This document shows, piece by piece, positions 1-64,000 of a stretch of DNA of 64,000 nucleotides (position 1 is its first letter; each line of letters opens with the position of its first letter). The notes beneath the pieces are model-generated. The model was not told the DNA's origin. It worked only from the letters and a program-made list of their open reading frames with translations, and searched no databases. This DNA comes from an uncultured Pseudomonadales bacterium (GTDB lineage: Bacteria; Patescibacteriota; Microgenomatia; UBA1400; PJMF01): NCBI GenBank assembly GCA_964447075.1, contig CAYUQY010000004.1, forward strand, positions 3,760 to 67,759, given 5' to 3'. The position numbers were made by a program, and so were the translations under genes.

Positions 1-971
1 TCTCTAAAAGATAGTGTATCTGAGAGCTCTTGAACAAGATGCCTGTCATTGACCAGTTTTTTCACTCCGTATTGTTTTCTTTTCTGCAAAATATACTTAA
101 TGTTCTTTATAACATCAATATATGATCTCAACTTTAGCACAAACCATCCACCAGCTATTGAATAAAAAAGAATAGACAACTCTGTCAGTAAAAATATTAA
201 TGCGAGCTTTAGCAAAGTCGTTTTTTCGTACATTTTTAATATGGATAACAATCTATTTCTTTCTATTAAGTAGAATTTCATTTTGTTTTTTGAAAAAGAA
301 TATTTATGTTTTACTATTGCATCTGGGACAAGAAAATGGTGGTATCCGAAAGCTAGTCCTCGAAAAGAGTAATCCTGATCCTCAGAATACATAAAAAACT
401 TCTCATCAAAATTTCCAACTAGTTTATAATAATGGCGAGGAACTAACATAGCTGCTCCAGAAACACTTCTAATTTCTTTATTAACAGTGAAATTCTCCGC
501 TTTTTCATTATAGCCACCGCAGTAGCCAAATCCTAAATAATGGAGTTCATTCCCAGCGGAATTTACTAGATGTGGACTCTTTTTGTGAACAATAAGTGGT
601 TGAATCAATCCCAATGATGATTTATATCGTTTGTATAACTTGCTATAACCCTTTAACAATGCAGAAATGGAATTCTTTCCTAAGATAGTGTCTGGGTTCA
701 GAACTAAGCAAAGGTCATTGTTTTGCATAAATACGTGAGCCATACCAATATTTGCAGCAGCAGCAAATCCAATATTGTTCTTAGGAAGAAAACAAACATT
801 TTTACAATGACTAAATTTAGTTATAAAGTCTTTAGTCAAATCTGTTGATCCACTGTCAATAAAAGTAATTAGCTCCAGTTTAGTCTTTTGTTGTTTTATT
901 GAACGAATAAGATCAGGCATGTCAGATTCATTGTTATGCGTAATAATAACTAATCCAATTCTTTTTTTCAT
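1..971 (-). CDS. Family 2 glycosyltransferase (GT2); partial, C-terminus runs off the window start
   Basis: Manual translation of the reverse strand from ATG (complement of 969-971) gives an uninterrupted ORF to position 1: MKKRIGLVIITHNNESDMPDLIRS...FIDSGSTD...YSEDQDYSFRG. These are the typical GT2 N-terminal motifs and an ED/DxD-like motif. It is missing from the ORF track because no stop lies inside the window. Confidence 0.75.
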   Translation of the reverse strand, partial: MKKRIGLVIITHNNESDMPDLIRSIKQQKTKLELITFIDSGSTDLTKDFITKFSHCKNVCFLPKNNIGFAAAANIGMAHVFMQNNDLCLVLNPDTILGKNSISALLKGYSKLYKRYKSSLGLIQPLIVHKKSPHLVNSAGNELHYLGFGYCGGYNEKAENFTVNKEIRSVSGAAMLVPRHYYKLVGNFDEKFFMYSEDQDYSFRGLAFGYHHFLVPDAIVKHKYSFSKNKMKFYLIERNRLLSILKMYEKTTLLKLALIFLLTELSILFYSIAGGWFVLKLRSYIDVIKNIKYILQKRKQYGVKKLVNDRHLVQELSDTLSFR

Positions 972-989
972 TCACTTAAGCCTTTCAAG

Positions 990-2735
990 CTATCTTACTT
1001 CATAAAGATGTTCATTACTTATGGTATATTCCTTTTGTTTAGAAAAGGAATAATTTACATCTCCCAAATCAAACACAAATTGAGATCTAGAATCTATGCT
1101 TTCTCCTGAGAGAGTCGCACCCTTTCCCACAACTAGATAGCTGACATTATAGACATCCAAGTAAAATGTCACATAAAAAAGTGTCAGAAGATCATTCCCA
1201 ACGAGAGTGATGTGACTGTCAGTCTTGTTCTGCTGCAACAATATTAATCTTGCTTCTTTAGCGATAGTCTGTAATTCATTTGTTTCTTTTCCTAAATTGA
1301 CAAAATCTCCTGTCACTACTGAGTTGGAGAAATAAATAGAAAATGGCAAATAAAAAACAAAGTATATTTGTAACGCCCACTTTCGTAGCCAAATGAATGA
1401 GAATAAAAATATAGAAAGAGTTTGTAGTATCAAAAAATAATGCAAATGTTCTCTTACGGCAGTAAAGCCTCTCAGTTCGGGTGAATCAATACCACCAATA
1501 ACAATTTTATTCATGCTATACCAAAGAAAGAACGCCGGGGCAAATGAAAACAAGATGAATAGATAACTATTCTTAGCCCTTTTTGAAAATAATTCATTGC
1601 TGTTTAAATTATTCAACATTATCATTGCTACTATATAAAAAGATGGAAAGATGAAGCTATAGTACCTAAAATGCAACCTCCCCAATGCCTGGCTAGGATC
1701 TGTGTGAGAGACAATAACTGTAAACAAAGAAACGACTAATATCAAAGAAAATGTAAATAGTGAAATAAGAAACAAAAATGACTGACGCTCTTCTTCTTTA
1801 TTTGTGACTACATATTGACTTTTAACTCCAATATAGAATGAAAGATGTGTCCAAAATGTGTAAATGAGATACAAAACAGGTAAGCCAAATATCGATACTA
1901 AAGTGAAGACATGGTTAGAAAGTACTAGAAAAAAAGATGATAAAAGGATAAGACCCTGTTGCTGAATTCTGCTCAAGAATAAACTTGGAATTACATTATA
2001 AATACCAGCAGCACCAGTATTTGTTACAGTGTAAGTATCAATTGTTAGCATGCGCAGAATTAGATAAGAAGAAATAATTAGCGCTACAAAAAATAACATT
2101 TTTTTAATCAGCTGCCTTTTTGAACTCATTTGCCTAAAATAGGCAGAACCTACAAAATACAATAAAGGTGGGATAATTATAAGCGCATGTATTTTTACTA
2201 ATAACAATAGCGCCAATACAATGCTAGAAAATAATAAATATTTGAATGATGTGCTTTTTGCAAAGGAAACTAATAATAAGACTAGAAACCAAAACAAACC
2301 GAAGTACATTGATTCTGGCATGAAAAATGCAGAATACCAATTTTGTGGAGAATAAAAAGTCAGAAACGCAACAACTAGAGATTGCACAGGTCCAACATAT
2401 CTCTTGGCAATGAGATATACGCACGTCACGCCACTAGCAAAAAATAATAAATTTAGTAACCTCGAGCAATCATAATAGTCATCACCACAAAGATTAATAA
2501 TCTTATAGAATCTTGAGTAAGCAAATGAAGGAATAATGAATCCTTCTATACCAGATTTTCTCACAAGTGCTGAATACTCTACCTCATCACCGAGCACAAA
2601 AACATTTAAACCCTGTTGCCTCTGAAAGAATATTTGCACAGAAAAGATTAAAAAGAAAATGAGGATTACAAGAGTAATGCGTGATACGTATTTATTATAG
2701 AAATTATTAATTATATTAAGAGAATTTTTTTGCAT
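990..2735 (-). CDS. Polytopic membrane glycosyltransferase-like protein resembling the GT-C fold (ArnT/PMT-like; divergent)
   Basis: 581 aa and highly hydrophobic with many predicted TM helices. The first loop after TM1 carries GDEVEY, an acidic DE motif like the other ArnT/PMT-like paralogues here. It sits in an operon with the downstream GT2. Confidence 0.5.
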   Translation of the reverse strand: MQKNSLNIINNFYNKYVSRITLVILIFFLIFSVQIFFQRQQGLNVFVLGDEVEYSALVRKSGIEGFIIPSFAYSRFYKIINLCGDDYYDCSRLLNLLFFASGVTCVYLIAKRYVGPVQSLVVAFLTFYSPQNWYSAFFMPESMYFGLFWFLVLLLVSFAKSTSFKYLLFSSIVLALLLLVKIHALIIIPPLLYFVGSAYFRQMSSKRQLIKKMLFFVALIISSYLILRMLTIDTYTVTNTGAAGIYNVIPSLFLSRIQQQGLILLSSFFLVLSNHVFTLVSIFGLPVLYLIYTFWTHLSFYIGVKSQYVVTNKEEERQSFLFLISLFTFSLILVVSLFTVIVSHTDPSQALGRLHFRYYSFIFPSFYIVAMIMLNNLNSNELFSKRAKNSYLFILFSFAPAFFLWYSMNKIVIGGIDSPELRGFTAVREHLHYFLILQTLSIFLFSFIWLRKWALQIYFVFYLPFSIYFSNSVVTGDFVNLGKETNELQTIAKEARLILLQQNKTDSHITLVGNDLLTLFYVTFYLDVYNVSYLVVGKGATLSGESIDSRSQFVFDLGDVNYSFSKQKEYTISNEHLYEVR

Positions 2736-2753
2736 GGAATGTATTTAGTAAAA

Positions 2754-3875
2754 CTAGTAGAACAATCTATTTATCATCTTTTTATAAACTCCCCATAATT
2801 TATACCATCTCATGTTTTCAATTTGTTTCATTTCTTTTAAAATTTGTATGTATGAAGACTCTACTTGAGAATAGCTCCCCTGCAAATGCAGAGCCCAACT
2901 TTCCAATTTTTTATAAGTTTTTTTAATTTTAATTATTTCCGATACTTTTTGCTTGGTTACAATAATGCTTTTCTTATAGTCCTTAATTAGCTTGCTGTAT
3001 TTTTCTTCAAAGTTTTCACTGTATACTTTCAGATTAGTACTTCTTTTTGTGTCTGTGTCCTGTGAAATTTGATTTGATAATGCCAGAAAATAAGCAGCTA
3101 AACCTAATCTGAGATCCAGACCTTTAATATATCTAGTATTCCAAGCAGCATTATCCATCCTTGGCAAAGTTTTAAAGCTACATATAGCAACAAAAAAATC
3201 ACTTTGCTGTGCATTGATTTTCACTCCAGATTGTGTGCAAAATTCACAAGTAATTTTTTTGCCAAAGAAGTTAACAATTTTGCTGCTACTTATACCCTTA
3301 CTGCTACCAATACTTGATTGAAGTGTAAAGTTTTGTACATAAACATTAACAATTGGAAAGAATTTCCTTAACAAAGCGACAAATTCATCATAAGAATATT
3401 CTTTTACGTGAAAAGGATTCCCAGAAGGATATAGAGCTTTATTTGGAGTTGAGACTACAAAAACTCCGTCCTTATTTAACACCTCTTTTACTTCTTGTAA
3501 AAAAACATCAGGTCTTTCTAAATGCTCAATAAGTTCAAATGCAGTAACAACATCAACTTTTTTATTTTCTAAGTGTTTTGACAATTCTTGAACATTGACT
3601 ACACTGAAAGTAGTTTTTTTATTTCTATAGTGTTTTTCTGCATAAGAGATTGCTTGAGAGGAAATATCAAACCCCAGCACCGACTTTGAATTACCAATTT
3701 GGGAAAGTATGTGAGAACCATAACCTACACCACACCCAGCATCTAACACATCCTTATTTTTTACAATAGTACTAGCAAACATATATCTGATAATATGCTC
3801 AAAGTACATTGCCTCATCAGTAACCATTTTCGGGATAATGCGTTCACCAGTAAATATAATTTCTTCGCTTATCAT
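2754..3875 (-). CDS. Class I SAM-dependent methyltransferase with a long C-terminal Lys-rich coiled-coil-like tail
   Basis: Motif I VLDAGCGVGYGS (GxGxG) and FELIEHL. The C-terminal ~150 aa are K/E-rich heptad-like sequence (KLIKDYKKSIIVTKQKVSEIIKIKKTYKKLESW...). Confidence 0.7.
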   Translation of the reverse strand: MISEEIIFTGERIIPKMVTDEAMYFEHIIRYMFASTIVKNKDVLDAGCGVGYGSHILSQIGNSKSVLGFDISSQAISYAEKHYRNKKTTFSVVNVQELSKHLENKKVDVVTAFELIEHLERPDVFLQEVKEVLNKDGVFVVSTPNKALYPSGNPFHVKEYSYDEFVALLRKFFPIVNVYVQNFTLQSSIGSSKGISSSKIVNFFGKKITCEFCTQSGVKINAQQSDFFVAICSFKTLPRMDNAAWNTRYIKGLDLRLGLAAYFLALSNQISQDTDTKRSTNLKVYSENFEEKYSKLIKDYKKSIIVTKQKVSEIIKIKKTYKKLESWALHLQGSYSQVESSYIQILKEMKQIENMRWYKLWGVYKKMINRLFY

Positions 3876-3956
3876 ACCAAGTATGTCATTTTTGTGATAA
3901 TATCAGTCAAACCTAATTTGGGCTAGTGTCAGACTCCCAATCAGTAGACCTTATTT

Positions 3957-4136
3957 ATGAACTCAACTCAAGATAGAGAACTACGCTGTCTCCAAGAAAA
4001 ATCAGATGAAGTAGATGAAGAACTTTCAAAACTTGAGCAGTACTACCAACAGCTAAAAAAAGTACGCGCTGAGGTATTAAATAGTAGAATCTACAACATC
4101 TGGATCAAACTTCCAGTCATTATTCGCCATTTTTAG
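3957..4136 (+). CDS. Hypothetical small protein (59 aa) in a divergent intergenic region
   Basis: ATG at 3957 and TAG at 4134-4136, hand-translated: MNSTQDRELRCLQEKSDEVDEELSKLEQYYQQLKKVRAEVLNSRIYNIWIKLPVIIRHF. It has no recognisable family and no obvious SD, and is below the ORF-track length cutoff. Confidence 0.2.
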   Translation: MNSTQDRELRCLQEKSDEVDEELSKLEQYYQQLKKVRAEVLNSRIYNIWIKLPVIIRHF

Positions 4137-4194
4137 CTATTTTTTTCAGTAGCTAAATTTCATTTAACCTATAACAGTTGAGATCAGTCATATT

Positions 4195-5574
4195 ATGAAG
4201 GAAAATACAGATTTTTTACTAGATAAGCTCAAGAAAATTGAAAGAACTCTTGAATTACATAAAAAAATTGCTGTAGAGGAAGAATGGTTTTCATCTGTCG
4301 TATCAAAAAAAAGTTTCAGATTGCTGCTAAAATTCGCGCAGTGGATCAAATTCTCGAAAAAACATGATCAGTTAACTACTGCAAGTTTTCAAACTTATAA
4401 CACTAATTGGGAAAGTGACGATCCAATTACATTTCCATTTGTTTCAAAACCTGATGTATCAGTAATCATAGTTGTTTGGAACAAACCAGACCTCACCTGG
4501 TTGTGTCTTAGATCATTAGCGGCAACACAACAATCTAACACCTCATTTGAGGTTGTACTAGTTGACAATTTCTCCAATGATTCCACAAGAAAAATGTTGC
4601 ACAAGGTAAAGAATATTCGTGTCATCCAGAATCAGAAGAATGTCGGTTTTCTGAAAGCTTGTAACCAAGCAGCTGCAAAAATAAAAGGTGAGTTTATTTA
4701 TTTACTCAACAATGATGCTGAGGTACAGAATGCAACTATTTCAGAGCTGCATCATTCATGCCTAAATTCGAACATAGGCGCTGCAGGATCAAAAATCATA
4801 CTTTCTTCTGGATTACTGCAAGAAGCAGGGAGCATTATCTTCCGTGATGGATCAGCACTTGGATATGGTAGAAATGAATATCCTGATGCAGATGAATTTA
4901 ATTTTACGAGAGTAGTTGACTTTTGTAGCGGTGCATCACTTATGATTAAAGCAAGTCTCTGGAAAAAAATAGGTGGTTTCGACAAAATATTTAATCCTGC
5001 GTATTATGAAGAAACCGATCTATGTATGCAACTACGAAACCTCGGATTTAGTATTCAGTACGTACCCCAGTCTCAAATCATTCACAGAGAATATTCATCA
5101 AGCAATGCAACACAAGCAATGGAGTTAATGAAAATAAACAGAAAAAAGTTTGCTCAAAAATGGTCCAAACAACTGATTGCTCATTTTGAACCCTCTACGA
5201 GTATGAAATCTGTCCTTTTTTCAAGAGATGCATATCGTAGGCCCGGATGCCTCATTGCAGTAAGCAACTTGGCAGAATTAGAAGCTGTTTTGTACAAAAC
5301 CAAACACATAGGCACATTCTCAAAAATTAGTGTAAAGTATCAACTTTCCTTCTTTATTCAACAGATATCTATGCAACATTTTTCTAACATACGTGAAAAA
5401 TTCGGTAGAGTATCAATTGAATGCATTTCTCCTGAAAAAACAATTACAGAGCTACTAAAATCTCGTGATGGTTTTTACCAGCATCTTGTTATCACGCCTT
5501 ATTTTGCACACACGAACAAGATATCAAGATTGATTGCTCTCTTGAAGAATCAACCTCAAATAAGTATTTGTTGA
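4195..5574 (+). CDS. Family 2 glycosyltransferase (rhamnosyltransferase-like) with N- and C-terminal extensions
   Basis: VSVIIVVWNKPDLTWLCLRSL, VVLVDNFSNDST, YLLNNDAEV, DFCSGASLMIK and GGFDKIFNPAYYEETDLCMQL are canonical GT2 motifs. About 150 aa at the C-terminus have no recognisable motif. Confidence 0.8.
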   Translation: MKENTDFLLDKLKKIERTLELHKKIAVEEEWFSSVVSKKSFRLLLKFAQWIKFSKKHDQLTTASFQTYNTNWESDDPITFPFVSKPDVSVIIVVWNKPDLTWLCLRSLAATQQSNTSFEVVLVDNFSNDSTRKMLHKVKNIRVIQNQKNVGFLKACNQAAAKIKGEFIYLLNNDAEVQNATISELHHSCLNSNIGAAGSKIILSSGLLQEAGSIIFRDGSALGYGRNEYPDADEFNFTRVVDFCSGASLMIKASLWKKIGGFDKIFNPAYYEETDLCMQLRNLGFSIQYVPQSQIIHREYSSSNATQAMELMKINRKKFAQKWSKQLIAHFEPSTSMKSVLFSRDAYRRPGCLIAVSNLAELEAVLYKTKHIGTFSKISVKYQLSFFIQQISMQHFSNIREKFGRVSIECISPEKTITELLKSRDGFYQHLVITPYFAHTNKISRLIALLKNQPQISIC

Positions 5575-5582
5575 TATAGCAT

Positions 5583-6923
5583 ATGAAAAAAATCTTACTC
5601 GTTGGACTTTCTCCACTGCCCATTCAAGACAGCCAATACAACCATGCTGGGGGAATACGAACATGGCTTTTTATCCAAAAAATCATTAAGATTTTCCCAG
5701 CATACCAACTGGATGTCCATCTTCTTCATGCTAATACTTTTGATAGCTCACCCTTTCAACCCACCTTTGATATGGGTCTCAAAAATATCACTATTCATAC
5801 AGCATCTGAAAATGCTTTTCACAAAGGATACCTTAAGCAAGTTCTCAGTAGACAACAATACGATGCTGTTATTAGTATAAATACTTACCCAAGTTACTTC
5901 ATGAGTTTAGAAGAACCTGCACAACCATGGTGGGCAGATTTGCAAGGTGATCCAGTTGCTGAGGGTCAGTGTAAATCATTTGCTGATTCCGACAACAATC
6001 ATTACATCAACGCAGTAGAAATGACCAAGTCTATTCTATCTCATGCAGATTATTTTTCATCTTGTTCTTATAGACAAAAACTAAGTATTATAGGACAACT
6101 TGGTATGGTAGGTAAACTTGTAAAAGAAAATGAAGGCATAGATCTTGTCTCTTCAATACCTTTGGCTGTCCCACCAGCTCCTCTAAACACTTACGCTAAA
6201 AATTCACGCTTTTTCCGTATTATTTGGATAGGTGGATACAACACTTGGGCGGACGGTTCAACACTTTTTAATGCGCTGTATTTTGCTTTCCAAGCAAGAG
6301 AGAATATTCGATTTATCTCAACTGGTGGCATTATTAAAGGACATAGCGATTATGTTTATAGTAATTTTCTGCAGGCAGTTCAAGATAGTGAGTACGCAAA
6401 TAGGTGCGAGTTAAAAGGGTATGTGGACAACGAAGAACTTGATCAGCTTTTGTTTACTTCTCACCTTGGTCTAAACATTGACCGCTTTAGTTATGAAGGC
6501 TATCTTGGTGGCAGAAACAGAATCAATACATTCACACACTACGGTCTACCAACCATTACCACAGCAACTTCAGAAATTCCACATGAGCTTGAAAAAATTG
6601 ACGCGGTAATGACATATCCCGCCGGTGATTATCACACGTGTGCACAAAAAATTATTTGGGCAGCAGATCATCCAAACGAAATTTCTGACATGCAGAAGAG
6701 AGCACAAAAATATCTATTAGAAGAAGCATATGCAGAAAAGCACTATCAGGCGTTCTATGAGTGGCTAGAAAACCCTCTCAAAAGCCATACTCTCCCACTT
6801 GACATTAGCGCTTCTGATCCCCCAAATACAAGAATTGACAAGAAACTCATGAGGTCCATATTGAAGTTTGGATACTCCAATGCCTTAAGGGCGTTTATTT
6901 CTGGTAATAGTGCAGAATCATAA
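5583..6923 (+). CDS. GT-B fold glycosyltransferase (GT4-like)
   Basis: The N-terminus MKKILLVGLSPLP...HAGGI looks like a GT-B N-domain. The C-domain ELKGYVDNEELDQLLFTSHLGLNIDRFSYEGYLGGRNRINTFTHYGLPTITTATSEIPHEL fits the GT4 E-x7-E-like region. Only 8 bp separate it from the preceding GT2. Confidence 0.55.
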   Translation: MKKILLVGLSPLPIQDSQYNHAGGIRTWLFIQKIIKIFPAYQLDVHLLHANTFDSSPFQPTFDMGLKNITIHTASENAFHKGYLKQVLSRQQYDAVISINTYPSYFMSLEEPAQPWWADLQGDPVAEGQCKSFADSDNNHYINAVEMTKSILSHADYFSSCSYRQKLSIIGQLGMVGKLVKENEGIDLVSSIPLAVPPAPLNTYAKNSRFFRIIWIGGYNTWADGSTLFNALYFAFQARENIRFISTGGIIKGHSDYVYSNFLQAVQDSEYANRCELKGYVDNEELDQLLFTSHLGLNIDRFSYEGYLGGRNRINTFTHYGLPTITTATSEIPHELEKIDAVMTYPAGDYHTCAQKIIWAADHPNEISDMQKRAQKYLLEEAYAEKHYQAFYEWLENPLKSHTLPLDISASDPPNTRIDKKLMRSILKFGYSNALRAFISGNSAES

Positions 6924-6927
6924 ATAC

Positions 6928-7701
6928 TCACAAAACATCCGCAAATGTACCCTCAGCCTTCCTAAAGAACCATAATCCGCCCACTACCATAGCAATCGCC
7001 ATAACAGCTCCAATTGCCAAACTTGCCCAATTTGGCCAGCCACCTGTAAACAAGACCTGTCTGTAGGCATTAATAAAAACAGCCATGGGGTTTAACCTAA
7101 ATGCAAATCGATACTGTTCTGGGAACATCTCGACTGTGTACATCACAGGAGTCAAGTAAAACCACAAGGTGAGTACCAAGGCGAAGAAGTACTGGACATC
7201 TCGATAGAATAGGTTACAGACAGAGAGTATCAGTGATAAGCCAAAAGTGAAGAGGGTCTGTATCAAGAGAATGGGAATTACTAGTAAGCTGTACTGACTC
7301 AGAGGTACCTGGAACCAGATAAGGAGTGCAAAGAAAGCTATCAAGGATAAGCAAAAATCGAAGAGTTTTGCTAAGAGTGAACTAATAACTAGAATTTCTC
7401 TAGGAAAATAAATTTTCTTGATTAAGCTTGCTCCGTCAACAAGTGAGGACTGAGCGCTATTTATCGAGCTCACAAAAAGAGTCCAAGGTAAAAGGCCGGT
7501 GTAGAGGAAGATTGGAAAGGGCACGCCTATGGCTGGTGACTTGAGAATATAGAGAAAGACAAAACTCATAATCATTATTTGGAAAAATGGGTTCAAGATA
7601 ATCCAAAAATAACCTAAGACTGACTGTTTGTAGCGAGCCTTGATCTCACGGATCGTCAGCTCGATGATCATGAAGTGGTATTTGTGAAAGAGTTGCAGCA
7701 T
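6928..7701 (-). CDS. wzm: ABC-2 type polysaccharide export permease (Wzm/TagG-like)
   Basis: 257 aa with 6 predicted TM helices. The start REIKARYKQSVLGYFWIILNP is typical of ABC-2 permeases. It lies immediately downstream of the Wzt-like ATPase. Confidence 0.8.
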   Translation of the reverse strand: MLQLFHKYHFMIIELTIREIKARYKQSVLGYFWIILNPFFQIMIMSFVFLYILKSPAIGVPFPIFLYTGLLPWTLFVSSINSAQSSLVDGASLIKKIYFPREILVISSLLAKLFDFCLSLIAFFALLIWFQVPLSQYSLLVIPILLIQTLFTFGLSLILSVCNLFYRDVQYFFALVLTLWFYLTPVMYTVEMFPEQYRFAFRLNPMAVFINAYRQVLFTGGWPNWASLAIGAVMAIAMVVGGLWFFRKAEGTFADVL

Positions 7702-7710
7702 AGTAATTAA

Positions 7711-8475
7711 TTAAACCAAGCTAATGTCAGTTAAGTACTGCTTAATAGCCTCATTAGTGACGCCATCGTACTGAAGATGACCTTCCTTAAGATACAAGAC
7801 CCTCGTACAGAACTCTTTCATAGTCTCCATACTGTGTCCCACAAAAATAATAGTCACGCCTTGGTCTCGGAACTCCTTCATTCTCTGTAGGCATTTCTGC
7901 TGAAACTGCAAATCTCCGACTGCCAACATTTCATCGACTAGAAGAATTTCTGGATCTAGTGATACAGCTACTGAGAAAGCCAAGCGCATGTACATACCAG
8001 AAGAATAAAACTTCACAGGTGTGTCCAAGAACTCACCCAGCTCACTAAAATCTACAATTTGTTTATACTTTAGCTTAACTTCATGGCGTGACATGCCCAA
8101 GATACTAGCATTTAGAAATATATTTTCTTGACCAGTGAGCTCGGGATGAAAACCCGCACCCAACTCGATGAGTGGGATCAAGCGTCCGCTGACACTGACT
8201 TTGCCAAAAGTTGGTTGGGAAACACCAGCGATCATCTTGAGAAGTGTTGATTTGCCAGCGCCATTTTTACCGATTACTCCAATGCTCTCTCCTTTGTTAA
8301 TCTGGAAACTAATATCTTTTAGAGCCGTAATGGATTCTCGTGTCTTTTTGCGACTCATCAAGGCTACCAACATTTCTTTAAGAGTCTTTTGGTGTTGAAG
8401 GTAAAAAGACTTAGTTACCTGGTTAAAGCTGATTACTGGAGAAGCTGAATCACTGTCTAACATGGGCATAAGCAT
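7711..8475 (-). CDS. wzt: ABC transporter ATP-binding protein for polysaccharide export (Wzt/TagH-like, short form without a C-terminal carbohydrate-binding domain)
   Basis: Walker A GKNGAGKST, signature YSSGMYMRLAF, Walker B ILLVDEMLAVGD and the H-loop FVGHSM are all present. At 254 aa there is no C-terminal extension. Confidence 0.9.
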   Translation of the reverse strand: MLMPMLDSDSASPVISFNQVTKSFYLQHQKTLKEMLVALMSRKKTRESITALKDISFQINKGESIGVIGKNGAGKSTLLKMIAGVSQPTFGKVSVSGRLIPLIELGAGFHPELTGQENIFLNASILGMSRHEVKLKYKQIVDFSELGEFLDTPVKFYSSGMYMRLAFSVAVSLDPEILLVDEMLAVGDLQFQQKCLQRMKEFRDQGVTIIFVGHSMETMKEFCTRVLYLKEGHLQYDGVTNEAIKQYLTDISLV

Positions 8476-8526
8476 AACACATGGATATCCTGATTTTACT
8501 CAATACTAAGGAGAAATACCTAAAAA

Positions 8527-9453
8527 TCACCCCCTCCTCTGCCCCTGGTACCACCTTGCTACATTCTTCACTCCGTCTTGAAGTGTGACTGTCGGTGTCC
8601 AGCCAAGTATTTTCTTTGCTTTCTGATATGAGAGTGCTGATCGAGCTTGTTCTCCTGGTCTTTCTGGACCGAACTGCTTGGCGCTAGGTGCCCCGAATTC
8701 CGATGCGACGATGTCAAAGACAGCGCTAGTGGATGTCTCTGTGTTGGTGCCGATATTCAACTCACCTACAAAGTCACTCTCAAGTGCTAGAACATTGGCG
8801 CGAACTACATCTTCAATATACACATAGTCTCTAGTATGTGAGCCATCTCCATTGATGACTGGTGACTTACCTGCTGCTAGGTACTCACAGAAGATGGCTA
8901 TCACACCACTTTCGCCATGAGGATTTTGCCTAGGGCCGTAGACATTGGAGTATCTCAAGACTGTGTAAGGAATCTTATACTCTTTGTGATAAAAATAAAG
9001 ATAAAGTTCGCCAGACTTTTTAGAGATGCCGTAGGGTGATAGAGGCTCTTCTCTCATCTCTTCATCGAATGGAACTTGCTTATTGCCGTAGATAACTCCC
9101 CCTGTAGAGGCCATGATGACTTTTTTGAGTCCCAGTGACTTGACAGACTCCATGATGTTGAGAAGTCCAAGAATATTGCTAGTGGCATCGAACTGGGGAT
9201 TCTTGACAGAGTAGCCTACTTGGATGTGAGCGGCGTGATGATTGATAACTTCAGGCTTAAAATCTGAAATAGCTTTCTGAACAGACTCTAGATTGGTAAT
9301 GTCTACCTGAAAAAACTTTGCCTGCGGATTGATGTACTCTGTTTTGCCACTAGAGAGATTATCCATAACCGCTACGGTGTGGCCCAAACTAATATAGGCA
9401 TCGACGATGTGCGAGCCGATAAAGCCAGCTCCACCAGTCACGAGAATTTTCAT
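8527..9453 (-). CDS. NAD-dependent sugar-nucleotide epimerase/dehydratase (GalE-like 4-epimerase family)
   Basis: MKILVTGGAGFIGSH Rossmann motif and the YGISK (YxxxK) catalytic motif. The ORF-track start at 9486 is a TTG. The ATG at 9453 immediately precedes the Rossmann motif and is preferred. Confidence 0.85.
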   Translation of the reverse strand: MKILVTGGAGFIGSHIVDAYISLGHTVAVMDNLSSGKTEYINPQAKFFQVDITNLESVQKAISDFKPEVINHHAAHIQVGYSVKNPQFDATSNILGLLNIMESVKSLGLKKVIMASTGGVIYGNKQVPFDEEMREEPLSPYGISKKSGELYLYFYHKEYKIPYTVLRYSNVYGPRQNPHGESGVIAIFCEYLAAGKSPVINGDGSHTRDYVYIEDVVRANVLALESDFVGELNIGTNTETSTSAVFDIVASEFGAPSAKQFGPERPGEQARSALSYQKAKKILGWTPTVTLQDGVKNVARWYQGQRRG

Positions 9454-9473
9454 GCAGACCTTTCTTGATGAGT

Positions 9474-10703
9474 TCAAGCTACCCAATATCCCTGTAGAAA
9501 GAGTATTGTATTAAATATAAGCCACAGAGTCGAGATAGATATGTAGAGAGCTCCGGATCTCGGGTGTTTGGCAAAGTACTTGCCTAAGCCTAGAAAAAAG
9601 GGTATCGAGATTAAGAAGTAGCGGGGTAAGCTAGAAAACGTACCTGTGAGAGTCGGGACAAAAAATGCCGATAGGGCAAAAAGAGTGTAGCTCCAACGAG
9701 TTGTTCTTGCCATGACGATCATCATGATCAAACCTACCCCACCCACTAAGAATTCAAGTAAAGAAGTAATAAATCTCAAGTCAAACGGAATAGTCGCTAA
9801 AATCTTAAGTGAACGCCAGAGTACTTGAGGGTAAATCACTAGTGAGTTTTGTCGCCCAGAGTTAAAAGCTGACTGAACATGAGCAAAATATAGCGGATCT
9901 CTAAACTCCAGCCACAAAAAGAGCATGTAGCCTATCAAGCCTAAACTTCCTAGAGAAAGAACTAGAATATTTTTGATGACGTTTGGCTTGAGAATTAAAC
10001 TCACTAAGTACTTAAGACCAATCCTTGGCTTAGAAACTAACTGTGAAGCATGCTCCTGCATCATCAGCTCCAGAATCATAGCTGGCAGAAGTAAAATTCC
10101 TACAATACGCGTCGCTGAGGCAAAGACTATAGTTAAGCTGACTAGATACCAATGACCCCTTTTAGCCAGCCAAAAACATGCTACCACCAAACATAAAAAG
10201 AGTGACTCTGTATAGAAAGCACCAAAGAATAATGCTGTTGGAAAAAGAAACAGAGTGAGTAGAGACCACTTGGCCACTTCTGCCCCACTCTCCTGTTTGA
10301 CAAAAAAGTACCACAAAATAAATAAAAGTAAGCCGAAAAAGTTAGTTAAAAACAAGCCAGTGCTTAGTAAGTTGAATCCTCCTAGGGCTAAATTGGGTAG
10401 ATAAAGCAACACAAAAGGAAAAACTGGAAAAAAAGCCTGCACCAGACCAGTGCCAATGTAACCTTTTTGGGCAATAGTCAGGTAGTGCACCCCATCAAAC
10501 CCAGCCCAAGAGTAGAGAGTTCGAGGCAAGCCGAACTTACTCAGTAAATCACCAGAGTAAGGAAAACTAGGACTGTAGGGTAAAAAGTGATCGGAGATCA
10601 AGCCTAGGGCTAGTAAGCTAGCTCTCCAGATAACAAAAAGAGAAACTAGGATTAAAAGCAAACGTGAGTTACTTGAAAAAAATTGCTTAAGTGTTTTAAA
10701 CAT
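9474..10703 (-). CDS. Polytopic membrane mannosyltransferase-like protein (PIG-V/GT76- or DUF2029-like GT-C)
   Basis: 409 aa and multi-TM. YSWAGFDGVHYLTIAQKGYIGTGLVQAFFPVFPF matches the WD..HY..IA..GY...AFFP pattern of PIG-V-type mannosyltransferases. This call is from memory of the family profile. Confidence 0.45.
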   Translation of the reverse strand: MFKTLKQFFSSNSRLLLILVSLFVIWRASLLALGLISDHFLPYSPSFPYSGDLLSKFGLPRTLYSWAGFDGVHYLTIAQKGYIGTGLVQAFFPVFPFVLLYLPNLALGGFNLLSTGLFLTNFFGLLLFILWYFFVKQESGAEVAKWSLLTLFLFPTALFFGAFYTESLFLCLVVACFWLAKRGHWYLVSLTIVFASATRIVGILLLPAMILELMMQEHASQLVSKPRIGLKYLVSLILKPNVIKNILVLSLGSLGLIGYMLFLWLEFRDPLYFAHVQSAFNSGRQNSLVIYPQVLWRSLKILATIPFDLRFITSLLEFLVGGVGLIMMIVMARTTRWSYTLFALSAFFVPTLTGTFSSLPRYFLISIPFFLGLGKYFAKHPRSGALYISISTLWLIFNTILFLQGYWVA

Positions 10704-12417
10704 ATTCCGCGGCCATCGGCTTTCCTGAAGTTGGTCTTTTTCTGATGATCCAGATCACTACTCCAACTCCAGCTACCAAAGAAATAAAGTTCCCTACAAC
10801 TCTAGACCAAGTCCACTGAGTAAATCTAGACTCCACATAGTAGTGACCTTCGTCCAATCTATAACTAATTCTTCCCTGTGAGGCTTCATCTACCTCATAC
10901 TCAATTAATTTTGACTTTCTTCGTAATTTACCTTCAATCAACGAAACATAGCTCTGCCAACCAGGAAACCACATAGTAGGCTCAACTATAACTGAACTAC
11001 TGTCTAAATCCAGAGTATAAATGTGCTTTGTGCCACTCCAAGATCTAACTAAAACCTTACCCCGTCCTGAAAGAATCTCTGCTGTAGGTTGCCAGTCACC
11101 CACTGCTTCATAAGCAAAATTTTTGGCTTTATTTTCATTTTGGACAGTAGTGGTCTGAGTAAAAGCCTCGTAGTCCACTGAAGTTCTATGGAAGTAATCT
11201 ACAGCTTTTAAGTTTAAAACTTGGGCAAACTGAACTCCTAAAAATATGAGAAAAAGTAGCTTCAGCCAAGCTCTAGAGCTCTGAAAAACCCAAGCTACAA
11301 CTGGTAAAACAAAGATAGACCAGAAAAATGCTAGTCTCCAGGGAAACTGGACATACTTGAGCAAATCGTAGCCAAAACTCCAAATGACTCTAGATGCTTC
11401 AGTCTGCAGGAGCACCATTGTCCAGCACAAGCCTATGCTTGCCAACATCAGCTTGGAGTGCTTTGCTACCCGAGCATCTGGCACAATGCAGTAGGAAACT
11501 GTGGCCAGAACTAAAGCGAGCCAACCAAGAGCTCCCAGCTGGAACGAGAGCGAGTCAATGTCACCTGCTACTGAGTATCCAAAGTTAAGTGGCGAAAACA
11601 ACAACTGATCTATAGTCACAAAGTGCTCGTAAAGAGCCCGATTGACTCCGGAAGAATCAAGGGCCGTCCAGCTCATCTCGGCTACGGCAGGCAGCCAGAA
11701 CCAGAGAGTTAGAAGTACTGCCATCAGAAGTACTGTTCCCAACTTCAACCAGCTTTTTATATTTTTTCCAAAAACAAACCAGGCATAGCTCAATAAAATA
11801 ACCGTCCCAAAAACTGCCGAGCCATTATGTGAGAGCAAAAATGCTACAACTAGGAGGAGGAACCCTATGAAGATCCTTAAAGATGTCGCCTGATTCTCGT
11901 TTGATATCTTAACAATCATCCAACTCAGACAAGGAAATAAACAGAAGGCCAGGATCTCTCCAACACCACCCCTAAAGTAAAGTAAATTTGCCAGGAAAGG
12001 CTGAGAAGCAAAAACTGCTGAAGCCACCAGACTTGCAGATAGTGATAATCTTTGCTCACGACACCACAAGAATGTGCCAACTACTCCAAGCAGCACAAAC
12101 GACATAACGATTAGCTTGTAGGTTAGCTCATACTCTACTTTAAAGAGAGAAAAAGGCAGCGAAATAATATTTGCTAAAGGATAGTTGAAGTTAAAAACTG
12201 GAAGGCCGTAGTGATTGAGTAAGTTGCCGGCCCATCTAGGAGGCAGCTGACCTTCTCTAAGAGCTATCTTGTAAGCTGCGAAACGGGCTAAGTGATTCTC
12301 TCCATCATGGGTGTAGGGAAACCCTGAGTGGAAGTAGAGCCTAGTCACCAAAAGAGTGATCGCCAGAAAAAAACAACCTAAAAATAATCTTTTTTTTGTT
12401 TGAGTAACTCTGAACAT
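10696..12417 (-). CDS. Uncharacterised polytopic membrane protein, subfamily B (N-terminal-loop HD..H..R motif); putative GT-C-like
   Basis: 573 aa. After TM1 comes YFHSGFPYTHDGENHLARFAAYKIALREGQLPPRW. It has many TM helices, a large C-terminal extracytoplasmic domain and a final TM anchor. The motif is shared with ORFs 17906 and 39471. Confidence 0.4.
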   Translation of the reverse strand: MFRVTQTKKRLFLGCFFLAITLLVTRLYFHSGFPYTHDGENHLARFAAYKIALREGQLPPRWAGNLLNHYGLPVFNFNYPLANIISLPFSLFKVEYELTYKLIVMSFVLLGVVGTFLWCREQRLSLSASLVASAVFASQPFLANLLYFRGGVGEILAFCLFPCLSWMIVKISNENQATSLRIFIGFLLLVVAFLLSHNGSAVFGTVILLSYAWFVFGKNIKSWLKLGTVLLMAVLLTLWFWLPAVAEMSWTALDSSGVNRALYEHFVTIDQLLFSPLNFGYSVAGDIDSLSFQLGALGWLALVLATVSYCIVPDARVAKHSKLMLASIGLCWTMVLLQTEASRVIWSFGYDLLKYVQFPWRLAFFWSIFVLPVVAWVFQSSRAWLKLLFLIFLGVQFAQVLNLKAVDYFHRTSVDYEAFTQTTTVQNENKAKNFAYEAVGDWQPTAEILSGRGKVLVRSWSGTKHIYTLDLDSSSVIVEPTMWFPGWQSYVSLIEGKLRRKSKLIEYEVDEASQGRISYRLDEGHYYVESRFTQWTWSRVVGNFISLVAGVGVVIWIIRKRPTSGKPMAAEYV

Positions 12418-12476
12418 TTTGGGCTTAACTCTTAGTTTGCAGTCACTAGAAAACTATGCTTTTACAGTTGATCAAG

Positions 12477-13550
12477 TTACTTAATTTTTTCTTTATTATT
12501 CTTTTCAAGCACTCTACGATATACCTCTAGAGTTTGTGAAGCAACTTTGCCCCATGTAAAGCTCTTTTCCCACTTTACGGCTGCTGCTACTCTATGCTTT
12601 CGTTTGAGACTAGACCAACCCAAGACCACCTTCATGGCGTTGGCAATATCTAAAGCTTCTGGAGTCTTGGCATACTCCACATAGTGACTACCGACTTCAA
12701 TAAGTGAGGAGTTGTGGGTCGAAACTACCGGAGTCTGACACCTCATGGCTTCAAGCACTGGCAAGCCAAAGCCTTCATACAAAGATGGCTGCACATAACA
12801 GACTGCTCCTGAGTATAACTTTGATAGAGCAAGGTCAGGCTTTTTGCCAAACTCAGTAAAAAAATGGACACGTTGTTCAACATCAGATAATGCAGATTGA
12901 TTCTCTATCATTCTCCACTCTTTGATCGGCTGTTTAATAAAGTTTCGGCCAGCACAAACCAAGTGAAGATCAGGTGGAAGAAACTTTAAAGCCTTAATTA
13001 ACTGGGGAATATTTTTGTTGTAGTTAATGTCTCCCACATAGAGAAAATACTTCTGAGGAACACCAAGCTCTTGGCGCTCTGAGTCACTAAGATCTTGCCT
13101 TGAAAGCATAGAGTTGGCTGCAAGCTCAATAACCTGAAGTTTTTTTTCAGAAACACCAAGATACTTAATGATGTCACGTTTTGAACTCTGAGAGTCGGTG
13201 ATGACCGCAGCTGCTCTTTTCAAACTAAACTTCTGTTGCAGTAATCGATAACTACCCTTGAAGCCCCTCAGATACTGCTTAGGAAAAAGCAGTGGAATCA
13301 CATCATGAACAGTCACCACAATTGGCCTGAGGTGTCTCAAAGGCAAAGTATGATAAAAAAGATCAAAGTAAGGATAGTGAACTACTTGCGCCTCTAGAGG
13401 ACTGTCAAGTAGCTCAACCCCCTCAATCTCACTAAGCGACTCAGCCAAAAATCTTGTGTAAGCGCCAACTCCTCTATGAGCACTGCCATCAAGAGTGGGT
13501 TTTTTATCCAAAAATATTTTCATATGACCTTCCCAGCAACTAGCAGTCAA
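12477..13550 (-). CDS. Family 4 glycosyltransferase (GT-B)
   Basis: YEGFGLPVLEAMRCQTPVVST is the canonical GT4 motif, within a GT-B two-domain layout. Confidence 0.85.
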   Translation of the reverse strand: MTASCWEGHMKIFLDKKPTLDGSAHRGVGAYTRFLAESLSEIEGVELLDSPLEAQVVHYPYFDLFYHTLPLRHLRPIVVTVHDVIPLLFPKQYLRGFKGSYRLLQQKFSLKRAAAVITDSQSSKRDIIKYLGVSEKKLQVIELAANSMLSRQDLSDSERQELGVPQKYFLYVGDINYNKNIPQLIKALKFLPPDLHLVCAGRNFIKQPIKEWRMIENQSALSDVEQRVHFFTEFGKKPDLALSKLYSGAVCYVQPSLYEGFGLPVLEAMRCQTPVVSTHNSSLIEVGSHYVEYAKTPEALDIANAMKVVLGWSSLKRKHRVAAAVKWEKSFTWGKVASQTLEVYRRVLEKNNKEKIK

Positions 13551-13594
13551 GTGTTTAGACTGAGCTCTACCACCTAGTCACTTAGATTCTAAGC

Positions 13595-14467
13595 TTATTT
13601 ATAGTTTTTTTTATCAATCTCTAGTCCTTGCTTCTTTCTCTCGTAGAGCTCCCAAAGCTTAAGAAAAGCAACCCAGTGATGAGCTCCACTCATGACTGCA
13701 AAAACAAAACCTGACATGCCATCTACATAGCCTCTGTGACGCAAAAAAATAAGAAAAAAAGTTTGAGATGGTAACCAGCAAAGATACTTAATCAGACTCA
13801 GAAGCGAGATCTGTACGCCACTGTCTAAGAGCTGGACAGCTTTGAATGTTGTGTAGTGATTGAACTTACGCAAGTAATCCGCAAAGGTAGGATTACTGTA
13901 GTGGATAAGATGACCCTGCGCAAAAGCCACCTCTCCCTCAACCTCTAGCTGCTCGTGGACATCTTTGGCTGGCAGAGTGGCATAACCTCTAATATAAAGT
14001 CTAGTAACGCAGTCAGGATACTGACCTCCCTTGGTTAGAAACTTGCCTAGAAACCAGTTCTTGCGCTTGAGACTCCAAGCTTTTGACTGGAAGTCTTGAA
14101 AGGCTGGTGCTGAGCTGACTAGATCTGAGTCATGCTTCAAACGACCAATAAAATCCAAGAGCTCAGCATCTACTTCCTCATCGGCGTCCAGCTGAAAGAC
14201 TAAATCACTTTTTGCCGCCTCTAGGCCCATTTTTTTATTGATGTGAAAGTTGAGCTTATTGGTGGTCTTAATTATCTTGGCGTGATACTTTTCTGCTATC
14301 GCAACTGTCCCGTCACTAGACTCACCATCGACCACAATAATCTCGTCGGCTAGCTTGGCAATAGATCCAAGAGACTTATCTAGCATCTCTGCCTCATTGT
14401 GCGCAGCCACTACTACAGATAAAGTAAGATCACCGCTATGATCAATATTTTTACTTGCATCAATCAT
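13595..14467 (-). CDS. Family 2 glycosyltransferase
   Basis: LSVVVAAHNEAEMLDKSLGSI, IIVVDGESSDGT and the DxD-like QLDADEEVD. Confidence 0.8.
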   Translation of the reverse strand: MIDASKNIDHSGDLTLSVVVAAHNEAEMLDKSLGSIAKLADEIIVVDGESSDGTVAIAEKYHAKIIKTTNKLNFHINKKMGLEAAKSDLVFQLDADEEVDAELLDFIGRLKHDSDLVSSAPAFQDFQSKAWSLKRKNWFLGKFLTKGGQYPDCVTRLYIRGYATLPAKDVHEQLEVEGEVAFAQGHLIHYSNPTFADYLRKFNHYTTFKAVQLLDSGVQISLLSLIKYLCWLPSQTFFLIFLRHRGYVDGMSGFVFAVMSGAHHWVAFLKLWELYERKKQGLEIDKKNYK

Positions 14468-14472
14468 AAAAT

Positions 14473-16077
14473 CTAAAGACCTTTCAACTGTAACTTCATA
14501 TTATCATCTCTCCAAATAAGTATCTTCTCACCTGTGTAGAGACCTTGATTGAAGTCGTTCGCCTGGGCATGGTCGATGAAGTGATAGCGACCAACTCTCT
14601 CACCGTACCTCAAGCCTATCCTATCAGGTTGCTGCTTGATGACAGAAGCAAAGTACTCTGACGGTGGAAGTTTAATATACCAGGCTGTCAGGATGTAGAG
14701 GTAACCACTACCGTCCTCTACAGCCACCATTTCGTCTGATCTACCCTGTTCTTGTAGTAGGCTCTCCACTTTCCCTACCATGGTCTTGTACTCAGGCATG
14801 AGATCTCTTGTCTGCCCAGGAAACAGGACAAAAAAACGATAAAAGTAAGTTCCAGCTTCAAACACAAATAACACCACAACTAAGACTCCAATTAATTTTT
14901 GCACAAACTGACTCTTACGAGAAGCTGCCCAAAGCTCTCTTGCGCCCCAAAGACAGATAAAAACAATCATCCAGAAAAAAAATAAACTACGGGTAGCATG
15001 AGGAGCGTCAACAGTGACAACTGCTGGCGCTAAACCTACCACAAGGAAAAACAAGATAAGCAAACATTCTCTGCTCCTTTTTTTTAAAGTAAAAAATACT
15101 CCTAAAATCAAGAACAGATACTCAACCCAATAGATATGCGCTGTCCCATGAGCTGTGTGCCAGGGGTGATTCCCACCCTTGATGACCAAAAAATCTGGTA
15201 ATAGACTTGAAACTGTTCTGGCACCAATCTCCCTAGCAAAGAAAACCACCCGATTGCCTAGAAGAGCTCTAGTGAAAGCTGACTCAAAAGAAGCCCTATA
15301 GTCAACTGACGCCTTCCATGTCAGTTGGTCAGAAAAAAGGGTGATACCTTTTTTTTGACCAGTAGAAGCAGTGAAAAGATACATGCCCGAAAGAAAGACT
15401 ATGGATAAGATGCAGACCGGCAAGATCCATTTTTTCACAGTTGTAGCACCTCGCCAAAAAATAAGTGCTACTACCACAAAAGGCAAAAGTAAAAGTGGGG
15501 TGTTGTAGGTACAGATTGCCAACAAGAAAAGTAAGGCTCCTACAGCATCAACTACTTTTCTTCGCTTAAACTCTCCAAACAGTAAAGTCAGGCTAGCTGC
15601 CAAAAGTGATAGCCCCATGTTAGCCTCAAAAGCAATTCTGGAATAGAAGAAAAAGATGGGTGTAAAGGCTATAATTACGGCAGAGCTCAGTGACCAGCTT
15701 GTTGAAAACTTCAAGACTTTGTGAGCAAAATAATATGTTGTAGTAATTAAGATTAAGCCTGAGAAGGCAGATGGTAAACGTACTGCAAAATCATGAAAAC
15801 CAAAGATCATAAAAGAAAGTGTCGTGGCTAGCATGTAGCCAATCAGCTTGAAGTCACCAAACGACTGAGGAGTAAGCGGCCAACTTCTAGCCCACTCATC
15901 TTTACCAGTCTGAAGTAGAAGAAACGAGTTGTATGCCAGAGCAGCCTCATCTCGATTGAGAATGGCTGGCAAGGAGTCTAAAAAGCTAAAGCGCAAAATA
16001 ACGACTAAAACAAATAGGGATACTACCAAAATTGATAAGAGCTTATGGTTTCTAAAGTTGTTTCTAGTTATGATCAT
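14473..16077 (-). CDS. ArnT/PMT-like (GT39/GT83-like) membrane glycosyltransferase resembling the GT-C fold, subfamily A
   Basis: 534 aa. TM1 is followed by the loop LNRDEAALAYNSFLLLQTGKDEW. It has about 10 or more TM helices and a C-terminal soluble domain. Confidence 0.6.
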   Translation of the reverse strand: MIITRNNFRNHKLLSILVVSLFVLVVILRFSFLDSLPAILNRDEAALAYNSFLLLQTGKDEWARSWPLTPQSFGDFKLIGYMLATTLSFMIFGFHDFAVRLPSAFSGLILITTTYYFAHKVLKFSTSWSLSSAVIIAFTPIFFFYSRIAFEANMGLSLLAASLTLLFGEFKRRKVVDAVGALLFLLAICTYNTPLLLLPFVVVALIFWRGATTVKKWILPVCILSIVFLSGMYLFTASTGQKKGITLFSDQLTWKASVDYRASFESAFTRALLGNRVVFFAREIGARTVSSLLPDFLVIKGGNHPWHTAHGTAHIYWVEYLFLILGVFFTLKKRSRECLLILFFLVVGLAPAVVTVDAPHATRSLFFFWMIVFICLWGARELWAASRKSQFVQKLIGVLVVVLFVFEAGTYFYRFFVLFPGQTRDLMPEYKTMVGKVESLLQEQGRSDEMVAVEDGSGYLYILTAWYIKLPPSEYFASVIKQQPDRIGLRYGERVGRYHFIDHAQANDFNQGLYTGEKILIWRDDNMKLQLKGL

Positions 16078-16090
16078 GATTTAATTCTCA

Positions 16091-17881
16091 CTACTCTTCT
16101 CTACATTTTACCTTGTCACCATCCTTATAAGCGTTGCAGCTCAGTTTATCTATGACAAAGGTTTTGGAGCCATCAAGACTAGACAACCACTCCAAGTTCT
16201 CGACTTTTCCTCCAACTCTCAGTGAGAGCTCATTTGTAAAAAAAGGATCACCAACTAAGACTACTTCTTGATATCCCTCTGATCTCCAGCCTGAAAAGCG
16301 ATCGAAAGAAGCTGTACCTAATTTGATAAAACTTTGCTCCTGAGCATAAATCTGTTGAATTTGAGCAGAACTGTAGTCACCATAGGCTAGCAACCAGAGG
16401 AAAAATCGTCCCTCAAATGGCAAGATATAAATGGGAGCCTGAGATGTAGAGGAAAGCTGATTGACAGCTGCTGCTAGATCAAGATACTCTCTCTGCCAGA
16501 AGCTGGCCGATGAGGCTGGATAAACAGTGAAGTACTGGTAGCCAAAAGAAGTGAGCTGGAACACTCCAGCTAAAACTATAGCTGAACCCAGAACTGAAGC
16601 TAGAAGCTTGCCACTCTGGGCTGAGCTACCAACAACTTTTAGAAAAAATTCATAACTCTTCATCGCCCCATATGACATAAAAAGAACAATTGGTATCAAG
16701 CTATTAAGTGAACGCAAGGCATGAGGCACTTCACCAGGAACACAAGCTGGAAGCAGGGCAAACATCCACCAAGAAAGCAGAAATAAAAACCTAGCTCTAT
16801 CGTGAGCAAAAAGTGTCAGCAGTCCTATCACTAAAAAAGGGGCAAAAATTGACAGAAATAAACCTGAGTGGCCGGTTCCATGCCTGAGGTTTGAGTCTCC
16901 ATTTAAAAATAAAAAATCGAAAGAAAGTGTGGTTGAGTAGTTTTTGAGTAGTTGCCTAGTTAGCAAAACGTGGCGATGATACATAAATTTTGACAAAAGA
17001 GTGTTCTCAGAGAGTGCTCTAAGATGAGTTGACTCAGCCGCATAGTCAGTGTTCAGAATCGAGTTTGCACTCAATCTGAAGTGATTCATACTTGGGTAGA
17101 AAGGTGAGCGAAATAAGAACTGAAGGCCAAGTAAATAGACAAAAATGGGGAGTACTAGGTAAATCACTAAAGATTTGAACAGCTTGGATAAAAGTAATTT
17201 ATTCTGGTTGGAAAGAGACGACTGAGCAGCTTTCTGAGAACTTGAAAGATGGTACGGCAGCTCAATCAAGAGCCAGTAGGCCACAACTACTCCCAACCAG
17301 ACGAATAGAACTGAAAAATAAGTATAGGTAGCCAATAATCCAAAAATTGAGGCAAAGAACAAGTAAAATTTATTTTTTCGTGACAGAACTAGACAAAGAA
17401 CTGATAAACCAAGCAAGAATTGAGCCAAATGACCCTCAAATCCTGCCCGCGAGAACATAATTGACCAAGGAGAAAATCCTAGAACTGCCATAGCTGAGAG
17501 CTGCAGAACTCTTCTAGATGACAAGGAGTACTGATTGAACAACAAGCGGGCAAGCAGACCAACCAGAGCAATACTGCCCACTCCAGCCATCAAGCTAGGT
17601 AAGCGTACTACCCAGTCATGTGCGCCCAGAATTTTTATAAAAAAAGCAGAGCTCCAGATGTAGATAGGAAGCTTGTAGTCACCATAAGAGTAAAATATAG
17701 GCTGCCACCAGTTTCTACCATAGATATCCAACCCTGTCTGGGCTACAGCCCTTGCATCCACAAAAATGGCCACTTCATCCCAGTAGAGTGAGACTGGTAC
17801 AGCTCCAAAACGAAAGCCACGTACAGCAACTGAAGTTGACAAAATAAAGAGGAAAAAAAACCAAAATAGCTTTTTTCTCAT
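16091..17881 (-). CDS. ArnT/PMT-like membrane glycosyltransferase resembling the GT-C fold, subfamily A
   Basis: 596 aa. The first loop is LYWDEVAIFVDARAVAQTGLDIYG, followed by a multi-TM core. Confidence 0.6.
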   Translation of the reverse strand: MRKKLFWFFFLFILSTSVAVRGFRFGAVPVSLYWDEVAIFVDARAVAQTGLDIYGRNWWQPIFYSYGDYKLPIYIWSSAFFIKILGAHDWVVRLPSLMAGVGSIALVGLLARLLFNQYSLSSRRVLQLSAMAVLGFSPWSIMFSRAGFEGHLAQFLLGLSVLCLVLSRKNKFYLFFASIFGLLATYTYFSVLFVWLGVVVAYWLLIELPYHLSSSQKAAQSSLSNQNKLLLSKLFKSLVIYLVLPIFVYLLGLQFLFRSPFYPSMNHFRLSANSILNTDYAAESTHLRALSENTLLSKFMYHRHVLLTRQLLKNYSTTLSFDFLFLNGDSNLRHGTGHSGLFLSIFAPFLVIGLLTLFAHDRARFLFLLSWWMFALLPACVPGEVPHALRSLNSLIPIVLFMSYGAMKSYEFFLKVVGSSAQSGKLLASVLGSAIVLAGVFQLTSFGYQYFTVYPASSASFWQREYLDLAAAVNQLSSTSQAPIYILPFEGRFFLWLLAYGDYSSAQIQQIYAQEQSFIKLGTASFDRFSGWRSEGYQEVVLVGDPFFTNELSLRVGGKVENLEWLSSLDGSKTFVIDKLSCNAYKDGDKVKCREE

Positions 17882-17905
17882 GGGGGATTTATCATATCAC
17901 CCTGG

Positions 17906-19735
17906 ATGGCTATATCTTCCCCTTTTCAAAGCTTACTCTTACGGACCAACAAGGCCTGGAGTATTGGAGTTGTTGCTCTAGTTGTTACTCTAGTCATAAC
18001 TGTTATGGGCCTACTAGGTACGCTACCTCTCTTTCACGATGGCCTCTACACTGCCCATGATATTTGGCACCAGATGGCTAGAGCCCATCACTACTTTGAA
18101 GTCGCCAAAGCAGGACAGTTCCCACCATATTGGGTAAGCAGCCTTGCTCAAGGATACGGCTACCCGCTTTTTTTCTTTTCGTACCACGCTCCTTGGTTGA
18201 TCGGACTGCCCTTGTCGTATCTTTTTTCAACAGAAGTCGTGATTAAACTTTTGTTCGGAGTTAGCTTTCTACTTTCAGGTTTCTCTATGTACTTTTTAGG
18301 TTATGTTATTTTTCGCCAAAAACTCCCCGCCCTTCTTTCTAGCGTACTTTACATGTGGGCTCCGTTTCATTTCTTAACCCTGTATGTAAGTGCTGCCATC
18401 GGCACTGCTTTCGTCTTTAGCTTTTTGCCTCTGGTTTTCATCGGACTAATTCTCTCAAAACAGCCTGGTAAACAAACGACCAGCATAGCCTGTTTGAGCG
18501 TAGGTTGTGCTGGCATTATCCTCTCGCACTTGATCACTTTCGTGATGTTTTTACCATTTTTTATTCTGGGATTGATCTATGTTTTGATCGATAAAACACG
18601 AGAAGTTTCTCTAGCCAAGATCTTTATGACTCTAGTTCTGGGGGGAGTGCTTAGTCTTGGAATAAGTAGCTTTTATTTAGTTCCTGCAGGCTACTACAAC
18701 AAGCTGACTGTTATCTCGACCCAAGCTGGGTTTGAAGACGTCTACAAGGGTAGTTTTGTTAATTTTTCACAGCTCATCTACTCACCTTGGGGTTTTGGAC
18801 CAATTATTTCTTCCGCCAAAGATGGTGAAATTTCACTTCAGCTCGGCCTTGGTCAATGGCTGGTAGTTCTCATGTCTATTTTAGTTCTTGGCTTAGGCAA
18901 AGTACTTAAGAGTAAGATACCTCAGACCAACCCTCTTACCAACCTGCTTATGTTTTGCCTCTGCTCGCTTGGGCTGTCTCTTTTTCTCATGACAGATGGC
19001 TCCAGACTTCTCTGGGACCTGGTCTCAAAAAATATCACCATCGACTATCCTTTTAGACTCTTAACCATTGGAATCTTTTTTTCCAGCTTGATAGGTGGCT
19101 GGCTACTTTATGCCATGAAGTCGTTACTCACCCAAGTTAGCCTGATAGGTAGAAAATTCAGAAGTATTGGCCTAGGTGTGACATTTATCAGCATAGTTAT
19201 AGTGATCTTGTACACCAATCGAAACTATGTTCGAGTCAATCTCTACACCAATGAGCCAGAATCACTCTATGTAGCCGCAGAGACTACTACCAACACTTTT
19301 CACGAGTACTTGCCGAAGAATGCCAAAAGAGAGCTCATAAATAAAGCCCACCAACCGATTGTTGCTTCCACGACAAATGAGGCTCATGTTTTATCTCAAG
19401 ACTCTTTTCAAAACTCCCTCCAAGTCATAGTTGAGTCTCCCACTGGGACAACTCTCACTTTCCGTCAATTTGATTTCCCTGGTCTGTCTGTGTTTCTCAA
19501 TGACCGTAAGTTACTTAAGCACACAACTGACGAAAGTGGCTTAATAAGAGTTGAGGTTCCAAGTGGCAAAAATACTCTCGTTGTAGAGTTTGTCAAAACT
19601 CCTTTGATTCAACTCAGTCTTTTTGTCACAGCCGTCTCTTTGGTTGTTCTGATCTACCTTGTTGCGCGTGAGATTATCTCCAAGGCTCATAAAAGTGCTA
19701 AAATACTAATACTCGATCCTGGAACACAAAATTAA
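17906..19735 (+). CDS. Uncharacterised polytopic membrane protein, subfamily B (HD..H..R motif)
   Basis: 609 aa. LFHDGLYTAHDIWHQMARAHHYFEVAKAGQFPPYW parallels ORFs 10696 and 39471. It has a C-terminal beta-rich extracytoplasmic domain and a terminal TM. Confidence 0.4.
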   Translation: MAISSPFQSLLLRTNKAWSIGVVALVVTLVITVMGLLGTLPLFHDGLYTAHDIWHQMARAHHYFEVAKAGQFPPYWVSSLAQGYGYPLFFFSYHAPWLIGLPLSYLFSTEVVIKLLFGVSFLLSGFSMYFLGYVIFRQKLPALLSSVLYMWAPFHFLTLYVSAAIGTAFVFSFLPLVFIGLILSKQPGKQTTSIACLSVGCAGIILSHLITFVMFLPFFILGLIYVLIDKTREVSLAKIFMTLVLGGVLSLGISSFYLVPAGYYNKLTVISTQAGFEDVYKGSFVNFSQLIYSPWGFGPIISSAKDGEISLQLGLGQWLVVLMSILVLGLGKVLKSKIPQTNPLTNLLMFCLCSLGLSLFLMTDGSRLLWDLVSKNITIDYPFRLLTIGIFFSSLIGGWLLYAMKSLLTQVSLIGRKFRSIGLGVTFISIVIVILYTNRNYVRVNLYTNEPESLYVAAETTTNTFHEYLPKNAKRELINKAHQPIVASTTNEAHVLSQDSFQNSLQVIVESPTGTTLTFRQFDFPGLSVFLNDRKLLKHTTDESGLIRVEVPSGKNTLVVEFVKTPLIQLSLFVTAVSLVVLIYLVAREIISKAHKSAKILILDPGTQN

Positions 19736-19746
19736 GGCTACCTCTT

Positions 19747-20472
19747 TTGAAAAAAATCAAACCTAAAGTTTTTATCGTCATGCCGGCTTACAACGCTGGC
19801 AAGACACTCAAAAAGACTCTCTCCGACATTCCAGATGGTGTGGCTGACAAAATAATCTTAGTTGACGACAGCAGCTCAGACGACACAACAGCTTTGGCCA
19901 AGAAACTTGGACTCGAAGTGGTATCTCATCCTCAAAACAGAGGTTATGGTGGCAATCAAAAGACCTGTTACACCATGGCTATCTCTCAAGGTGCTGATGT
20001 AGTTGTGATGCTTCATCCAGACTACCAGTACGATGCCTCGCTTATCCCAGAGATGATCAAGCCTATTGTGGACGGTCGTGTAGACGTTATGCTTGGCTCA
20101 AGAATTAGATCCAGAGCTGAAGTATTGGCAGGAGGTATGCCACTCTATAAATATCTAGGCAATAGATTTTTGACACTTCTAGAAAACACTATCTTAGGAC
20201 TTAATCTCTCTGAGTATCACACTGGTTATAGAGCTTTTAGCAGTCAGGTGCTCAAAAAAACTCCCTTTCACAAGTACTCTGATGACTTTGTTTTTGATCA
20301 AGAAATACTCTTTGGCCTTGTAGCTCGCGGTGCCAAAATTGGTGAAGTAGCTGTACCTGTACGCTACTTCCCAGAAGCCTCAAGCATCAACTTTTCTAGA
20401 AGCGTGACCTATGGTCTCTCTATACTATATGATCTTTTTGTCTATGTTATATCTAGAGGTAAAGCATTTTAA
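19747..20472 (+). CDS. Polyprenol-phosphate sugar synthase, family 2 glycosyltransferase (DPM1/GtrB/ArnC-like)
   Basis: VFIVMPAYNAGKTLKKTL, ILVDDSSSDDT, NRGYGGNQKT, HPDYQYDAS and GSR: the DPM1-like motif set. At 241 aa it is soluble with no TM. Confidence 0.8.
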   Translation: MKKIKPKVFIVMPAYNAGKTLKKTLSDIPDGVADKIILVDDSSSDDTTALAKKLGLEVVSHPQNRGYGGNQKTCYTMAISQGADVVVMLHPDYQYDASLIPEMIKPIVDGRVDVMLGSRIRSRAEVLAGGMPLYKYLGNRFLTLLENTILGLNLSEYHTGYRAFSSQVLKKTPFHKYSDDFVFDQEILFGLVARGAKIGEVAVPVRYFPEASSINFSRSVTYGLSILYDLFVYVISRGKAF

Positions 20473-20566
20473 GTACCAGTGAACAACTTAAATCACGACA
20501 GCCAAGCAAGAAGTGATGCGTCTTTCACGCAAAACTGAAGTTGGTTGCCAGTAAACTGCAAACCGC

Positions 20567-22312
20567 ATGAAAAAATCAATAATTTTGCTGTCAGTAATTT
20601 TTTTGGTAGGCTTGTTTTTTCGACTCTACAAACTAGATACTCTTCCCAATGAGCTGCACAGAGACGAAGCGGCAATTGGCTACAACGCCCTGTCCATTCT
20701 CAAGACAGGTAAAGATGAACATGGAGCTGGACCCTTTCCAACTGTTTTTTTATCTTTCGGTGACTACAAGTTACCAGGATTAATTTACCTAACAGCCGCA
20801 AGTATTCAGTTACTTGGAGTTTCTATTATTGCCGTGCGCCTACCTGTAGCCCTAGTTGCCTCACTGCTTGTTCCTGCTGTTTTCTTTTTGATCCACGAGC
20901 TCTACGCCAGCAAAAGAACTGCCCTCGTCGCAGCCTTCTTAGCGGCCACTTCTTTTGTCCACATCTTCACTTCTCGTACAGCGTACGAGCCTGCTGTAGC
21001 CCTAACACTCTTCATCACAGCTTTGACCTTTCTTCTTGCAGCTCGCCGCAGAACCGTTTTTTGGATTCCAGCTCTAATCTTTTTTAGCCTTTCCTTTTTT
21101 ACCTACAATGTTCCACTCCTGATAACTCCTGTCTTGCTTGGAGCCACACTCTACTTGTGGAGAGCTGAGTATCTGAAGAACAAAAAAGTCACAGCAGTAG
21201 CCATCGGAATTTTTGGATTAATTTGGTGTGTTTCACTTTTTAGCTTCAAAGACATTATCACCGGCAAGCTAGGAGCAACTATCTTCACCAACCAACCCTT
21301 GCTTCAAGAATCACTGGATAGACGCATTTCCTTGATGCGATCTGGCCTACCCTACAGATTCAGCAACATCGTCATCAACGACTACTTAGAGATGATTCAA
21401 AATATTTCAGAGCGCTATCTCAAAGCCTTTGATACCCAGTTTCTTTTTTTTGAAGGTGGAACCAATCACTGGCACAGTCTAGGAGGGATTAGAGTTGGTA
21501 ACCTCTCAATTTTCCTAGCACCATTTATAGCCTGGGGTTTATTTCTTCTTTTTTCAGATGTTCGCCATCCGTCAAAACTTTCAAAAGCTAGCCTTTTCTT
21601 GCTGATATACTTAGTTTTGTCTATGGTGCCAAATGGCATAACGATAGACTCACCTGTCACTAATAGGCTGATGGATTTTCAGCTCATTCTTTTGCTTTTA
21701 GCTGCCAAAGGAGTAGATACCTTTCTTCAATCAATCGGCGCTAAATTTGTGTTCAAAAAACATAAACTCCAGTATCTGAGTTTAGTTGGTAGCTTGAGTT
21801 TAGTGTACCTCTTCTTTTTCACTCGTTTCTGGCTCTCGTACTCGCAGCTCTTCAATCAAAAACTGGACAGATCGTGGGGAGAAGGTGCTACTCAACTAGC
21901 TCAAGAAGTAGCTCTCATCAGTAGTAAATATGATCAAATCTACATGTCGATGCAGCCAAACTCTGGTTTGCCTGATGTAGAGCTATTTTATGTATATTTG
22001 GCCCTTTTTAACCAAACTGATCCTGCTACCTTTCAAAAAACTGCAGTCTGGAAACATGACTCTAGTTTCCTGAGGCCAGCGTCATTCGACAAGTTTGTCT
22101 TCAAGAAAATAGGCCCTGAGATGAAAGAAGAGCTATCAGCGTTGTCTCAAAAAACTTCCAAGCCACAGACTCTGCTTAACCTAGAGTGGCTAGGCCCCAA
22201 CGAAGAACCAAGAGGAGATGCTGTCATTTTGATTAAGAACAGCTCTGGAGAGCCTTCCTGGCAAGCCACAGAGATAAAACTTGCACCAACTACCCCTACT
22301 GTTCATGAGTAA
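20567..22312 (+). CDS. ArnT/PMT-like membrane glycosyltransferase resembling the GT-C fold, subfamily A
   Basis: 581 aa. The first loop is LHRDEAAIGYNALSILKTGKDEHG. The last 13 codons and the TAA stop lie in copy 1 of the 57-bp tandem repeat. Confidence 0.6.
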   Translation: MKKSIILLSVIFLVGLFFRLYKLDTLPNELHRDEAAIGYNALSILKTGKDEHGAGPFPTVFLSFGDYKLPGLIYLTAASIQLLGVSIIAVRLPVALVASLLVPAVFFLIHELYASKRTALVAAFLAATSFVHIFTSRTAYEPAVALTLFITALTFLLAARRRTVFWIPALIFFSLSFFTYNVPLLITPVLLGATLYLWRAEYLKNKKVTAVAIGIFGLIWCVSLFSFKDIITGKLGATIFTNQPLLQESLDRRISLMRSGLPYRFSNIVINDYLEMIQNISERYLKAFDTQFLFFEGGTNHWHSLGGIRVGNLSIFLAPFIAWGLFLLFSDVRHPSKLSKASLFLLIYLVLSMVPNGITIDSPVTNRLMDFQLILLLLAAKGVDTFLQSIGAKFVFKKHKLQYLSLVGSLSLVYLFFFTRFWLSYSQLFNQKLDRSWGEGATQLAQEVALISSKYDQIYMSMQPNSGLPDVELFYVYLALFNQTDPATFQKTAVWKHDSSFLRPASFDKFVFKKIGPEMKEELSALSQKTSKPQTLLNLEWLGPNEEPRGDAVILIKNSSGEPSWQATEIKLAPTTPTVHE

Positions 22313-22386
22313 CAAAGCTCTCACAGAGAGATAAAACTTGCACCAACTACCCCTACTGTTCATGAGTAACAAAGCTCTCACAGAGA
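22273..22386. repeat. Perfect 57-bp tandem direct duplication (2 copies: 22273-22329 and 22330-22386)
   Basis: Unit gataaaacttgcaccaactacccctactgttcatgagtaacaaagctctcacagaga, read twice back-to-back with no mismatch. It contains the stop of the + gene in copy 1 and the stop of the - gene in copy 2. Confidence 0.9.
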
Positions 22387-24191
22387 ACTTTGGGCGTGAG
22401 TGACTCTAGATTGAAGTTATCCTGTCTAACGTGACTAAATCGATCTAAGTTGTGCTGGGCACAGAGAGTGTCGTTGTAGATCCTAAAGATAGCTCCTGAG
22501 TCAAGTAGTGAGGGTATTGCTCTTGTGACTAGACTCTTCTTGTCGTAATCGAGAGGAGTGCTCTCACACCAGCCTATATTGGCGTCAGCAATAACGGTTG
22601 TCTGACCATCAAACATTTCTGGCTTCAGACAAGCTGTGTCCACTCTGAGATTGTTAAGCAGGTACTTTTCTGATTTAACTGCCTGTTGAATTTGAGACAT
22701 ATTCTCACTGTTAATTGATTGAGAAAAGTAGAGGATTTCCTCAAACACAAATCTGCTTTCATCGGCTAGAACAATTAGTTTTTGTGTTCTTGGAAGGCGC
22801 AGATAGTAGTTGGCTACCACTCTCTCAGCAAAGTAAGTTCCTCTAGTACCAATGATAGGTAGTCGAAAAAAGTACTCAAAGGAAAAACGACTCACGAAAA
22901 TGAAGTAAACGATGATGATTGACGATCTCAACCACCACTTCGAGCTCGACCATACTGTACCCAGCCCAACTCCTGCCAACAAAACATAGGTAGGAATGAG
23001 AAGGCTAGCTCGAAATGCAATCCAAGTATCACGCCTACTCAAGGCCACTGGCAAAGGAGCTGTCAACAACAAGCCTGTAATCAAAATAGCAGCCAGACGA
23101 TACTCCTTCTTTTTCCACAACACTCCAAAACCTATCACTATAAAAACTAAATCTACTGTGTGAAAAAATCCCAATGACCAGACTGAAAATGGATTGCGCA
23201 CTGGCTCGCCAGACACAAAAAAGAGCCTTAGGTCAAAGCTTTCTACATACTTAGCTATAAACTCTTTAGTAAGATAGGTGTACTTATTGGAAACGGTACT
23301 TAACCAAGGAACGTCAAGAGTTAGCTGGCGATCTTCATTGACTAAGGCTTGGACTCGACTCATGTCAGAAAATATAAAGTCTCCTAGACGACTGCTAGCT
23401 TTCTGATTTTTTAAGTTTAGTAAGAAAAAAGCTACCATCACGAAGCCGCTGCAGAAGAACACTACCCAAGTAAAGACACTGTGCCAAGATATTTTCTTTG
23501 AGAGCTGTCTAGACTCAAGATAATCGTAAGTAATGAGCAAGATAATTATCGGCAAGAAAACTACTTTGTGTCCTTGATACTGATAGAAACCCAAACTAAG
23601 CGGCAAGAGTGTCAAAAGCTTCCACCAACCCTTTGTTCTCAAGAATATCCAGATGCCTGAGAAGTAACACAACAAGCTTAAAAGAGGATCAAAACCACTT
23701 CTAGAAAACTGGAACAGCCAGGGATTAAAAGTAGCTGCTAGAGCTACACTGATAGCAATGACCCGATTGGAAAACAGCTTTAAAGCCACTGCCGACAAAA
23801 CCACTATCATCAATACCCCTGCCATGATGGACACAAGCTTGGCAGATAGCGGCCAGACCGCTGTCACTAAAAAACCCAGAGACATTAAAACGCCTGGTAG
23901 TTCAGCAAAAAGAGGATGGGCAACTGTCAAGCTCCAGGGTCTCCACTCACCTGATTGATCGGAGCCTGTCAAACTCACACTGCGAGCTTGATTGAGGTAA
24001 AAAACCTCGTCATGGCTAACCACGGGTGGAAGGCTTTCAATTTTGTAGACACGCCCCAAAATAGCGAACAGTACTAGAAGGCACCAAAAAAGTGTCCATC
24101 TGTTTTTTAAAGAGAGTAGTTTTTTAACAAGCATTTTTTTGTTTAACATAGGCTGTGGCATCGTAAAAATAAACGTAACGTAGTGAACCAT
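22353..24191 (-). CDS. ArnT/PMT-like membrane glycosyltransferase resembling the GT-C fold, subfamily A
   Basis: 612 aa. The first loop is VSHDEVFYLNQARSVSLTGSDQSGEW. The C-terminal ...LCESFVTHEQ* is encoded on the reverse strand of repeat copy 2. The start is uncertain: ATG at 24191, or internal ATGs at 24149 or 24134. The last would give the 11-bp ATGCTTGTTAA start/stop overlap with the upstream gene. Confidence 0.6.
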   Translation of the reverse strand: MVHYVTFIFTMPQPMLNKKMLVKKLLSLKNRWTLFWCLLVLFAILGRVYKIESLPPVVSHDEVFYLNQARSVSLTGSDQSGEWRPWSLTVAHPLFAELPGVLMSLGFLVTAVWPLSAKLVSIMAGVLMIVVLSAVALKLFSNRVIAISVALAATFNPWLFQFSRSGFDPLLSLLCYFSGIWIFLRTKGWWKLLTLLPLSLGFYQYQGHKVVFLPIIILLITYDYLESRQLSKKISWHSVFTWVVFFCSGFVMVAFFLLNLKNQKASSRLGDFIFSDMSRVQALVNEDRQLTLDVPWLSTVSNKYTYLTKEFIAKYVESFDLRLFFVSGEPVRNPFSVWSLGFFHTVDLVFIVIGFGVLWKKKEYRLAAILITGLLLTAPLPVALSRRDTWIAFRASLLIPTYVLLAGVGLGTVWSSSKWWLRSSIIIVYFIFVSRFSFEYFFRLPIIGTRGTYFAERVVANYYLRLPRTQKLIVLADESRFVFEEILYFSQSINSENMSQIQQAVKSEKYLLNNLRVDTACLKPEMFDGQTTVIADANIGWCESTPLDYDKKSLVTRAIPSLLDSGAIFRIYNDTLCAQHNLDRFSHVRQDNFNLESLTPKVLCESFVTHEQ

Positions 24192-25863
24192 TGGCTGAGC
24201 GAATTACCTTGAGTGGCTCAACAAAATCAAGTTCTTCGTTGGTCATGAAGACAGCTCTTTGACCCAGTTTTTCAGCCTCACAACCTACAGAATCAAGTGA
24301 AACATCTTTGACAAAAATATTATTATAGTTGACCGTGTGCTGAAAGCCTGAAGCTTCTTTTTCTCCAAGGACCGCCGATGATTGATACTTCTGGGGATCA
24401 AGGTGGTTGTAAAAAGCATAAAACATAATTGGATCTGAGAAAAATGGCCTAATGACGACTCTCGTCTCAGGGCTAAAAGTACTCAGATACTCATACGACT
24501 CAGGTAAGTAAGATTGATACAGAGCATCATTTTTGAGGCTATGGATAAAAATAAAGTCAGAAACAAACCGTAAACCTGAAAAACTATAAATGACTCCCCA
24601 GGCTAACCAAAAGCAACTTAAGGCAAGGCGGCCATGTTTATGGCGAGAGTTAAGGATCATAGATGTCAAGCTAAGAGCGCCAGCAACTATCAAAATTAAA
24701 ATAAAAGGAAAAAGCGCAGACATTCGCACTTTTTGGGCTTCGCCAGCGAGTATGGTAGGAATAGGCGTAACGATCAAACCAAGCAGCACCAGCCATTTTG
24801 CTAAAGGATCTAGTCCTAGAGTTTTGGGAAAACAAATAAAAGCTACCAAGCCAATAATCAGCAGTGGATAAACAAGCGGGAAAAACTGGCCAGTTTGATC
24901 AACAGTCAAAAAAGGTGTGTCTTTTTCCCCTTGGGTGACAAGATATTGAGGTGAAAAAACATGAAGATAGCGCGATGCAAGAGTGCTGATAACTTCGAGT
25001 GGCTTGTTCCAGAGCAAGCTACAGACTGATAGTGGTAACTGCATGTTACAGAAAGTGCGCTGCTCATTGATTTTTTGGGCTAGGCCAGTATCTGAGGTAA
25101 TACCCACTTGTTTGTAGCGGCTGGTAAAAGAGCTAATAGCTGCCGGTTGAAAGAGAGGCAGAACGGTCAGAACAAAAGCCAGAATCCAGATAAAAATAGA
25201 TTTTCGCGGAAGGTTAGTTTTTTTATCTGAGTAAAACAGCCAAGTTGAGCAGAAAATTAAAATCAGAGCGGTGATAGGTCGATATGAGATGTAAGCATAC
25301 CAAGTCAGAGCCAGTGAGATACCAGAGCTTACTAAGAAGATCTTGTGGTACTTCGGAGACTGTAGGGCTGCTCCCAAAAGTGACAAGCCCAGGGTAAAGA
25401 GGAACAGAGCCAAGTTAGACTCCAATCCAAAGCGACTCAAGAAAATACTCCAAGGACTGAAAGCGGTCACAACTGCTGCCAGAGAGAAAGCCCACCATCT
25501 CTTGTCATTTTTCCAAAAGATTGCCAACATCAAAAAACCAGAAACAAGTGGCAGGACACTCCCTGCCAAAGCAGAGGGAACTCTGATGCTCAGGGTACTA
25601 AGACCCATGCTAGCCACAACTGGCATCAGACTGTAAGCATAGGCAGGCAGTTTATCGTCACCAAACCCTTTAAATATAACCGGCCACGAGCTGGAGTGTT
25701 CATCTCTGCCAGTAGCAAGAAGAGAGTAGGCGATGTATCCAAAGTGAGCCTCATCTACTAAGGCACCTTTGGGTGCAGAACCTAGCTGCCAAAAACGCAT
25801 GAGAGCACCTGAAATCAGAGCCAAAACAAGCAAAATAACTGGGAGTAGATAAGACTTTTTCAT
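24124..25863 (-). CDS. ArnT/PMT-like membrane glycosyltransferase resembling the GT-C fold, subfamily A
   Basis: 579 aa. The first loop is GALVDEAHFGYIAYSLLATGRDEHSSSWPV. It has a multi-TM core and a C-terminal soluble domain. Confidence 0.6.
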   Translation of the reverse strand: MKKSYLLPVILLVLALISGALMRFWQLGSAPKGALVDEAHFGYIAYSLLATGRDEHSSSWPVIFKGFGDDKLPAYAYSLMPVVASMGLSTLSIRVPSALAGSVLPLVSGFLMLAIFWKNDKRWWAFSLAAVVTAFSPWSIFLSRFGLESNLALFLFTLGLSLLGAALQSPKYHKIFLVSSGISLALTWYAYISYRPITALILIFCSTWLFYSDKKTNLPRKSIFIWILAFVLTVLPLFQPAAISSFTSRYKQVGITSDTGLAQKINEQRTFCNMQLPLSVCSLLWNKPLEVISTLASRYLHVFSPQYLVTQGEKDTPFLTVDQTGQFFPLVYPLLIIGLVAFICFPKTLGLDPLAKWLVLLGLIVTPIPTILAGEAQKVRMSALFPFILILIVAGALSLTSMILNSRHKHGRLALSCFWLAWGVIYSFSGLRFVSDFIFIHSLKNDALYQSYLPESYEYLSTFSPETRVVIRPFFSDPIMFYAFYNHLDPQKYQSSAVLGEKEASGFQHTVNYNNIFVKDVSLDSVGCEAEKLGQRAVFMTNEELDFVEPLKVIRSANGSLRYVYFYDATAYVKQKNAC

Positions 25864-25942
25864 GTGCTAATTTGCTATATCCAGAGTATACTCCTATAGG
25901 TCTGACACTTCACTAAGCTTTTTAGTTGCCGGACTCAACTTC

Positions 25943-27052
25943 ATGTCAGATATCTCTCTCTCCTCCAAAAACTACAACTTTGCCTTCGATGTAGTTCGTT
26001 GTCTAGCTATCATAGGCATCATTGCCATTCATGTCCTCTATCCCATTTATGCTCGCACGGACTTCATGGGCGGAATCTCCTGGTGGATAGCTACTGTTAT
26101 CAACACCTTTTCTCGTCCAAGTGTGCCACTGTTTGTGATTCTAAGTGGAGCACTGCTGATGTCAAGTCCTCAAGTTTCAAGCTGGAGGTTCATTGTCTCC
26201 AAAACATTTTTTCGGGTTGTGGTTCCGCTCGTGGTCTGGAGTAGTATTTACCTCTGGTGGGAAACAAGTAAGGGAAGCAAAATGGACTGGGGTATTTTTC
26301 TAGACATGCTTGCTTCTGGTAACCTCTATCACCTCTATTTTTTGGTTATTCTTGTGCCACTCTATCTACATGCACCAGGTCTTGCTCTTGTGTTCCAGCA
26401 AAAGTCTAAGACTCTGCCTCTCTATTTTATGTCACTTGGAGTCGTTCTTGGCTTATGTCTTGGTTTTGTAGCCTACTTCATCTACAAGAATAGCAATGTT
26501 CTCAACGCCTTCACACTCTGGCTACCTTACGCAGGGTACTTCTTTTTTGGTAAGTGGGCTGTTGATCAGAACTTTACAAAACGTCAGCTACAGCTCTGGT
26601 TGCTAACTTACGTAGTAAGCACTCTCGCTACTTTATTTCTTGGCATCAACAGTCTCAGGCAGCTATCTGAGGGTAACCTACTTTTTTGGAAAGTGGGAGG
26701 TCTAGAGTACTTCACTGATTACCACTCCCCCACTGTCACTGCCAATGCCTTAAGTCTCTTCGTTTTACTGATCTCATATCTGAAGCTGCAGAAAAAGACT
26801 TCTCAGTTAGTGATGGCCATCAAGCTGTCTGCTTTTCACTTGGCACGTGCTAGCTTTGGCATGTACTTGATTCACTCTATCGTCATTAATGTTTATGATC
26901 AATTAGGATACTTTACCTATCTGCCGCAGTACGGTCCGATCTGGGTCTCAGGACTTTCTAAGCTCATGACTGTAGTTGTCACTAGCTTTGTAGTCGTGAG
27001 TATTATTAAACGGGTACCTTTTCTAAAAGTAGTGATTGGGGAAAAAACTTAA
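25943..27052 (+). CDS. Acyltransferase family 3-like integral membrane protein (putative glycan O-acyltransferase)
   Basis: 369 aa with about 10 TM helices. The N-terminus FAFDVVRCLAIIGIIAIHV resembles the Acyl_transf_3 start (R..a...V...H). Confidence 0.45.
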   Translation: MSDISLSSKNYNFAFDVVRCLAIIGIIAIHVLYPIYARTDFMGGISWWIATVINTFSRPSVPLFVILSGALLMSSPQVSSWRFIVSKTFFRVVVPLVVWSSIYLWWETSKGSKMDWGIFLDMLASGNLYHLYFLVILVPLYLHAPGLALVFQQKSKTLPLYFMSLGVVLGLCLGFVAYFIYKNSNVLNAFTLWLPYAGYFFFGKWAVDQNFTKRQLQLWLLTYVVSTLATLFLGINSLRQLSEGNLLFWKVGGLEYFTDYHSPTVTANALSLFVLLISYLKLQKKTSQLVMAIKLSAFHLARASFGMYLIHSIVINVYDQLGYFTYLPQYGPIWVSGLSKLMTVVVTSFVVVSIIKRVPFLKVVIGEKT

Positions 27053-27053
27053 C

Positions 27054-28571
27054 TCAAGGTTTTTTGAGAGTATAAACTTCAAAACTTCGACCTTCTTGTG
27101 AGAACTCAAGCTTGGACATCTGTCTGAACCCTAGCTTCTCTTCTAGGTCGATAATCTTATGATCTTCTAGACAGTTGTCACCTTGTTTGCAGATGTAGAT
27201 GCGCCTGACAGGAGCTATGGAGCTCGAAGAGATGTCTAGGTTGGGATCTTGTGAAGTGGAAAACTGATCGAAGGGATTTTTGTTCACTTCTCTAGGCCAG
27301 ATATACTTGAGGCTATCTCTATAGAATTTGTAAGGCACGTCAACTACTGTGTAACTCTCGCCTCCAGCCTCAGACTCAATTTTATGGATTAAAGTTGAAA
27401 GAATTTGGTAGTCATGCTGGGGAGATGCAGTAAAAAGAGGCTGATGCGAAGTAGCAAGAACAGAGACTAGAGTAATCGTGACAACCTGAGCTACTGTCGC
27501 TTTCCAGTTGGTCCCAAGTCGATTCAGTAGAGATGAAAGCAAACAAACTGGTAAGTAAACACAAAATAATAAATAGAACTCATGCTTATCCCCTCTGTAG
27601 ATTCTCATACCAACCAAACTGCTTAAGAAAAAACCTAGAAGAATTAAATCGCTTGTATATCTAGTAAATCCAGACTTAGCAGCTTCCAAAACCCTCAGAG
27701 TCAAATGTAGTAAGCTAAAGCCTAAGAGTAACCTGCCAAGTGCGATGGATGGAGAGCTGACACCTATAAAAGTTTCGAAGAGGGAAGGTAGAGAGGTAGT
27801 AAAAAACGGCAACAACCTAGTCCTTTGATAAAATTGAGAGTGATCTTCTCTAAAAAAGTGCCAGATGTTTGTAAAATTATTTAGGGTTACGGTAAGGTCG
27901 AAGAGAAGTGGCAACAAGGTGCTTGCGCCAGCAAGAATAGCTACCAACCACCACTTTCTTGAAGTTGGCTGTCGTACAAAGCTCCAGATAACCACTGGGC
28001 CCAAGAAAAAAAACAGAATAAATGCTTGATAATGGAGCTGAAATGCCAGCATAGCGGCAACTATAGCTACCGTTGGCCAAACTTTACTTTTTGTCTTGAT
28101 AAGCTCACAAACAGCCAAAAACATTAAACTCGAAAAGAAAGGAATCATGTTGGGATTCCAGGCAAAAACACTAAAAGTGATCGCAAATGGTGAGACTGCA
28201 TAGAGAATACCCATCGCTATCCCAGAGCGGATTGACCAGTGACGAAACCCAATTAAAAAAAGAATTACTGGTGTAAAAGACTCAACTAAAACGATCATAA
28301 GTGAGGCGGAAGTAGGCCAGCCATTACTCAACCAAAATGGAATAGCCATCAGATAGTAGTAAAACGGCATGACATAAAAGTCGCCTACGCTAGCTTTAGG
28401 ACCTAAGACAAAAGGCGTTCCTGTCTGGATATGGTCCCAAACATAGAGAGCATCACGACCGTGATCGTCCCCGAACTGGTTGATGTGGTTCAACTGAAGT
28501 AACCGCAGACCCAGACTAAGAAGAAAAAGCAGTGTAATTAAAACTGGAACTTTATATTTGCGAAAAAACAT
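27054..28571 (-). CDS. Uncharacterised polytopic membrane protein, subfamily C (D-x-G-R-D-A / YYYLMA-PF motifs); putative GT-C-like
   Basis: 505 aa. QFGDDHGRDALYVWDHIQTGTPFVLGPKASVGDFYVMPFYYYLMAIPF closely parallels ORF 58659. Confidence 0.45.
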   Translation of the reverse strand: MFFRKYKVPVLITLLFLLSLGLRLLQLNHINQFGDDHGRDALYVWDHIQTGTPFVLGPKASVGDFYVMPFYYYLMAIPFWLSNGWPTSASLMIVLVESFTPVILFLIGFRHWSIRSGIAMGILYAVSPFAITFSVFAWNPNMIPFFSSLMFLAVCELIKTKSKVWPTVAIVAAMLAFQLHYQAFILFFFLGPVVIWSFVRQPTSRKWWLVAILAGASTLLPLLFDLTVTLNNFTNIWHFFREDHSQFYQRTRLLPFFTTSLPSLFETFIGVSSPSIALGRLLLGFSLLHLTLRVLEAAKSGFTRYTSDLILLGFFLSSLVGMRIYRGDKHEFYLLFCVYLPVCLLSSLLNRLGTNWKATVAQVVTITLVSVLATSHQPLFTASPQHDYQILSTLIHKIESEAGGESYTVVDVPYKFYRDSLKYIWPREVNKNPFDQFSTSQDPNLDISSSSIAPVRRIYICKQGDNCLEDHKIIDLEEKLGFRQMSKLEFSQEGRSFEVYTLKKP

Positions 28572-28579
28572 AACTAGAT

Positions 28580-30490
28580 TTACTTAACAAGAAGTATTTT
28601 CCAAATTTCTTCATTTTGTGGACCTTTCACACTCTCCAAAACTCTAACAGATTCAAACTTATTACTTACTTTTTCAAACATGGCTGGTGAAACAGCTACT
28701 ACACCTTTGGTAATCTCATCAATTGAGTTAAAAAAGACCATCCGTTTTGGAAAAGTCATACTTAGAAGCTCACCCTGATCATGATAATTTATTTTGTCAT
28801 TTTTCTGCACGACTATGGGATCAATTTTACTATAAAACCAGTAGTACATAGCCGGCCTTCCCTGTGATCTAGCCACGAACTGTGTTTCGCTGGAGTAGTC
28901 TTGATCAATAGCTTCAAGTTTGGAGAAGAGCTCTTGATAACCATACTGCCACCAGGCTACTGCCGCTTGTTTGGTATAGATAGTTGTGTAGTAACTCCAG
29001 AAGAGTCCGAACTGGGTTAAAACTGAAAGTACCAGGAGGCCAATCGTCACAATCTTCATCCCGAAACTTGGCATGAGTAGTTTTTTTAAGTTAAACGTAG
29101 TAAATAAAACATTTCTTGAGACTGAAGCCTGCAGTTGCGATGCGCTTTTGAGTACTACATTAACTAGACTACTTGCCCCTACTGTCGACACCACCAACCA
29201 GACTGGTAAAGTAATCAGAATTCTCAAAGCATGGGGGGAGCCAAAAGAGATAGCAGAAGGCAAGATGCCTATAAATAGCCAGAAGGACAGTAGTAAGTAC
29301 TTCCTAGAAAAGTTTTTGATCACTACTACCAAGCCAAAAAAAAGAAAAACTAAGTCTAGAGGATAGAACAAGCCGAAGTAGCCAGTAGAGTGTCGCAAGT
29401 TACTATCTCCACTCAAAAACAAAAAATCCAGTCTAAAGTGGGAGAAAAAATTGGCAGTAATCTCTTTAGCAAACAAGACGTAGCGATGAAAGATAAGTCT
29501 TGAAACTAAAGTATGACCACTCTGCTCAATAAGTCGATTGCTTTTTTCAATGATGGAAATGTCAGTAAAGATACTCGTTTGGGCAAACCGCTGTTGCAGG
29601 ACAGGACTTCTTGAGGCCAACAAGATTGGCGTCACAAGAGATAAAAAGAGAGCAGTTAGTCCTACAAATAAGTAGCGTTTTTGCTGAAGATTCTGTATCA
29701 AGCTTTTTTTTAAGCTAAAGCTAGGAGAAAGTTTAAGAGAAAAAAGGTACTCAAGCATGAGATAAACCCAAAGTATTGGCGCCACAACTCTGGCTGCGTG
29801 ATAGGCATACATGGACAGTCCAAATAAAACTGTACCTGCCGCCAACTGAACATAAGAGGAAAAAGCAAAACTTTCATTCTTGCTAAGAGCAAGAGTTTTT
29901 TTGCTAGACTTAATCTCAGTTGCTGATGATCTATTTGAGTTAACAACCACAACTGTTTCTTGGCCAAACTCAACTGCAGCTCTCATCAAAATTACGGCCC
30001 AAAGAATGAGACAACTACTCAAGTTTACCTCCCATCCACCTCGAGAAAACATCACTGCCCAAGGATTGAGTGATGCAAGGAACATACCTAGCAACTGAAG
30101 CCTGTTACTCTTGGTGAGCTGTTTGATCAAAACGCCTACTCCAATCACTATCATTACCCCAGCAACTACGCTCGGGAGTCTGACTGCTTCCACAGTTAAG
30201 CCAAAGAGAGCTATAAAAGGAACTACAGCATAAAAATAAAGGCTAGGTTTCCAGTCACCAAAAGACTCAAAAGCAACTACTGGAAAAAAATTACCATGAT
30301 GATCTTTGCCAGTTTTTAAAATGGAGTAGGCATCATAACCCAGTGCTACTTCTTCCCAATATGGGGAAGGAGGCGTGCTTGTAAGGAGTGTTAGCCGTAC
30401 TCCTAAAGCAAGAAAAACTAGCAAGCTAAACAAAAGTCCGAACCAATGTGCTGAGAGAAATCGTCTAGTGTTTTCAATCATATTTTTCAT
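28580..30490 (-). CDS. ArnT/PMT-like membrane glycosyltransferase resembling the GT-C fold, subfamily A
   Basis: 636 aa. The first loop is SPYWEEVALGYDAYSILKTGKDHHGNFFPV. Confidence 0.6.
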   Translation of the reverse strand: MKNMIENTRRFLSAHWFGLLFSLLVFLALGVRLTLLTSTPPSPYWEEVALGYDAYSILKTGKDHHGNFFPVVAFESFGDWKPSLYFYAVVPFIALFGLTVEAVRLPSVVAGVMIVIGVGVLIKQLTKSNRLQLLGMFLASLNPWAVMFSRGGWEVNLSSCLILWAVILMRAAVEFGQETVVVVNSNRSSATEIKSSKKTLALSKNESFAFSSYVQLAAGTVLFGLSMYAYHAARVVAPILWVYLMLEYLFSLKLSPSFSLKKSLIQNLQQKRYLFVGLTALFLSLVTPILLASRSPVLQQRFAQTSIFTDISIIEKSNRLIEQSGHTLVSRLIFHRYVLFAKEITANFFSHFRLDFLFLSGDSNLRHSTGYFGLFYPLDLVFLFFGLVVVIKNFSRKYLLLSFWLFIGILPSAISFGSPHALRILITLPVWLVVSTVGASSLVNVVLKSASQLQASVSRNVLFTTFNLKKLLMPSFGMKIVTIGLLVLSVLTQFGLFWSYYTTIYTKQAAVAWWQYGYQELFSKLEAIDQDYSSETQFVARSQGRPAMYYWFYSKIDPIVVQKNDKINYHDQGELLSMTFPKRMVFFNSIDEITKGVVAVSPAMFEKVSNKFESVRVLESVKGPQNEEIWKILLVK

Positions 30491-32169
30491 GGTGTTTTAA
30501 CAATTACAAATCTGATTTTACCGTCGCTGCCATAGATCAACTTGTCTGCTAGTTTTGGCTCAATTTCATCTGGAGTAGCCAATATCAAAGTTTTTTTTGA
30601 GGATAAATCACCTATGTTGATGTGGTCTGGAAATTGATACTTTATCAAAGCTCCACCGCGGTACCAAATAGGGTCTGTGTGTCTCACAAATAGGGTGTAG
30701 ATGTATGGCTGGCCATACACTGAAGTAATCAGTACTTTGTCTACTTCTTCTTCATGAGCCACTGCATACTCCATGGCTTCTAGATATCCATCCTGATAAT
30801 CAGCCGCACTCGCAGTAGCAAAGGCTGTAAAGTAGTGATGGGAGTAGCTCAAAACAAAAAAGGAGTGCAGCAGCACTCCAGTTCCGACCAGGACTCTAGC
30901 TATAAGGATTGAGTCAACCTTATTTTTACTAGAAAAGAAAACTCGCCCAGAGCTCACTAGCTTACTCATACAAATGTAAAAACCTAGGACACTCAAGCCT
31001 ATCCAACCTGGAAGAGCTAGAAGAGCTCGATTGCTGTGAGGTACATCTCTACCTATAATGGCAGGTAGAAAACCTATCACCACCCAAGCAAGAAAGAAGA
31101 TTAAAAGCTTCATGTACGGCTCTTTTCTTACTCTTGAACTAAAGGCGGCTCGCAAGATTGTGACTAAACTAGCTACTCCCAAGACAAACTCTGTAGGGAA
31201 TAACACTCCCCACATGCCATCTCCATGTCTTAGATTAGTTGTAACTCCTCCCACCAAGAAATCAGGATTCAAATGAGCTACTGTTCGCTCCAGGAGCATG
31301 ATTGAAGTAGTCACTGGATCGAGGTTAAGTCCGAAAACACTGCTCTGTAAAAATCTCTCCGAGCCGCTCCCAAAAAATGAGTCTTTGATCATTGGTAGTA
31401 GCAGTATGGTAGATATCACCAAAACTTGAAAAAGTATTATCTTGCGACTTTTCCAAAGCGGCCAAAAGCAAAGCACGAAACTAGTCATAACCAGGGGGAC
31501 AACAATTTTGGCTGAGTGGTAGCTGTACATCGAGCACACAAGTAGAACAGCTGCGCCAGCTACTTGAAGTAGCTGGTACTTAATTCCTAAGGCCTTAAAG
31601 AAAGTTCTCTGCAAGAGTAAGTCAGACATCAGCCAAGTTCCTAAAATAAGCAGTGTTAAGCTCAGTCCGCTCTCAAATGCAGTTCGTGAAAAATGAACAT
31701 GCCAAGGTGAAAAAGAGATCATGGCCAAGCCTAAAGTAGATAACCAGGTCACATATTTTGGCTCTAGTTTCAGATAAGGCTCAGAAAGCAAAGATTTTAA
31801 AACTGCGCCTATAGCTACTACAGCAGCTACTCCACTTAGAGCAAAAGGTAGTCTGACTGCAAAAGAGTTGAGACCAAACAAAAAAGTAAAGAAGCTATTA
31901 AGGTAAATAGCAAATGGAGCTTTGAAGTCTCCAAATGAGCGGAAAGAAAAAGGAAGTCTAGCTAACCACTCATCTCTGCGTGTCTGCCAAATTCCATAGC
32001 CATTGTATCCAATCGCCACCTCATCCCATGCCATGCCGTGAGGAACTTCTCCCAACTTAAAAAATCTAAAAATTGTGGCAGCTAGTAGCAACAAAGTAAG
32101 AAGTAATACTACCGGCTTTGAAAACCAGAACTGAATTTTTTTGATGATTTGGGCTGTATTACCTGACAT
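30487..32169 (-). CDS. ArnT/PMT-like membrane glycosyltransferase resembling the GT-C fold, subfamily A
   Basis: 560 aa. The first loop is MAWDEVAIGYNGYGIWQTRRDEW. A 4-bp ATGA overlap with the downstream paralogue is seen. Confidence 0.6.
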   Translation of the reverse strand: MSGNTAQIIKKIQFWFSKPVVLLLTLLLLAATIFRFFKLGEVPHGMAWDEVAIGYNGYGIWQTRRDEWLARLPFSFRSFGDFKAPFAIYLNSFFTFLFGLNSFAVRLPFALSGVAAVVAIGAVLKSLLSEPYLKLEPKYVTWLSTLGLAMISFSPWHVHFSRTAFESGLSLTLLILGTWLMSDLLLQRTFFKALGIKYQLLQVAGAAVLLVCSMYSYHSAKIVVPLVMTSFVLCFWPLWKSRKIILFQVLVISTILLLPMIKDSFFGSGSERFLQSSVFGLNLDPVTTSIMLLERTVAHLNPDFLVGGVTTNLRHGDGMWGVLFPTEFVLGVASLVTILRAAFSSRVRKEPYMKLLIFFLAWVVIGFLPAIIGRDVPHSNRALLALPGWIGLSVLGFYICMSKLVSSGRVFFSSKNKVDSILIARVLVGTGVLLHSFFVLSYSHHYFTAFATASAADYQDGYLEAMEYAVAHEEEVDKVLITSVYGQPYIYTLFVRHTDPIWYRGGALIKYQFPDHINIGDLSSKKTLILATPDEIEPKLADKLIYGSDGKIRFVIVKTP

Positions 32170-32195
32170 AGTCTCTCCAAAAATACGCGATTATT

Positions 32196-33062
32196 CTAAG
32201 TTGTAGAGCCTCTAGAGCTCCTGAGTCTTTTCCAACACCAGTATGGTGTCCAAAAAATAAATGCTAGTTTCTGCCATGCGTCAGCGTTCTTCCAAGAAAA
32301 GTAGCGACTGTTACGCCAGCTAACTTGCTCCATATTTTGTTTACCTAATATAGTCTTGTTAGTGCTCTCATGCTGATGAACTACTGTAGCTTTTTCATCA
32401 AACTGTACTTTCCAACCCCTAGCTCGAGCTCTAAATGAAAGATCAACATCTTCCCAGTAGGCAGGCGAAAAGGCTTCATCAAAACCACCTAACTCTAAAA
32501 ATTTGTCACGATCAAAAAGGCCACTCCCACCACTTACCCAGGCAGTCAAACCAGACTTATAACTCTCTGCACGTGAGTGGTGAAACATGCCTCTCTCAAA
32601 CCAGAGTCTGTTGCGTCCACCCAACTTTCCTTCATCCTCAAGCTCCAGACAGCCAACACCAAATACTTTGGAGTCGTCAAAGTGTTTACTCAATACATCC
32701 AAAACATCTGACTCTGGAGAAACGTCGTTGTTGATCAAAAAGACTAATGGATTTTTGGCCAGTCTGACTCCACGATTGCAGCTCACCGCAAAACGCAAAT
32801 TTTTGTCATTGATCACTAGGGTCAGCTTCACATTCTTGGCCGCCATAAGTGTGGGAGAAATGGAGCTGCTACTCCAGCTCCCAAGTGTATCTTTGGAGAG
32901 TGAAAAAGTATCGACTAGCCAGGTCACAGAATCATCATTGCTACAGTCATCAAGTATCAAAATCTCATCACCGCTGCGTAAACAAGCTAGCAAAGATGTT
33001 AAATTTTTCTTGAGAAGGTCAAGTCCATTGTAGGTGGGAACGATAACTGAAACGTGAAGCAT
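32196..33062 (-). CDS. Family 2 glycosyltransferase
   Basis: VSVIVPTYNGLDLLKKNLTSLLAC, ILILDDCSNDDS, INNDVSPE and YWEDVDLSFR. Confidence 0.8.
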   Translation of the reverse strand: MLHVSVIVPTYNGLDLLKKNLTSLLACLRSGDEILILDDCSNDDSVTWLVDTFSLSKDTLGSWSSSSISPTLMAAKNVKLTLVINDKNLRFAVSCNRGVRLAKNPLVFLINNDVSPESDVLDVLSKHFDDSKVFGVGCLELEDEGKLGGRNRLWFERGMFHHSRAESYKSGLTAWVSGGSGLFDRDKFLELGGFDEAFSPAYWEDVDLSFRARARGWKVQFDEKATVVHQHESTNKTILGKQNMEQVSWRNSRYFSWKNADAWQKLAFIFWTPYWCWKRLRSSRGSTT

Positions 33063-33152
33063 ATTTAGTTTTTTACTTGGATTTGTAGTGGCATCACTAG
33101 TAATTTTATATCAAGAACATTGTTTCTTTACGGGCGGAAACTTGCCCAAACA

Positions 33153-34310
33153 TCAACCATCTATCATTTTTTTCAAAGTGGATCTAAATCTAGCTGGACT
33201 GTAAGACTGCGAACAGGATATCAATGATTGGCGCAGCTGGCTCACCTCTTTGATTACTTCACTATCCACTGAACTCAATTTACTCATCCACTCCAGAGTT
33301 TTTTCTCGGCACTGCGAGCTGGTTTGCCAGGTTAGACTCTCAAAATTGCTTAGGATTTCTTTCTGGCCACCTTTACCTACGACGATAGGAACACAGCCAT
33401 GAGCCATAGCCTCAACTGTACTAATCCCAAAGTGCTCAATCTTTTCTGGGTGAGCTGCTTCGTCCTCACCATACCCCGCAGCATGCCAATAGATACTAGC
33501 CTCATCATATAGCTTAGTCAGAGCTTGTTTATCTGCTTGGTGAACAAACTCTATCGGATATCCAGCTGCAGCCTCGTGCAAGGCCTTAACGTACTCATAG
33601 TCCTCCACACCCCCCACCAGAATTAGTTTCCAGCCAGTAACTGTACTGCTACCACGGTTAATCATGTCTCTAAAAATATTGATCAAAATATCCTGCTTCT
33701 TAGCATGTAGTTGGCGAAAGAAGCGGCCTACTGTAAGAATTGATTTCTTTTTCTTAAGTAGTATTTCCTTATCTGCATTTTTTTCATTAATCATCGGGTA
33801 GTGGACAAAACCAATTGAAGTTTTCCAGCTCTTTTCTACAATTTTTTGAGTAAAAATGGAGTTGGCATTTTTGCAGCACCAGTTGAGAAGTTTTAATCTA
33901 TTAAGTAAGCCTTGTTGGGGTGATGTAAAAGGTACTTGAATATGAAGAATATTTTTTTTAGCTAGACTTAAAAAAAGACTCCCGTCGGTAACTGCATACA
34001 TCAAGTCAAACTGCTTTGTCCACCAGAGTTTTTTCCACTTATCCTCTGATCCAATCGGTGTTTTAATAAAAACAATGTCCTTCAACGAAATTTCAAAAAA
34101 CTTCTCGTAGTTGCTGGCAATCTGGGCGTAGATCGCCTCATCACTCTGCAACTCTTTATGCTCTAGGCGATAGAGAGAAAGCGTTCTGTTGCTTATGGCT
34201 ACGTTGACAGAGTGACCAAGCTCTCTCAAGCTTACTGCCACATCAAAAAAATACTTTTCTCCACCACCAAAGTGTTTTGGAACATAGGGTGAGTAAAGGC
34301 AGATTTTCAT
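33153..34310 (-). CDS. Family 4 glycosyltransferase (GT-B)
   Basis: N-terminus MKICLYSPYVPKHFGGGEKY and C-domain EHFGISTVEAMAHGCVPIVVGKGGQKEIL. Confidence 0.8.
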   Translation of the reverse strand: MKICLYSPYVPKHFGGGEKYFFDVAVSLRELGHSVNVAISNRTLSLYRLEHKELQSDEAIYAQIASNYEKFFEISLKDIVFIKTPIGSEDKWKKLWWTKQFDLMYAVTDGSLFLSLAKKNILHIQVPFTSPQQGLLNRLKLLNWCCKNANSIFTQKIVEKSWKTSIGFVHYPMINEKNADKEILLKKKKSILTVGRFFRQLHAKKQDILINIFRDMINRGSSTVTGWKLILVGGVEDYEYVKALHEAAAGYPIEFVHQADKQALTKLYDEASIYWHAAGYGEDEAAHPEKIEHFGISTVEAMAHGCVPIVVGKGGQKEILSNFESLTWQTSSQCREKTLEWMSKLSSVDSEVIKEVSQLRQSLISCSQSYSPARFRSTLKKMIDG

Positions 34311-34331
34311 AATTTGTTAGCTATTTTTTCA

Positions 34332-35090
34332 CTACTTTAAAATTACCAAGTAAAATCTATTCGTGCTTGAGCTCCACTTCTTGTGACCTACCAGAAACGG
34401 ATAAACTACTAAATTACAAGCTAAATAAAGGCTAATTTTGATGAAAAACCAGATGTGATTGAGAAGTGAGTTTGAGAACTGAGATATCTGCAGCTTCATG
34501 AAAAAGGCTGATAGCCTGTGGTCTCCAGCGTACCAGAGCTGACCTTGGAACTGCTTGCGCCACTTTTCAATCTCTCCTGTAGTAGGCAAGCCATTTTTAA
34601 TGTGCTCATTCAAGAACTCAACATCTACTCCTCGTTTTAGAAGCTCTTGTTTCAAGCTATGCTCGCCTCTAACATGCTCGCTTGTACCAAGCGGGGCAGA
34701 GCAGATTAGTCTTTTTTTGGAGACTCTAAGCATTTCTGTGACCAAAGCCAGCCTTTCGTCAACTCTCACATGCTCTAGAACATCGATGCAAAGAACTGTG
34801 TCAAATGATTGATCGGAGAAAGGTATATTTTTGCCGTCGTAAACTAAGTCCTTTTGACTTGGCTGGTGATGGTTGAAAATTTTAGAAGAGGCGCTGTCTA
34901 CATTGATCGTGAAGTACTCACTTGACTCAATCACAGACTCCAAAACTCTCTGCTCTCCACCCACATCTAGAACTTTGCCCTTGTCAGGAATCAATTTGCT
35001 AATAAATCTTTGGCGCTCATGAATGTCGGGAGGAAGACACCAAAATGCCTTAACCAGATAATGCTCAAAAGTACTCAAAGCCTTGATCAT
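34332..35090 (-). CDS. Probable SAM-dependent methyltransferase (Methyltransf_11/23-like)
   Basis: GKVLDVGGEQRV is a degenerate motif I. FDTVLCIDVLEHV and KKRLICSAP are class I post-I/II-like motifs. The call is weak. Confidence 0.45.
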   Translation of the reverse strand: MIKALSTFEHYLVKAFWCLPPDIHERQRFISKLIPDKGKVLDVGGEQRVLESVIESSEYFTINVDSASSKIFNHHQPSQKDLVYDGKNIPFSDQSFDTVLCIDVLEHVRVDERLALVTEMLRVSKKRLICSAPLGTSEHVRGEHSLKQELLKRGVDVEFLNEHIKNGLPTTGEIEKWRKQFQGQLWYAGDHRLSAFFMKLQISQFSNSLLNHIWFFIKISLYLACNLVVYPFLVGHKKWSSSTNRFYLVILK

Positions 35091-35905
35091 ATTTTGGCAT
35101 CTTTCCAGTCTTGGGCAACCTCTTTTTCTTTAGCTGAGTAGAGCTCCTCGAGGGTAGGTTTTTTCTGCAGCTCCCAGAGATTGATGTAGAGAAGTGTTTT
35201 ATTTATGGCCTGAACGACTGACTCTACAAATCCTTCTTGACCATCTTTATAGCCTTTCCAAAAAATATAGCGCCTTAAAAACTCCATCATGCCTTTGCGG
35301 ATGATGTCAAACAAGCTCACTTTTGCAGCAGAGTCCTCGTTCAAAAGTCGAGCTTCTATGGCTGTCCAGTCGATGGTTTTCCTCAAACCATCCATAGTGT
35401 TACGATGTGTCAGATGTAGTAAAGGAGTATGGAGAGTGACGGTTGCACCCACATCGACAGGACTCTCATGTATCTCTCCATGCCAACCTTTAAAAAATGA
35501 TTTTCTAAAGATACGCGTAACTGACTCATCTTGCCACCCACCATACTTGAAAAACTTACCATACATCATGTTCTGCCTTATCATTGTCAAAGCATTGTGA
35601 GGTGTTGTCTCGACATGAACCATGATCTCGCGAGCCAATGGTGGCAAAATACGCTCATCTGCGTCCACATAGAGAAGCCAGTCACAGCTAGCTCTATCAG
35701 CACCTTCTTGCCTAACTCTGGATAATGATGACGAATTTATCGAAAAAACCTTCGCACCATGGAGCTGGGCTAACTCGACAGTACGATCTGAAGAACCAGA
35801 GTCGATCACGACTACTTCATCACACCAAGCTAGAGTAGCCAAACAGTTGGCTATCATAAGCTCTTCATTGCGAGCTATGACAATGGCTGAAATACTTGAG
35901 TTCAT
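35087..35905 (-). CDS. Family 2 glycosyltransferase
   Basis: ISAIVIARNEELMIANCLATL, VVVIDSGSSDRT and YVDADERI. Confidence 0.8.
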   Translation of the reverse strand: MNSSISAIVIARNEELMIANCLATLAWCDEVVVIDSGSSDRTVELAQLHGAKVFSINSSSLSRVRQEGADRASCDWLLYVDADERILPPLAREIMVHVETTPHNALTMIRQNMMYGKFFKYGGWQDESVTRIFRKSFFKGWHGEIHESPVDVGATVTLHTPLLHLTHRNTMDGLRKTIDWTAIEARLLNEDSAAKVSLFDIIRKGMMEFLRRYIFWKGYKDGQEGFVESVVQAINKTLLYINLWELQKKPTLEELYSAKEKEVAQDWKDAKI

Positions 35906-36813
35906 ATTTGTTGCTTGCCCATTCTACCTAAAATAAAGTCAACTGTAGCCTGCCTCTCTATGTGTGTACCTTGAACTAAGAATCTAAGACTAAGCTTGAA
36001 GGCTGTCAATCTCACTCTATTGGTGCCAAATTTAAACGAAAAGTAAAGCCTATTTCTGGTCTGGTAGTACTGGTGAGTTCTAGAGCCAACTCCTCCTGTA
36101 GAGCCTGCATTCTTGTGCCAAATTCTAGAGAATGGATCCAACAAAACCTCGTACCCTGCTCTAGAAATTTTGAGACTAAGTGCCACATCCTCAAAGTAGA
36201 GAAAGTACTTCTCATCAAACCCACCGACTCTCTGGATGACTTTACTGGGTATAAGCATACAACAGCCAGTAGCAAAGTCGCACTCTTGAACCTCATCGAA
36301 CTGCCCAGTGTCTACCTCATCCACTCCTCTGTGAAAACCAAGCAAGTTTAGCCAGTCCATACTGCCACCTGCATACCAAAGTACTTGCCCCCTACTGTCT
36401 TTGGAGTAACTTTTTTTAAAGTACTCACAGCCCTTAGCAAAGTATATCTTTGGCGAGATCACACCAGCTCTAGGGTGAGCTAGGGCACACTCCACTAGAT
36501 TCTCGACGGAGCTGGGTTCAACTAGAGTATCGCTATTCAGCAGGAGTAAGTAATCTGGCTGAAAAGTGCTAAGAGCATACTTAATACCTAAGTTGTTACC
36601 TGCTGTAAAACCTAAATTTGCGTCTGAGCGAATTACTTCTGTTCTGCGAGGGGAGTTCACTCCATGACTAAAAATTTCTTTTGAGCCGTTGTCGACAACT
36701 ACTACCGATAACTTGATTTTCTTTGTCTCCGCTAAGCTGAGAGAACGTAAACACTCTCTGGTTTCTTTCTCACTGTTGTAGTGGACAATAATCACAGATA
36801 CTGATTGGGACAT
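35902..36813 (-). CDS. Family 2 glycosyltransferase (rhamnosyltransferase-like)
   Basis: VSVIIVHYNSEKETRECLRSL, VVVDNGSKE, LLLNSDTLV and DFATGCCMLIPSKV. Confidence 0.8.
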   Translation of the reverse strand: MSQSVSVIIVHYNSEKETRECLRSLSLAETKKIKLSVVVVDNGSKEIFSHGVNSPRRTEVIRSDANLGFTAGNNLGIKYALSTFQPDYLLLLNSDTLVEPSSVENLVECALAHPRAGVISPKIYFAKGCEYFKKSYSKDSRGQVLWYAGGSMDWLNLLGFHRGVDEVDTGQFDEVQECDFATGCCMLIPSKVIQRVGGFDEKYFLYFEDVALSLKISRAGYEVLLDPFSRIWHKNAGSTGGVGSRTHQYYQTRNRLYFSFKFGTNRVRLTAFKLSLRFLVQGTHIERQATVDFILGRMGKQQI

Positions 36814-36840
36814 ACATGGGCTATTGTAGCTTAAAAGAGC

Positions 36841-37776
36841 CTAAATAAGCAGCTTGCGCCTCAAGCGCCAATAAAGCTGCGTTACTCCTGAGGTACGAGC
36901 TGCGTGCCAATCTGCAATCCAGTAGTTGAGCTCCCTCTGGAAGGATCGCAAACTGCCTATCATCTGCAGCTGAGATGAACTATGACTTCCTGAAAAATCT
37001 GCTTTTTCCCATCGTTTGAGCAGGCTCACAGACTGATACATGCTCTGCAGTAGAGACAGTCCTGCTCCATGCATGCCATCTTGAATTCCTGAAAGTGCAA
37101 AAAATCTTCTCAAAAAATCAGAGTAAAAGGCAGTGAGTAAATGCTCAGGCGTCAACTCTGTATCTGTTTTTTTTCTGCGCTCATCACTGTGACTTGCTTC
37201 GATCGAGGTGTAACGATTTAGTCTCTCTACAAACTGCGAAATTGTCTGATAGTTGTGATGCAGAATCGCTAAAGACTCACTCTCTGGCAGGTCAGCAACT
37301 TCACCGCTCACTTCCGGTATCGAGTGAATACTGTCTTGCCACTTGACACTGCCACGTCTAAATAAACGAAGCTGGTAGTCTGGCCACCAGCCAGTGTGTT
37401 TGAGCCACTTACCAAAAACCAGGTTACATCTTGCGACTCTGTAAGCTACGACTTCTAACTGCAAAGCACTGTCTTGTTTTACAACTTCGGCAATTTTTTG
37501 TGATAGTGCTTGAGGCAGCTCTTCGTCAGCATCCAAGACAAGTATCCACTCTCCGATAGCCTTGGAGATAGCGATGTTTCGCGCAGGCTCGACATAGTTG
37601 TAGTCCTTATCCAGAGAAAAAACTTTGCAGCCCAATCCACGTGCTATATCCAGAGTCTCATCACTGCTCATCATATCAACTACAATCACTTCATCACTTA
37701 TGCTCTGAATACTCTGCACTGCTCTGGCGAGAGTGCTAGCCGCATTTTTGGTGTTGATAATGACTGAGAGTGACAT
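36841..37776 (-). CDS. Family 2 glycosyltransferase
   Basis: LSVIINTKNAASTLARAV, VIVVDMMSSDET and VLDADEE. Confidence 0.8.
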   Translation of the reverse strand: MSLSVIINTKNAASTLARAVQSIQSISDEVIVVDMMSSDETLDIARGLGCKVFSLDKDYNYVEPARNIAISKAIGEWILVLDADEELPQALSQKIAEVVKQDSALQLEVVAYRVARCNLVFGKWLKHTGWWPDYQLRLFRRGSVKWQDSIHSIPEVSGEVADLPESESLAILHHNYQTISQFVERLNRYTSIEASHSDERRKKTDTELTPEHLLTAFYSDFLRRFFALSGIQDGMHGAGLSLLQSMYQSVSLLKRWEKADFSGSHSSSQLQMIGSLRSFQRELNYWIADWHAARTSGVTQLYWRLRRKLLI

Positions 37777-37801
37777 ATCTTTTAGATTACTTTAGTTTAC
37801 T

Positions 37802-39433
37802 CTAGTGTTTGGCCACCTTCAAACTCGATATTTCAAACAGCAATTTTTGTTTGCCAGTAATCAAGATTGAGAGTAAGTAAGTTAGACCAGTAAAAAAGAT
37901 TCCAGAGAAATACCAACTCCAGCTGAGACTCCACAACTCCAAACCCAGCACAGCCACACAGGCCATAGCCACTGCAGAAAGAAGTTGTCTCCAGACATTC
38001 TCCCAAACTTTAATAGGAACTATTTTTTTGAAACTCCAGATGGGCAGAATAGAAGTAAATGAAATAATGATAGCTGCCCAGGCTACTCCATTGAAGCCTA
38101 ACCACCACATGAGAGGGATGGTCAGAACCCAAGTCAGAGCTGTCCAAAAAACCATCAACTTCAGAGTAGTGTTTATCTCTCCTATAGCATTGAGCGCATT
38201 CATGAGTGGACTGGATACTGCTCCCCAACCTATGCTGAGGGTGAATAAAACCAAGGAAAGCAAGGCTGGCTGCCACTTTAGATATCTCGGCTCAAGAATC
38301 GTGAGAGGTGCCATGAAAACAGACATCCCAACTACTATCGGAAAGATAATTAAAGTTATAAAGAACAGTGACTTTTCGACTACAGAGCCTAAAAGTTTTT
38401 TATCGTGCTGAAGTCTGGAGAAGGTTGGAAAAGTAACAGCCATCACATTTTGGACAGTAAGATTATAAGGATACATAGACCAATTTTTGGCCCAAGTAAC
38501 ATAACCAAACTCGCGAAGAGGCAGGTAGTACCCCAGACATAAGTAAAAAAATTGATCTTTTAGTCGTGCTAGAAGATCGTTGAGTTGAAACTTGAAGCCA
38601 AACTTCATCAAGGTGCTCAGAGATGAACGATCCCAGGCAAAGTGAGGTCTCCACCACTCAATGTAAAACATAGCCAACACGCCACTTAGGGATCTCACCA
38701 AAGTAGCCAAGACGTATGACCACACTCCCCAACCAGTTACAACCATTCCAACTAAACAGACATTGAAGCTAAGTTGCTCTATTATTTGAGGCCAAACTAG
38801 CTTTTGAAAATCAAGTCGCCTCTCTAGCTTTAGTGAAGGTACAGTCTTTAAGCTAGCCAAGGGGAAAGCAAGTGCTAGAGCTAGAGCCAACCAGGTACCC
38901 ACCTCACCTGTCTTTTCAGCTATCAATCCCTCATGCCGGCTCCAGCTACAACTAGAAGGAAATAATTGAATCGCACAGCCTGCATATCTCAATAAATTGG
39001 ATCCCTGACTTGAGATCAGAAAAATGGTAATGCCTACTATTAACCAGGATAAAAGCTGTTGAACAGAAAAGGCTGTTGCATAGTCAGCTTCTGTAGGCTC
39101 GTCTTTTTTCTGAATTAGAGCTGCAGCCAAACCTATGTCAGAGAAGAAAACCAGCATACCCACTATCTGGGTCACAAAACCATAAATACCAAACTCTTCG
39201 GGACTTAGATACTTGCTAAGTAGTAAGCTAGCCACCAAACCAATTATTTGCAAGAAGATAGTACGACCAAAGTACGACATCGCTCCTGAGACGGACTTCT
39301 TTTTTACGCTTTCAAAGTTCAGAGCGTCAGCTACTAGTGAGGATGATTTTGGTAGAGACATACTGTAGAGACTTTTCAAATGGTACCAGATCTCGCTTAC
39401 AATTAGTTTTAAATTTAAATCAAAATTTAACAA
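37802..39433 (-). CDS. wzx: Wzx-type polysaccharide flippase (MOP superfamily, Polysacc_synt-like)
   Basis: FGRTIFLQIIGLVASLLLSKYLSPEEFGIYGFVTQIVGMLVFFSDIGLAAALIQKK is the characteristic PST-family N-terminal region. It has 12 or more TM helices. The first ~24-51 residues may be untranslated, with alternative ATGs at 39361 and 39280. Confidence 0.65.
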   Translation of the reverse strand: MLNFDLNLKLIVSEIWYHLKSLYSMSLPKSSSLVADALNFESVKKKSVSGAMSYFGRTIFLQIIGLVASLLLSKYLSPEEFGIYGFVTQIVGMLVFFSDIGLAAALIQKKDEPTEADYATAFSVQQLLSWLIVGITIFLISSQGSNLLRYAGCAIQLFPSSCSWSRHEGLIAEKTGEVGTWLALALALAFPLASLKTVPSLKLERRLDFQKLVWPQIIEQLSFNVCLVGMVVTGWGVWSYVLATLVRSLSGVLAMFYIEWWRPHFAWDRSSLSTLMKFGFKFQLNDLLARLKDQFFYLCLGYYLPLREFGYVTWAKNWSMYPYNLTVQNVMAVTFPTFSRLQHDKKLLGSVVEKSLFFITLIIFPIVVGMSVFMAPLTILEPRYLKWQPALLSLVLFTLSIGWGAVSSPLMNALNAIGEINTTLKLMVFWTALTWVLTIPLMWWLGFNGVAWAAIIISFTSILPIWSFKKIVPIKVWENVWRQLLSAVAMACVAVLGLELWSLSWSWYFSGIFFTGLTYLLSILITGKQKLLFEISSLKVAKH

Positions 39434-39470
39434 AAAAATGATTGATACTCGAAGTCAAAGTAACTTCTAA

Positions 39471-41279
39471 CTAATTTAAGTTGCTGTTCTTTTTTAGCAA
39501 CCAACCTTGACGATAAGCTAAAATTAATCCACCAACTATGCTTAAAACAGTAGTTAGATCGCTCCACCATCTGACTGGAGTCTTGCCAAGCTGAAGCCCC
39601 ACTTTCTGCATACCTGGCTGAACATCAATTTGAATCGTACCTAAATCGCTTGGTCTAGTAGCCACTTCCTGGCCATCAACATAAGCCTTCCATCCAGGAA
39701 AGAAAACTGTGTGAAAGGAGAAACTGCCAGTAGATTGGACAGATATTTCTAGCAGCTTTTCTTGTGACCTATTCACAAGGACTTTGTTTTTGGAGCTATC
39801 ACAACTTGGACAAGTAATAAGTAGCTCTGCTTGGCTTAGTTCGAGGTCACTAGCTTCCATAAGGTTTTGCTTCTCACCTTTTTTAAGATCTAATGTAAGA
39901 GGGATGTAGTCAGGCAAAATACCACTCATTTTAGTCTGAATTTTGACAGGCTCTGTAAAGTACAAGGCTTCTGAGTTGTCCAAAAATGACTCTGGCTGAA
40001 AGTACTTTGCGTTGAGTAAAAAAGCACCTATTAAGACGATTGAGACAATCGGTACCATGGTTTTATTCTTTATGAATCCCAGTAACTGCCCGCAAAGAAG
40101 TGACAGGAAAACCACACCTACGCCCAAGAATCTCCATGGAAACTGAGCTGTCTGGAGAGGTTGGATGACATCCCAAATGGGCTTGGATTTTTCCAGAGAA
40201 AGAAACAGTGACCCGACCATCAAGCAAAAAATTAAGATGAACTGGGATGTAGCTAAATCTGCTAGCTTGAGCTGCTTTTTTATGAGAGAAATAAGGAACA
40301 GACCTAGTGACAGAACCACTGCTAGGAGCTGACCGTAACCCAAGAAAAAAGACATACCGTCGTCTGGTCCCCACGACGAGCCTGTAAATCCCCAGTTCGG
40401 GGTCAAAAATTGACGAATGTAGAGGAAGTGTTGAGAGTAGTGAAAGTAACCTCCCAAGATATCTTTTAAGTGGGTAAGATCTTTTTCTAGTAAAGCTGGA
40501 AAAAGATAAAAAGCTGTCAGACCCACGGCCAGTCCTGCCGATAGAAACAGAGCTTGAATCGACTTTTTCAGTGACAAACTATGCTCTTTCTTGTGTCTCT
40601 CTTGCCAAAGCATGCCTAGAGAAAATGCTGCAATAAAGGGCGCTGAGATCATGGTTGTGATGTTATGGCTTAAAAAAAGTGTGCATAAACTTAGGGTCAG
40701 AACTAGGCCACCATACTTTTCTCCTCTAACAACTTTCATAACTCCTAGAAGCACCCAAGGAAGAGACATAATGCCCCAGTTCTCAGAAACTGCTCCTCTA
40801 ACATAGAAGTTGACTGCCCTGTAAGGAGCTAAACTCAAGGCAGAGGACGAGACTAAAGCTGCCCAGACGCTACCATGAAGCTTCAAAGAAAGTAGGTAAC
40901 AACCCCAAAAAGTCAGAACAGCGCATAGAATATAAAGCAGTTTGATGCTCAAGATTGCATCTGGCCAGATCAAGTAGGCCATCCCACCCAAGTAGTACGG
41001 AAGTGGTGCATAGAAGATGTAGAGGGGCATGCCGTAGCCATAACCCAGATTGGCAGACCAACGCACCGGAACTTGGCCATCTGCGAGGCCTCTAGCCATC
41101 TCGACAACTCTGGCTGCATGGGTGTAGTCATGAACTCTGAAAAAAGTAGGCTCCAGCATGGGCACTAGAGTTGAAAAGATGCAGATCAGGGCTACTAAGG
41201 AAACCAGCCAAGCCTGCTTTTTCCAGATCTGAGACCACTTTAAACTGTACTTTGAACTGAAAAGTGACATGGGCTCCAT
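39471..41279 (-). CDS. Uncharacterised polytopic membrane protein, subfamily B (HD..H..R motif)
   Basis: 602 aa. TFFRVHDYTHAARVVEMARGLADGQVPVRWSANLGYGYGMPLY parallels ORFs 10696 and 17906. It ends in a C-terminal beta-rich domain plus a TM. Confidence 0.4.
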   Translation of the reverse strand: MEPMSLFSSKYSLKWSQIWKKQAWLVSLVALICIFSTLVPMLEPTFFRVHDYTHAARVVEMARGLADGQVPVRWSANLGYGYGMPLYIFYAPLPYYLGGMAYLIWPDAILSIKLLYILCAVLTFWGCYLLSLKLHGSVWAALVSSSALSLAPYRAVNFYVRGAVSENWGIMSLPWVLLGVMKVVRGEKYGGLVLTLSLCTLFLSHNITTMISAPFIAAFSLGMLWQERHKKEHSLSLKKSIQALFLSAGLAVGLTAFYLFPALLEKDLTHLKDILGGYFHYSQHFLYIRQFLTPNWGFTGSSWGPDDGMSFFLGYGQLLAVVLSLGLFLISLIKKQLKLADLATSQFILIFCLMVGSLFLSLEKSKPIWDVIQPLQTAQFPWRFLGVGVVFLSLLCGQLLGFIKNKTMVPIVSIVLIGAFLLNAKYFQPESFLDNSEALYFTEPVKIQTKMSGILPDYIPLTLDLKKGEKQNLMEASDLELSQAELLITCPSCDSSKNKVLVNRSQEKLLEISVQSTGSFSFHTVFFPGWKAYVDGQEVATRPSDLGTIQIDVQPGMQKVGLQLGKTPVRWWSDLTTVLSIVGGLILAYRQGWLLKKNSNLN

Positions 41280-41498
41280 TCTACCTGTGAAAGGCTGAAA
41301 AGTATCGGGCTCTGTTCTACTCCATCCTAACTTATGCCACAGTCACCTTGAAACCAGGTGTAGCTCTTTCTAGCCAACTGAGCTTTAGACCCTGATCTCT
41401 TGAGCTTAACACCTTAGCTTGAGCTTAAGGTGCCACTTCCCAGTCTTAGTTGTTCATCAATCGAGACTAATTACCAAATGACTAGTACAATGTGAGGA

Positions 41499-42572
41499 GT
41501 GACAGCAACCACAGCTCGGCTCCATTTACTCGCAGTCTTCAAGGCTTTTTTTTGGCTATGTTTTTTTATCCTCTGCTTAGGAGTAATTATTTTGGGAGTT
41601 CTAGGAGTTTATTTCTGGGGCAAGCTTTCCGACTTCACTACTACAGCCAAGATTACTCCTGAGGCTCTCCATGAGCTTATCAAAACTGGTGTCGCCACCA
41701 AACCAAGACAGACTCATGATAGATCACTTTTCTTAGTCTTGGGCAGTGATGAGCTAGCTGGACGACCTGGGCTTCCCACGCTAACTGACAGCATACTCTT
41801 AGTCACTGTAGACGCTCAGCATGCCAAGATTTCTACCCTTAGCATCCCTCGAGATCTCTGGAGTAGTGAGTTCAAAACTCGCTTTAACTCTCTCTACGAG
41901 TATGGCAAAAAAAAATACCCTGATGAGCCTGAGAAGTTGGTCAGAGAGGCTCTCGAAAGTACTCTTCAACTCAAGATAGACTACACTCTTGTCATCACCA
42001 TCGAACAGCTTCAAGAGTTGATAGATGCTCTAGGAGGTGTGGATGTAGACGTCAAGGAATCTTTTGTCGATACTAGCTTCCCCAGAGCAGATGTCGACGT
42101 GACTGTAGAACGCAGTCCCACTAAACTCTTCGAAACCATTTCTTTCGCAAGTGGTGTCGAGCACATGAGTGGCGAGAGAGCCCTCAAGTACATGCGCAGT
42201 CGTCATGCAACTGGAACGCAAGGTAGTGATACAGCTAGAGCCGAGCGACAGCAGACTGTTTTTGCAGCCATACTTGCCCTTACAAAGCAACGCAGCTTCT
42301 TTTTTGATACTTCAAGACTAGGCGTCCTCTTTTCTTTTTACAAAAAAAACTTTGATCACTTCTTCCCCATGACTGAAGCTATCGGCTTAACTTACCAAGC
42401 CTTCCCCAAAATAATGCAACTTCAGTTTGCCTCACACGAACTAGCAGTATTTCCAGAAAATCCTGATGGCGTAATCACTCATCCTCTGCCTAATAAATAT
42501 GGCGGTCAGTGGGTCTGGGAGATTAAAGATAAAACTAAACTCCAGGAGTTCGTCAAGAAAGCGCTTTTTTGA
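41499..42572 (+). CDS. LytR-CpsA-Psr (LCP) family glycopolymer phosphotransferase
   Basis: An N-terminal TM anchor, then LFLVLGSDELAGRPGLPTLTDSILLVTVDAQHAKISTLSIPRDLW, the LCP core with its conserved R/D residues. The start codon is a GTG. Confidence 0.8.
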   Translation: MTATTARLHLLAVFKAFFWLCFFILCLGVIILGVLGVYFWGKLSDFTTTAKITPEALHELIKTGVATKPRQTHDRSLFLVLGSDELAGRPGLPTLTDSILLVTVDAQHAKISTLSIPRDLWSSEFKTRFNSLYEYGKKKYPDEPEKLVREALESTLQLKIDYTLVITIEQLQELIDALGGVDVDVKESFVDTSFPRADVDVTVERSPTKLFETISFASGVEHMSGERALKYMRSRHATGTQGSDTARAERQQTVFAAILALTKQRSFFFDTSRLGVLFSFYKKNFDHFFPMTEAIGLTYQAFPKIMQLQFASHELAVFPENPDGVITHPLPNKYGGQWVWEIKDKTKLQEFVKKALF

Positions 42573-42825
42573 TACAATGTAGCAACCTTACTACGCAAGC
42601 TCACTTTTTAGACAAGCAATCCAGTCAAGTTCTTTGGTGAAGACTATCTATCTAACATGATATTTGCAAACACTCACTACCCCAACCTCTTAAGAATCTG
42701 CCTTGTAGTGATTGTCTGCTTGGCACTTGCAGCTGGCTACTACAGCGACGCAGTTTCTCTTTCTCTCAAAAAATATCAACTTTTAGAATCAAGGTAGCTC
42801 TCGAGTACTTCAAAAAAGGATTACG

Positions 42826-43842
42826 ATGCAAAAAACAATCATGGTCACAGGTGGAGCTGGTTTTATCGGAAGTAATTTTATCCGCCACTGGCTTAAAAAT
42901 TACCCTGACAACAGGATAATCAACTTTGATGCTCTAACCTATGCCGGAAATCTATCTAGTCTCAAAGACATAGAGAGCCTACCCAACTATCGCTTTGTCA
43001 AAGGGGACATTAGAAAAGTTGAGCAAGTAGAGCCAATTGTGGCTGAGTCCGACCTGGTCGTGCACTTTGCAGCTGAGAGCCACGTAGATCGCTCGATTCT
43101 TGGACCTCAAGAGTTCATCCAAACAAATGTCGTAGGCACACAGGTTCTTTTAGACTGTGCTGTAAAAACAAAGCTAAAACACTTTCACCATGTTTCGACT
43201 GACGAAGTCTTTGGCTCGCTTGAGTTAGAAAGTTCTGAAAAATTTGACGAAAGCAGACGCTATGATCCCAGAAGTCCTTACTCTGCCAGCAAGGCGGCTT
43301 CTGATCACTTAGTGAGAGCCTATGGCGACACTTATGGTCTCAACTACACTCTGACCAACTGCTCCAACAACTATGGTGAGTACCACTTCCCAGAAAAATT
43401 TATTCCTCTGGCAATCACCCAAGTTCTGGAAGGCAAGAAAGTACCTGTCTATGGTGATGGCCTCAACGTGAGGGACTGGCTCTATGTCCAAGATCACTGC
43501 CGAGCGATTGATCTAGTAATTAACCACGGTAAGTCGCAGCAGACCTACCTTGTTGGCGGCATGAGTCATGATGTGAGCAATCTAGAGCTGATCAAGCTCA
43601 CCCTCAAACTAATGGGGAAAAGCGAAGATATGATCGAGTATGTCAAAGATAGACCAGGTCATGACCGTCGTTACGCAGTCAATTGGAGTCACATCAACAG
43701 CACTCTTGGCTGGAAACCATCGGTCTCACTTGAAGAAGGTCTGACCAAAACTATAGCCTGGTACTCAAACAACGAGAGTTGGTGGAAGCCACTCAAAACT
43801 AAAGCTCAAGAATTTTTTACCCAAAACTATAAAACAATCTGA
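42826..43842 (+). CDS. rfbB: dTDP-glucose 4,6-dehydratase
   Basis: IMVTGGAGFIGSNFIRH, HVSTDEVFG, YSASKAASDHLVRAY and NCSNNYGEYHFPEKFIP match RmlB end to end. An AAGGA SD lies upstream. Confidence 0.9.
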   Translation: MQKTIMVTGGAGFIGSNFIRHWLKNYPDNRIINFDALTYAGNLSSLKDIESLPNYRFVKGDIRKVEQVEPIVAESDLVVHFAAESHVDRSILGPQEFIQTNVVGTQVLLDCAVKTKLKHFHHVSTDEVFGSLELESSEKFDESRRYDPRSPYSASKAASDHLVRAYGDTYGLNYTLTNCSNNYGEYHFPEKFIPLAITQVLEGKKVPVYGDGLNVRDWLYVQDHCRAIDLVINHGKSQQTYLVGGMSHDVSNLELIKLTLKLMGKSEDMIEYVKDRPGHDRRYAVNWSHINSTLGWKPSVSLEEGLTKTIAWYSNNESWWKPLKTKAQEFFTQNYKTI

Positions 43843-43843
43843 A

Positions 43844-43863
43844 GTAGAGACTCTACTGAGTCT
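43844..43863 (+). terminator. Weak hairpin immediately after the rfbB stop, followed by an A/T-rich tract
   Basis: agactc-tact-gagtct at 43848-43863 (6-bp stem, 4-nt loop), then aaatattaattt. There is no clean U-run, so terminator function is uncertain. Confidence 0.2.
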
Positions 43864-43939
43864 AAATATTAATTTCACAAAGTAAGATTATTAACTGTAC
43901 CAGATTACAAAATCAGAAATTTTATTTTTAGAAAGCTGT

Positions 43940-44833
43940 ATGTCAAAAATTCCAGTCCTAGGCACAGGCCTGAATGGCCTAGTAGGCTCAAAACTTGCAA
44001 GCGACTTTGCTACGAGCTACGACTTTGATAATCTTGATCTATCAGATCCAAAAAGACCTGTAGACATTACAAAGTACGACGATGTAGCTCAGGTTTTTGA
44101 GAGCTCAAAGGCAGAAGTGGTCGTCCACTTTGCCGCCTTCACCGATGTCACAAAAGCATGGGCTCAGAATGGTGACAAATCTGGTTCAGCCTATAGAGTA
44201 AATGTCATTGGGACCCAAAATATAGTTCAGGCAGCTGAAGCAACTGGCAAACACTTGATTCACATCTCCACAGCCTATGTTTTTGATGGGAACAAGGATG
44301 AGCTCTATGTTGAGACAGATCTGCCAAATCCAATTGAGTGGTACGGTCAAACCAAACTTCTAGCGGAGGAGGCAGTCCTAGAGATGGGTCACAAGGCAAG
44401 TATTTTGCGTATTGATCAGCCTTTTAGATCTGACGTGCATCTGCGCAAAGATATTGTGAGACGACTACTAGAGAGCATGAGTTCCGGAAAGCTCTATCCC
44501 CAGTTCGTTGATCACAGTTTTGGGCCTACTTGGATAGATGATTTTGCCAAGGTCATAGACTGGTTTATACGGACCAAAAGTACTGGAGTTTTTCACGCAA
44601 GTAGTGGTGAGAGTTGGAGTGACTTTGAGTTCGCAGTTAAGCTCAAGAATCTCTTTTATCCAGATGTTGAGATTGTAAAAGGACACCTTGGTGAGTATCT
44701 TAAAACCCTGGGTAGGCCCTATCAAAAAAACACGGCTATGTCCAACCAAAAGCTGGTTAAGAGCTTGGATTTTAAATTGAAGAGCATTAACCAAGCTTTA
44801 GAGATGGTGATACTTGACAAAGCAATCACTTAA
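43940..44833 (+). CDS. rfbD: dTDP-4-dehydrorhamnose reductase
   Basis: VLGTGLNGLVGSKL, HISTAYVFDG and YGQTKLLAEE are RmlD substrate-binding-family motifs. Confidence 0.85.
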   Translation: MSKIPVLGTGLNGLVGSKLASDFATSYDFDNLDLSDPKRPVDITKYDDVAQVFESSKAEVVVHFAAFTDVTKAWAQNGDKSGSAYRVNVIGTQNIVQAAEATGKHLIHISTAYVFDGNKDELYVETDLPNPIEWYGQTKLLAEEAVLEMGHKASILRIDQPFRSDVHLRKDIVRRLLESMSSGKLYPQFVDHSFGPTWIDDFAKVIDWFIRTKSTGVFHASSGESWSDFEFAVKLKNLFYPDVEIVKGHLGEYLKTLGRPYQKNTAMSNQKLVKSLDFKLKSINQALEMVILDKAIT

Positions 44834-44850
44834 TCGCACTTCATCTCGCC

Positions 44851-47034
44851 ATGTTCAAAGTCAAGTTTAGAAAAAAGTATTTTAGTAGCATTTTAATCTT
44901 ACTTTTTTTTTGCATAATTTTTTTCCTCTCCTGGTGGACAGATCCCACACCTCAACTTCAAGGGACACTCCTCATCTATGACAGGCACGGTAAGCTTATT
45001 TATCAACAAGCTGGAGCCGTGGTCAGACGAAAGCAAAATGTCTCTTTAGACCAAGTACCAAAGATGCTCCAGGAGGCTGTAGTTCTCACTGAGGATGAAA
45101 GATTCTGGCAACACCTTGGCTTTGATCCGCTGGCCATACTCAGAGCTAGCTACGACAACAGTGCTAGTGGTGAAGTCAGGTCAGGAGCCAGCACCATCAC
45201 CCAACAACTGATCCGCATCACTGTCATCTCTCCCTACTCTCGCGCTCCCAACACTCTGACGCGTAAACTGCAAGAAGTTTTGATGGCAACAAGGTTAACC
45301 TTTGCCAAAACCAAGAATCAAGTGCTGGAAACTTACCTAAATGAAGTTCATCTTGGGCACGGTACGTATGGAGTAGAAGCTGCTTCTCGATACTACTTTG
45401 ATCGAACTGTTTCTGGACTCTCGATATCTCAGTCTGCCCTGCTAGCTGGCCTTATAGCCAATCCTTCTGCCTTTGATCCTTTTGATTTTCCCAAACAAGC
45501 CACTTCACGACGCAATAAAGTTCTTCAAAAGATGCTAGATGCTGGAGCAATAGATGCAGAACAACTGAGTATTTCTCAGATAGAGCCACTACCCACAGTA
45601 GCTCATGCCCAAAACATAGTCTCTCCTCACTTTGTCCAAATGGTGATCAGCGAGCTTGAAAAACTGAAACTCTGGCCAAGTAGTGAAGGCTTAGTTGTTC
45701 AGACAACTCTCGATTCTGACTGGCAAAAAGTAGTTGAGTCGACAGCGACACTTCAGATAGAAAAAATTAAAGTCGATCATCTTGCTTCCAATGCTGGAGT
45801 GGTAGTACTTGAAAATAAATCTGGGAAGATTTTAGCTCTCTTGGGTAGTGTAGGTTTTGAGGATGTTCAGCTGCAAGGTCAAAACAACATGGTTTTGGCT
45901 CAAAGACAGCCTGGATCAGCGTTTAAACCCCTCACTTACGCAGCTGCTTTTCAAAACGGAGTCATAACCCCTGATACGCTTATTGATGATCGAGCCAAAG
46001 CTTATCTGACTAAATCAGGTGAAGGCTTTATTCCCAACAACTATGATGGTCGCTATCATGGCTTGGTAAGCGCCCGCACGGCGTTAGCATCCTCATACAA
46101 CGCTCCTGCTGTGGAAGTCTTAAGCCGGGTCTCAGTCGGCAAGACTTTAGAGTTTGCCAAAAAACTTGGCATCTCCACTTTGCGCTCAGTTGACAACTAC
46201 GACTTGGCTTTAACCCTAGGTGGTGGAGAGGTAAATCTGTTAGAGCTCACTAACGCTTATGCAACTTTTGCTAGACGGGGTCAAAGTAAACGGACATTTT
46301 TCATCAACTCAGTCACTAACTCTGGGGGCGCACAACTCTATAGCCACGTCGATGACGTGACTGATAGAGTCATGGATGAAAAAACAGCCGATCAAATCAA
46401 TGAAATCCTCAGCGACACCACAGCTAGAATGCCAGGATTTGGACAGAGATCTCCTCTGGAAACTGCCGTTCAGGCTGCTGTCAAAACCGGCACTACTACA
46501 GACTGGCACGACAACTGGACGATAGGCTACACGCCCACCCACACAGTAGGAGTCTGGGTAGGTAACTCTGACAACTCCCCCATGCGTCGGATCACAGGTG
46601 TAACAGGAGCTGCTCCAATTTGGCATGAGATTATAGAGTTACTATCTGCAAACGCACCAAACACTAAGTTTGTGCGTCCTGGACAAGAAACAAGTTTTCA
46701 GCAAAATATCACAGTTGAAGATGATCAGGATGATAGTCTTTTACAAATTATTAGTCCTAAACACTTAAGTACTTTTGAAGTTTTGCCTTCAAGACTGGAG
46801 ACACTTAGTCTTGAAGTCACTCCTTATAAACTAGTAGTTTCGGTAGATTGGTATCTGGATCATCAACTCCTTGAGCTGTCCGAGTGTCAAGTAAGCTCAA
46901 AAACCAGCTGCCAATGGAGAGCTACTAGAATCGGTGAACATACTCTCTTTGCTGTGGCACATCTAGATAACGGCTCAAAAATTAAGCTTGATGAGCTTAA
47001 GTTTTCAGTTCAGGAATACAAGAAGGAGTGGTAA
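44851..47034 (+). CDS. Class A penicillin-binding protein (GT51 transglycosylase plus transpeptidase; PBP1C-like context)
   Basis: An N-terminal TM anchor. GT51 motifs EDERFWQHLGFD and TYLNEVHLGHGTYGVEAASRYYF. Transpeptidase motifs SAFKP (SxxK), SYN and KTGTT. Confidence 0.85.
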   Translation: MFKVKFRKKYFSSILILLFFCIIFFLSWWTDPTPQLQGTLLIYDRHGKLIYQQAGAVVRRKQNVSLDQVPKMLQEAVVLTEDERFWQHLGFDPLAILRASYDNSASGEVRSGASTITQQLIRITVISPYSRAPNTLTRKLQEVLMATRLTFAKTKNQVLETYLNEVHLGHGTYGVEAASRYYFDRTVSGLSISQSALLAGLIANPSAFDPFDFPKQATSRRNKVLQKMLDAGAIDAEQLSISQIEPLPTVAHAQNIVSPHFVQMVISELEKLKLWPSSEGLVVQTTLDSDWQKVVESTATLQIEKIKVDHLASNAGVVVLENKSGKILALLGSVGFEDVQLQGQNNMVLAQRQPGSAFKPLTYAAAFQNGVITPDTLIDDRAKAYLTKSGEGFIPNNYDGRYHGLVSARTALASSYNAPAVEVLSRVSVGKTLEFAKKLGISTLRSVDNYDLALTLGGGEVNLLELTNAYATFARRGQSKRTFFINSVTNSGGAQLYSHVDDVTDRVMDEKTADQINEILSDTTARMPGFGQRSPLETAVQAAVKTGTTTDWHDNWTIGYTPTHTVGVWVGNSDNSPMRRITGVTGAAPIWHEIIELLSANAPNTKFVRPGQETSFQQNITVEDDQDDSLLQIISPKHLSTFEVLPSRLETLSLEVTPYKLVVSVDWYLDHQLLELSECQVSSKTSCQWRATRIGEHTLFAVAHLDNGSKIKLDELKFSVQEYKKEW

Positions 47035-47063
47035 AATTACCTTTGAGGTCGAGAGACTTAATA

Positions 47064-50000
47064 ATGAAAACCAAGTCACGTCTGCCCCCACAACCACTCT
47101 GGACAAAAGCTTTTTCTATGTTGAGGAAGTTTCAGAAAAAGTTACGACTGCTTACAGCAAAAAAACTACCACAACTGTCAAAGATATTTTCCTCGAGGCT
47201 AAAACTAATAGTCTTTGACTGGAAAAGATTTTTAGCCTCAGATCGCGTGAGTCTAGTTCAAGAGCTAGCACTTAACTCATTTAGGCAGCTAAAAACTTTT
47301 GCTATTTTCCTCAAAAAATATTTTCTCACTAGAGTAAGCCAGTTTGTCACTAACTTTAGAACGGCTTCTCTAAGAACAAAAGTCCGACTCTTAATTCTAC
47401 CAGTATTTTTGTGCCTCCTGGCTCTCTTTACCTGGCAGTCTAGCTCTCTTTTCACACCCCCAAAAGTTGTAGTCACATTTCCCGACAGTCAGTCTCGAGA
47501 TGTTTCCGTCGCCACCAAGGTTACTATCCAGTTTGATCGACCTATGCTGAGTCAGCACTTTGGTACTCCTCTCAAGTTTGGAAAAACTACTGCATCCGAG
47601 CTAACTCCAGTGCAGTTTTCTAGTGATGAAAAACCAGATTCAGTTTCCTGGCAAGGCAGCAACACTCTGAGCTTCACTCCTGCTTCCCCGCTTGAGAGAA
47701 ATACTGAGTACATCCTGAAGGTTGATCGTGGTTTGTTCTCAAGTTACTTTGTACCGCTGTGGCAGGCACAGACTGTCAAGTTTACGACAGAAGGCGATCC
47801 CAAAATTTTACTTGCCTCACCTCAAGGAGAAATTCTGGAGAAAAAACCAATCATCACGATTATGTTTGACCGCCCTATGGTCCCAGTCACTCTGGAGGGC
47901 AAAGAAGCTGATGACAGTAGTGACATGCTGAAGTCACCTCTGATCTTTATCCCCCTAGTTCCTGGCAGCGGCAGGTGGCTAGGTAGCTCTGCCTATGAGT
48001 GGACTCCAGATAAAAACCTAGCTCCAGCCACTACCTTTCAGTATGGGGTGGCCCCAGGTCTCAAAGCACAAGATGGCTCACAAATGCTCCAATCTCACAG
48101 CTTTAGTTTTGAAACAGAGAGCCCACACGTAGCTCTTCCAGTCTGTACTGGATCTCAGATGGAGTGTGAGTCATTTGAGTCCCAGAATGCAAACACTGTC
48201 ACTGTACCAGCTAGTGGTGAAAAGTATGCCAATATTGCTACTCCGATAGTAGTCAACCTTAACTTGCCGGTAACTCTTGAGTCAGCGCAAAGTAGCGTAA
48301 AACTCTTTGCCGAGAGAGGAGCTACCACTCTTCGAGATGTGCCAGCCACCATTCAAGTTCATAAAAAACAGATAATCCTGACCCCAAATCAACCTCTTGA
48401 GCGAGAACTCAGCTATAGGATTCAGATTTCCCCTGGCTTAAAAACACTCGGAGGGCCAAATCAATCGAAAGATAGTTACTCCTTCTACTTCAAAACCGCT
48501 CCTCTGCCCAAAGTCCTAAGCTCAGATCCCAGTGATGGTACCAAGAACTCTGACGAAACATCTCAACTAAAAGTGAAGTTCAACGCCCCGATGAAGCAGT
48601 CAAGCTTCAATGGACGACTCCACATTGATCCACTCCCTAAGGGCGATCTTGATCTCTACTTCTCCAACTACTCCGATAACAATACTTTGAGCATCAACAG
48701 CAGCTTCGAGAGATCAACCAGCTACAAAGTCACGCTAGACCCTGAAGTTGTTGATCAGCACGGCACTCCTCTTGGTAAATCATTTCAATTTTCTTTTGAG
48801 ACTGCCCCATATGATTCAACTGTAGTGATCGAGCCATCTGGCACCTACTTTGCCACTTTTAGTCAGAGTCTCGGTCCAAAATTTCTAGTCAGATCTAGGA
48901 ACACCAGTTCAGTATCTGTAGATGTATTTAAGATTGATAGGTCATCATTTTTGGAGTTGTATCGAGCTAGACAGAACTATCAAGAAAGTGAAGAGTTTCG
49001 ATCCTGGCAGTACTTTAGCACCCAGAAACTATCCAAACTTAATTCTTGGCAGATACCTATCGAGTCTCCGCTTAATGTCTCCAAAAAAATGGTTCTAGAA
49101 CTAAAAGATGATAAGGGTCAAAAACTACCAGCTGGCATGTATCTACTGGATCTCTCAGTTCCCAAAGGCAAGCGTCGTGATCGGACAGTGGTCATCATCT
49201 CTGACTCAGCTACAACCTTCAAGATCTCACCTCAAGATATGCTCATCTGGGCAGTTAATCAGTCAAACGGTCAGCCGATATCCAAGCAAAACATAGAGAT
49301 TACAGACAAAGTTGGTGAGTCACAGGGCTTAGGTCAGACCAACTCAGATGGAGTTTGGCAGCTGCACGACTCAATGCCGTACTCAAGACTACTTGAAAAA
49401 AACAAAGGCCAGCTAGTTTTGTTTGCCTTTCTCAAAGAAGGCGACAACGAAACAGTCGTTGCCTCTGACTGGTCAAGTGGCCTTGATGGCAGCGACTTTG
49501 GATTAAACAGCTCCTACTACCCCACAAAGACAAATGATAAACAAAATGAAGTTTATTTACTGATAGATCGACCGATCTATCGGCCTGGTCAAAAAGTCTA
49601 CTACAAAGGCGTAGTGCGTAGGCGTCAAGACAACAACTACACCCTTCCCACCCCTAACTCGCCACTTCAACTGACTGTCCATGATAGCCAGAACAAGGAA
49701 ATATACGCTACTACTGTCACGACATCTTCAGCTGGGAGTTTTGCAGGCGAGTTTAGCTTGGGACAGTCTGGTAAAGTCGGGGAGCACTCTCTAGTGGTCA
49801 AGATGGGAGAGACGCAAGCCTCTCAAGATTTCCAAGTCGAGATGTTTAGAACTCCAGAATTTGCAGTCAAAATACTTACTCCACAACAACTACTTATAGA
49901 TGAGCTTATCAAGCCCACTATCTCAGCCTCTTACTACTTTGGAGCTCCTCTTCCTAGAGCAAAGGTCAGCTGGAGCCTGACAGGGCAGGATGCTCCTTAC

Positions 50001-53000
50001 ACCTGGTCAAAAGACCGCAACTTCGAGTTTGGCGACGCTGACTCTGACTGGTACACTCCATGGTGGAGTCGGGAGAACACAAGCTACTTTGGTCAAGAGC
50101 TGGGCAAAGGTAAGGGTCTAACTGATAAATCTGGTGAGCTTAAACTCTCCTTGCCTATCTTGGAAAAAAAGAAAACCAATCGCCGTCTCAGACTTGAAGC
50201 TACAGTTGAAGACATCTCTCACCAGACAAGTATTGCCAACTCTCAAGAGTTTCTAGTTTACAACTCATCTCTAGATGTTGGACTTAAGCCCCTCACGTAC
50301 ACTTCAATAGCTGGAGCTCCAGCCGGAGCCGAAGTTGTGACCATAAACTCTGCTACTGGAGAAGAAAAACCAGCTCTTCCCATAAACATTCAAATCCTAC
50401 GCCGCAGCTGGAGCTCAATTCGTGAGAAAAATCCCAATGATGGCCAGCTCTACTGGATCAGCAAACCAATCGATAGTTTTATCGAATCTCAGCAACTGAT
50501 GAGTGATCAACACGGCAGAACAAAAGTAGTGTTTACCCCTCAGGAGGCTGGAACTTACAAAGTTCAGGCTGAAGTGAAAGATGATCAAGGCAGAACTGCT
50601 GTTTCTTCTACCTTTATCTGGGTAACTGGTGACAATGGTCACTTTAACCAAGCCAATAACGATCGAGTCCCACTTATTCCGGACAAGCAAGAGTATAAAG
50701 TAGGTGAAAAAGCTAAAATAGGAGTCGCAGCCAACGTACAATCTGGTATCGGCTTAGTCACCACAGAGAGAAACGGCGTTTATTCTTACCAAGTGCTGAC
50801 CAAGCCAGATCAGCTCAAGTCATTTTCTATCGATATCAATCAGGAGCTTGTACCCAACATCTTTGTCTCGGCTCTCTTTGTCCATCCCAGCACAGACTTT
50901 AGAGCTCCCCCTGACTTCAAGATGGGTATCACCGAGATTAGAGTTAGTGATCCTACCAAACATCTTAATGTAGAGTTTTTAAGTGAAAAGAAAGAGTATT
51001 TACCTGGTGAAGTCCTGAAGTCTAAAGTAAAAGTTACTGATCAGAACGGCGCACCGGTTCAAGCAGAGGTAGCCGTAGCGGTAGTGGACCAAGCAGTTTG
51101 GAGCTTAGCGAGAGTAGAGCTGCCAGATATTTTTGAGCTGTTCTACAGGCCGCAACAGTATGCTGTCAGCACAAGCCATAGCCTGACTCTCTCCATGGAT
51201 AGAATCAATGCCAACACCCTAGTTGGAGCTAAGGGTGGTTCCGGTGGTGGAGGCTGTGAGGGCGGAGACTGTGGAGCGACCACAATGAGAGACAACTTTG
51301 CAGACACTGCTTACTGGAATGCAAGCCTTGTCACCAACTCTCAAGGCATAGCTGAGTTTGAAGTTAAGCTTCCTGACAACTTAACCCAGTGGCGCCTGAG
51401 TGGTGTTGCAGCTACAGACTCAACAGCTGTAGGACAAGGAAGTAGCTCAGTAGTTGTCACTAAGCCTATCTTGATCACTCCCTACCTACCCAGATTCGTA
51501 AGCCTAGGCGATGAAGCCACACTTTCTGCCAGTGTTCACAATCTGACTTCTAGTGATCAAAACTTGAGTATTACTCTAGAACTAAATGGAGGCGAAGTAG
51601 TTGGGAACTCCTCTACATCACTTTTGCTTCCTGCACATACACAGAAAAAAATCGTCTGGCCTAGTAAAATTACAACCTTACAGACAAATCTTGAAGCTAA
51701 AATCACCGCCTCCAATCAACTTCAAGTTCTGGACTCTGTAAAAGTTGTGCTGCCGATGCAGCTCAACAATCAGCTCCAGCAAACTACCACCTCAGGCACA
51801 CTCTCTGGCAGGACTATCGAGCAAATTAAGCTACCTACTGGAGCAGTATCTGAGTTGAGTAAACTAAAACTAACCCTCTCAAGCTCTAGGGTTGGAGCAG
51901 CCATCTCCGGAGTTCAAAACTACATAGCTGAGTATCCTTTTTACTGTACTGAGCAAACAGTGGCGAAGCTCGTAATCATGCTGGGATTTCTGGAGTTGAA
52001 CAACCAGGGTGAAACTTATCAGCAGGGAGTTAGCATCTCCAACTCTCCTCAAGCTGTCGTGACAGACGCTATCGAGAGACTGGTGGCCACTCAAAATCCA
52101 GACGGCGGCTGGGGCTGGTGGGGCAGTAGTATGAGTAGTGACCCAGTCTTAAGCAGTATGGCTACCTCTGCCCTCTGGGAAGCCAAACAGTCGAGTCAAG
52201 TAGTACCTGATGTTACTCTTGATAAAGCCGCTACTTATCTGAGTTCCCTGCTCTCCATCTACTCAATTTCTAGTGATGAACAAGCCATTGTAGTCGAGGC
52301 TTTAACTAAGCTCAAAAAAGTTGATACTGCCACACTCAATAGGATTTTTGAGCACAGGCGTGAAGTTACTTTAACAAGTAGAGCATATCTCTTACTAGCT
52401 ATTCAGAGATCAAGTGGGGTCGATCAGATCGAGAAAACTCTACTTCAAGAGCTACTCTCTTTAGCTAAACTATCCAACACTTCTGTCCACTGGGAAGAGA
52501 ACTCAAAGAGCTCATGGAGGCTATTTTCTAACTCAGCTGGTCTAACTGCCCTCATGATAGAGGCATCTCTAAATGAAAGTCCTGACCATCCATACATAGC
52601 AAGAGCTATTTCCTGGCTAGAAAGTGCCAAGCACGATGGCCACTGGAGCTCAACTCACGATACTAGGTTGGTAGCTCATGCAGTTAGCCGAGTCGCAAAG
52701 CTAGAAAAAGCAGGTTTTTCACAACCATCGTGGCAAGCCAAGTTTCTAAACCAGAATGAGAGCGGACAGTTCGAACACAAAGACATCTTCAAAAATATTG
52801 ATCTCAACTTTTCTCTCAAAGATCTGAAAAGTGAGCAATCTCAAGAGCTATCTTTAGAAAAGAGCGGATGGTCCAATCTTTACTACAACTTAACTGCAGA
52901 TTTTGTCTTCCCTTTTGCAGCTTCAAAGCCCACCTCCAATGGCTTTACCCTCATTAGAGAACTTCAAACTAAAAGCGGGAAAAAATTAAGCAACACAGTG

Positions 53001-53387
53001 ACTACAGATGAGGAGATTTGGGTCAAGTTGACGCTTGTTTCGCCACAGGAGCGTCATCATGTAGTCATTGAGGACAAGCTACCTGCTGGCTTTGAGCCAG
53101 TCAACGAGAGCTTGGCCACTACTACTCTAGATGTATCACCACCTAAGCTAGACTCAGCCCTAGAAACGCCCGACAATCTAACTGAGCTGTTCGCAGACCA
53201 TCAAGAGATGCGCAGTGACAGAACTTTACTTTTTGTTGAAAATCTCACACCGGGGGTGTACTACTTCTCCTACAGAGTTCGACCAAGTATCAAGGGCAAG
53301 TTTCAGTATCCTCCAGCCGTAGTCTCAGAGATGTACTTTCCAGATGTCAAGGCTGCATCTGATGGGGGCTGGATCGAGATAAAGTAA
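47064..53387 (+). CDS. Bacterial alpha-2-macroglobulin family protein (thioester-containing), membrane-anchored
   Basis: About 2100 aa. The CTEQ thioester motif (YPFYCTEQTVAKL) is at nt 51944-51955. N-terminal tandem Ig-like repeats follow the pattern ...FDRPM... A Gly/Cys-rich segment GAKGGSGGGGCEGGDCGATT lies about 230 aa upstream of the thioester. A basic N-terminal tail precedes one TM (VRLLILPVFLCLLALFTW). The ORF-track start is a GTG at 47028 that overlaps the PBP stop. The ATG at 47064 with a GAGAGA SD 8 nt upstream is preferred. Confidence 0.85.
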   Translation: MKTKSRLPPQPLWTKAFSMLRKFQKKLRLLTAKKLPQLSKIFSSRLKLIVFDWKRFLASDRVSLVQELALNSFRQLKTFAIFLKKYFLTRVSQFVTNFRTASLRTKVRLLILPVFLCLLALFTWQSSSLFTPPKVVVTFPDSQSRDVSVATKVTIQFDRPMLSQHFGTPLKFGKTTASELTPVQFSSDEKPDSVSWQGSNTLSFTPASPLERNTEYILKVDRGLFSSYFVPLWQAQTVKFTTEGDPKILLASPQGEILEKKPIITIMFDRPMVPVTLEGKEADDSSDMLKSPLIFIPLVPGSGRWLGSSAYEWTPDKNLAPATTFQYGVAPGLKAQDGSQMLQSHSFSFETESPHVALPVCTGSQMECESFESQNANTVTVPASGEKYANIATPIVVNLNLPVTLESAQSSVKLFAERGATTLRDVPATIQVHKKQIILTPNQPLERELSYRIQISPGLKTLGGPNQSKDSYSFYFKTAPLPKVLSSDPSDGTKNSDETSQLKVKFNAPMKQSSFNGRLHIDPLPKGDLDLYFSNYSDNNTLSINSSFERSTSYKVTLDPEVVDQHGTPLGKSFQFSFETAPYDSTVVIEPSGTYFATFSQSLGPKFLVRSRNTSSVSVDVFKIDRSSFLELYRARQNYQESEEFRSWQYFSTQKLSKLNSWQIPIESPLNVSKKMVLELKDDKGQKLPAGMYLLDLSVPKGKRRDRTVVIISDSATTFKISPQDMLIWAVNQSNGQPISKQNIEITDKVGESQGLGQTNSDGVWQLHDSMPYSRLLEKNKGQLVLFAFLKEGDNETVVASDWSSGLDGSDFGLNSSYYPTKTNDKQNEVYLLIDRPIYRPGQKVYYKGVVRRRQDNNYTLPTPNSPLQLTVHDSQNKEIYATTVTTSSAGSFAGEFSLGQSGKVGEHSLVVKMGETQASQDFQVEMFRTPEFAVKILTPQQLLIDELIKPTISASYYFGAPLPRAKVSWSLTGQDAPYTWSKDRNFEFGDADSDWYTPWWSRENTSYFGQELGKGKGLTDKSGELKLSLPILEKKKTNRRLRLEATVEDISHQTSIANSQEFLVYNSSLDVGLKPLTYTSIAGAPAGAEVVTINSATGEEKPALPINIQILRRSWSSIREKNPNDGQLYWISKPIDSFIESQQLMSDQHGRTKVVFTPQEAGTYKVQAEVKDDQGRTAVSSTFIWVTGDNGHFNQANNDRVPLIPDKQEYKVGEKAKIGVAANVQSGIGLVTTERNGVYSYQVLTKPDQLKSFSIDINQELVPNIFVSALFVHPSTDFRAPPDFKMGITEIRVSDPTKHLNVEFLSEKKEYLPGEVLKSKVKVTDQNGAPVQAEVAVAVVDQAVWSLARVELPDIFELFYRPQQYAVSTSHSLTLSMDRINANTLVGAKGGSGGGGCEGGDCGATTMRDNFADTAYWNASLVTNSQGIAEFEVKLPDNLTQWRLSGVAATDSTAVGQGSSSVVVTKPILITPYLPRFVSLGDEATLSASVHNLTSSDQNLSITLELNGGEVVGNSSTSLLLPAHTQKKIVWPSKITTLQTNLEAKITASNQLQVLDSVKVVLPMQLNNQLQQTTTSGTLSGRTIEQIKLPTGAVSELSKLKLTLSSSRVGAAISGVQNYIAEYPFYCTEQTVAKLVIMLGFLELNNQGETYQQGVSISNSPQAVVTDAIERLVATQNPDGGWGWWGSSMSSDPVLSSMATSALWEAKQSSQVVPDVTLDKAATYLSSLLSIYSISSDEQAIVVEALTKLKKVDTATLNRIFEHRREVTLTSRAYLLLAIQRSSGVDQIEKTLLQELLSLAKLSNTSVHWEENSKSSWRLFSNSAGLTALMIEASLNESPDHPYIARAISWLESAKHDGHWSSTHDTRLVAHAVSRVAKLEKAGFSQPSWQAKFLNQNESGQFEHKDIFKNIDLNFSLKDLKSEQSQELSLEKSGWSNLYYNLTADFVFPFAASKPTSNGFTLIRELQTKSGKKLSNTVTTDEEIWVKLTLVSPQERHHVVIEDKLPAGFEPVNESLATTTLDVSPPKLDSALETPDNLTELFADHQEMRSDRTLLFVENLTPGVYYFSYRVRPSIKGKFQYPPAVVSEMYFPDVKAASDGGWIEIK

Positions 53388-53396
53388 TGTTAGAGC

Positions 53397-54062
53397 TTAC
53401 AGTACTGTTTTTTTTCTCCACTCTGCTATCAATTTATGATTGCCTTCCAACAAAACTCTAGGAACATCTAAGTCTCGAAAAGTTTCAGGTCTAGTGTACT
53501 GTACAGAGCCCAATGCACCTGGCTGACTGTGTGACTCAGCTTGGTTACTTAGCTCATTGCCCAGAACTCCTGGAACAAGGCGTGTGACAGCGTCAAGCAT
53601 AACCAGACCTGCGCTCTCTCCGCCGCTAAGAACATACTCACCTATGCATTTTTCCTCAGTAGTGAAGTGATCAGCCACGCGCTGATCTACGCCCTCGTAG
53701 TGACCGCAGATAATAACTAAGTCATTGAGCAAACTGTAACGCCATGCATCGCTCTGAGTGAAGTTACTTCCTCTAGCAGAGGTCAGGATGACCATAGGAG
53801 AGTTTAGCTGGAGAGACTCTAAAGCAAGTACAATCGGCTCTACTTTCATAACCATGCCCGGACCACCGCCAAAAGGACGATCATCCGTGACCCTTTGCTT
53901 ATCAACCGCAAACTGCCTAATATCTACTACATGATACTTAACTAGGTTTTTTTCGGCTGCTCTCTTGATCATCGACGTTCCCAAAGGCGACACAAAGAAC
54001 TCAGGAAAGAGCGTCAAGAGATGGATCGTCAAAGTAGGTGTCTGTGTTATACTTTTGGTCAT
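53397..54062 (-). CDS. trmD: tRNA (guanine37-N1)-methyltransferase
   Basis: LTIHLLTLFPEFF, RVTDDRPFGGGPGMVMKVEP and the C-terminal LLEGNHKLIAEWR are TrmD signatures. The ORF-track start (GTG at 54110) would overlap the divergent dehydrogenase gene. The ATG at 54062 is chosen by alignment to the conserved TrmD N-terminus. Confidence 0.8.
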   Translation of the reverse strand: MTKSITQTPTLTIHLLTLFPEFFVSPLGTSMIKRAAEKNLVKYHVVDIRQFAVDKQRVTDDRPFGGGPGMVMKVEPIVLALESLQLNSPMVILTSARGSNFTQSDAWRYSLLNDLVIICGHYEGVDQRVADHFTTEEKCIGEYVLSGGESAGLVMLDAVTRLVPGVLGNELSNQAESHSQPGALGSVQYTRPETFRDLDVPRVLLEGNHKLIAEWRKKTVL

Positions 54063-54087
54063 ACTCAAGATAGATATTGTACCTCTT

Positions 54088-55416
54088 ATGCACATCTGCG
54101 TCATCGGCACTGGTTTTGTGGGCGTAGTCAGCAGTGGAGTCTACGCTTCATTGGGTCACAAAGTAATAGGACTCGACATAGATCCCCACAAGATCGACCA
54201 GCTCAAACAGGGAACTGTGCCTTTTTACGAACCTGGACTAACAGAGCTTCTGGTCAAGCAGCAAGCCACTGGAAACCTAAGCTTTACGACCAGCTACAAA
54301 GAGGCTATTTCTTCAGCTGAAGTAATCATTATTGCTGTGGGCACACCATCAGCAGCAGATGGTCAAGCTGACTTGAGGTATATTTTTGCCTCCTGCCAAT
54401 CACTTGCCCCTTTCCTCCAACCAAAGGCTATCATAGCTATTAAGTCTACTGTTCCTCCAGGAACTTTAGCAAAAGTAAACAGCATCATTACTGGGTACTT
54501 TTCACAAAATCACTCTGAAAAAAAGCCTCCCCACTACTCCCTCGCCTCACTCCCAGAATTTCTTAAAGAAGGCACAGCTGTTGAAGACACAGTTCATCCA
54601 GATAGGGTGGTAATTGGTGCCAGCTCGAATGAGGTTTTTGAAGTCTTGAGCCAGCTACACCTACCACTCACTCCCAACATCGTAAAAATATCTCCAGAGT
54701 CAGCTCAGATGGCTAAGTACTCGGCGAACGCTTATCTAGCCACACGAATTACTTTTATCAATCAAATATCTGACCTGTGTCAAAAAAATGGAGCTGATGT
54801 CCAGGAAGTAATAGCTGCTATCTCTCCTGATAAAAGGATCGGTCCTCACTACTGGTACCCTGGACTTGGGTATGGTGGTTCCTGTTTTCCCAAAGATGTC
54901 AAAGAGCTAGCTGCATACTCTAGAAGTGTGGGTGAAGGTAACAATCTTTTCAACAAAATTAACGAGCTAAATGAGAACCGCATTTGGATGTTACTAGATG
55001 CCTTTGCTGATAAAATTGGCGGATGGGAAGGCAAAAATATCGCTTTACTTGGTCTATCCTTCAAACCCAACACCAACGATACGCGAGAAGCTCCTAGTAC
55101 CAAAATAATTCCTTACCTCATGTCACATAGCTGTAAGATTTTGGGTTATGATCCTAAAGCTGAGATTGTTCAAGAAAGTAACTCTGATAGTTCAGGATCA
55201 TTCAAGCAAGAGTCTTCGATCTTGAAGACTGTAAAAAATGCTGATGTAGTAATTGCTGTAGTTGAGTGGCCTGAGATAATTAAATGGGATTTTTCTGCAA
55301 CCAAAGAAACCAAAAAACAGTGCTTTATCGATGCTCGCAATCAATTTGACCGTAGTGCCATCACAAAGCTTGGCTATCACTACCTTGGTGTAGGAACCAC
55401 AAATCAGCATGACTAA
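54088..55416 (+). CDS. ugd: Nucleotide-sugar dehydrogenase (UDP-glucose/GDP-mannose dehydrogenase family; probable UDP-glucose 6-dehydrogenase)
   Basis: MHICVIGTGFVGVVSSG Rossmann motif, AVGTP, KSTVPPGT and the catalytic GYGGSCFPKD. The ORF-track N-terminal 41-aa extension is antisense to trmD and is rejected. Confidence 0.75.
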   Translation: MHICVIGTGFVGVVSSGVYASLGHKVIGLDIDPHKIDQLKQGTVPFYEPGLTELLVKQQATGNLSFTTSYKEAISSAEVIIIAVGTPSAADGQADLRYIFASCQSLAPFLQPKAIIAIKSTVPPGTLAKVNSIITGYFSQNHSEKKPPHYSLASLPEFLKEGTAVEDTVHPDRVVIGASSNEVFEVLSQLHLPLTPNIVKISPESAQMAKYSANAYLATRITFINQISDLCQKNGADVQEVIAAISPDKRIGPHYWYPGLGYGGSCFPKDVKELAAYSRSVGEGNNLFNKINELNENRIWMLLDAFADKIGGWEGKNIALLGLSFKPNTNDTREAPSTKIIPYLMSHSCKILGYDPKAEIVQESNSDSSGSFKQESSILKTVKNADVVIAVVEWPEIIKWDFSATKETKKQCFIDARNQFDRSAITKLGYHYLGVGTTNQHD

Positions 55417-55444
55417 CAAACTACACACTGCATAACAAATCAAA

Positions 55445-56422
55445 ATGTCTAAAAAAATACTTATCACCGGTGGAACAGGCTTTGTGGGCTCACATCTTAT
55501 CGAGCTACTGTCAAAGGAAGAGCCTGGAGCAACACTCCACAGCACTACTTTTAAAGCAGTTGATAGCTATGTCTCAGCGAACTTCCCCGAAGTTACTCAA
55601 CACAGTCTAAACTTAACCGACAAGCAAGCTACATTTGAGCTTATCTCTACGGTGATGCCCGACGAGCTCTACCACTTAGCCTCAATCTCAGCTGTGGGCT
55701 CTAGTTTTGAAAATGTGCGTGATATCCTGCACAACAATCTAACTCTTCACCTCAATGTCCTAGAGGCTGTCAAAGAGTGTTCTCCAGATACAAAGATGCT
55801 GAGTGTTGGCTCAGCTGAGTGCTACGGTCAATCCAATCTAAAGTTCTTGACTCCTCTAGATGAAACAGCCCTCCCTCTGCCCACCAATCCCTACTCTATT
55901 TCAAAGCTCACCCAAGAGATGCTCAGTCTTTACTATGCTCGCTCTTACAAGCTAAACATCGTCTGTGCTCGACCCTTCAATCATGTTGGTGAGCGCCAAA
56001 CACCCAACTTTGCAGTCAGCGCTTTTGCCTCGCAGATAGCTGCCATTGAGCTTGGCTTGCAGTCACACCTAAGTGTAGGCAATCTAGAGACAGTTCGTGA
56101 CTTTTCTGATGTTAAAGACATAGTGAGAGGCTACTCCACTCTGATGTCTGTTGGTCAAGGCTCGCAAATTTATAATCTTGGAAGTGGTAAAGGCTACCGT
56201 ATTCAAGATATACTCAATAAGTTGATCAGCTTAGCCAGGGTTGAGATCAAAGTTGAGAGTGACCCAAAGCGTATGAGACCTAGTGACACCGCTTGGCTGT
56301 TAGCTGACATTGGTAAAATAAAGTCTTTGGGTTGGTCACCAAAGATTGAGATCATGAACACATTGGAGAGAACTCTGGAGTACTGGCGAGATCAGAAGTC
56401 GCTCTTGGTAGAAAAAAAATAG
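55445..56422 (+). CDS. rmd: GDP-4-dehydro-6-deoxy-D-mannose reductase (Rmd-like short-chain dehydrogenase)
   Basis: ILITGGTGFVGSHL, YSISK, ARPFNHVGERQ, VGNLETVRDFSDVKDI, YNLGSG and DPKRMRPSD closely parallel Pseudomonas Rmd as I recall it. It sits directly upstream of gmd. Confidence 0.65.
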   Translation: MSKKILITGGTGFVGSHLIELLSKEEPGATLHSTTFKAVDSYVSANFPEVTQHSLNLTDKQATFELISTVMPDELYHLASISAVGSSFENVRDILHNNLTLHLNVLEAVKECSPDTKMLSVGSAECYGQSNLKFLTPLDETALPLPTNPYSISKLTQEMLSLYYARSYKLNIVCARPFNHVGERQTPNFAVSAFASQIAAIELGLQSHLSVGNLETVRDFSDVKDIVRGYSTLMSVGQGSQIYNLGSGKGYRIQDILNKLISLARVEIKVESDPKRMRPSDTAWLLADIGKIKSLGWSPKIEIMNTLERTLEYWRDQKSLLVEKK

Positions 56423-56475
56423 CTGGTGTAACTTAAAGAGTAGCTTTTTCTAGAGCTACTAGAGAGAAAAATTCT

Positions 56476-57450
56476 ATGAAAAAAGCTTTCATATCCGGAA
56501 TCACAGGACAAGATGGTTCGTACCTTGCAGAGTTGCTACTAGAAAAAGGCTACAGTGTCTACGGCTTGACTAGGCGCACTAGCACCCAGAACTTTGAGCG
56601 CATCGCTGCCGTCAGACATCATGCCAATCTAGAGCTAGTTTCAGGCGACCTACTCGATCAACATTCCTTGACCATTGCTCTTAAAGATATTCAGCCTGAT
56701 GAGGTCTACAACTTGGCAGCTCAATCTTTCGTCAAAGCCAGCTGGGATCAGCCAGTCTTGACAGGAGAGTTTACGGCTCTAGGTGTGACAAGGATGCTTG
56801 AAGCTGTCAGATTTGCCTGTCCCAAAGCTAAGTTTTATCAAGCTAGCTCATCAGAAATGTTTGGCAAAGTCCAAGCTGTTCCCCAGACAGAAAGTACCCC
56901 TTTCTACCCTCGCTCTCCCTACGGTGTCGCCAAAGCCTACGGACACTGGATCACAGTTAACTATCGTGAGTCATTTGATATGTTTGCTGTCTCTGGTTTG
57001 CTGTTCAATCACGAGTCTCCTAGAAGAGGCCTTGAGTTTGTTACTCGCAAGATAGCTAACGCAGTAGCTAGAATCAAGCTAGGTAAACAAGAAAAAATTG
57101 AGCTAGGCAACCTTGGTGCCAAAAGAGACTGGGGATACGCTAAGGACTATGTCGAAGCCATGTGGCTAATGTTGCAACAAGCCAACCCTGAAGACTATGT
57201 GATTGCAACAGGTGAGACACACTCTGTAAGAGAGTTTCTAAAATCAGCTTGTGATGTGGTCGGCATCAAAGACTGGCAGAATATTTATCTTCACAATCCT
57301 AAGTACGATCGTCCAGCTGAAGTAGATCTCCTGATAGGTGATGCAAGCAAAGCTAAAAGAGAACTTGGTTGGCAGCCAACTGTTTCATTCGAAGAACTAG
57401 TTAAGATTATGGTCGAAGCAGAGTTAGAAAATGAAGGAAAAAACCCATGA
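56476..57450 (+). CDS. gmd: GDP-mannose 4,6-dehydratase
   Basis: [29 protein letters not shown] and [10 protein letters not shown] are Gmd signatures. Confidence 0.9.
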
Positions 57451-58604
57451 AGAAGGCTATAGTCATCATTCCAACCTACAACGAAAAAGAGAACATCGGA
57501 CCAACCCTCTCAGCTGTGAGCAAGGTATTTGAGCAGATAAAGTCATGGGAGATGCAGGTTTTGGTTGTAGACGACAGCTCTCCAGACGGAACCGGTCAGG
57601 TGGTAATAGATCTACAGAAACAGTACCCTTGGCTAGAGCTTCTCTCCAATCCCAAAAAATCTGGTTTAGGTGGAGCTTACCTTAAGGCCATGGAGCATGC
57701 CTTTGGCAAACTAGGAGCTGACATCGTGTTTGAGTTTGACGCTGATCTACAACATGACCCAAACAAAATTCCTGCCTTCTTGGAAAAAATTGATCAGGGA
57801 GCAGATATGGTTCTGGGCTCACGTTACATGAAGGGTGGAAGTATTCCTGCCTCTTGGGGAGTACACCGCAAATTTTTAAGTTTTTTTGGCAATCTATTGA
57901 TTAGAGCTCTCTTTCTAAGCCCTCACCTCAGTGACTGGACATCTGGTTATAGAGCTATTACAAGGAAAGTTTATGATGTAGCTCATCTTGGTCTTCAGTC
58001 TGAGAGATTCACTGGCTACGCATTTCAGATCGGTTTTCTCTACAAGGCCTTCAGAGCTGGATTTAAGATTGAAATGGTGCCATACCACTTTGCTGATCGA
58101 ACAGTTGGTATCTCCAAAATGAGCTCTGAGTATGCCAAGAACACCATAATTTTCATCTTTAAAATTCGTATTTTGGAGATTTTGGCTAGCAGAAAATTCA
58201 AATTTTTGGTCGTAGGGTCGATAGGAGCTGGAGTTCAGCTAAGCTTCCTGACTTTATTTAGATCACTCATGCTCTTTGAGCTAGCCTATATCTTGAGTAT
58301 TGAGATGGCAGTGATCTCCAACTTCTTGCTCAGCAATACTTGGACCTTTGCAGATCGAAAGCTTCCCTTGTCAGCTTGGCCAGCCAAGTTTTTGACTTTC
58401 AATCTCTCTTCTGCCGGATCAATTATCATTCAAACGATTATCGGCATAACTGGTAAAAATACCATTGGACTGATAGCCCTTTTTACTCTGCCGATACTCA
58501 ACATTTTGGTAGACACTGGGCATGTTTATGCTATCGTAGGCATCCTAGTTGGTCTGGTCTGGAACTTCTACGCTTACTCCAAGTTTGTCTGGAAAAAATC
58601 GTGA
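57447..58604 (+). CDS. Polyprenol-phosphate sugar synthase (DPM1/GtrB-like GT2) fused to a C-terminal GtrA-like 4-TM domain
   Basis: [41 protein letters not shown] and GSRY form the GT2 part. The C-terminal 130 aa have 4 TM helices with [18 protein letters not shown]...[11 protein letters not shown], GtrA-family-like. A GAAGGA SD lies upstream. Confidence 0.8.
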
Positions 58605-58658
58605 TCCAATTTATCTTATTTTCTTACTACAGGCCGTTACTCTAGATTTAAGCAAAGC

Positions 58659-60227
58659 ATGAAGTACTCTCCAAGCTTGACAATTTCCAACATCAAGAGC
58701 TTTGTCGTGAGACGTACACTCTACGACTGGTTGCTACTAGCTTGCCTCAGCCTTGCTAGTTTTTTAAGAGTTTGGAATCTACCCAACACCATCCAGTTTC
58801 TCAGTGACCAAGGGAGAGACGCCATCGTAGTCATGAGATTTATACGTTTTTTCGACCCAATGCTGATCGGTCCTGTCACTAGTAACGGCAACATGTATCT
58901 AGGTCCGGCTTACTACTACCTCATGGCTCCATTCTTGGCTCTTACTTTTCCATCTCCTATTGGTCCGGCTTACGGGGTGGCTATTTTTGGAGTCTTGACG
59001 GTCTTTTTGATTTACTATTTAGGTAGAGAAATGGTAGGTAAATCCGCAGCAGTCTTGGCTGCTTTTATGGCTAGCATTTCTGGAGTTCTAGTAGAGTATT
59101 CACGTTTTAGCTGGAATCCAAACTTGGCCCCTCTGGTCATGATGTTGTTGATTTGGTCACTCTTTCGATTTTGGACCAGAAGTAGATGGTACTTTGTCTT
59201 GAGCATACTTTGGTTCTCACTTCTCATTCAGCTCCACTACGTAACTTTACTAACTGCTCCAGTCATCGGTTTTGTTTGGCTTGCCTGTTTGATAGAACAG
59301 ACTCGTTTGAAGAAAGAAAAAGTGCACAGGGCTTGGTCGACACTCAAACTATTTTTGCCTTCCACCTTGAGTGGTATTTCTGTGTTCATACTCTCACTCC
59401 TCCCACAAATTATTTTTGAGTTTCTGCATAATTTTATTAATACCTCCTCATTTTTAAGCTTCATAGGAAGAGAGGACGGATCTTTTACCAGAGTAGGAAC
59501 TAGCATCAAGTTCATGAGAGTTTTGGGGGAGCTCCACGGCCGGAGTATGCAGATATTATTTGAGATGTTCATCGGCACCTCACGTCAGCTAAACACTTGG
59601 CTAGTAGTACTGGTAATTTTAGGTAGTATCTTTCTCTGGAGATCACTCAAAAATCAGAGTGACAAAAAAGCTTTTAGCATCACTGTTCTTTCTCTAGTCA
59701 CTGCTGCAGTAGGTTTGGCATTTTATCGTGGTAGTGTTTTTCACCACTACGTTCTCTTTACGATTCCTGTCACTTTCTTGCTCTTTGGTCAGATAATTAT
59801 CTTTTTATGGAAGAAGTTCCTTGTCAAGATACTTCTGCTTGCGTTCCTAAGTTACTTCATCCTCTGGAACATATCTACTGTCCCACTTAAGTCTCAAGGC
59901 TGGAAGTTGCGCGACATAGAGCGTGTTGCCAACAGTGTTTTAGCAAGAGTTAAACCAGGAGAAAAGTACAATATTGTCCTACTTTCTGAGATAAAAGACT
60001 TTGAAGGGACTAACTACCGCTACTTTTTAGAAGCAAGTGAAAAACCACCTGTCTCAATTGAGAAAAGAGGTGAAACTGAAACTCTCTTTATCATCAATGA
60101 GGATGGGAAACTCAAAGACACGCCCAATGACTCCCCCATCTATGAGATAGTAGTTTTCCCCAATCACAATCCAAGTGAAGTTTACAGTGACTCAGGGGGT
60201 CCAAGAATTACAGTCTTAAGAAAGTAA
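58659..60227 (+). CDS. Uncharacterised polytopic membrane protein, subfamily C (D-x-G-R-D-A / YYYLMAPF motifs); putative Gtr-type GT-C transferase
   Basis: 522 aa. QFLSDQGRDAIVVMRFIRFFDPMLIGPVTSNGNMYLGPAYYYLMAPF parallels ORF 27054. It lies between the two GtrB-like GT2 genes. Confidence 0.45.
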   Translation: MKYSPSLTISNIKSFVVRRTLYDWLLLACLSLASFLRVWNLPNTIQFLSDQGRDAIVVMRFIRFFDPMLIGPVTSNGNMYLGPAYYYLMAPFLALTFPSPIGPAYGVAIFGVLTVFLIYYLGREMVGKSAAVLAAFMASISGVLVEYSRFSWNPNLAPLVMMLLIWSLFRFWTRSRWYFVLSILWFSLLIQLHYVTLLTAPVIGFVWLACLIEQTRLKKEKVHRAWSTLKLFLPSTLSGISVFILSLLPQIIFEFLHNFINTSSFLSFIGREDGSFTRVGTSIKFMRVLGELHGRSMQILFEMFIGTSRQLNTWLVVLVILGSIFLWRSLKNQSDKKAFSITVLSLVTAAVGLAFYRGSVFHHYVLFTIPVTFLLFGQIIIFLWKKFLVKILLLAFLSYFILWNISTVPLKSQGWKLRDIERVANSVLARVKPGEKYNIVLLSEIKDFEGTNYRYFLEASEKPPVSIEKRGETETLFIINEDGKLKDTPNDSPIYEIVVFPNHNPSEVYSDSGGPRITVLRK

Positions 60228-60306
60228 TCTAAAGATATAGCTTTCGCAAATAGGATTGACTACATGAAGCTAGTTAAAACTCTGACACATTGCTTTGGGA
60301 GAATTT

Positions 60307-61071
60307 ATGTTAAGTAATAAAATCTTTTTATCAGTTGTTGTCCCTTCATTTAATGAAAAGGCCAACATCGAGCGTCACTGCCTAGAGCTTGTTTCTGAGT
60401 ACTTATCCAAGCAGTCGTACTCTTGGGAGGTAATCTTGAGCGACGATGGCTCAACAGACGGAACTTGGGAGGATCTGGAGAATTTTGCCAAGACTCATCC
60501 TGGATTTAGAGCTCTTGCTAACACCCACGCTGGCAAAGGACCAACTGTTCAATCTGGTATGTTGGCAGCATCTGGGGAGTGGAAGCTTTTTACAGACTTT
60601 GATCAATCTACACCACTAAGTGAGATTGAGAAGCTTTTTCCTTTTAGCGATAGGTTTGAGGTTGTAATTGGGTCACGTGAGATTGCGGGCGCGTCCCGCG
60701 CCCGCGAACCCATTCATCGCCACCTCATGGGTAGGGTCTGGAACTTGACCGTCCAGGCATTAGCTGTGCCAGGAATTCTAGACACTCAATGCGGCTTCAA
60801 GCTCTTCAAAGGAACAGTCTCAGATCAACTTTTTAAAAACTTAGTTGTCTACTCACGCTCCAACTCTACTTCCAATGCTTTCACTGGAGCCTTCGATGTA
60901 GAGCTACTTTTTTTAGCCAGAAAACTTGGTTACAAAATTAAAGAGGTTCCCATCAGCTGGAAACACTACACCACTGCTCGCGTTAGTCCCGTTCGCGACT
61001 CACTTCGAATGTTGCGTGATATTGTTCGAATTCTCTGGGCAAACTCTAGAGGACTCTATAAGATTAGCTAG
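60307..61071 (+). CDS. Polyprenol-phosphate sugar synthase-like family 2 glycosyltransferase (DPM1/GtrB-like)
   Basis: LSVVVPSFNEKANIERHCLELV, VILSDDGSTDGT, DFDQSTP and GSRE. The start is moved to the ATG at 60307, which has a GGGAG SD 6 nt upstream. The ORF-track start is 60295. Confidence 0.8.
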   Translation: MLSNKIFLSVVVPSFNEKANIERHCLELVSEYLSKQSYSWEVILSDDGSTDGTWEDLENFAKTHPGFRALANTHAGKGPTVQSGMLAASGEWKLFTDFDQSTPLSEIEKLFPFSDRFEVVIGSREIAGASRAREPIHRHLMGRVWNLTVQALAVPGILDTQCGFKLFKGTVSDQLFKNLVVYSRSNSTSNAFTGAFDVELLFLARKLGYKIKEVPISWKHYTTARVSPVRDSLRMLRDIVRILWANSRGLYKIS

Positions 61072-61178
61072 AGGCTTCTGTTCATCAGAAGTTGTCATTG
61101 ATTGTTTTAAGCATTCGTCAACTTTAATTAAGCACCTAACAGGTCTAGTTTATAAAATTTAACTTTTCCTGATGCTCT

Positions 61179-64000
61179 ATGTTTAACAAATCACTCTTCT
61201 ATCTTTTCGTCGGATTATACTTGGTTGCTTTTCTTTTCTATGCCCTTTTTTCCTTTTCCCTAACCGACCCAAACTTGAGCTTCACGTCTTGGTTGCCATA
61301 CTGGAAGTTTCAGTGGTGGATGTGGGCCACTTTCTTTCACAACTCATATCTTCTATCTTCCAGTTATCTCAGCTTAGTTACTTTCATATTTGCTTGCTAC
61401 TTAGCCATTTACTATCTACTTCTCAAATCTACAGATAATTTTGGTCTGAAAAGAATAATCATCGGAGTCACGGCTTTGATACTAGGGATGCTAGTTATTT
61501 CCAACAATGCTTTATCTCATGACATGTTCAACTATATTTTTAATGCCAAAATGGTGATGGTGTATCAGGCGAATCCTCATCTTCAAACAGCCCAAGAGTT
61601 TGCAGCTAGTGATACCTGGGTGAGGTTTATGCACAACACTCACACTCCAGCCCCATATGGTTTTGGTTGGACAGTCTGGTCATTGATTCCTTTCATACTT
61701 GGTTTACAAAAGTTCACCATTACTTGGCTACTCTTCAAACTCTGGAGTTTGTGTAGCTGGTTTTTTATGATCTGGTCAATAAATTTCTTGTCGAAAAAAC
61801 TCTCAGGAAAGGAGATAAGCTTGGCATCCTGGTTTTTAATTTTTGCCAATCCTCTTATTTTGATTGAGATACTTGGAAATGGTCACAATGATCTCTGGAT
61901 GATGGCTCCTGCTGTGTGGTCGCTAGGGATACTCTTAACAGCTTCTAAGAATGGAAAAGTATCACTCAAAAACATCTTTTTTTCTGGTGTCTTACTCTTT
62001 CTCTCCATAAGTACCAAGCTAGCTTCTCTAACATTACTTCCCATTTGGCTCATGGTCACTGGAGTAGTTGTAGCTCGGGTTTATTTGAGTAAAAATTCTC
62101 TTGTTCCTAAGCTCTGGATTAAGCTTCAGCCTCATGTGCCATTTTTCTGTTCACTACTTCTTTTTGGACCTCTCTTCACTGCTCAGTCTCAACAGTTTTT
62201 ACCCTGGTACTTAAGCTGGGTATTAATCTGGATTCCAGTTACTTTTGGTCAAAATTGGTGGAAAAGATCATTAATTTTTCTGAGTTTTTTGAGCTTGCTA
62301 CGTTACTATCCTTTCTTGGCAGTGGGTGAGTACACACCAGCTGTAATTTTGCAACAAAAAATGATCACCTGGGTGCCATTTGGAGTCTGGTTGTGCTTAG
62401 AGGGTCTTGTTCTCGCCCTAAATTTTACCAAAATCAATCTTCTACTTTCTGGTCAAATCAAAAAATTGCGATTCATTCTGCGTTTATGGCCATTTGTTTT
62501 GCTGATCTTGGTGTATCTCTTGTTACACTTTTATCGTCTAGATTTCTTTCCTGTTTTTGCTGATGAATCAATTTATATTCGCTGGGCTCAATTAATCATT
62601 GATGATCCTGGTAGGTACGCTTTTTTTGCCCTCAATGATGGCAAGACGCCACTTTTTATGTGGCTACTCGTACCCTTGCAGTTCTTATTTAGCAATCAAC
62701 TGGTAGCTGGTAGAGTTTTGGCAGTTCTGGTGGGTTTACTCCAGCTGTGGGTCGTACAAGCTACGATCAAGTCTTGTGGTGGTCGTAAAAGTACTCAGCT
62801 TCTTGGCATGACTATGGTTTGCTTTTTGCCCTTTTGGTTTTTTCACCATCGTATGGCACTTATTGATGGTTTATTGACTTTATGTTTATCTGGAGCAACT
62901 TATTTTCTAGTTAGATTCCACCAGAGCGTCCAGTCTAGTCACTCTCAACATCTTAGACTTAAGCTGATAGCTTTGTCCGGAGCTTGTTTCGGTCTTGCTC
63001 TTTTAACCAAACTGCCAGCTCTTTTCTTTTCACCAGTATTTTTCTTGTCCAATTTGTTCTTTTACCCAGTTAGTTCTAGAAGTCTCAGCGTCTGGAAAAG
63101 TAATTTTTGGTACTGTTTACTTGGAGCTGGGTTGGGGCTCTTGATGTTTACCTTGCTAGCACTTCACCCTGCTTTTGGTCAGCTTTTCAGAAGAAGTGGT
63201 GACTTTACTTTTACCATCGTTGAGTCTCTCAAGGGTGGGTGGTTGCACTCCCTAACCCAGAGTAGTTATGCCCTGGCTGGTGTGATCAACTACATGAGCT
63301 TGCCCGTGGTTATTCTGTCCTTGTGGGGTGTGTTTATGGATAAAACTAGACGCTACAGCGGGTTTTTTATCCTTTGTGCTCTCTGCTACCTGCTTCCTTT
63401 CGCGCTGCTTGGCAAGATAGTCTTTATTCGTTACTTACTTCCTCTTAGTTTTTTTCTAACTGTGAGCGCGGCTCTGACTTTTCAGCGACTCTATGAGCAG
63501 TGGTTTGTAGATGTGTCTCAGCTGTCCAAAAAAGTTTTAGCTGCTATTTTTTTGACCACACTCCTCAGTGGAGCTGCTCAAACTTCTAGTAGTTTTATCA
63601 TTCCTTTACTCACAAGTTATGACTCAGTGCCTTTTAGCCCTTCCGACCGAACTCAGTATCTGGAAGACTGGTCTTCAGGGCATGGTATTTTTGAAACAGT
63701 GGAGTACATACGAAAACAAGCACTTGATCACACCATTTCTATTGCCACTGAGGGCAGCTTCGGGACTCTACCAGATGGAATTCTCCTGCTTTTACATCGT
63801 AGTGATCTAAGGAACATTTCTGTCTCAGGCATAGGTCAGCCAATTGCAGGACTTTCTCCAGAGTTTCTGGCTCACTCCAAAAAATTTGATCAAACAATTC
63901 TAGTTGTTAACTCACATCGTTTACTGATGTCGTTAGGCGACAGTCCAAAAATCATAGAACAGTGTCGACCCCACAACGCTCCATGCTTCCAGGTTTTCGA
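61179..64000 (+). CDS. Very large polytopic membrane protein, partial (>940 aa); apparent tandem of two GT-C-like modules (DUF2029/GT87-like N-module plus ArnT/PMT-like C-module)
   Basis: Hand translation from ATG 61179 in frame 0 to the window end found no in-frame stop. Frame alignment was checked at 62100, 63000 and 63960. The second half restarts with TM-loop-DE architecture (LRFILRLWPFVLLILVYLLLHFYRLDFFPVFADESIYIRWAQL). The ORF track missed it because no stop lies inside the window. Confidence 0.55.
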   Translation, partial: MFNKSLFYLFVGLYLVAFLFYALFSFSLTDPNLSFTSWLPYWKFQWWMWATFFHNSYLLSSSYLSLVTFIFACYLAIYYLLLKSTDNFGLKRIIIGVTALILGMLVISNNALSHDMFNYIFNAKMVMVYQANPHLQTAQEFAASDTWVRFMHNTHTPAPYGFGWTVWSLIPFILGLQKFTITWLLFKLWSLCSWFFMIWSINFLSKKLSGKEISLASWFLIFANPLILIEILGNGHNDLWMMAPAVWSLGILLTASKNGKVSLKNIFFSGVLLFLSISTKLASLTLLPIWLMVTGVVVARVYLSKNSLVPKLWIKLQPHVPFFCSLLLFGPLFTAQSQQFLPWYLSWVLIWIPVTFGQNWWKRSLIFLSFLSLLRYYPFLAVGEYTPAVILQQKMITWVPFGVWLCLEGLVLALNFTKINLLLSGQIKKLRFILRLWPFVLLILVYLLLHFYRLDFFPVFADESIYIRWAQLIIDDPGRYAFFALNDGKTPLFMWLLVPLQFLFSNQLVAGRVLAVLVGLLQLWVVQATIKSCGGRKSTQLLGMTMVCFLPFWFFHHRMALIDGLLTLCLSGATYFLVRFHQSVQSSHSQHLRLKLIALSGACFGLALLTKLPALFFSPVFFLSNLFFYPVSSRSLSVWKSNFWYCLLGAGLGLLMFTLLALHPAFGQLFRRSGDFTFTIVESLKGGWLHSLTQSSYALAGVINYMSLPVVILSLWGVFMDKTRRYSGFFILCALCYLLPFALLGKIVFIRYLLPLSFFLTVSAALTFQRLYEQWFVDVSQLSKKVLAAIFLTTLLSGAAQTSSSFIIPLLTSYDSVPFSPSDRTQYLEDWSSGHGIFETVEYIRKQALDHTISIATEGSFGTLPDGILLLLHRSDLRNISVSGIGQPIAGLSPEFLAHSKKFDQTILVVNSHRLLMSLGDSPKIIEQCRPHNAPCFQVF

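Follow-up and report, generated by a model that had tools for sequence, protein, structure and literature searches.

A probable fusion of two normally abutting GT-C glycosyltransferase genes in a conserved operon of Patescibacteria

The window (the whole stretch of 64,000 nucleotides that was analysed) ends within a long forward-strand ORF that encodes two GT-C modules, referred to here as the N and C modules. The ORF belongs to a co-directional cluster encoding a GT2 with a GtrA_DPMS_TM domain, a second GT2 and three GT-C modules, carried by a 522-aa protein and the fusion. A tRNA scan of the window found none. The features of the locus are as follows.

53965..57450, forward strand: UDP-glucose 6-dehydrogenase, SDR epimerase/reductase and GDP-mannose 4,6-dehydratase, in the same conserved operon
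57447..58604, forward strand: GT2 fused to a GtrA/DPMS TM domain, 385 aa, Dol-P-Man-synthase-like (PF00535, PF04138; match to 5mlz at 4.3e-38 over nearly the full length)
58659..60227, forward strand: separate PMT_2-type GT-C, 522 aa, in the same operon
60295..61071, forward strand: GT2, 258 aa, directly upstream of the fusion (PF00535; best PDB match the P. furiosus Dol-P-Man synthase 5mlz, 6.8e-12)
61179..64000, forward strand: fused ORF, with 940 of its 952 codons inside the window and the last 12 and the stop just outside, completed by contig L001
61179..62420, forward strand: N module, aa 1-414, an MptA_B-family GT-C with 12 inferred TM helices and both termini cytoplasmic
61515..61550, forward strand: SHDMFNYIFNAK, beginning of the large outer loop of the N module, with invariant D115 and N118
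61878..61910, forward strand: NGHNDLWMMAP, an outer loop with invariant H236, N237 and D238
62016..62018, forward strand: K280, invariant, in an outer turn between two TM helices (alignment and inferred topology)
62421..62471, forward strand: fusion linker NFTKINLLLSGQIKKLR, aa 415-431, Lys/Arg-rich, predicted to be cytoplasmic
62472..63614, forward strand: membrane domain of the C module, aa 432-812, a GT39/PMT_2-type GT-C
62559..62657, forward strand: ADESIYIRWAQLIIDDPGRYAFFALNDGKTPLF, first outer loop of the C module, with the invariant DE (D462, E463), D487 and K489
63615..64000, forward strand: C-terminal alpha/beta domain, aa 813-940 and on to 952 (predicted secondary structure and invariant columns)

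The gene order of the operon is also seen at three related loci (L002, L003 and L006). All component types of three-component extracytoplasmic glycosylation, namely a polyprenyl-phosphate-sugar synthase, a GtrA-type flippase and a GT-C, are encoded together. Both GT2s resemble Dol-P-Man synthase more than ArnC, against which they score weakly (1e-13 and 1e-6) and fall well short of the cut-off. In NCBIfam, both have PgfS as their best match, yet far under its cut-off. Judged by its sequence, the 258-aa GT2 may serve the fused pair as a candidate polyprenyl-phosphate-sugar synthase. The donor sugar need not be mannose, since UDP-GlcA and a GDP-6-deoxyhexose are further products of the operon. 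Streptococcal Pgf and GtrB/PgtC2 protein O-glycosylation uses an operon for a GT-A polyprenyl-phosphate-sugar synthase and two extracytoplasmic GT-Cs (PMC12041528). PgfM1 and PgfM2 of streptococci are unfused GT-Cs of the YfhO type, and the likeness to the operon in the window is one of layout, not orthology.

Translation of the window gives 940 stop-free codons between 61179 and 64000. Given the in-frame TGA at 61170, no start earlier than the ATG at 61179 is possible, and the alignment of homologues begins at residue 3. The missing end was obtained from Logan contig L001 (SRR8670877), which matches window positions 57465-64000 over 6536 nt with 0 mismatches and adds 12 codons and a stop. The completed protein has 952 aa and ends in ...CFQVFDITKLLQESRVE, the same C-terminus as in free-standing homologues such as P0002. 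L001 may come from the same sample as the window assembly and is therefore not a fully independent confirmation. The first-pass annotation had reported a single ORF of more than 940 aa that runs beyond the end of the window and is missing from the supplied ORF list. All of this holds, with only 12 codons lying outside; its absence from the list is due solely to the exclusion of ORFs that run off the end of the sequence. The strings that it quoted were all found as well (SHDMFNYIFNAK at aa 113-124, NGHNDLWMMAP at aa 234-244 and ADESIYIRWAQLIIDDPGRYAFFALNDGKTPLF at aa 461-493).

In precomputed Pfam assignments, PF26314.1 (MptA_B_family) is listed, with no 'weak' mark, for the representative P0001, which is identical to the fused protein from residue 16. 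PF26314 is common to all 120 N-module homologues listed. A Pfam scan with an older model set (PF02366.24 vs.25), probably one without PF26314, gave 0 matches for the N half or for the whole 940-aa protein; in the N module the GT87 model PF09594 had no match. NCBIfam scans returned nothing meaningful on either half, and for the N half no glycosyltransferase family at E <= 1 and no equivalog-level MptA/MptB match. When this half was modelled alone, its 3D fold matched solved GT-C enzymes. A profile of the N half found no match among PDB sequences even at E <= 10, and the link to the PDB comes from the fold comparison only. No further MptA_B-like copies were found in the window.

The 12-TM topology of the N module agrees with the positive-inside rule (K+R = 14 inside vs 5 outside). 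On this topology all of the invariant residues of the N family (41/41) fall in outer loops or in the outer halves of TM helices, including D115, R149, E230, H236, N237, D238 and K280. D115, which is invariant in 68 sequences and sits in a 73-residue outer loop, is a candidate for the catalytic Asp of the module. K280 aligns with an invariant Lys in the LTKLPAL motif of the C module and may contact the donor phosphate. The window protein retains every invariant residue of both the N family and the C family.

The C half, scanned alone, matched PMT_2 (PF13231) at 38.1 bits (cut-off 26.1) and PMT (PF02366) at 33.7 bits (cut-off 22.7), and its fold, also modelled alone, matches solved PMT or ArnT structures. 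The DE motif lies in FADES (aa 460-464) directly after TM1, and both of its residues are unchanged across 64 sequences; D462, E463, D487 and K489 correspond to columns D30, E31, D55 and K57 of alignment A2. The MIR domain, found in lumenal loop 5 of eukaryote-type PMT, had no Pfam match in this protein, and in its place is the C-terminal alpha/beta domain, with the conserved motifs EWSSGHG, TEGxFGTLPDG, NSHR and CRP..APC. This domain is probably extracytoplasmic.

With the halves examined separately by HMM and fold, the earlier claim of two different GT-C modules in one frame stands: the families are distinct and the frame is continuous. A tandem duplication was rejected on the basis of hhalign, which gave a probability of only 35% between the N family and C family profiles. 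When the fusion was aligned with single-module homologues in MAFFT, C-type proteins fell on the N half (identity 20-32% over 1456 columns), and this alignment was discarded.

The module boundary lies at aa 415-431 (nt 62421-62471). The first-pass annotation had placed the junction at about 62560 and given the first module about 470 aa; the true junction is about 100 nt upstream, the position near 62560 falls on the DE motif of the second module, and the first module measures about 415-430 aa by the boundary position. When the junction was re-checked, no stop or frameshift was present in 62340-62600. Within the linker, an A6 run at 62460-62465 stands immediately before an in-frame TTG at 62466-62468, and a 1-nt indel in this run would split the ORF. 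An internal restart at the old start of the C gene is not supported: there is no ATG or GTG there, the codon where the C gene of L006 starts being CTT, and the TTG, at L430, has no upstream Shine-Dalgarno-like sequence. On the predicted 12-TM topology, the end of the N module and the start of the C module both lie in the cytoplasm, so that the join would leave the orientation of the C module unchanged.

Two separate genes are the rule among relatives. Abutting ORFs for N and then C on the same strand were present at 63 of 83 related Patescibacteria loci, and at 45 of those 63 the two genes are in different frames. Between the N stop and residue 446 of the C module the median distance is 62 nt, which means that the N stop and the C start abut or overlap. 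L006, the closest relative (55% and 66% identity), has an opposite-strand gene between its two genes. The fusion itself is rare. Only one other case (L002) was found among the 83 related loci and none among GTDB species loci (0/80). An exhaustive HMMER search against 1.84 billion protein representatives gave 1993 matches; within the top 150 of these, no sequence other than P0001, the present protein, covers the two halves together. A word-indexed search with aa 300-600 listed 120 single-module proteins (coverage <= 57%) and neither of the known fusions, and is not a census. The earlier description of the enzyme as unusual is thus correct as to frequency, but what has been joined is simply a conserved, abutting gene pair.

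The search for the same fusion in related genomes yielded L002 from an independent dataset (ENA). Its nearest relatives, at about 70% identity, have the two genes unfused; when relatives of L002 are ranked, the window comes 56th-59th. A single ancestral fusion common to both loci was rejected, since each has much closer unfused relatives; as the sequences stand, the L002 fusion arose independently of that in the window. The junction 'KINL', which is common to both fusions, corresponds to leader residues of the C gene in the relatives of L002. The N module of L002 carries a frameshift before the D-loop, in a G-run of a contig with 4.4x coverage, and this may be an error.

These results argue, with fair probability, for a genuine fusion of a conserved, normally abutting pair into a 952-aa protein that tethers an MptA/MptB-family and a GT39/ArnT-like GT-C and that works as proposed below. 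Precedents for both a GT39-GT87 fusion and a GT39/GT87-like complex have been published (2026 preprint, bioRxiv 10.64898/2026.07.15.738315). No new enzyme class is described here. In the published case, a GT39 enzyme of Paenibacillus and a GT87-family enzyme form one translational fusion (UniProt V9WAU2), which the authors take as evidence for Pmt enzymes acting as GT-C dimers (bioRxiv 10.64898/2026.07.15.738315). Compared by description, the two proteins are alike in holding a GT39-type and a GT87-like GT-C in one polypeptide. They differ in that V9WAU2 is from Firmicutes, whereas the present fusion arose separately, within Patescibacteria, and has an N module of the MptA_B_family with no PF09594 match. 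Mycobacterial Pmt (GT39) associates with the GT87-like ML2687c/MSMEG6899/Rv0051, as seen by pull-down in M. smegmatis (bioRxiv 10.64898/2026.07.15.738315). Here too a GT39 enzyme is paired with a second GT-C, but covalently. The mycobacterial complex consists of separate polypeptides, with extra beta-propeller and DivIVA-like subunits and a partner without catalytic residues, whereas the partner here keeps the full invariant outer-face set and the GT39-like module carries a C-terminal domain of its own.

MptA and MptB, the alpha(1->6)-mannosyltransferases of Corynebacterineae, belong to the same Pfam family (PF26314) as the N module. They are polyprenyl-P-mannose-dependent GT-Cs with conserved Asp/Glu in outer loops (PMC2440535). 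MptB has 14-15 TM helices, compared with about 12 predicted in the N module. To our knowledge, PIM/lipomannan acceptors do not occur outside Actinobacteria. An MptA/MptB-like alpha(1->6) mannosyl transfer by the N module might be suggested by the Dol-P-Man-synthase-like genes of the operon, which are the only pointer to it. Yeast Pmt1-Pmt2 (PDB 6P25/6P2R) is a hetero-pair of like kind but unfused, and both of its members are GT39 with MIR domains, none of which was detected here. ArnT (GT83, PDB 5F15/5EZM) had no NCBIfam match in the fused protein.

Fusion of genes that are separate elsewhere is a classic sign of joint function. In the mechanism proposed here, the two upstream Dol-P-Man-synthase-like GT2s would charge polyprenyl phosphate with a hexose at the cytoplasmic face, and the lipid-linked sugar would then be flipped to the outer face. 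The Lys/Arg-rich linker would lead straight into TM1 of the C module, leaving both catalytic faces outward, and both tethered GT-C modules would use the flipped sugar on a common cell-envelope acceptor. The ArnT/PMT-like module would most likely place a first sugar onto a protein or other non-sugar acceptor, and the MptA/B-, ALG3- and PimE-like module would most likely add sugar onto sugar. Activity of both modules is not a given, since the mycobacterial GT87-like partner is catalytically dead. It is suggested only tentatively, at somewhat less than even chances, that both are active as a two-site GT-C 'assembly line', in which an envelope protein or lipid receives its first sugar at the GT39/ArnT-like site and this sugar is then extended at the tethered MptA/B-like site.

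Of the other explanations, the one that fares best is that the fusion is real but the GT39-like module alone is catalytic, with the MptA_B-like module shaping or recruiting the acceptor as a non-catalytic partner, like Pmt2 or ML2687c. Such a role has been proposed for the mycobacterial GT87-like partner (bioRxiv 10.64898/2026.07.15.738315), and the frameshift in L002, if real rather than an error of its low-coverage G-run, would leave a truncated, non-catalytic N module. The 41 invariant outer-face residues of the N family, however, resemble an active GT-C site and are all intact in the window protein, which makes this explanation unlikely. It is a little less likely still that the modules serve different acceptors, for example lipoglycan and proteins, and were fused via a common donor and operon without cooperating. 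Actinobacteria do provide such a case, in which MptA/MptB (lipomannan) and Pmt (proteins) draw on the same polyprenyl-P-mannose for different acceptors (PMC2440535). On the other hand, tight and widely conserved stop/start adjacency together with two independent fusions is the usual mark of cooperating proteins, and in M. smegmatis the Pmt/GT87-like association is direct (bioRxiv 10.64898/2026.07.15.738315). Very improbable is an artefact or inactivating accident in which two separate genes were merged by a 1-nt indel at the linker A6, arising in sequencing, in assembly or as a very recent mutation: the run directly precedes a possible C-module start (TTG), the genes are separate and often in different frames in relatives, and the sole confirming contig, 100% identical, may share a read set, but two assemblies agree at every base across 6.5 kb, with A5 or A7 the N frame would reach a further 16-27 codons into the C gene, which is out of keeping with the tight junctions seen in relatives, the linker offers neither an ATG or GTG at the L006 start position nor a Shine-Dalgarno-like sequence for the TTG, and L002, from an independent dataset, has the same kind of fusion.

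For the reading preferred here, a genuine fusion of a cooperating pair, the gain from fusion is probably modest, namely fixed stoichiometry and co-localisation. Two independent fusions, together with adjacency in about 60 species, support in a distant phylum the proposed general pairing of GT39 with a second GT-C. The fused protein is a natural single-chain construct that could ease structural and biochemical study of such pairs, and a conserved envelope-glycosylation operon is flagged in uncultivated Patescibacteria. If the two-site arrangement is true, the Pmt/GT87-like hetero-pair would be ancient and originally doubly catalytic, with mycobacteria keeping a degenerate version, and the conserved 8-gene operon would represent an undescribed O-glycan or lipoglycan pathway of Pacebacteria-type Patescibacteria.

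Translation of the plus strand gave 940 codons without a stop at 61179-64000. Because a TGA stands in frame at 61170, translation can begin no earlier than the ATG at 61179; the alignment of homologues to the fusion protein starts at residue 3. The downstream sequence called for in the first-pass annotation was found in L001, an identical contig (9169 nt; Logan, SRR8670877) which matches 57465-64000 over 6536 nt with 0 mismatches and supplies the last 12 codons and a stop. The full fusion protein, P0001, is therefore 952 aa, in agreement with the single ORF of more than 940 aa first proposed, and the three peptide strings then quoted lie at aa 113-124, 234-244 and 461-493. Its C-terminal end, DITKLLQESRVE, is shared by free-standing homologues (P0002: DITRLVQQAQVE), and in L001 the 3' end of the ORF overlaps with a response-regulator gene that runs convergently. 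The fusion ORF is indeed missing from the ORF list, as had been remarked, only because the listing leaves out ORFs that run off the source end.

Homologues of the first half (N module, MptA_B family by precomputed Pfam annotation) stop and those of the second half (C module, GT39/PMT_2 type, ArnT/PMT-like) start at about aa 415-431 (NFTKINLLLSGQIKKLR, nt 62421-62471). The first-pass annotation had placed the junction near 62560, which is instead the DE motif of the second module. With this correction, its claim of two different GT-C modules fused in tandem is supported. Profile-profile comparison of the two families gave a weak, collinear match (35% probability, E 4e-4, 225 columns); they are different GT-C families, and a recent duplication was rejected. 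The window protein retains every invariant residue of both families.

With TM segments taken from AlphaFold helices, the N module would fit a 12-TM topology with both termini cytoplasmic. Under this topology, Lys and Arg number 14 among the 63 residues of the inside loops and 5 among the 131 of the outside loops, and 41 of 41 invariant N-family residues would face outward, 30 in outer loops and 11 in outer halves of TM helices; D115, R149, E230, H236, N237, D238 and K280 are among them. When encoded separately, N proteins have a Lys-rich tail and C proteins a Lys/Arg-rich leader which, together with the predicted topology, suggests that joining keeps the orientation of the C module unchanged.

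An A6 run in the linker (62460-62465) is followed by an in-frame TTG, and a 1-nt indel in this run would split the ORF into two genes. That such an error created an apparent fusion is very unlikely. The window assembly and L001 are exactly alike across the junction, and a like fusion is present in an independent dataset (contig L002). A run of A5 or A7 would carry the N frame 16-27 codons further, into the C gene, whereas the junctions of relatives are tight. In addition, the window has no ATG or GTG at the position matching the C-gene start of the related contig L006 and no Shine-Dalgarno-like sequence ahead of the linker TTG.

The genuine fusion is a rare, evolutionarily simple joining of a conserved gene pair. 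Scanning the N-half alignment against one genome per GTDB species returned 80 loci, nearly all from MAGs of Pacebacteria or other Patescibacteria; arrangements were counted over these and three related contigs, L002, L003 and L006. The C-type gene was a separate ORF directly downstream on the same strand in 63 of the 83 loci, more distant on the same strand in 5 (one of which, L019, is truly adjacent by its ORF bounds), on the opposite strand in 5 and not found in 9; in four of these nine the sequence downstream is shorter than 2 kb. A fusion of this kind, sought in related genomes as first suggested, was found in a single locus, L002 (1/83). Measured from the stop of the N gene to the site equivalent to residue 446 of the fusion, the gap has a median of 62 nt over the 63 adjacent loci, so stop and start abut or overlap. 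When 1.84 billion representatives were searched exhaustively with HMMER, 1993 relatives emerged; of the top 150, P0001 alone covered both halves and all others were 320-590 aa. L006, the closest relative (identity 55% for N and 66% for C), has a 258-aa opposite-strand ORF between the N and C genes (3439-4215, minus strand). In L003 the modules are separate genes of one operon with a 153-aa opposite-strand ORF between them (9552-10013, minus strand). Neither intervening ORF matched a Pfam family. Many of the related MAGs (L007-L086) bear the title 'uncultured Pseudomonadales bacterium', but their operon is the same Patescibacteria-type one and they cluster with records of Pacebacteria; these titles seem to be errors of taxonomic assignment at source.

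The L002 fusion protein (P0003, ENA assembly) is 42-43% identical to that of the window. Its nearest relatives (L037, L032, L016 and L057, ~70% identity) are all unfused and the window ranks only 56th-59th, which indicates that the two fusions are independent. The N tail, stop and ~17-nt spacer of its relatives are absent from L002. A G-run frameshift inside its N module (~7940-7960; contig coverage 4.4x) leaves a 168-aa ORF and the 716-aa P0003; this could be erroneous or a genuine truncation. If real, a truncated N module lacking the D-loop would be fused to an intact GT39-like module.

The fusion is the final gene of a co-directional cluster, whose order is the same in L002 and L003; L006, a short contig, shows just the GT2, N and C portion.

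Genes of the cluster (window coordinates)
53965-55416, plus strand, UDP-glucose 6-dehydrogenase
55445-56422, plus strand, SDR epimerase/reductase
56476-57450, plus strand, GDP-mannose 4,6-dehydratase (TIGR01472, 441 bits)
57447-58604, plus strand, GT2 fused to a GtrA/DPMS TM domain
58659-60227, plus strand, PMT_2-type GT-C
60295-61071, plus strand, GT2, 258 aa
61179-64000+, plus strand, GT-C fusion

The UDP-glucose dehydrogenase ORF, with its listed TTG start, overlaps a convergent 237-aa ORF (53397-54110, minus strand) by ~145 nt; its Pfam match begins only at residue 42, so translation probably starts further downstream.

Among solved structures, both GT2 proteins are closest to P. furiosus Dol-P-Man synthase (5mlz), the GT2-GtrA protein at 4.3e-38 across almost the whole length and the 258-aa GT2 at 6.8e-12; ArnC and GtrB come next. 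The cluster is laid out like known three-component systems, in which a GT-C transferase is accompanied by a polyprenyl-P-sugar synthase and a GtrA-type flippase. A comparable example is the Pgf system of streptococci, which has one GT-A enzyme and two of the GT-C type (PMC12041528). The best explanation of the fused protein is a tethered GT-C pair that would use polyprenyl-P-sugar-type donors on the outer face. The ArnT/PMT-like module would transfer a sugar onto a non-sugar acceptor and the MptA/B-, ALG3-, PimE-like module a sugar onto a sugar, as their closest characterised relatives do (PMC2440535; relatives' descriptions).

Of the ORFs scanned over the 64-kb window, most are genes for cell-envelope glycans. 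These include at least four further PMT_2-type GT-C genes (990-2735, 14473-16077, 20567-22312, 58659-60227), two YfhO/PTPS_related membrane proteins (17906-19735, 39471-41279), a Wzx-type flippase (37802-39433), an LCP protein (41499-42572), GT1/GT4 and GT2 genes, acyltransferase_3, rml-type genes and a class A PBP, after which lies a 2119-aa ORF (47028-53387, plus strand). Seven minus-strand ORFs of 505-636 aa (10696-12417, 16091-17881, 22353-24191, 24124-25863, 27054-28571, 28580-30490, 30487-32169) had no Pfam match. The C-module profile weakly matches 28580-30490 (2e-11) and 16091-17881 (2e-8), which may be further divergent GT-C proteins. Positions 1-6000, with a PMT_2 GT-C, a methyltransferase and a GT2, have a G+C of 32-36% versus 40-46% elsewhere and may be a horizontally acquired or variable portion of the glycan island.

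The architecture has precedent in a July 2026 preprint (bioRxiv 10.64898/2026.07.15.738315). There, mycobacterial Pmt (GT39) co-purifies with a GT87-like GT-C that lacks catalytic residues (ML2687c / MSMEG6899 / Rv0051), and a heterodimer of the two is predicted; the authors compare this pair to yeast Pmt1-Pmt2. They also mention that in Paenibacillus GT39 enzymes occur as translational fusions with a GT87-family enzyme (UniProt V9WAU2). Going by those descriptions, the window fusion occurs in another phylum and its N module is assigned to the MptA_B family; the GT87 Pfam model had no match in the fusion protein. Its partner module has apparently intact active-site residues, in contrast to the mycobacterial partner. 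A further difference is that in Patescibacteria the adjacent pair is conserved very broadly and has fused twice independently. The window fusion serves as evidence of the Rosetta-stone kind for hetero-pairs of GT-C proteins, and as an entry point to an envelope-glycosylation operon of Patescibacteria that is uncharacterised.
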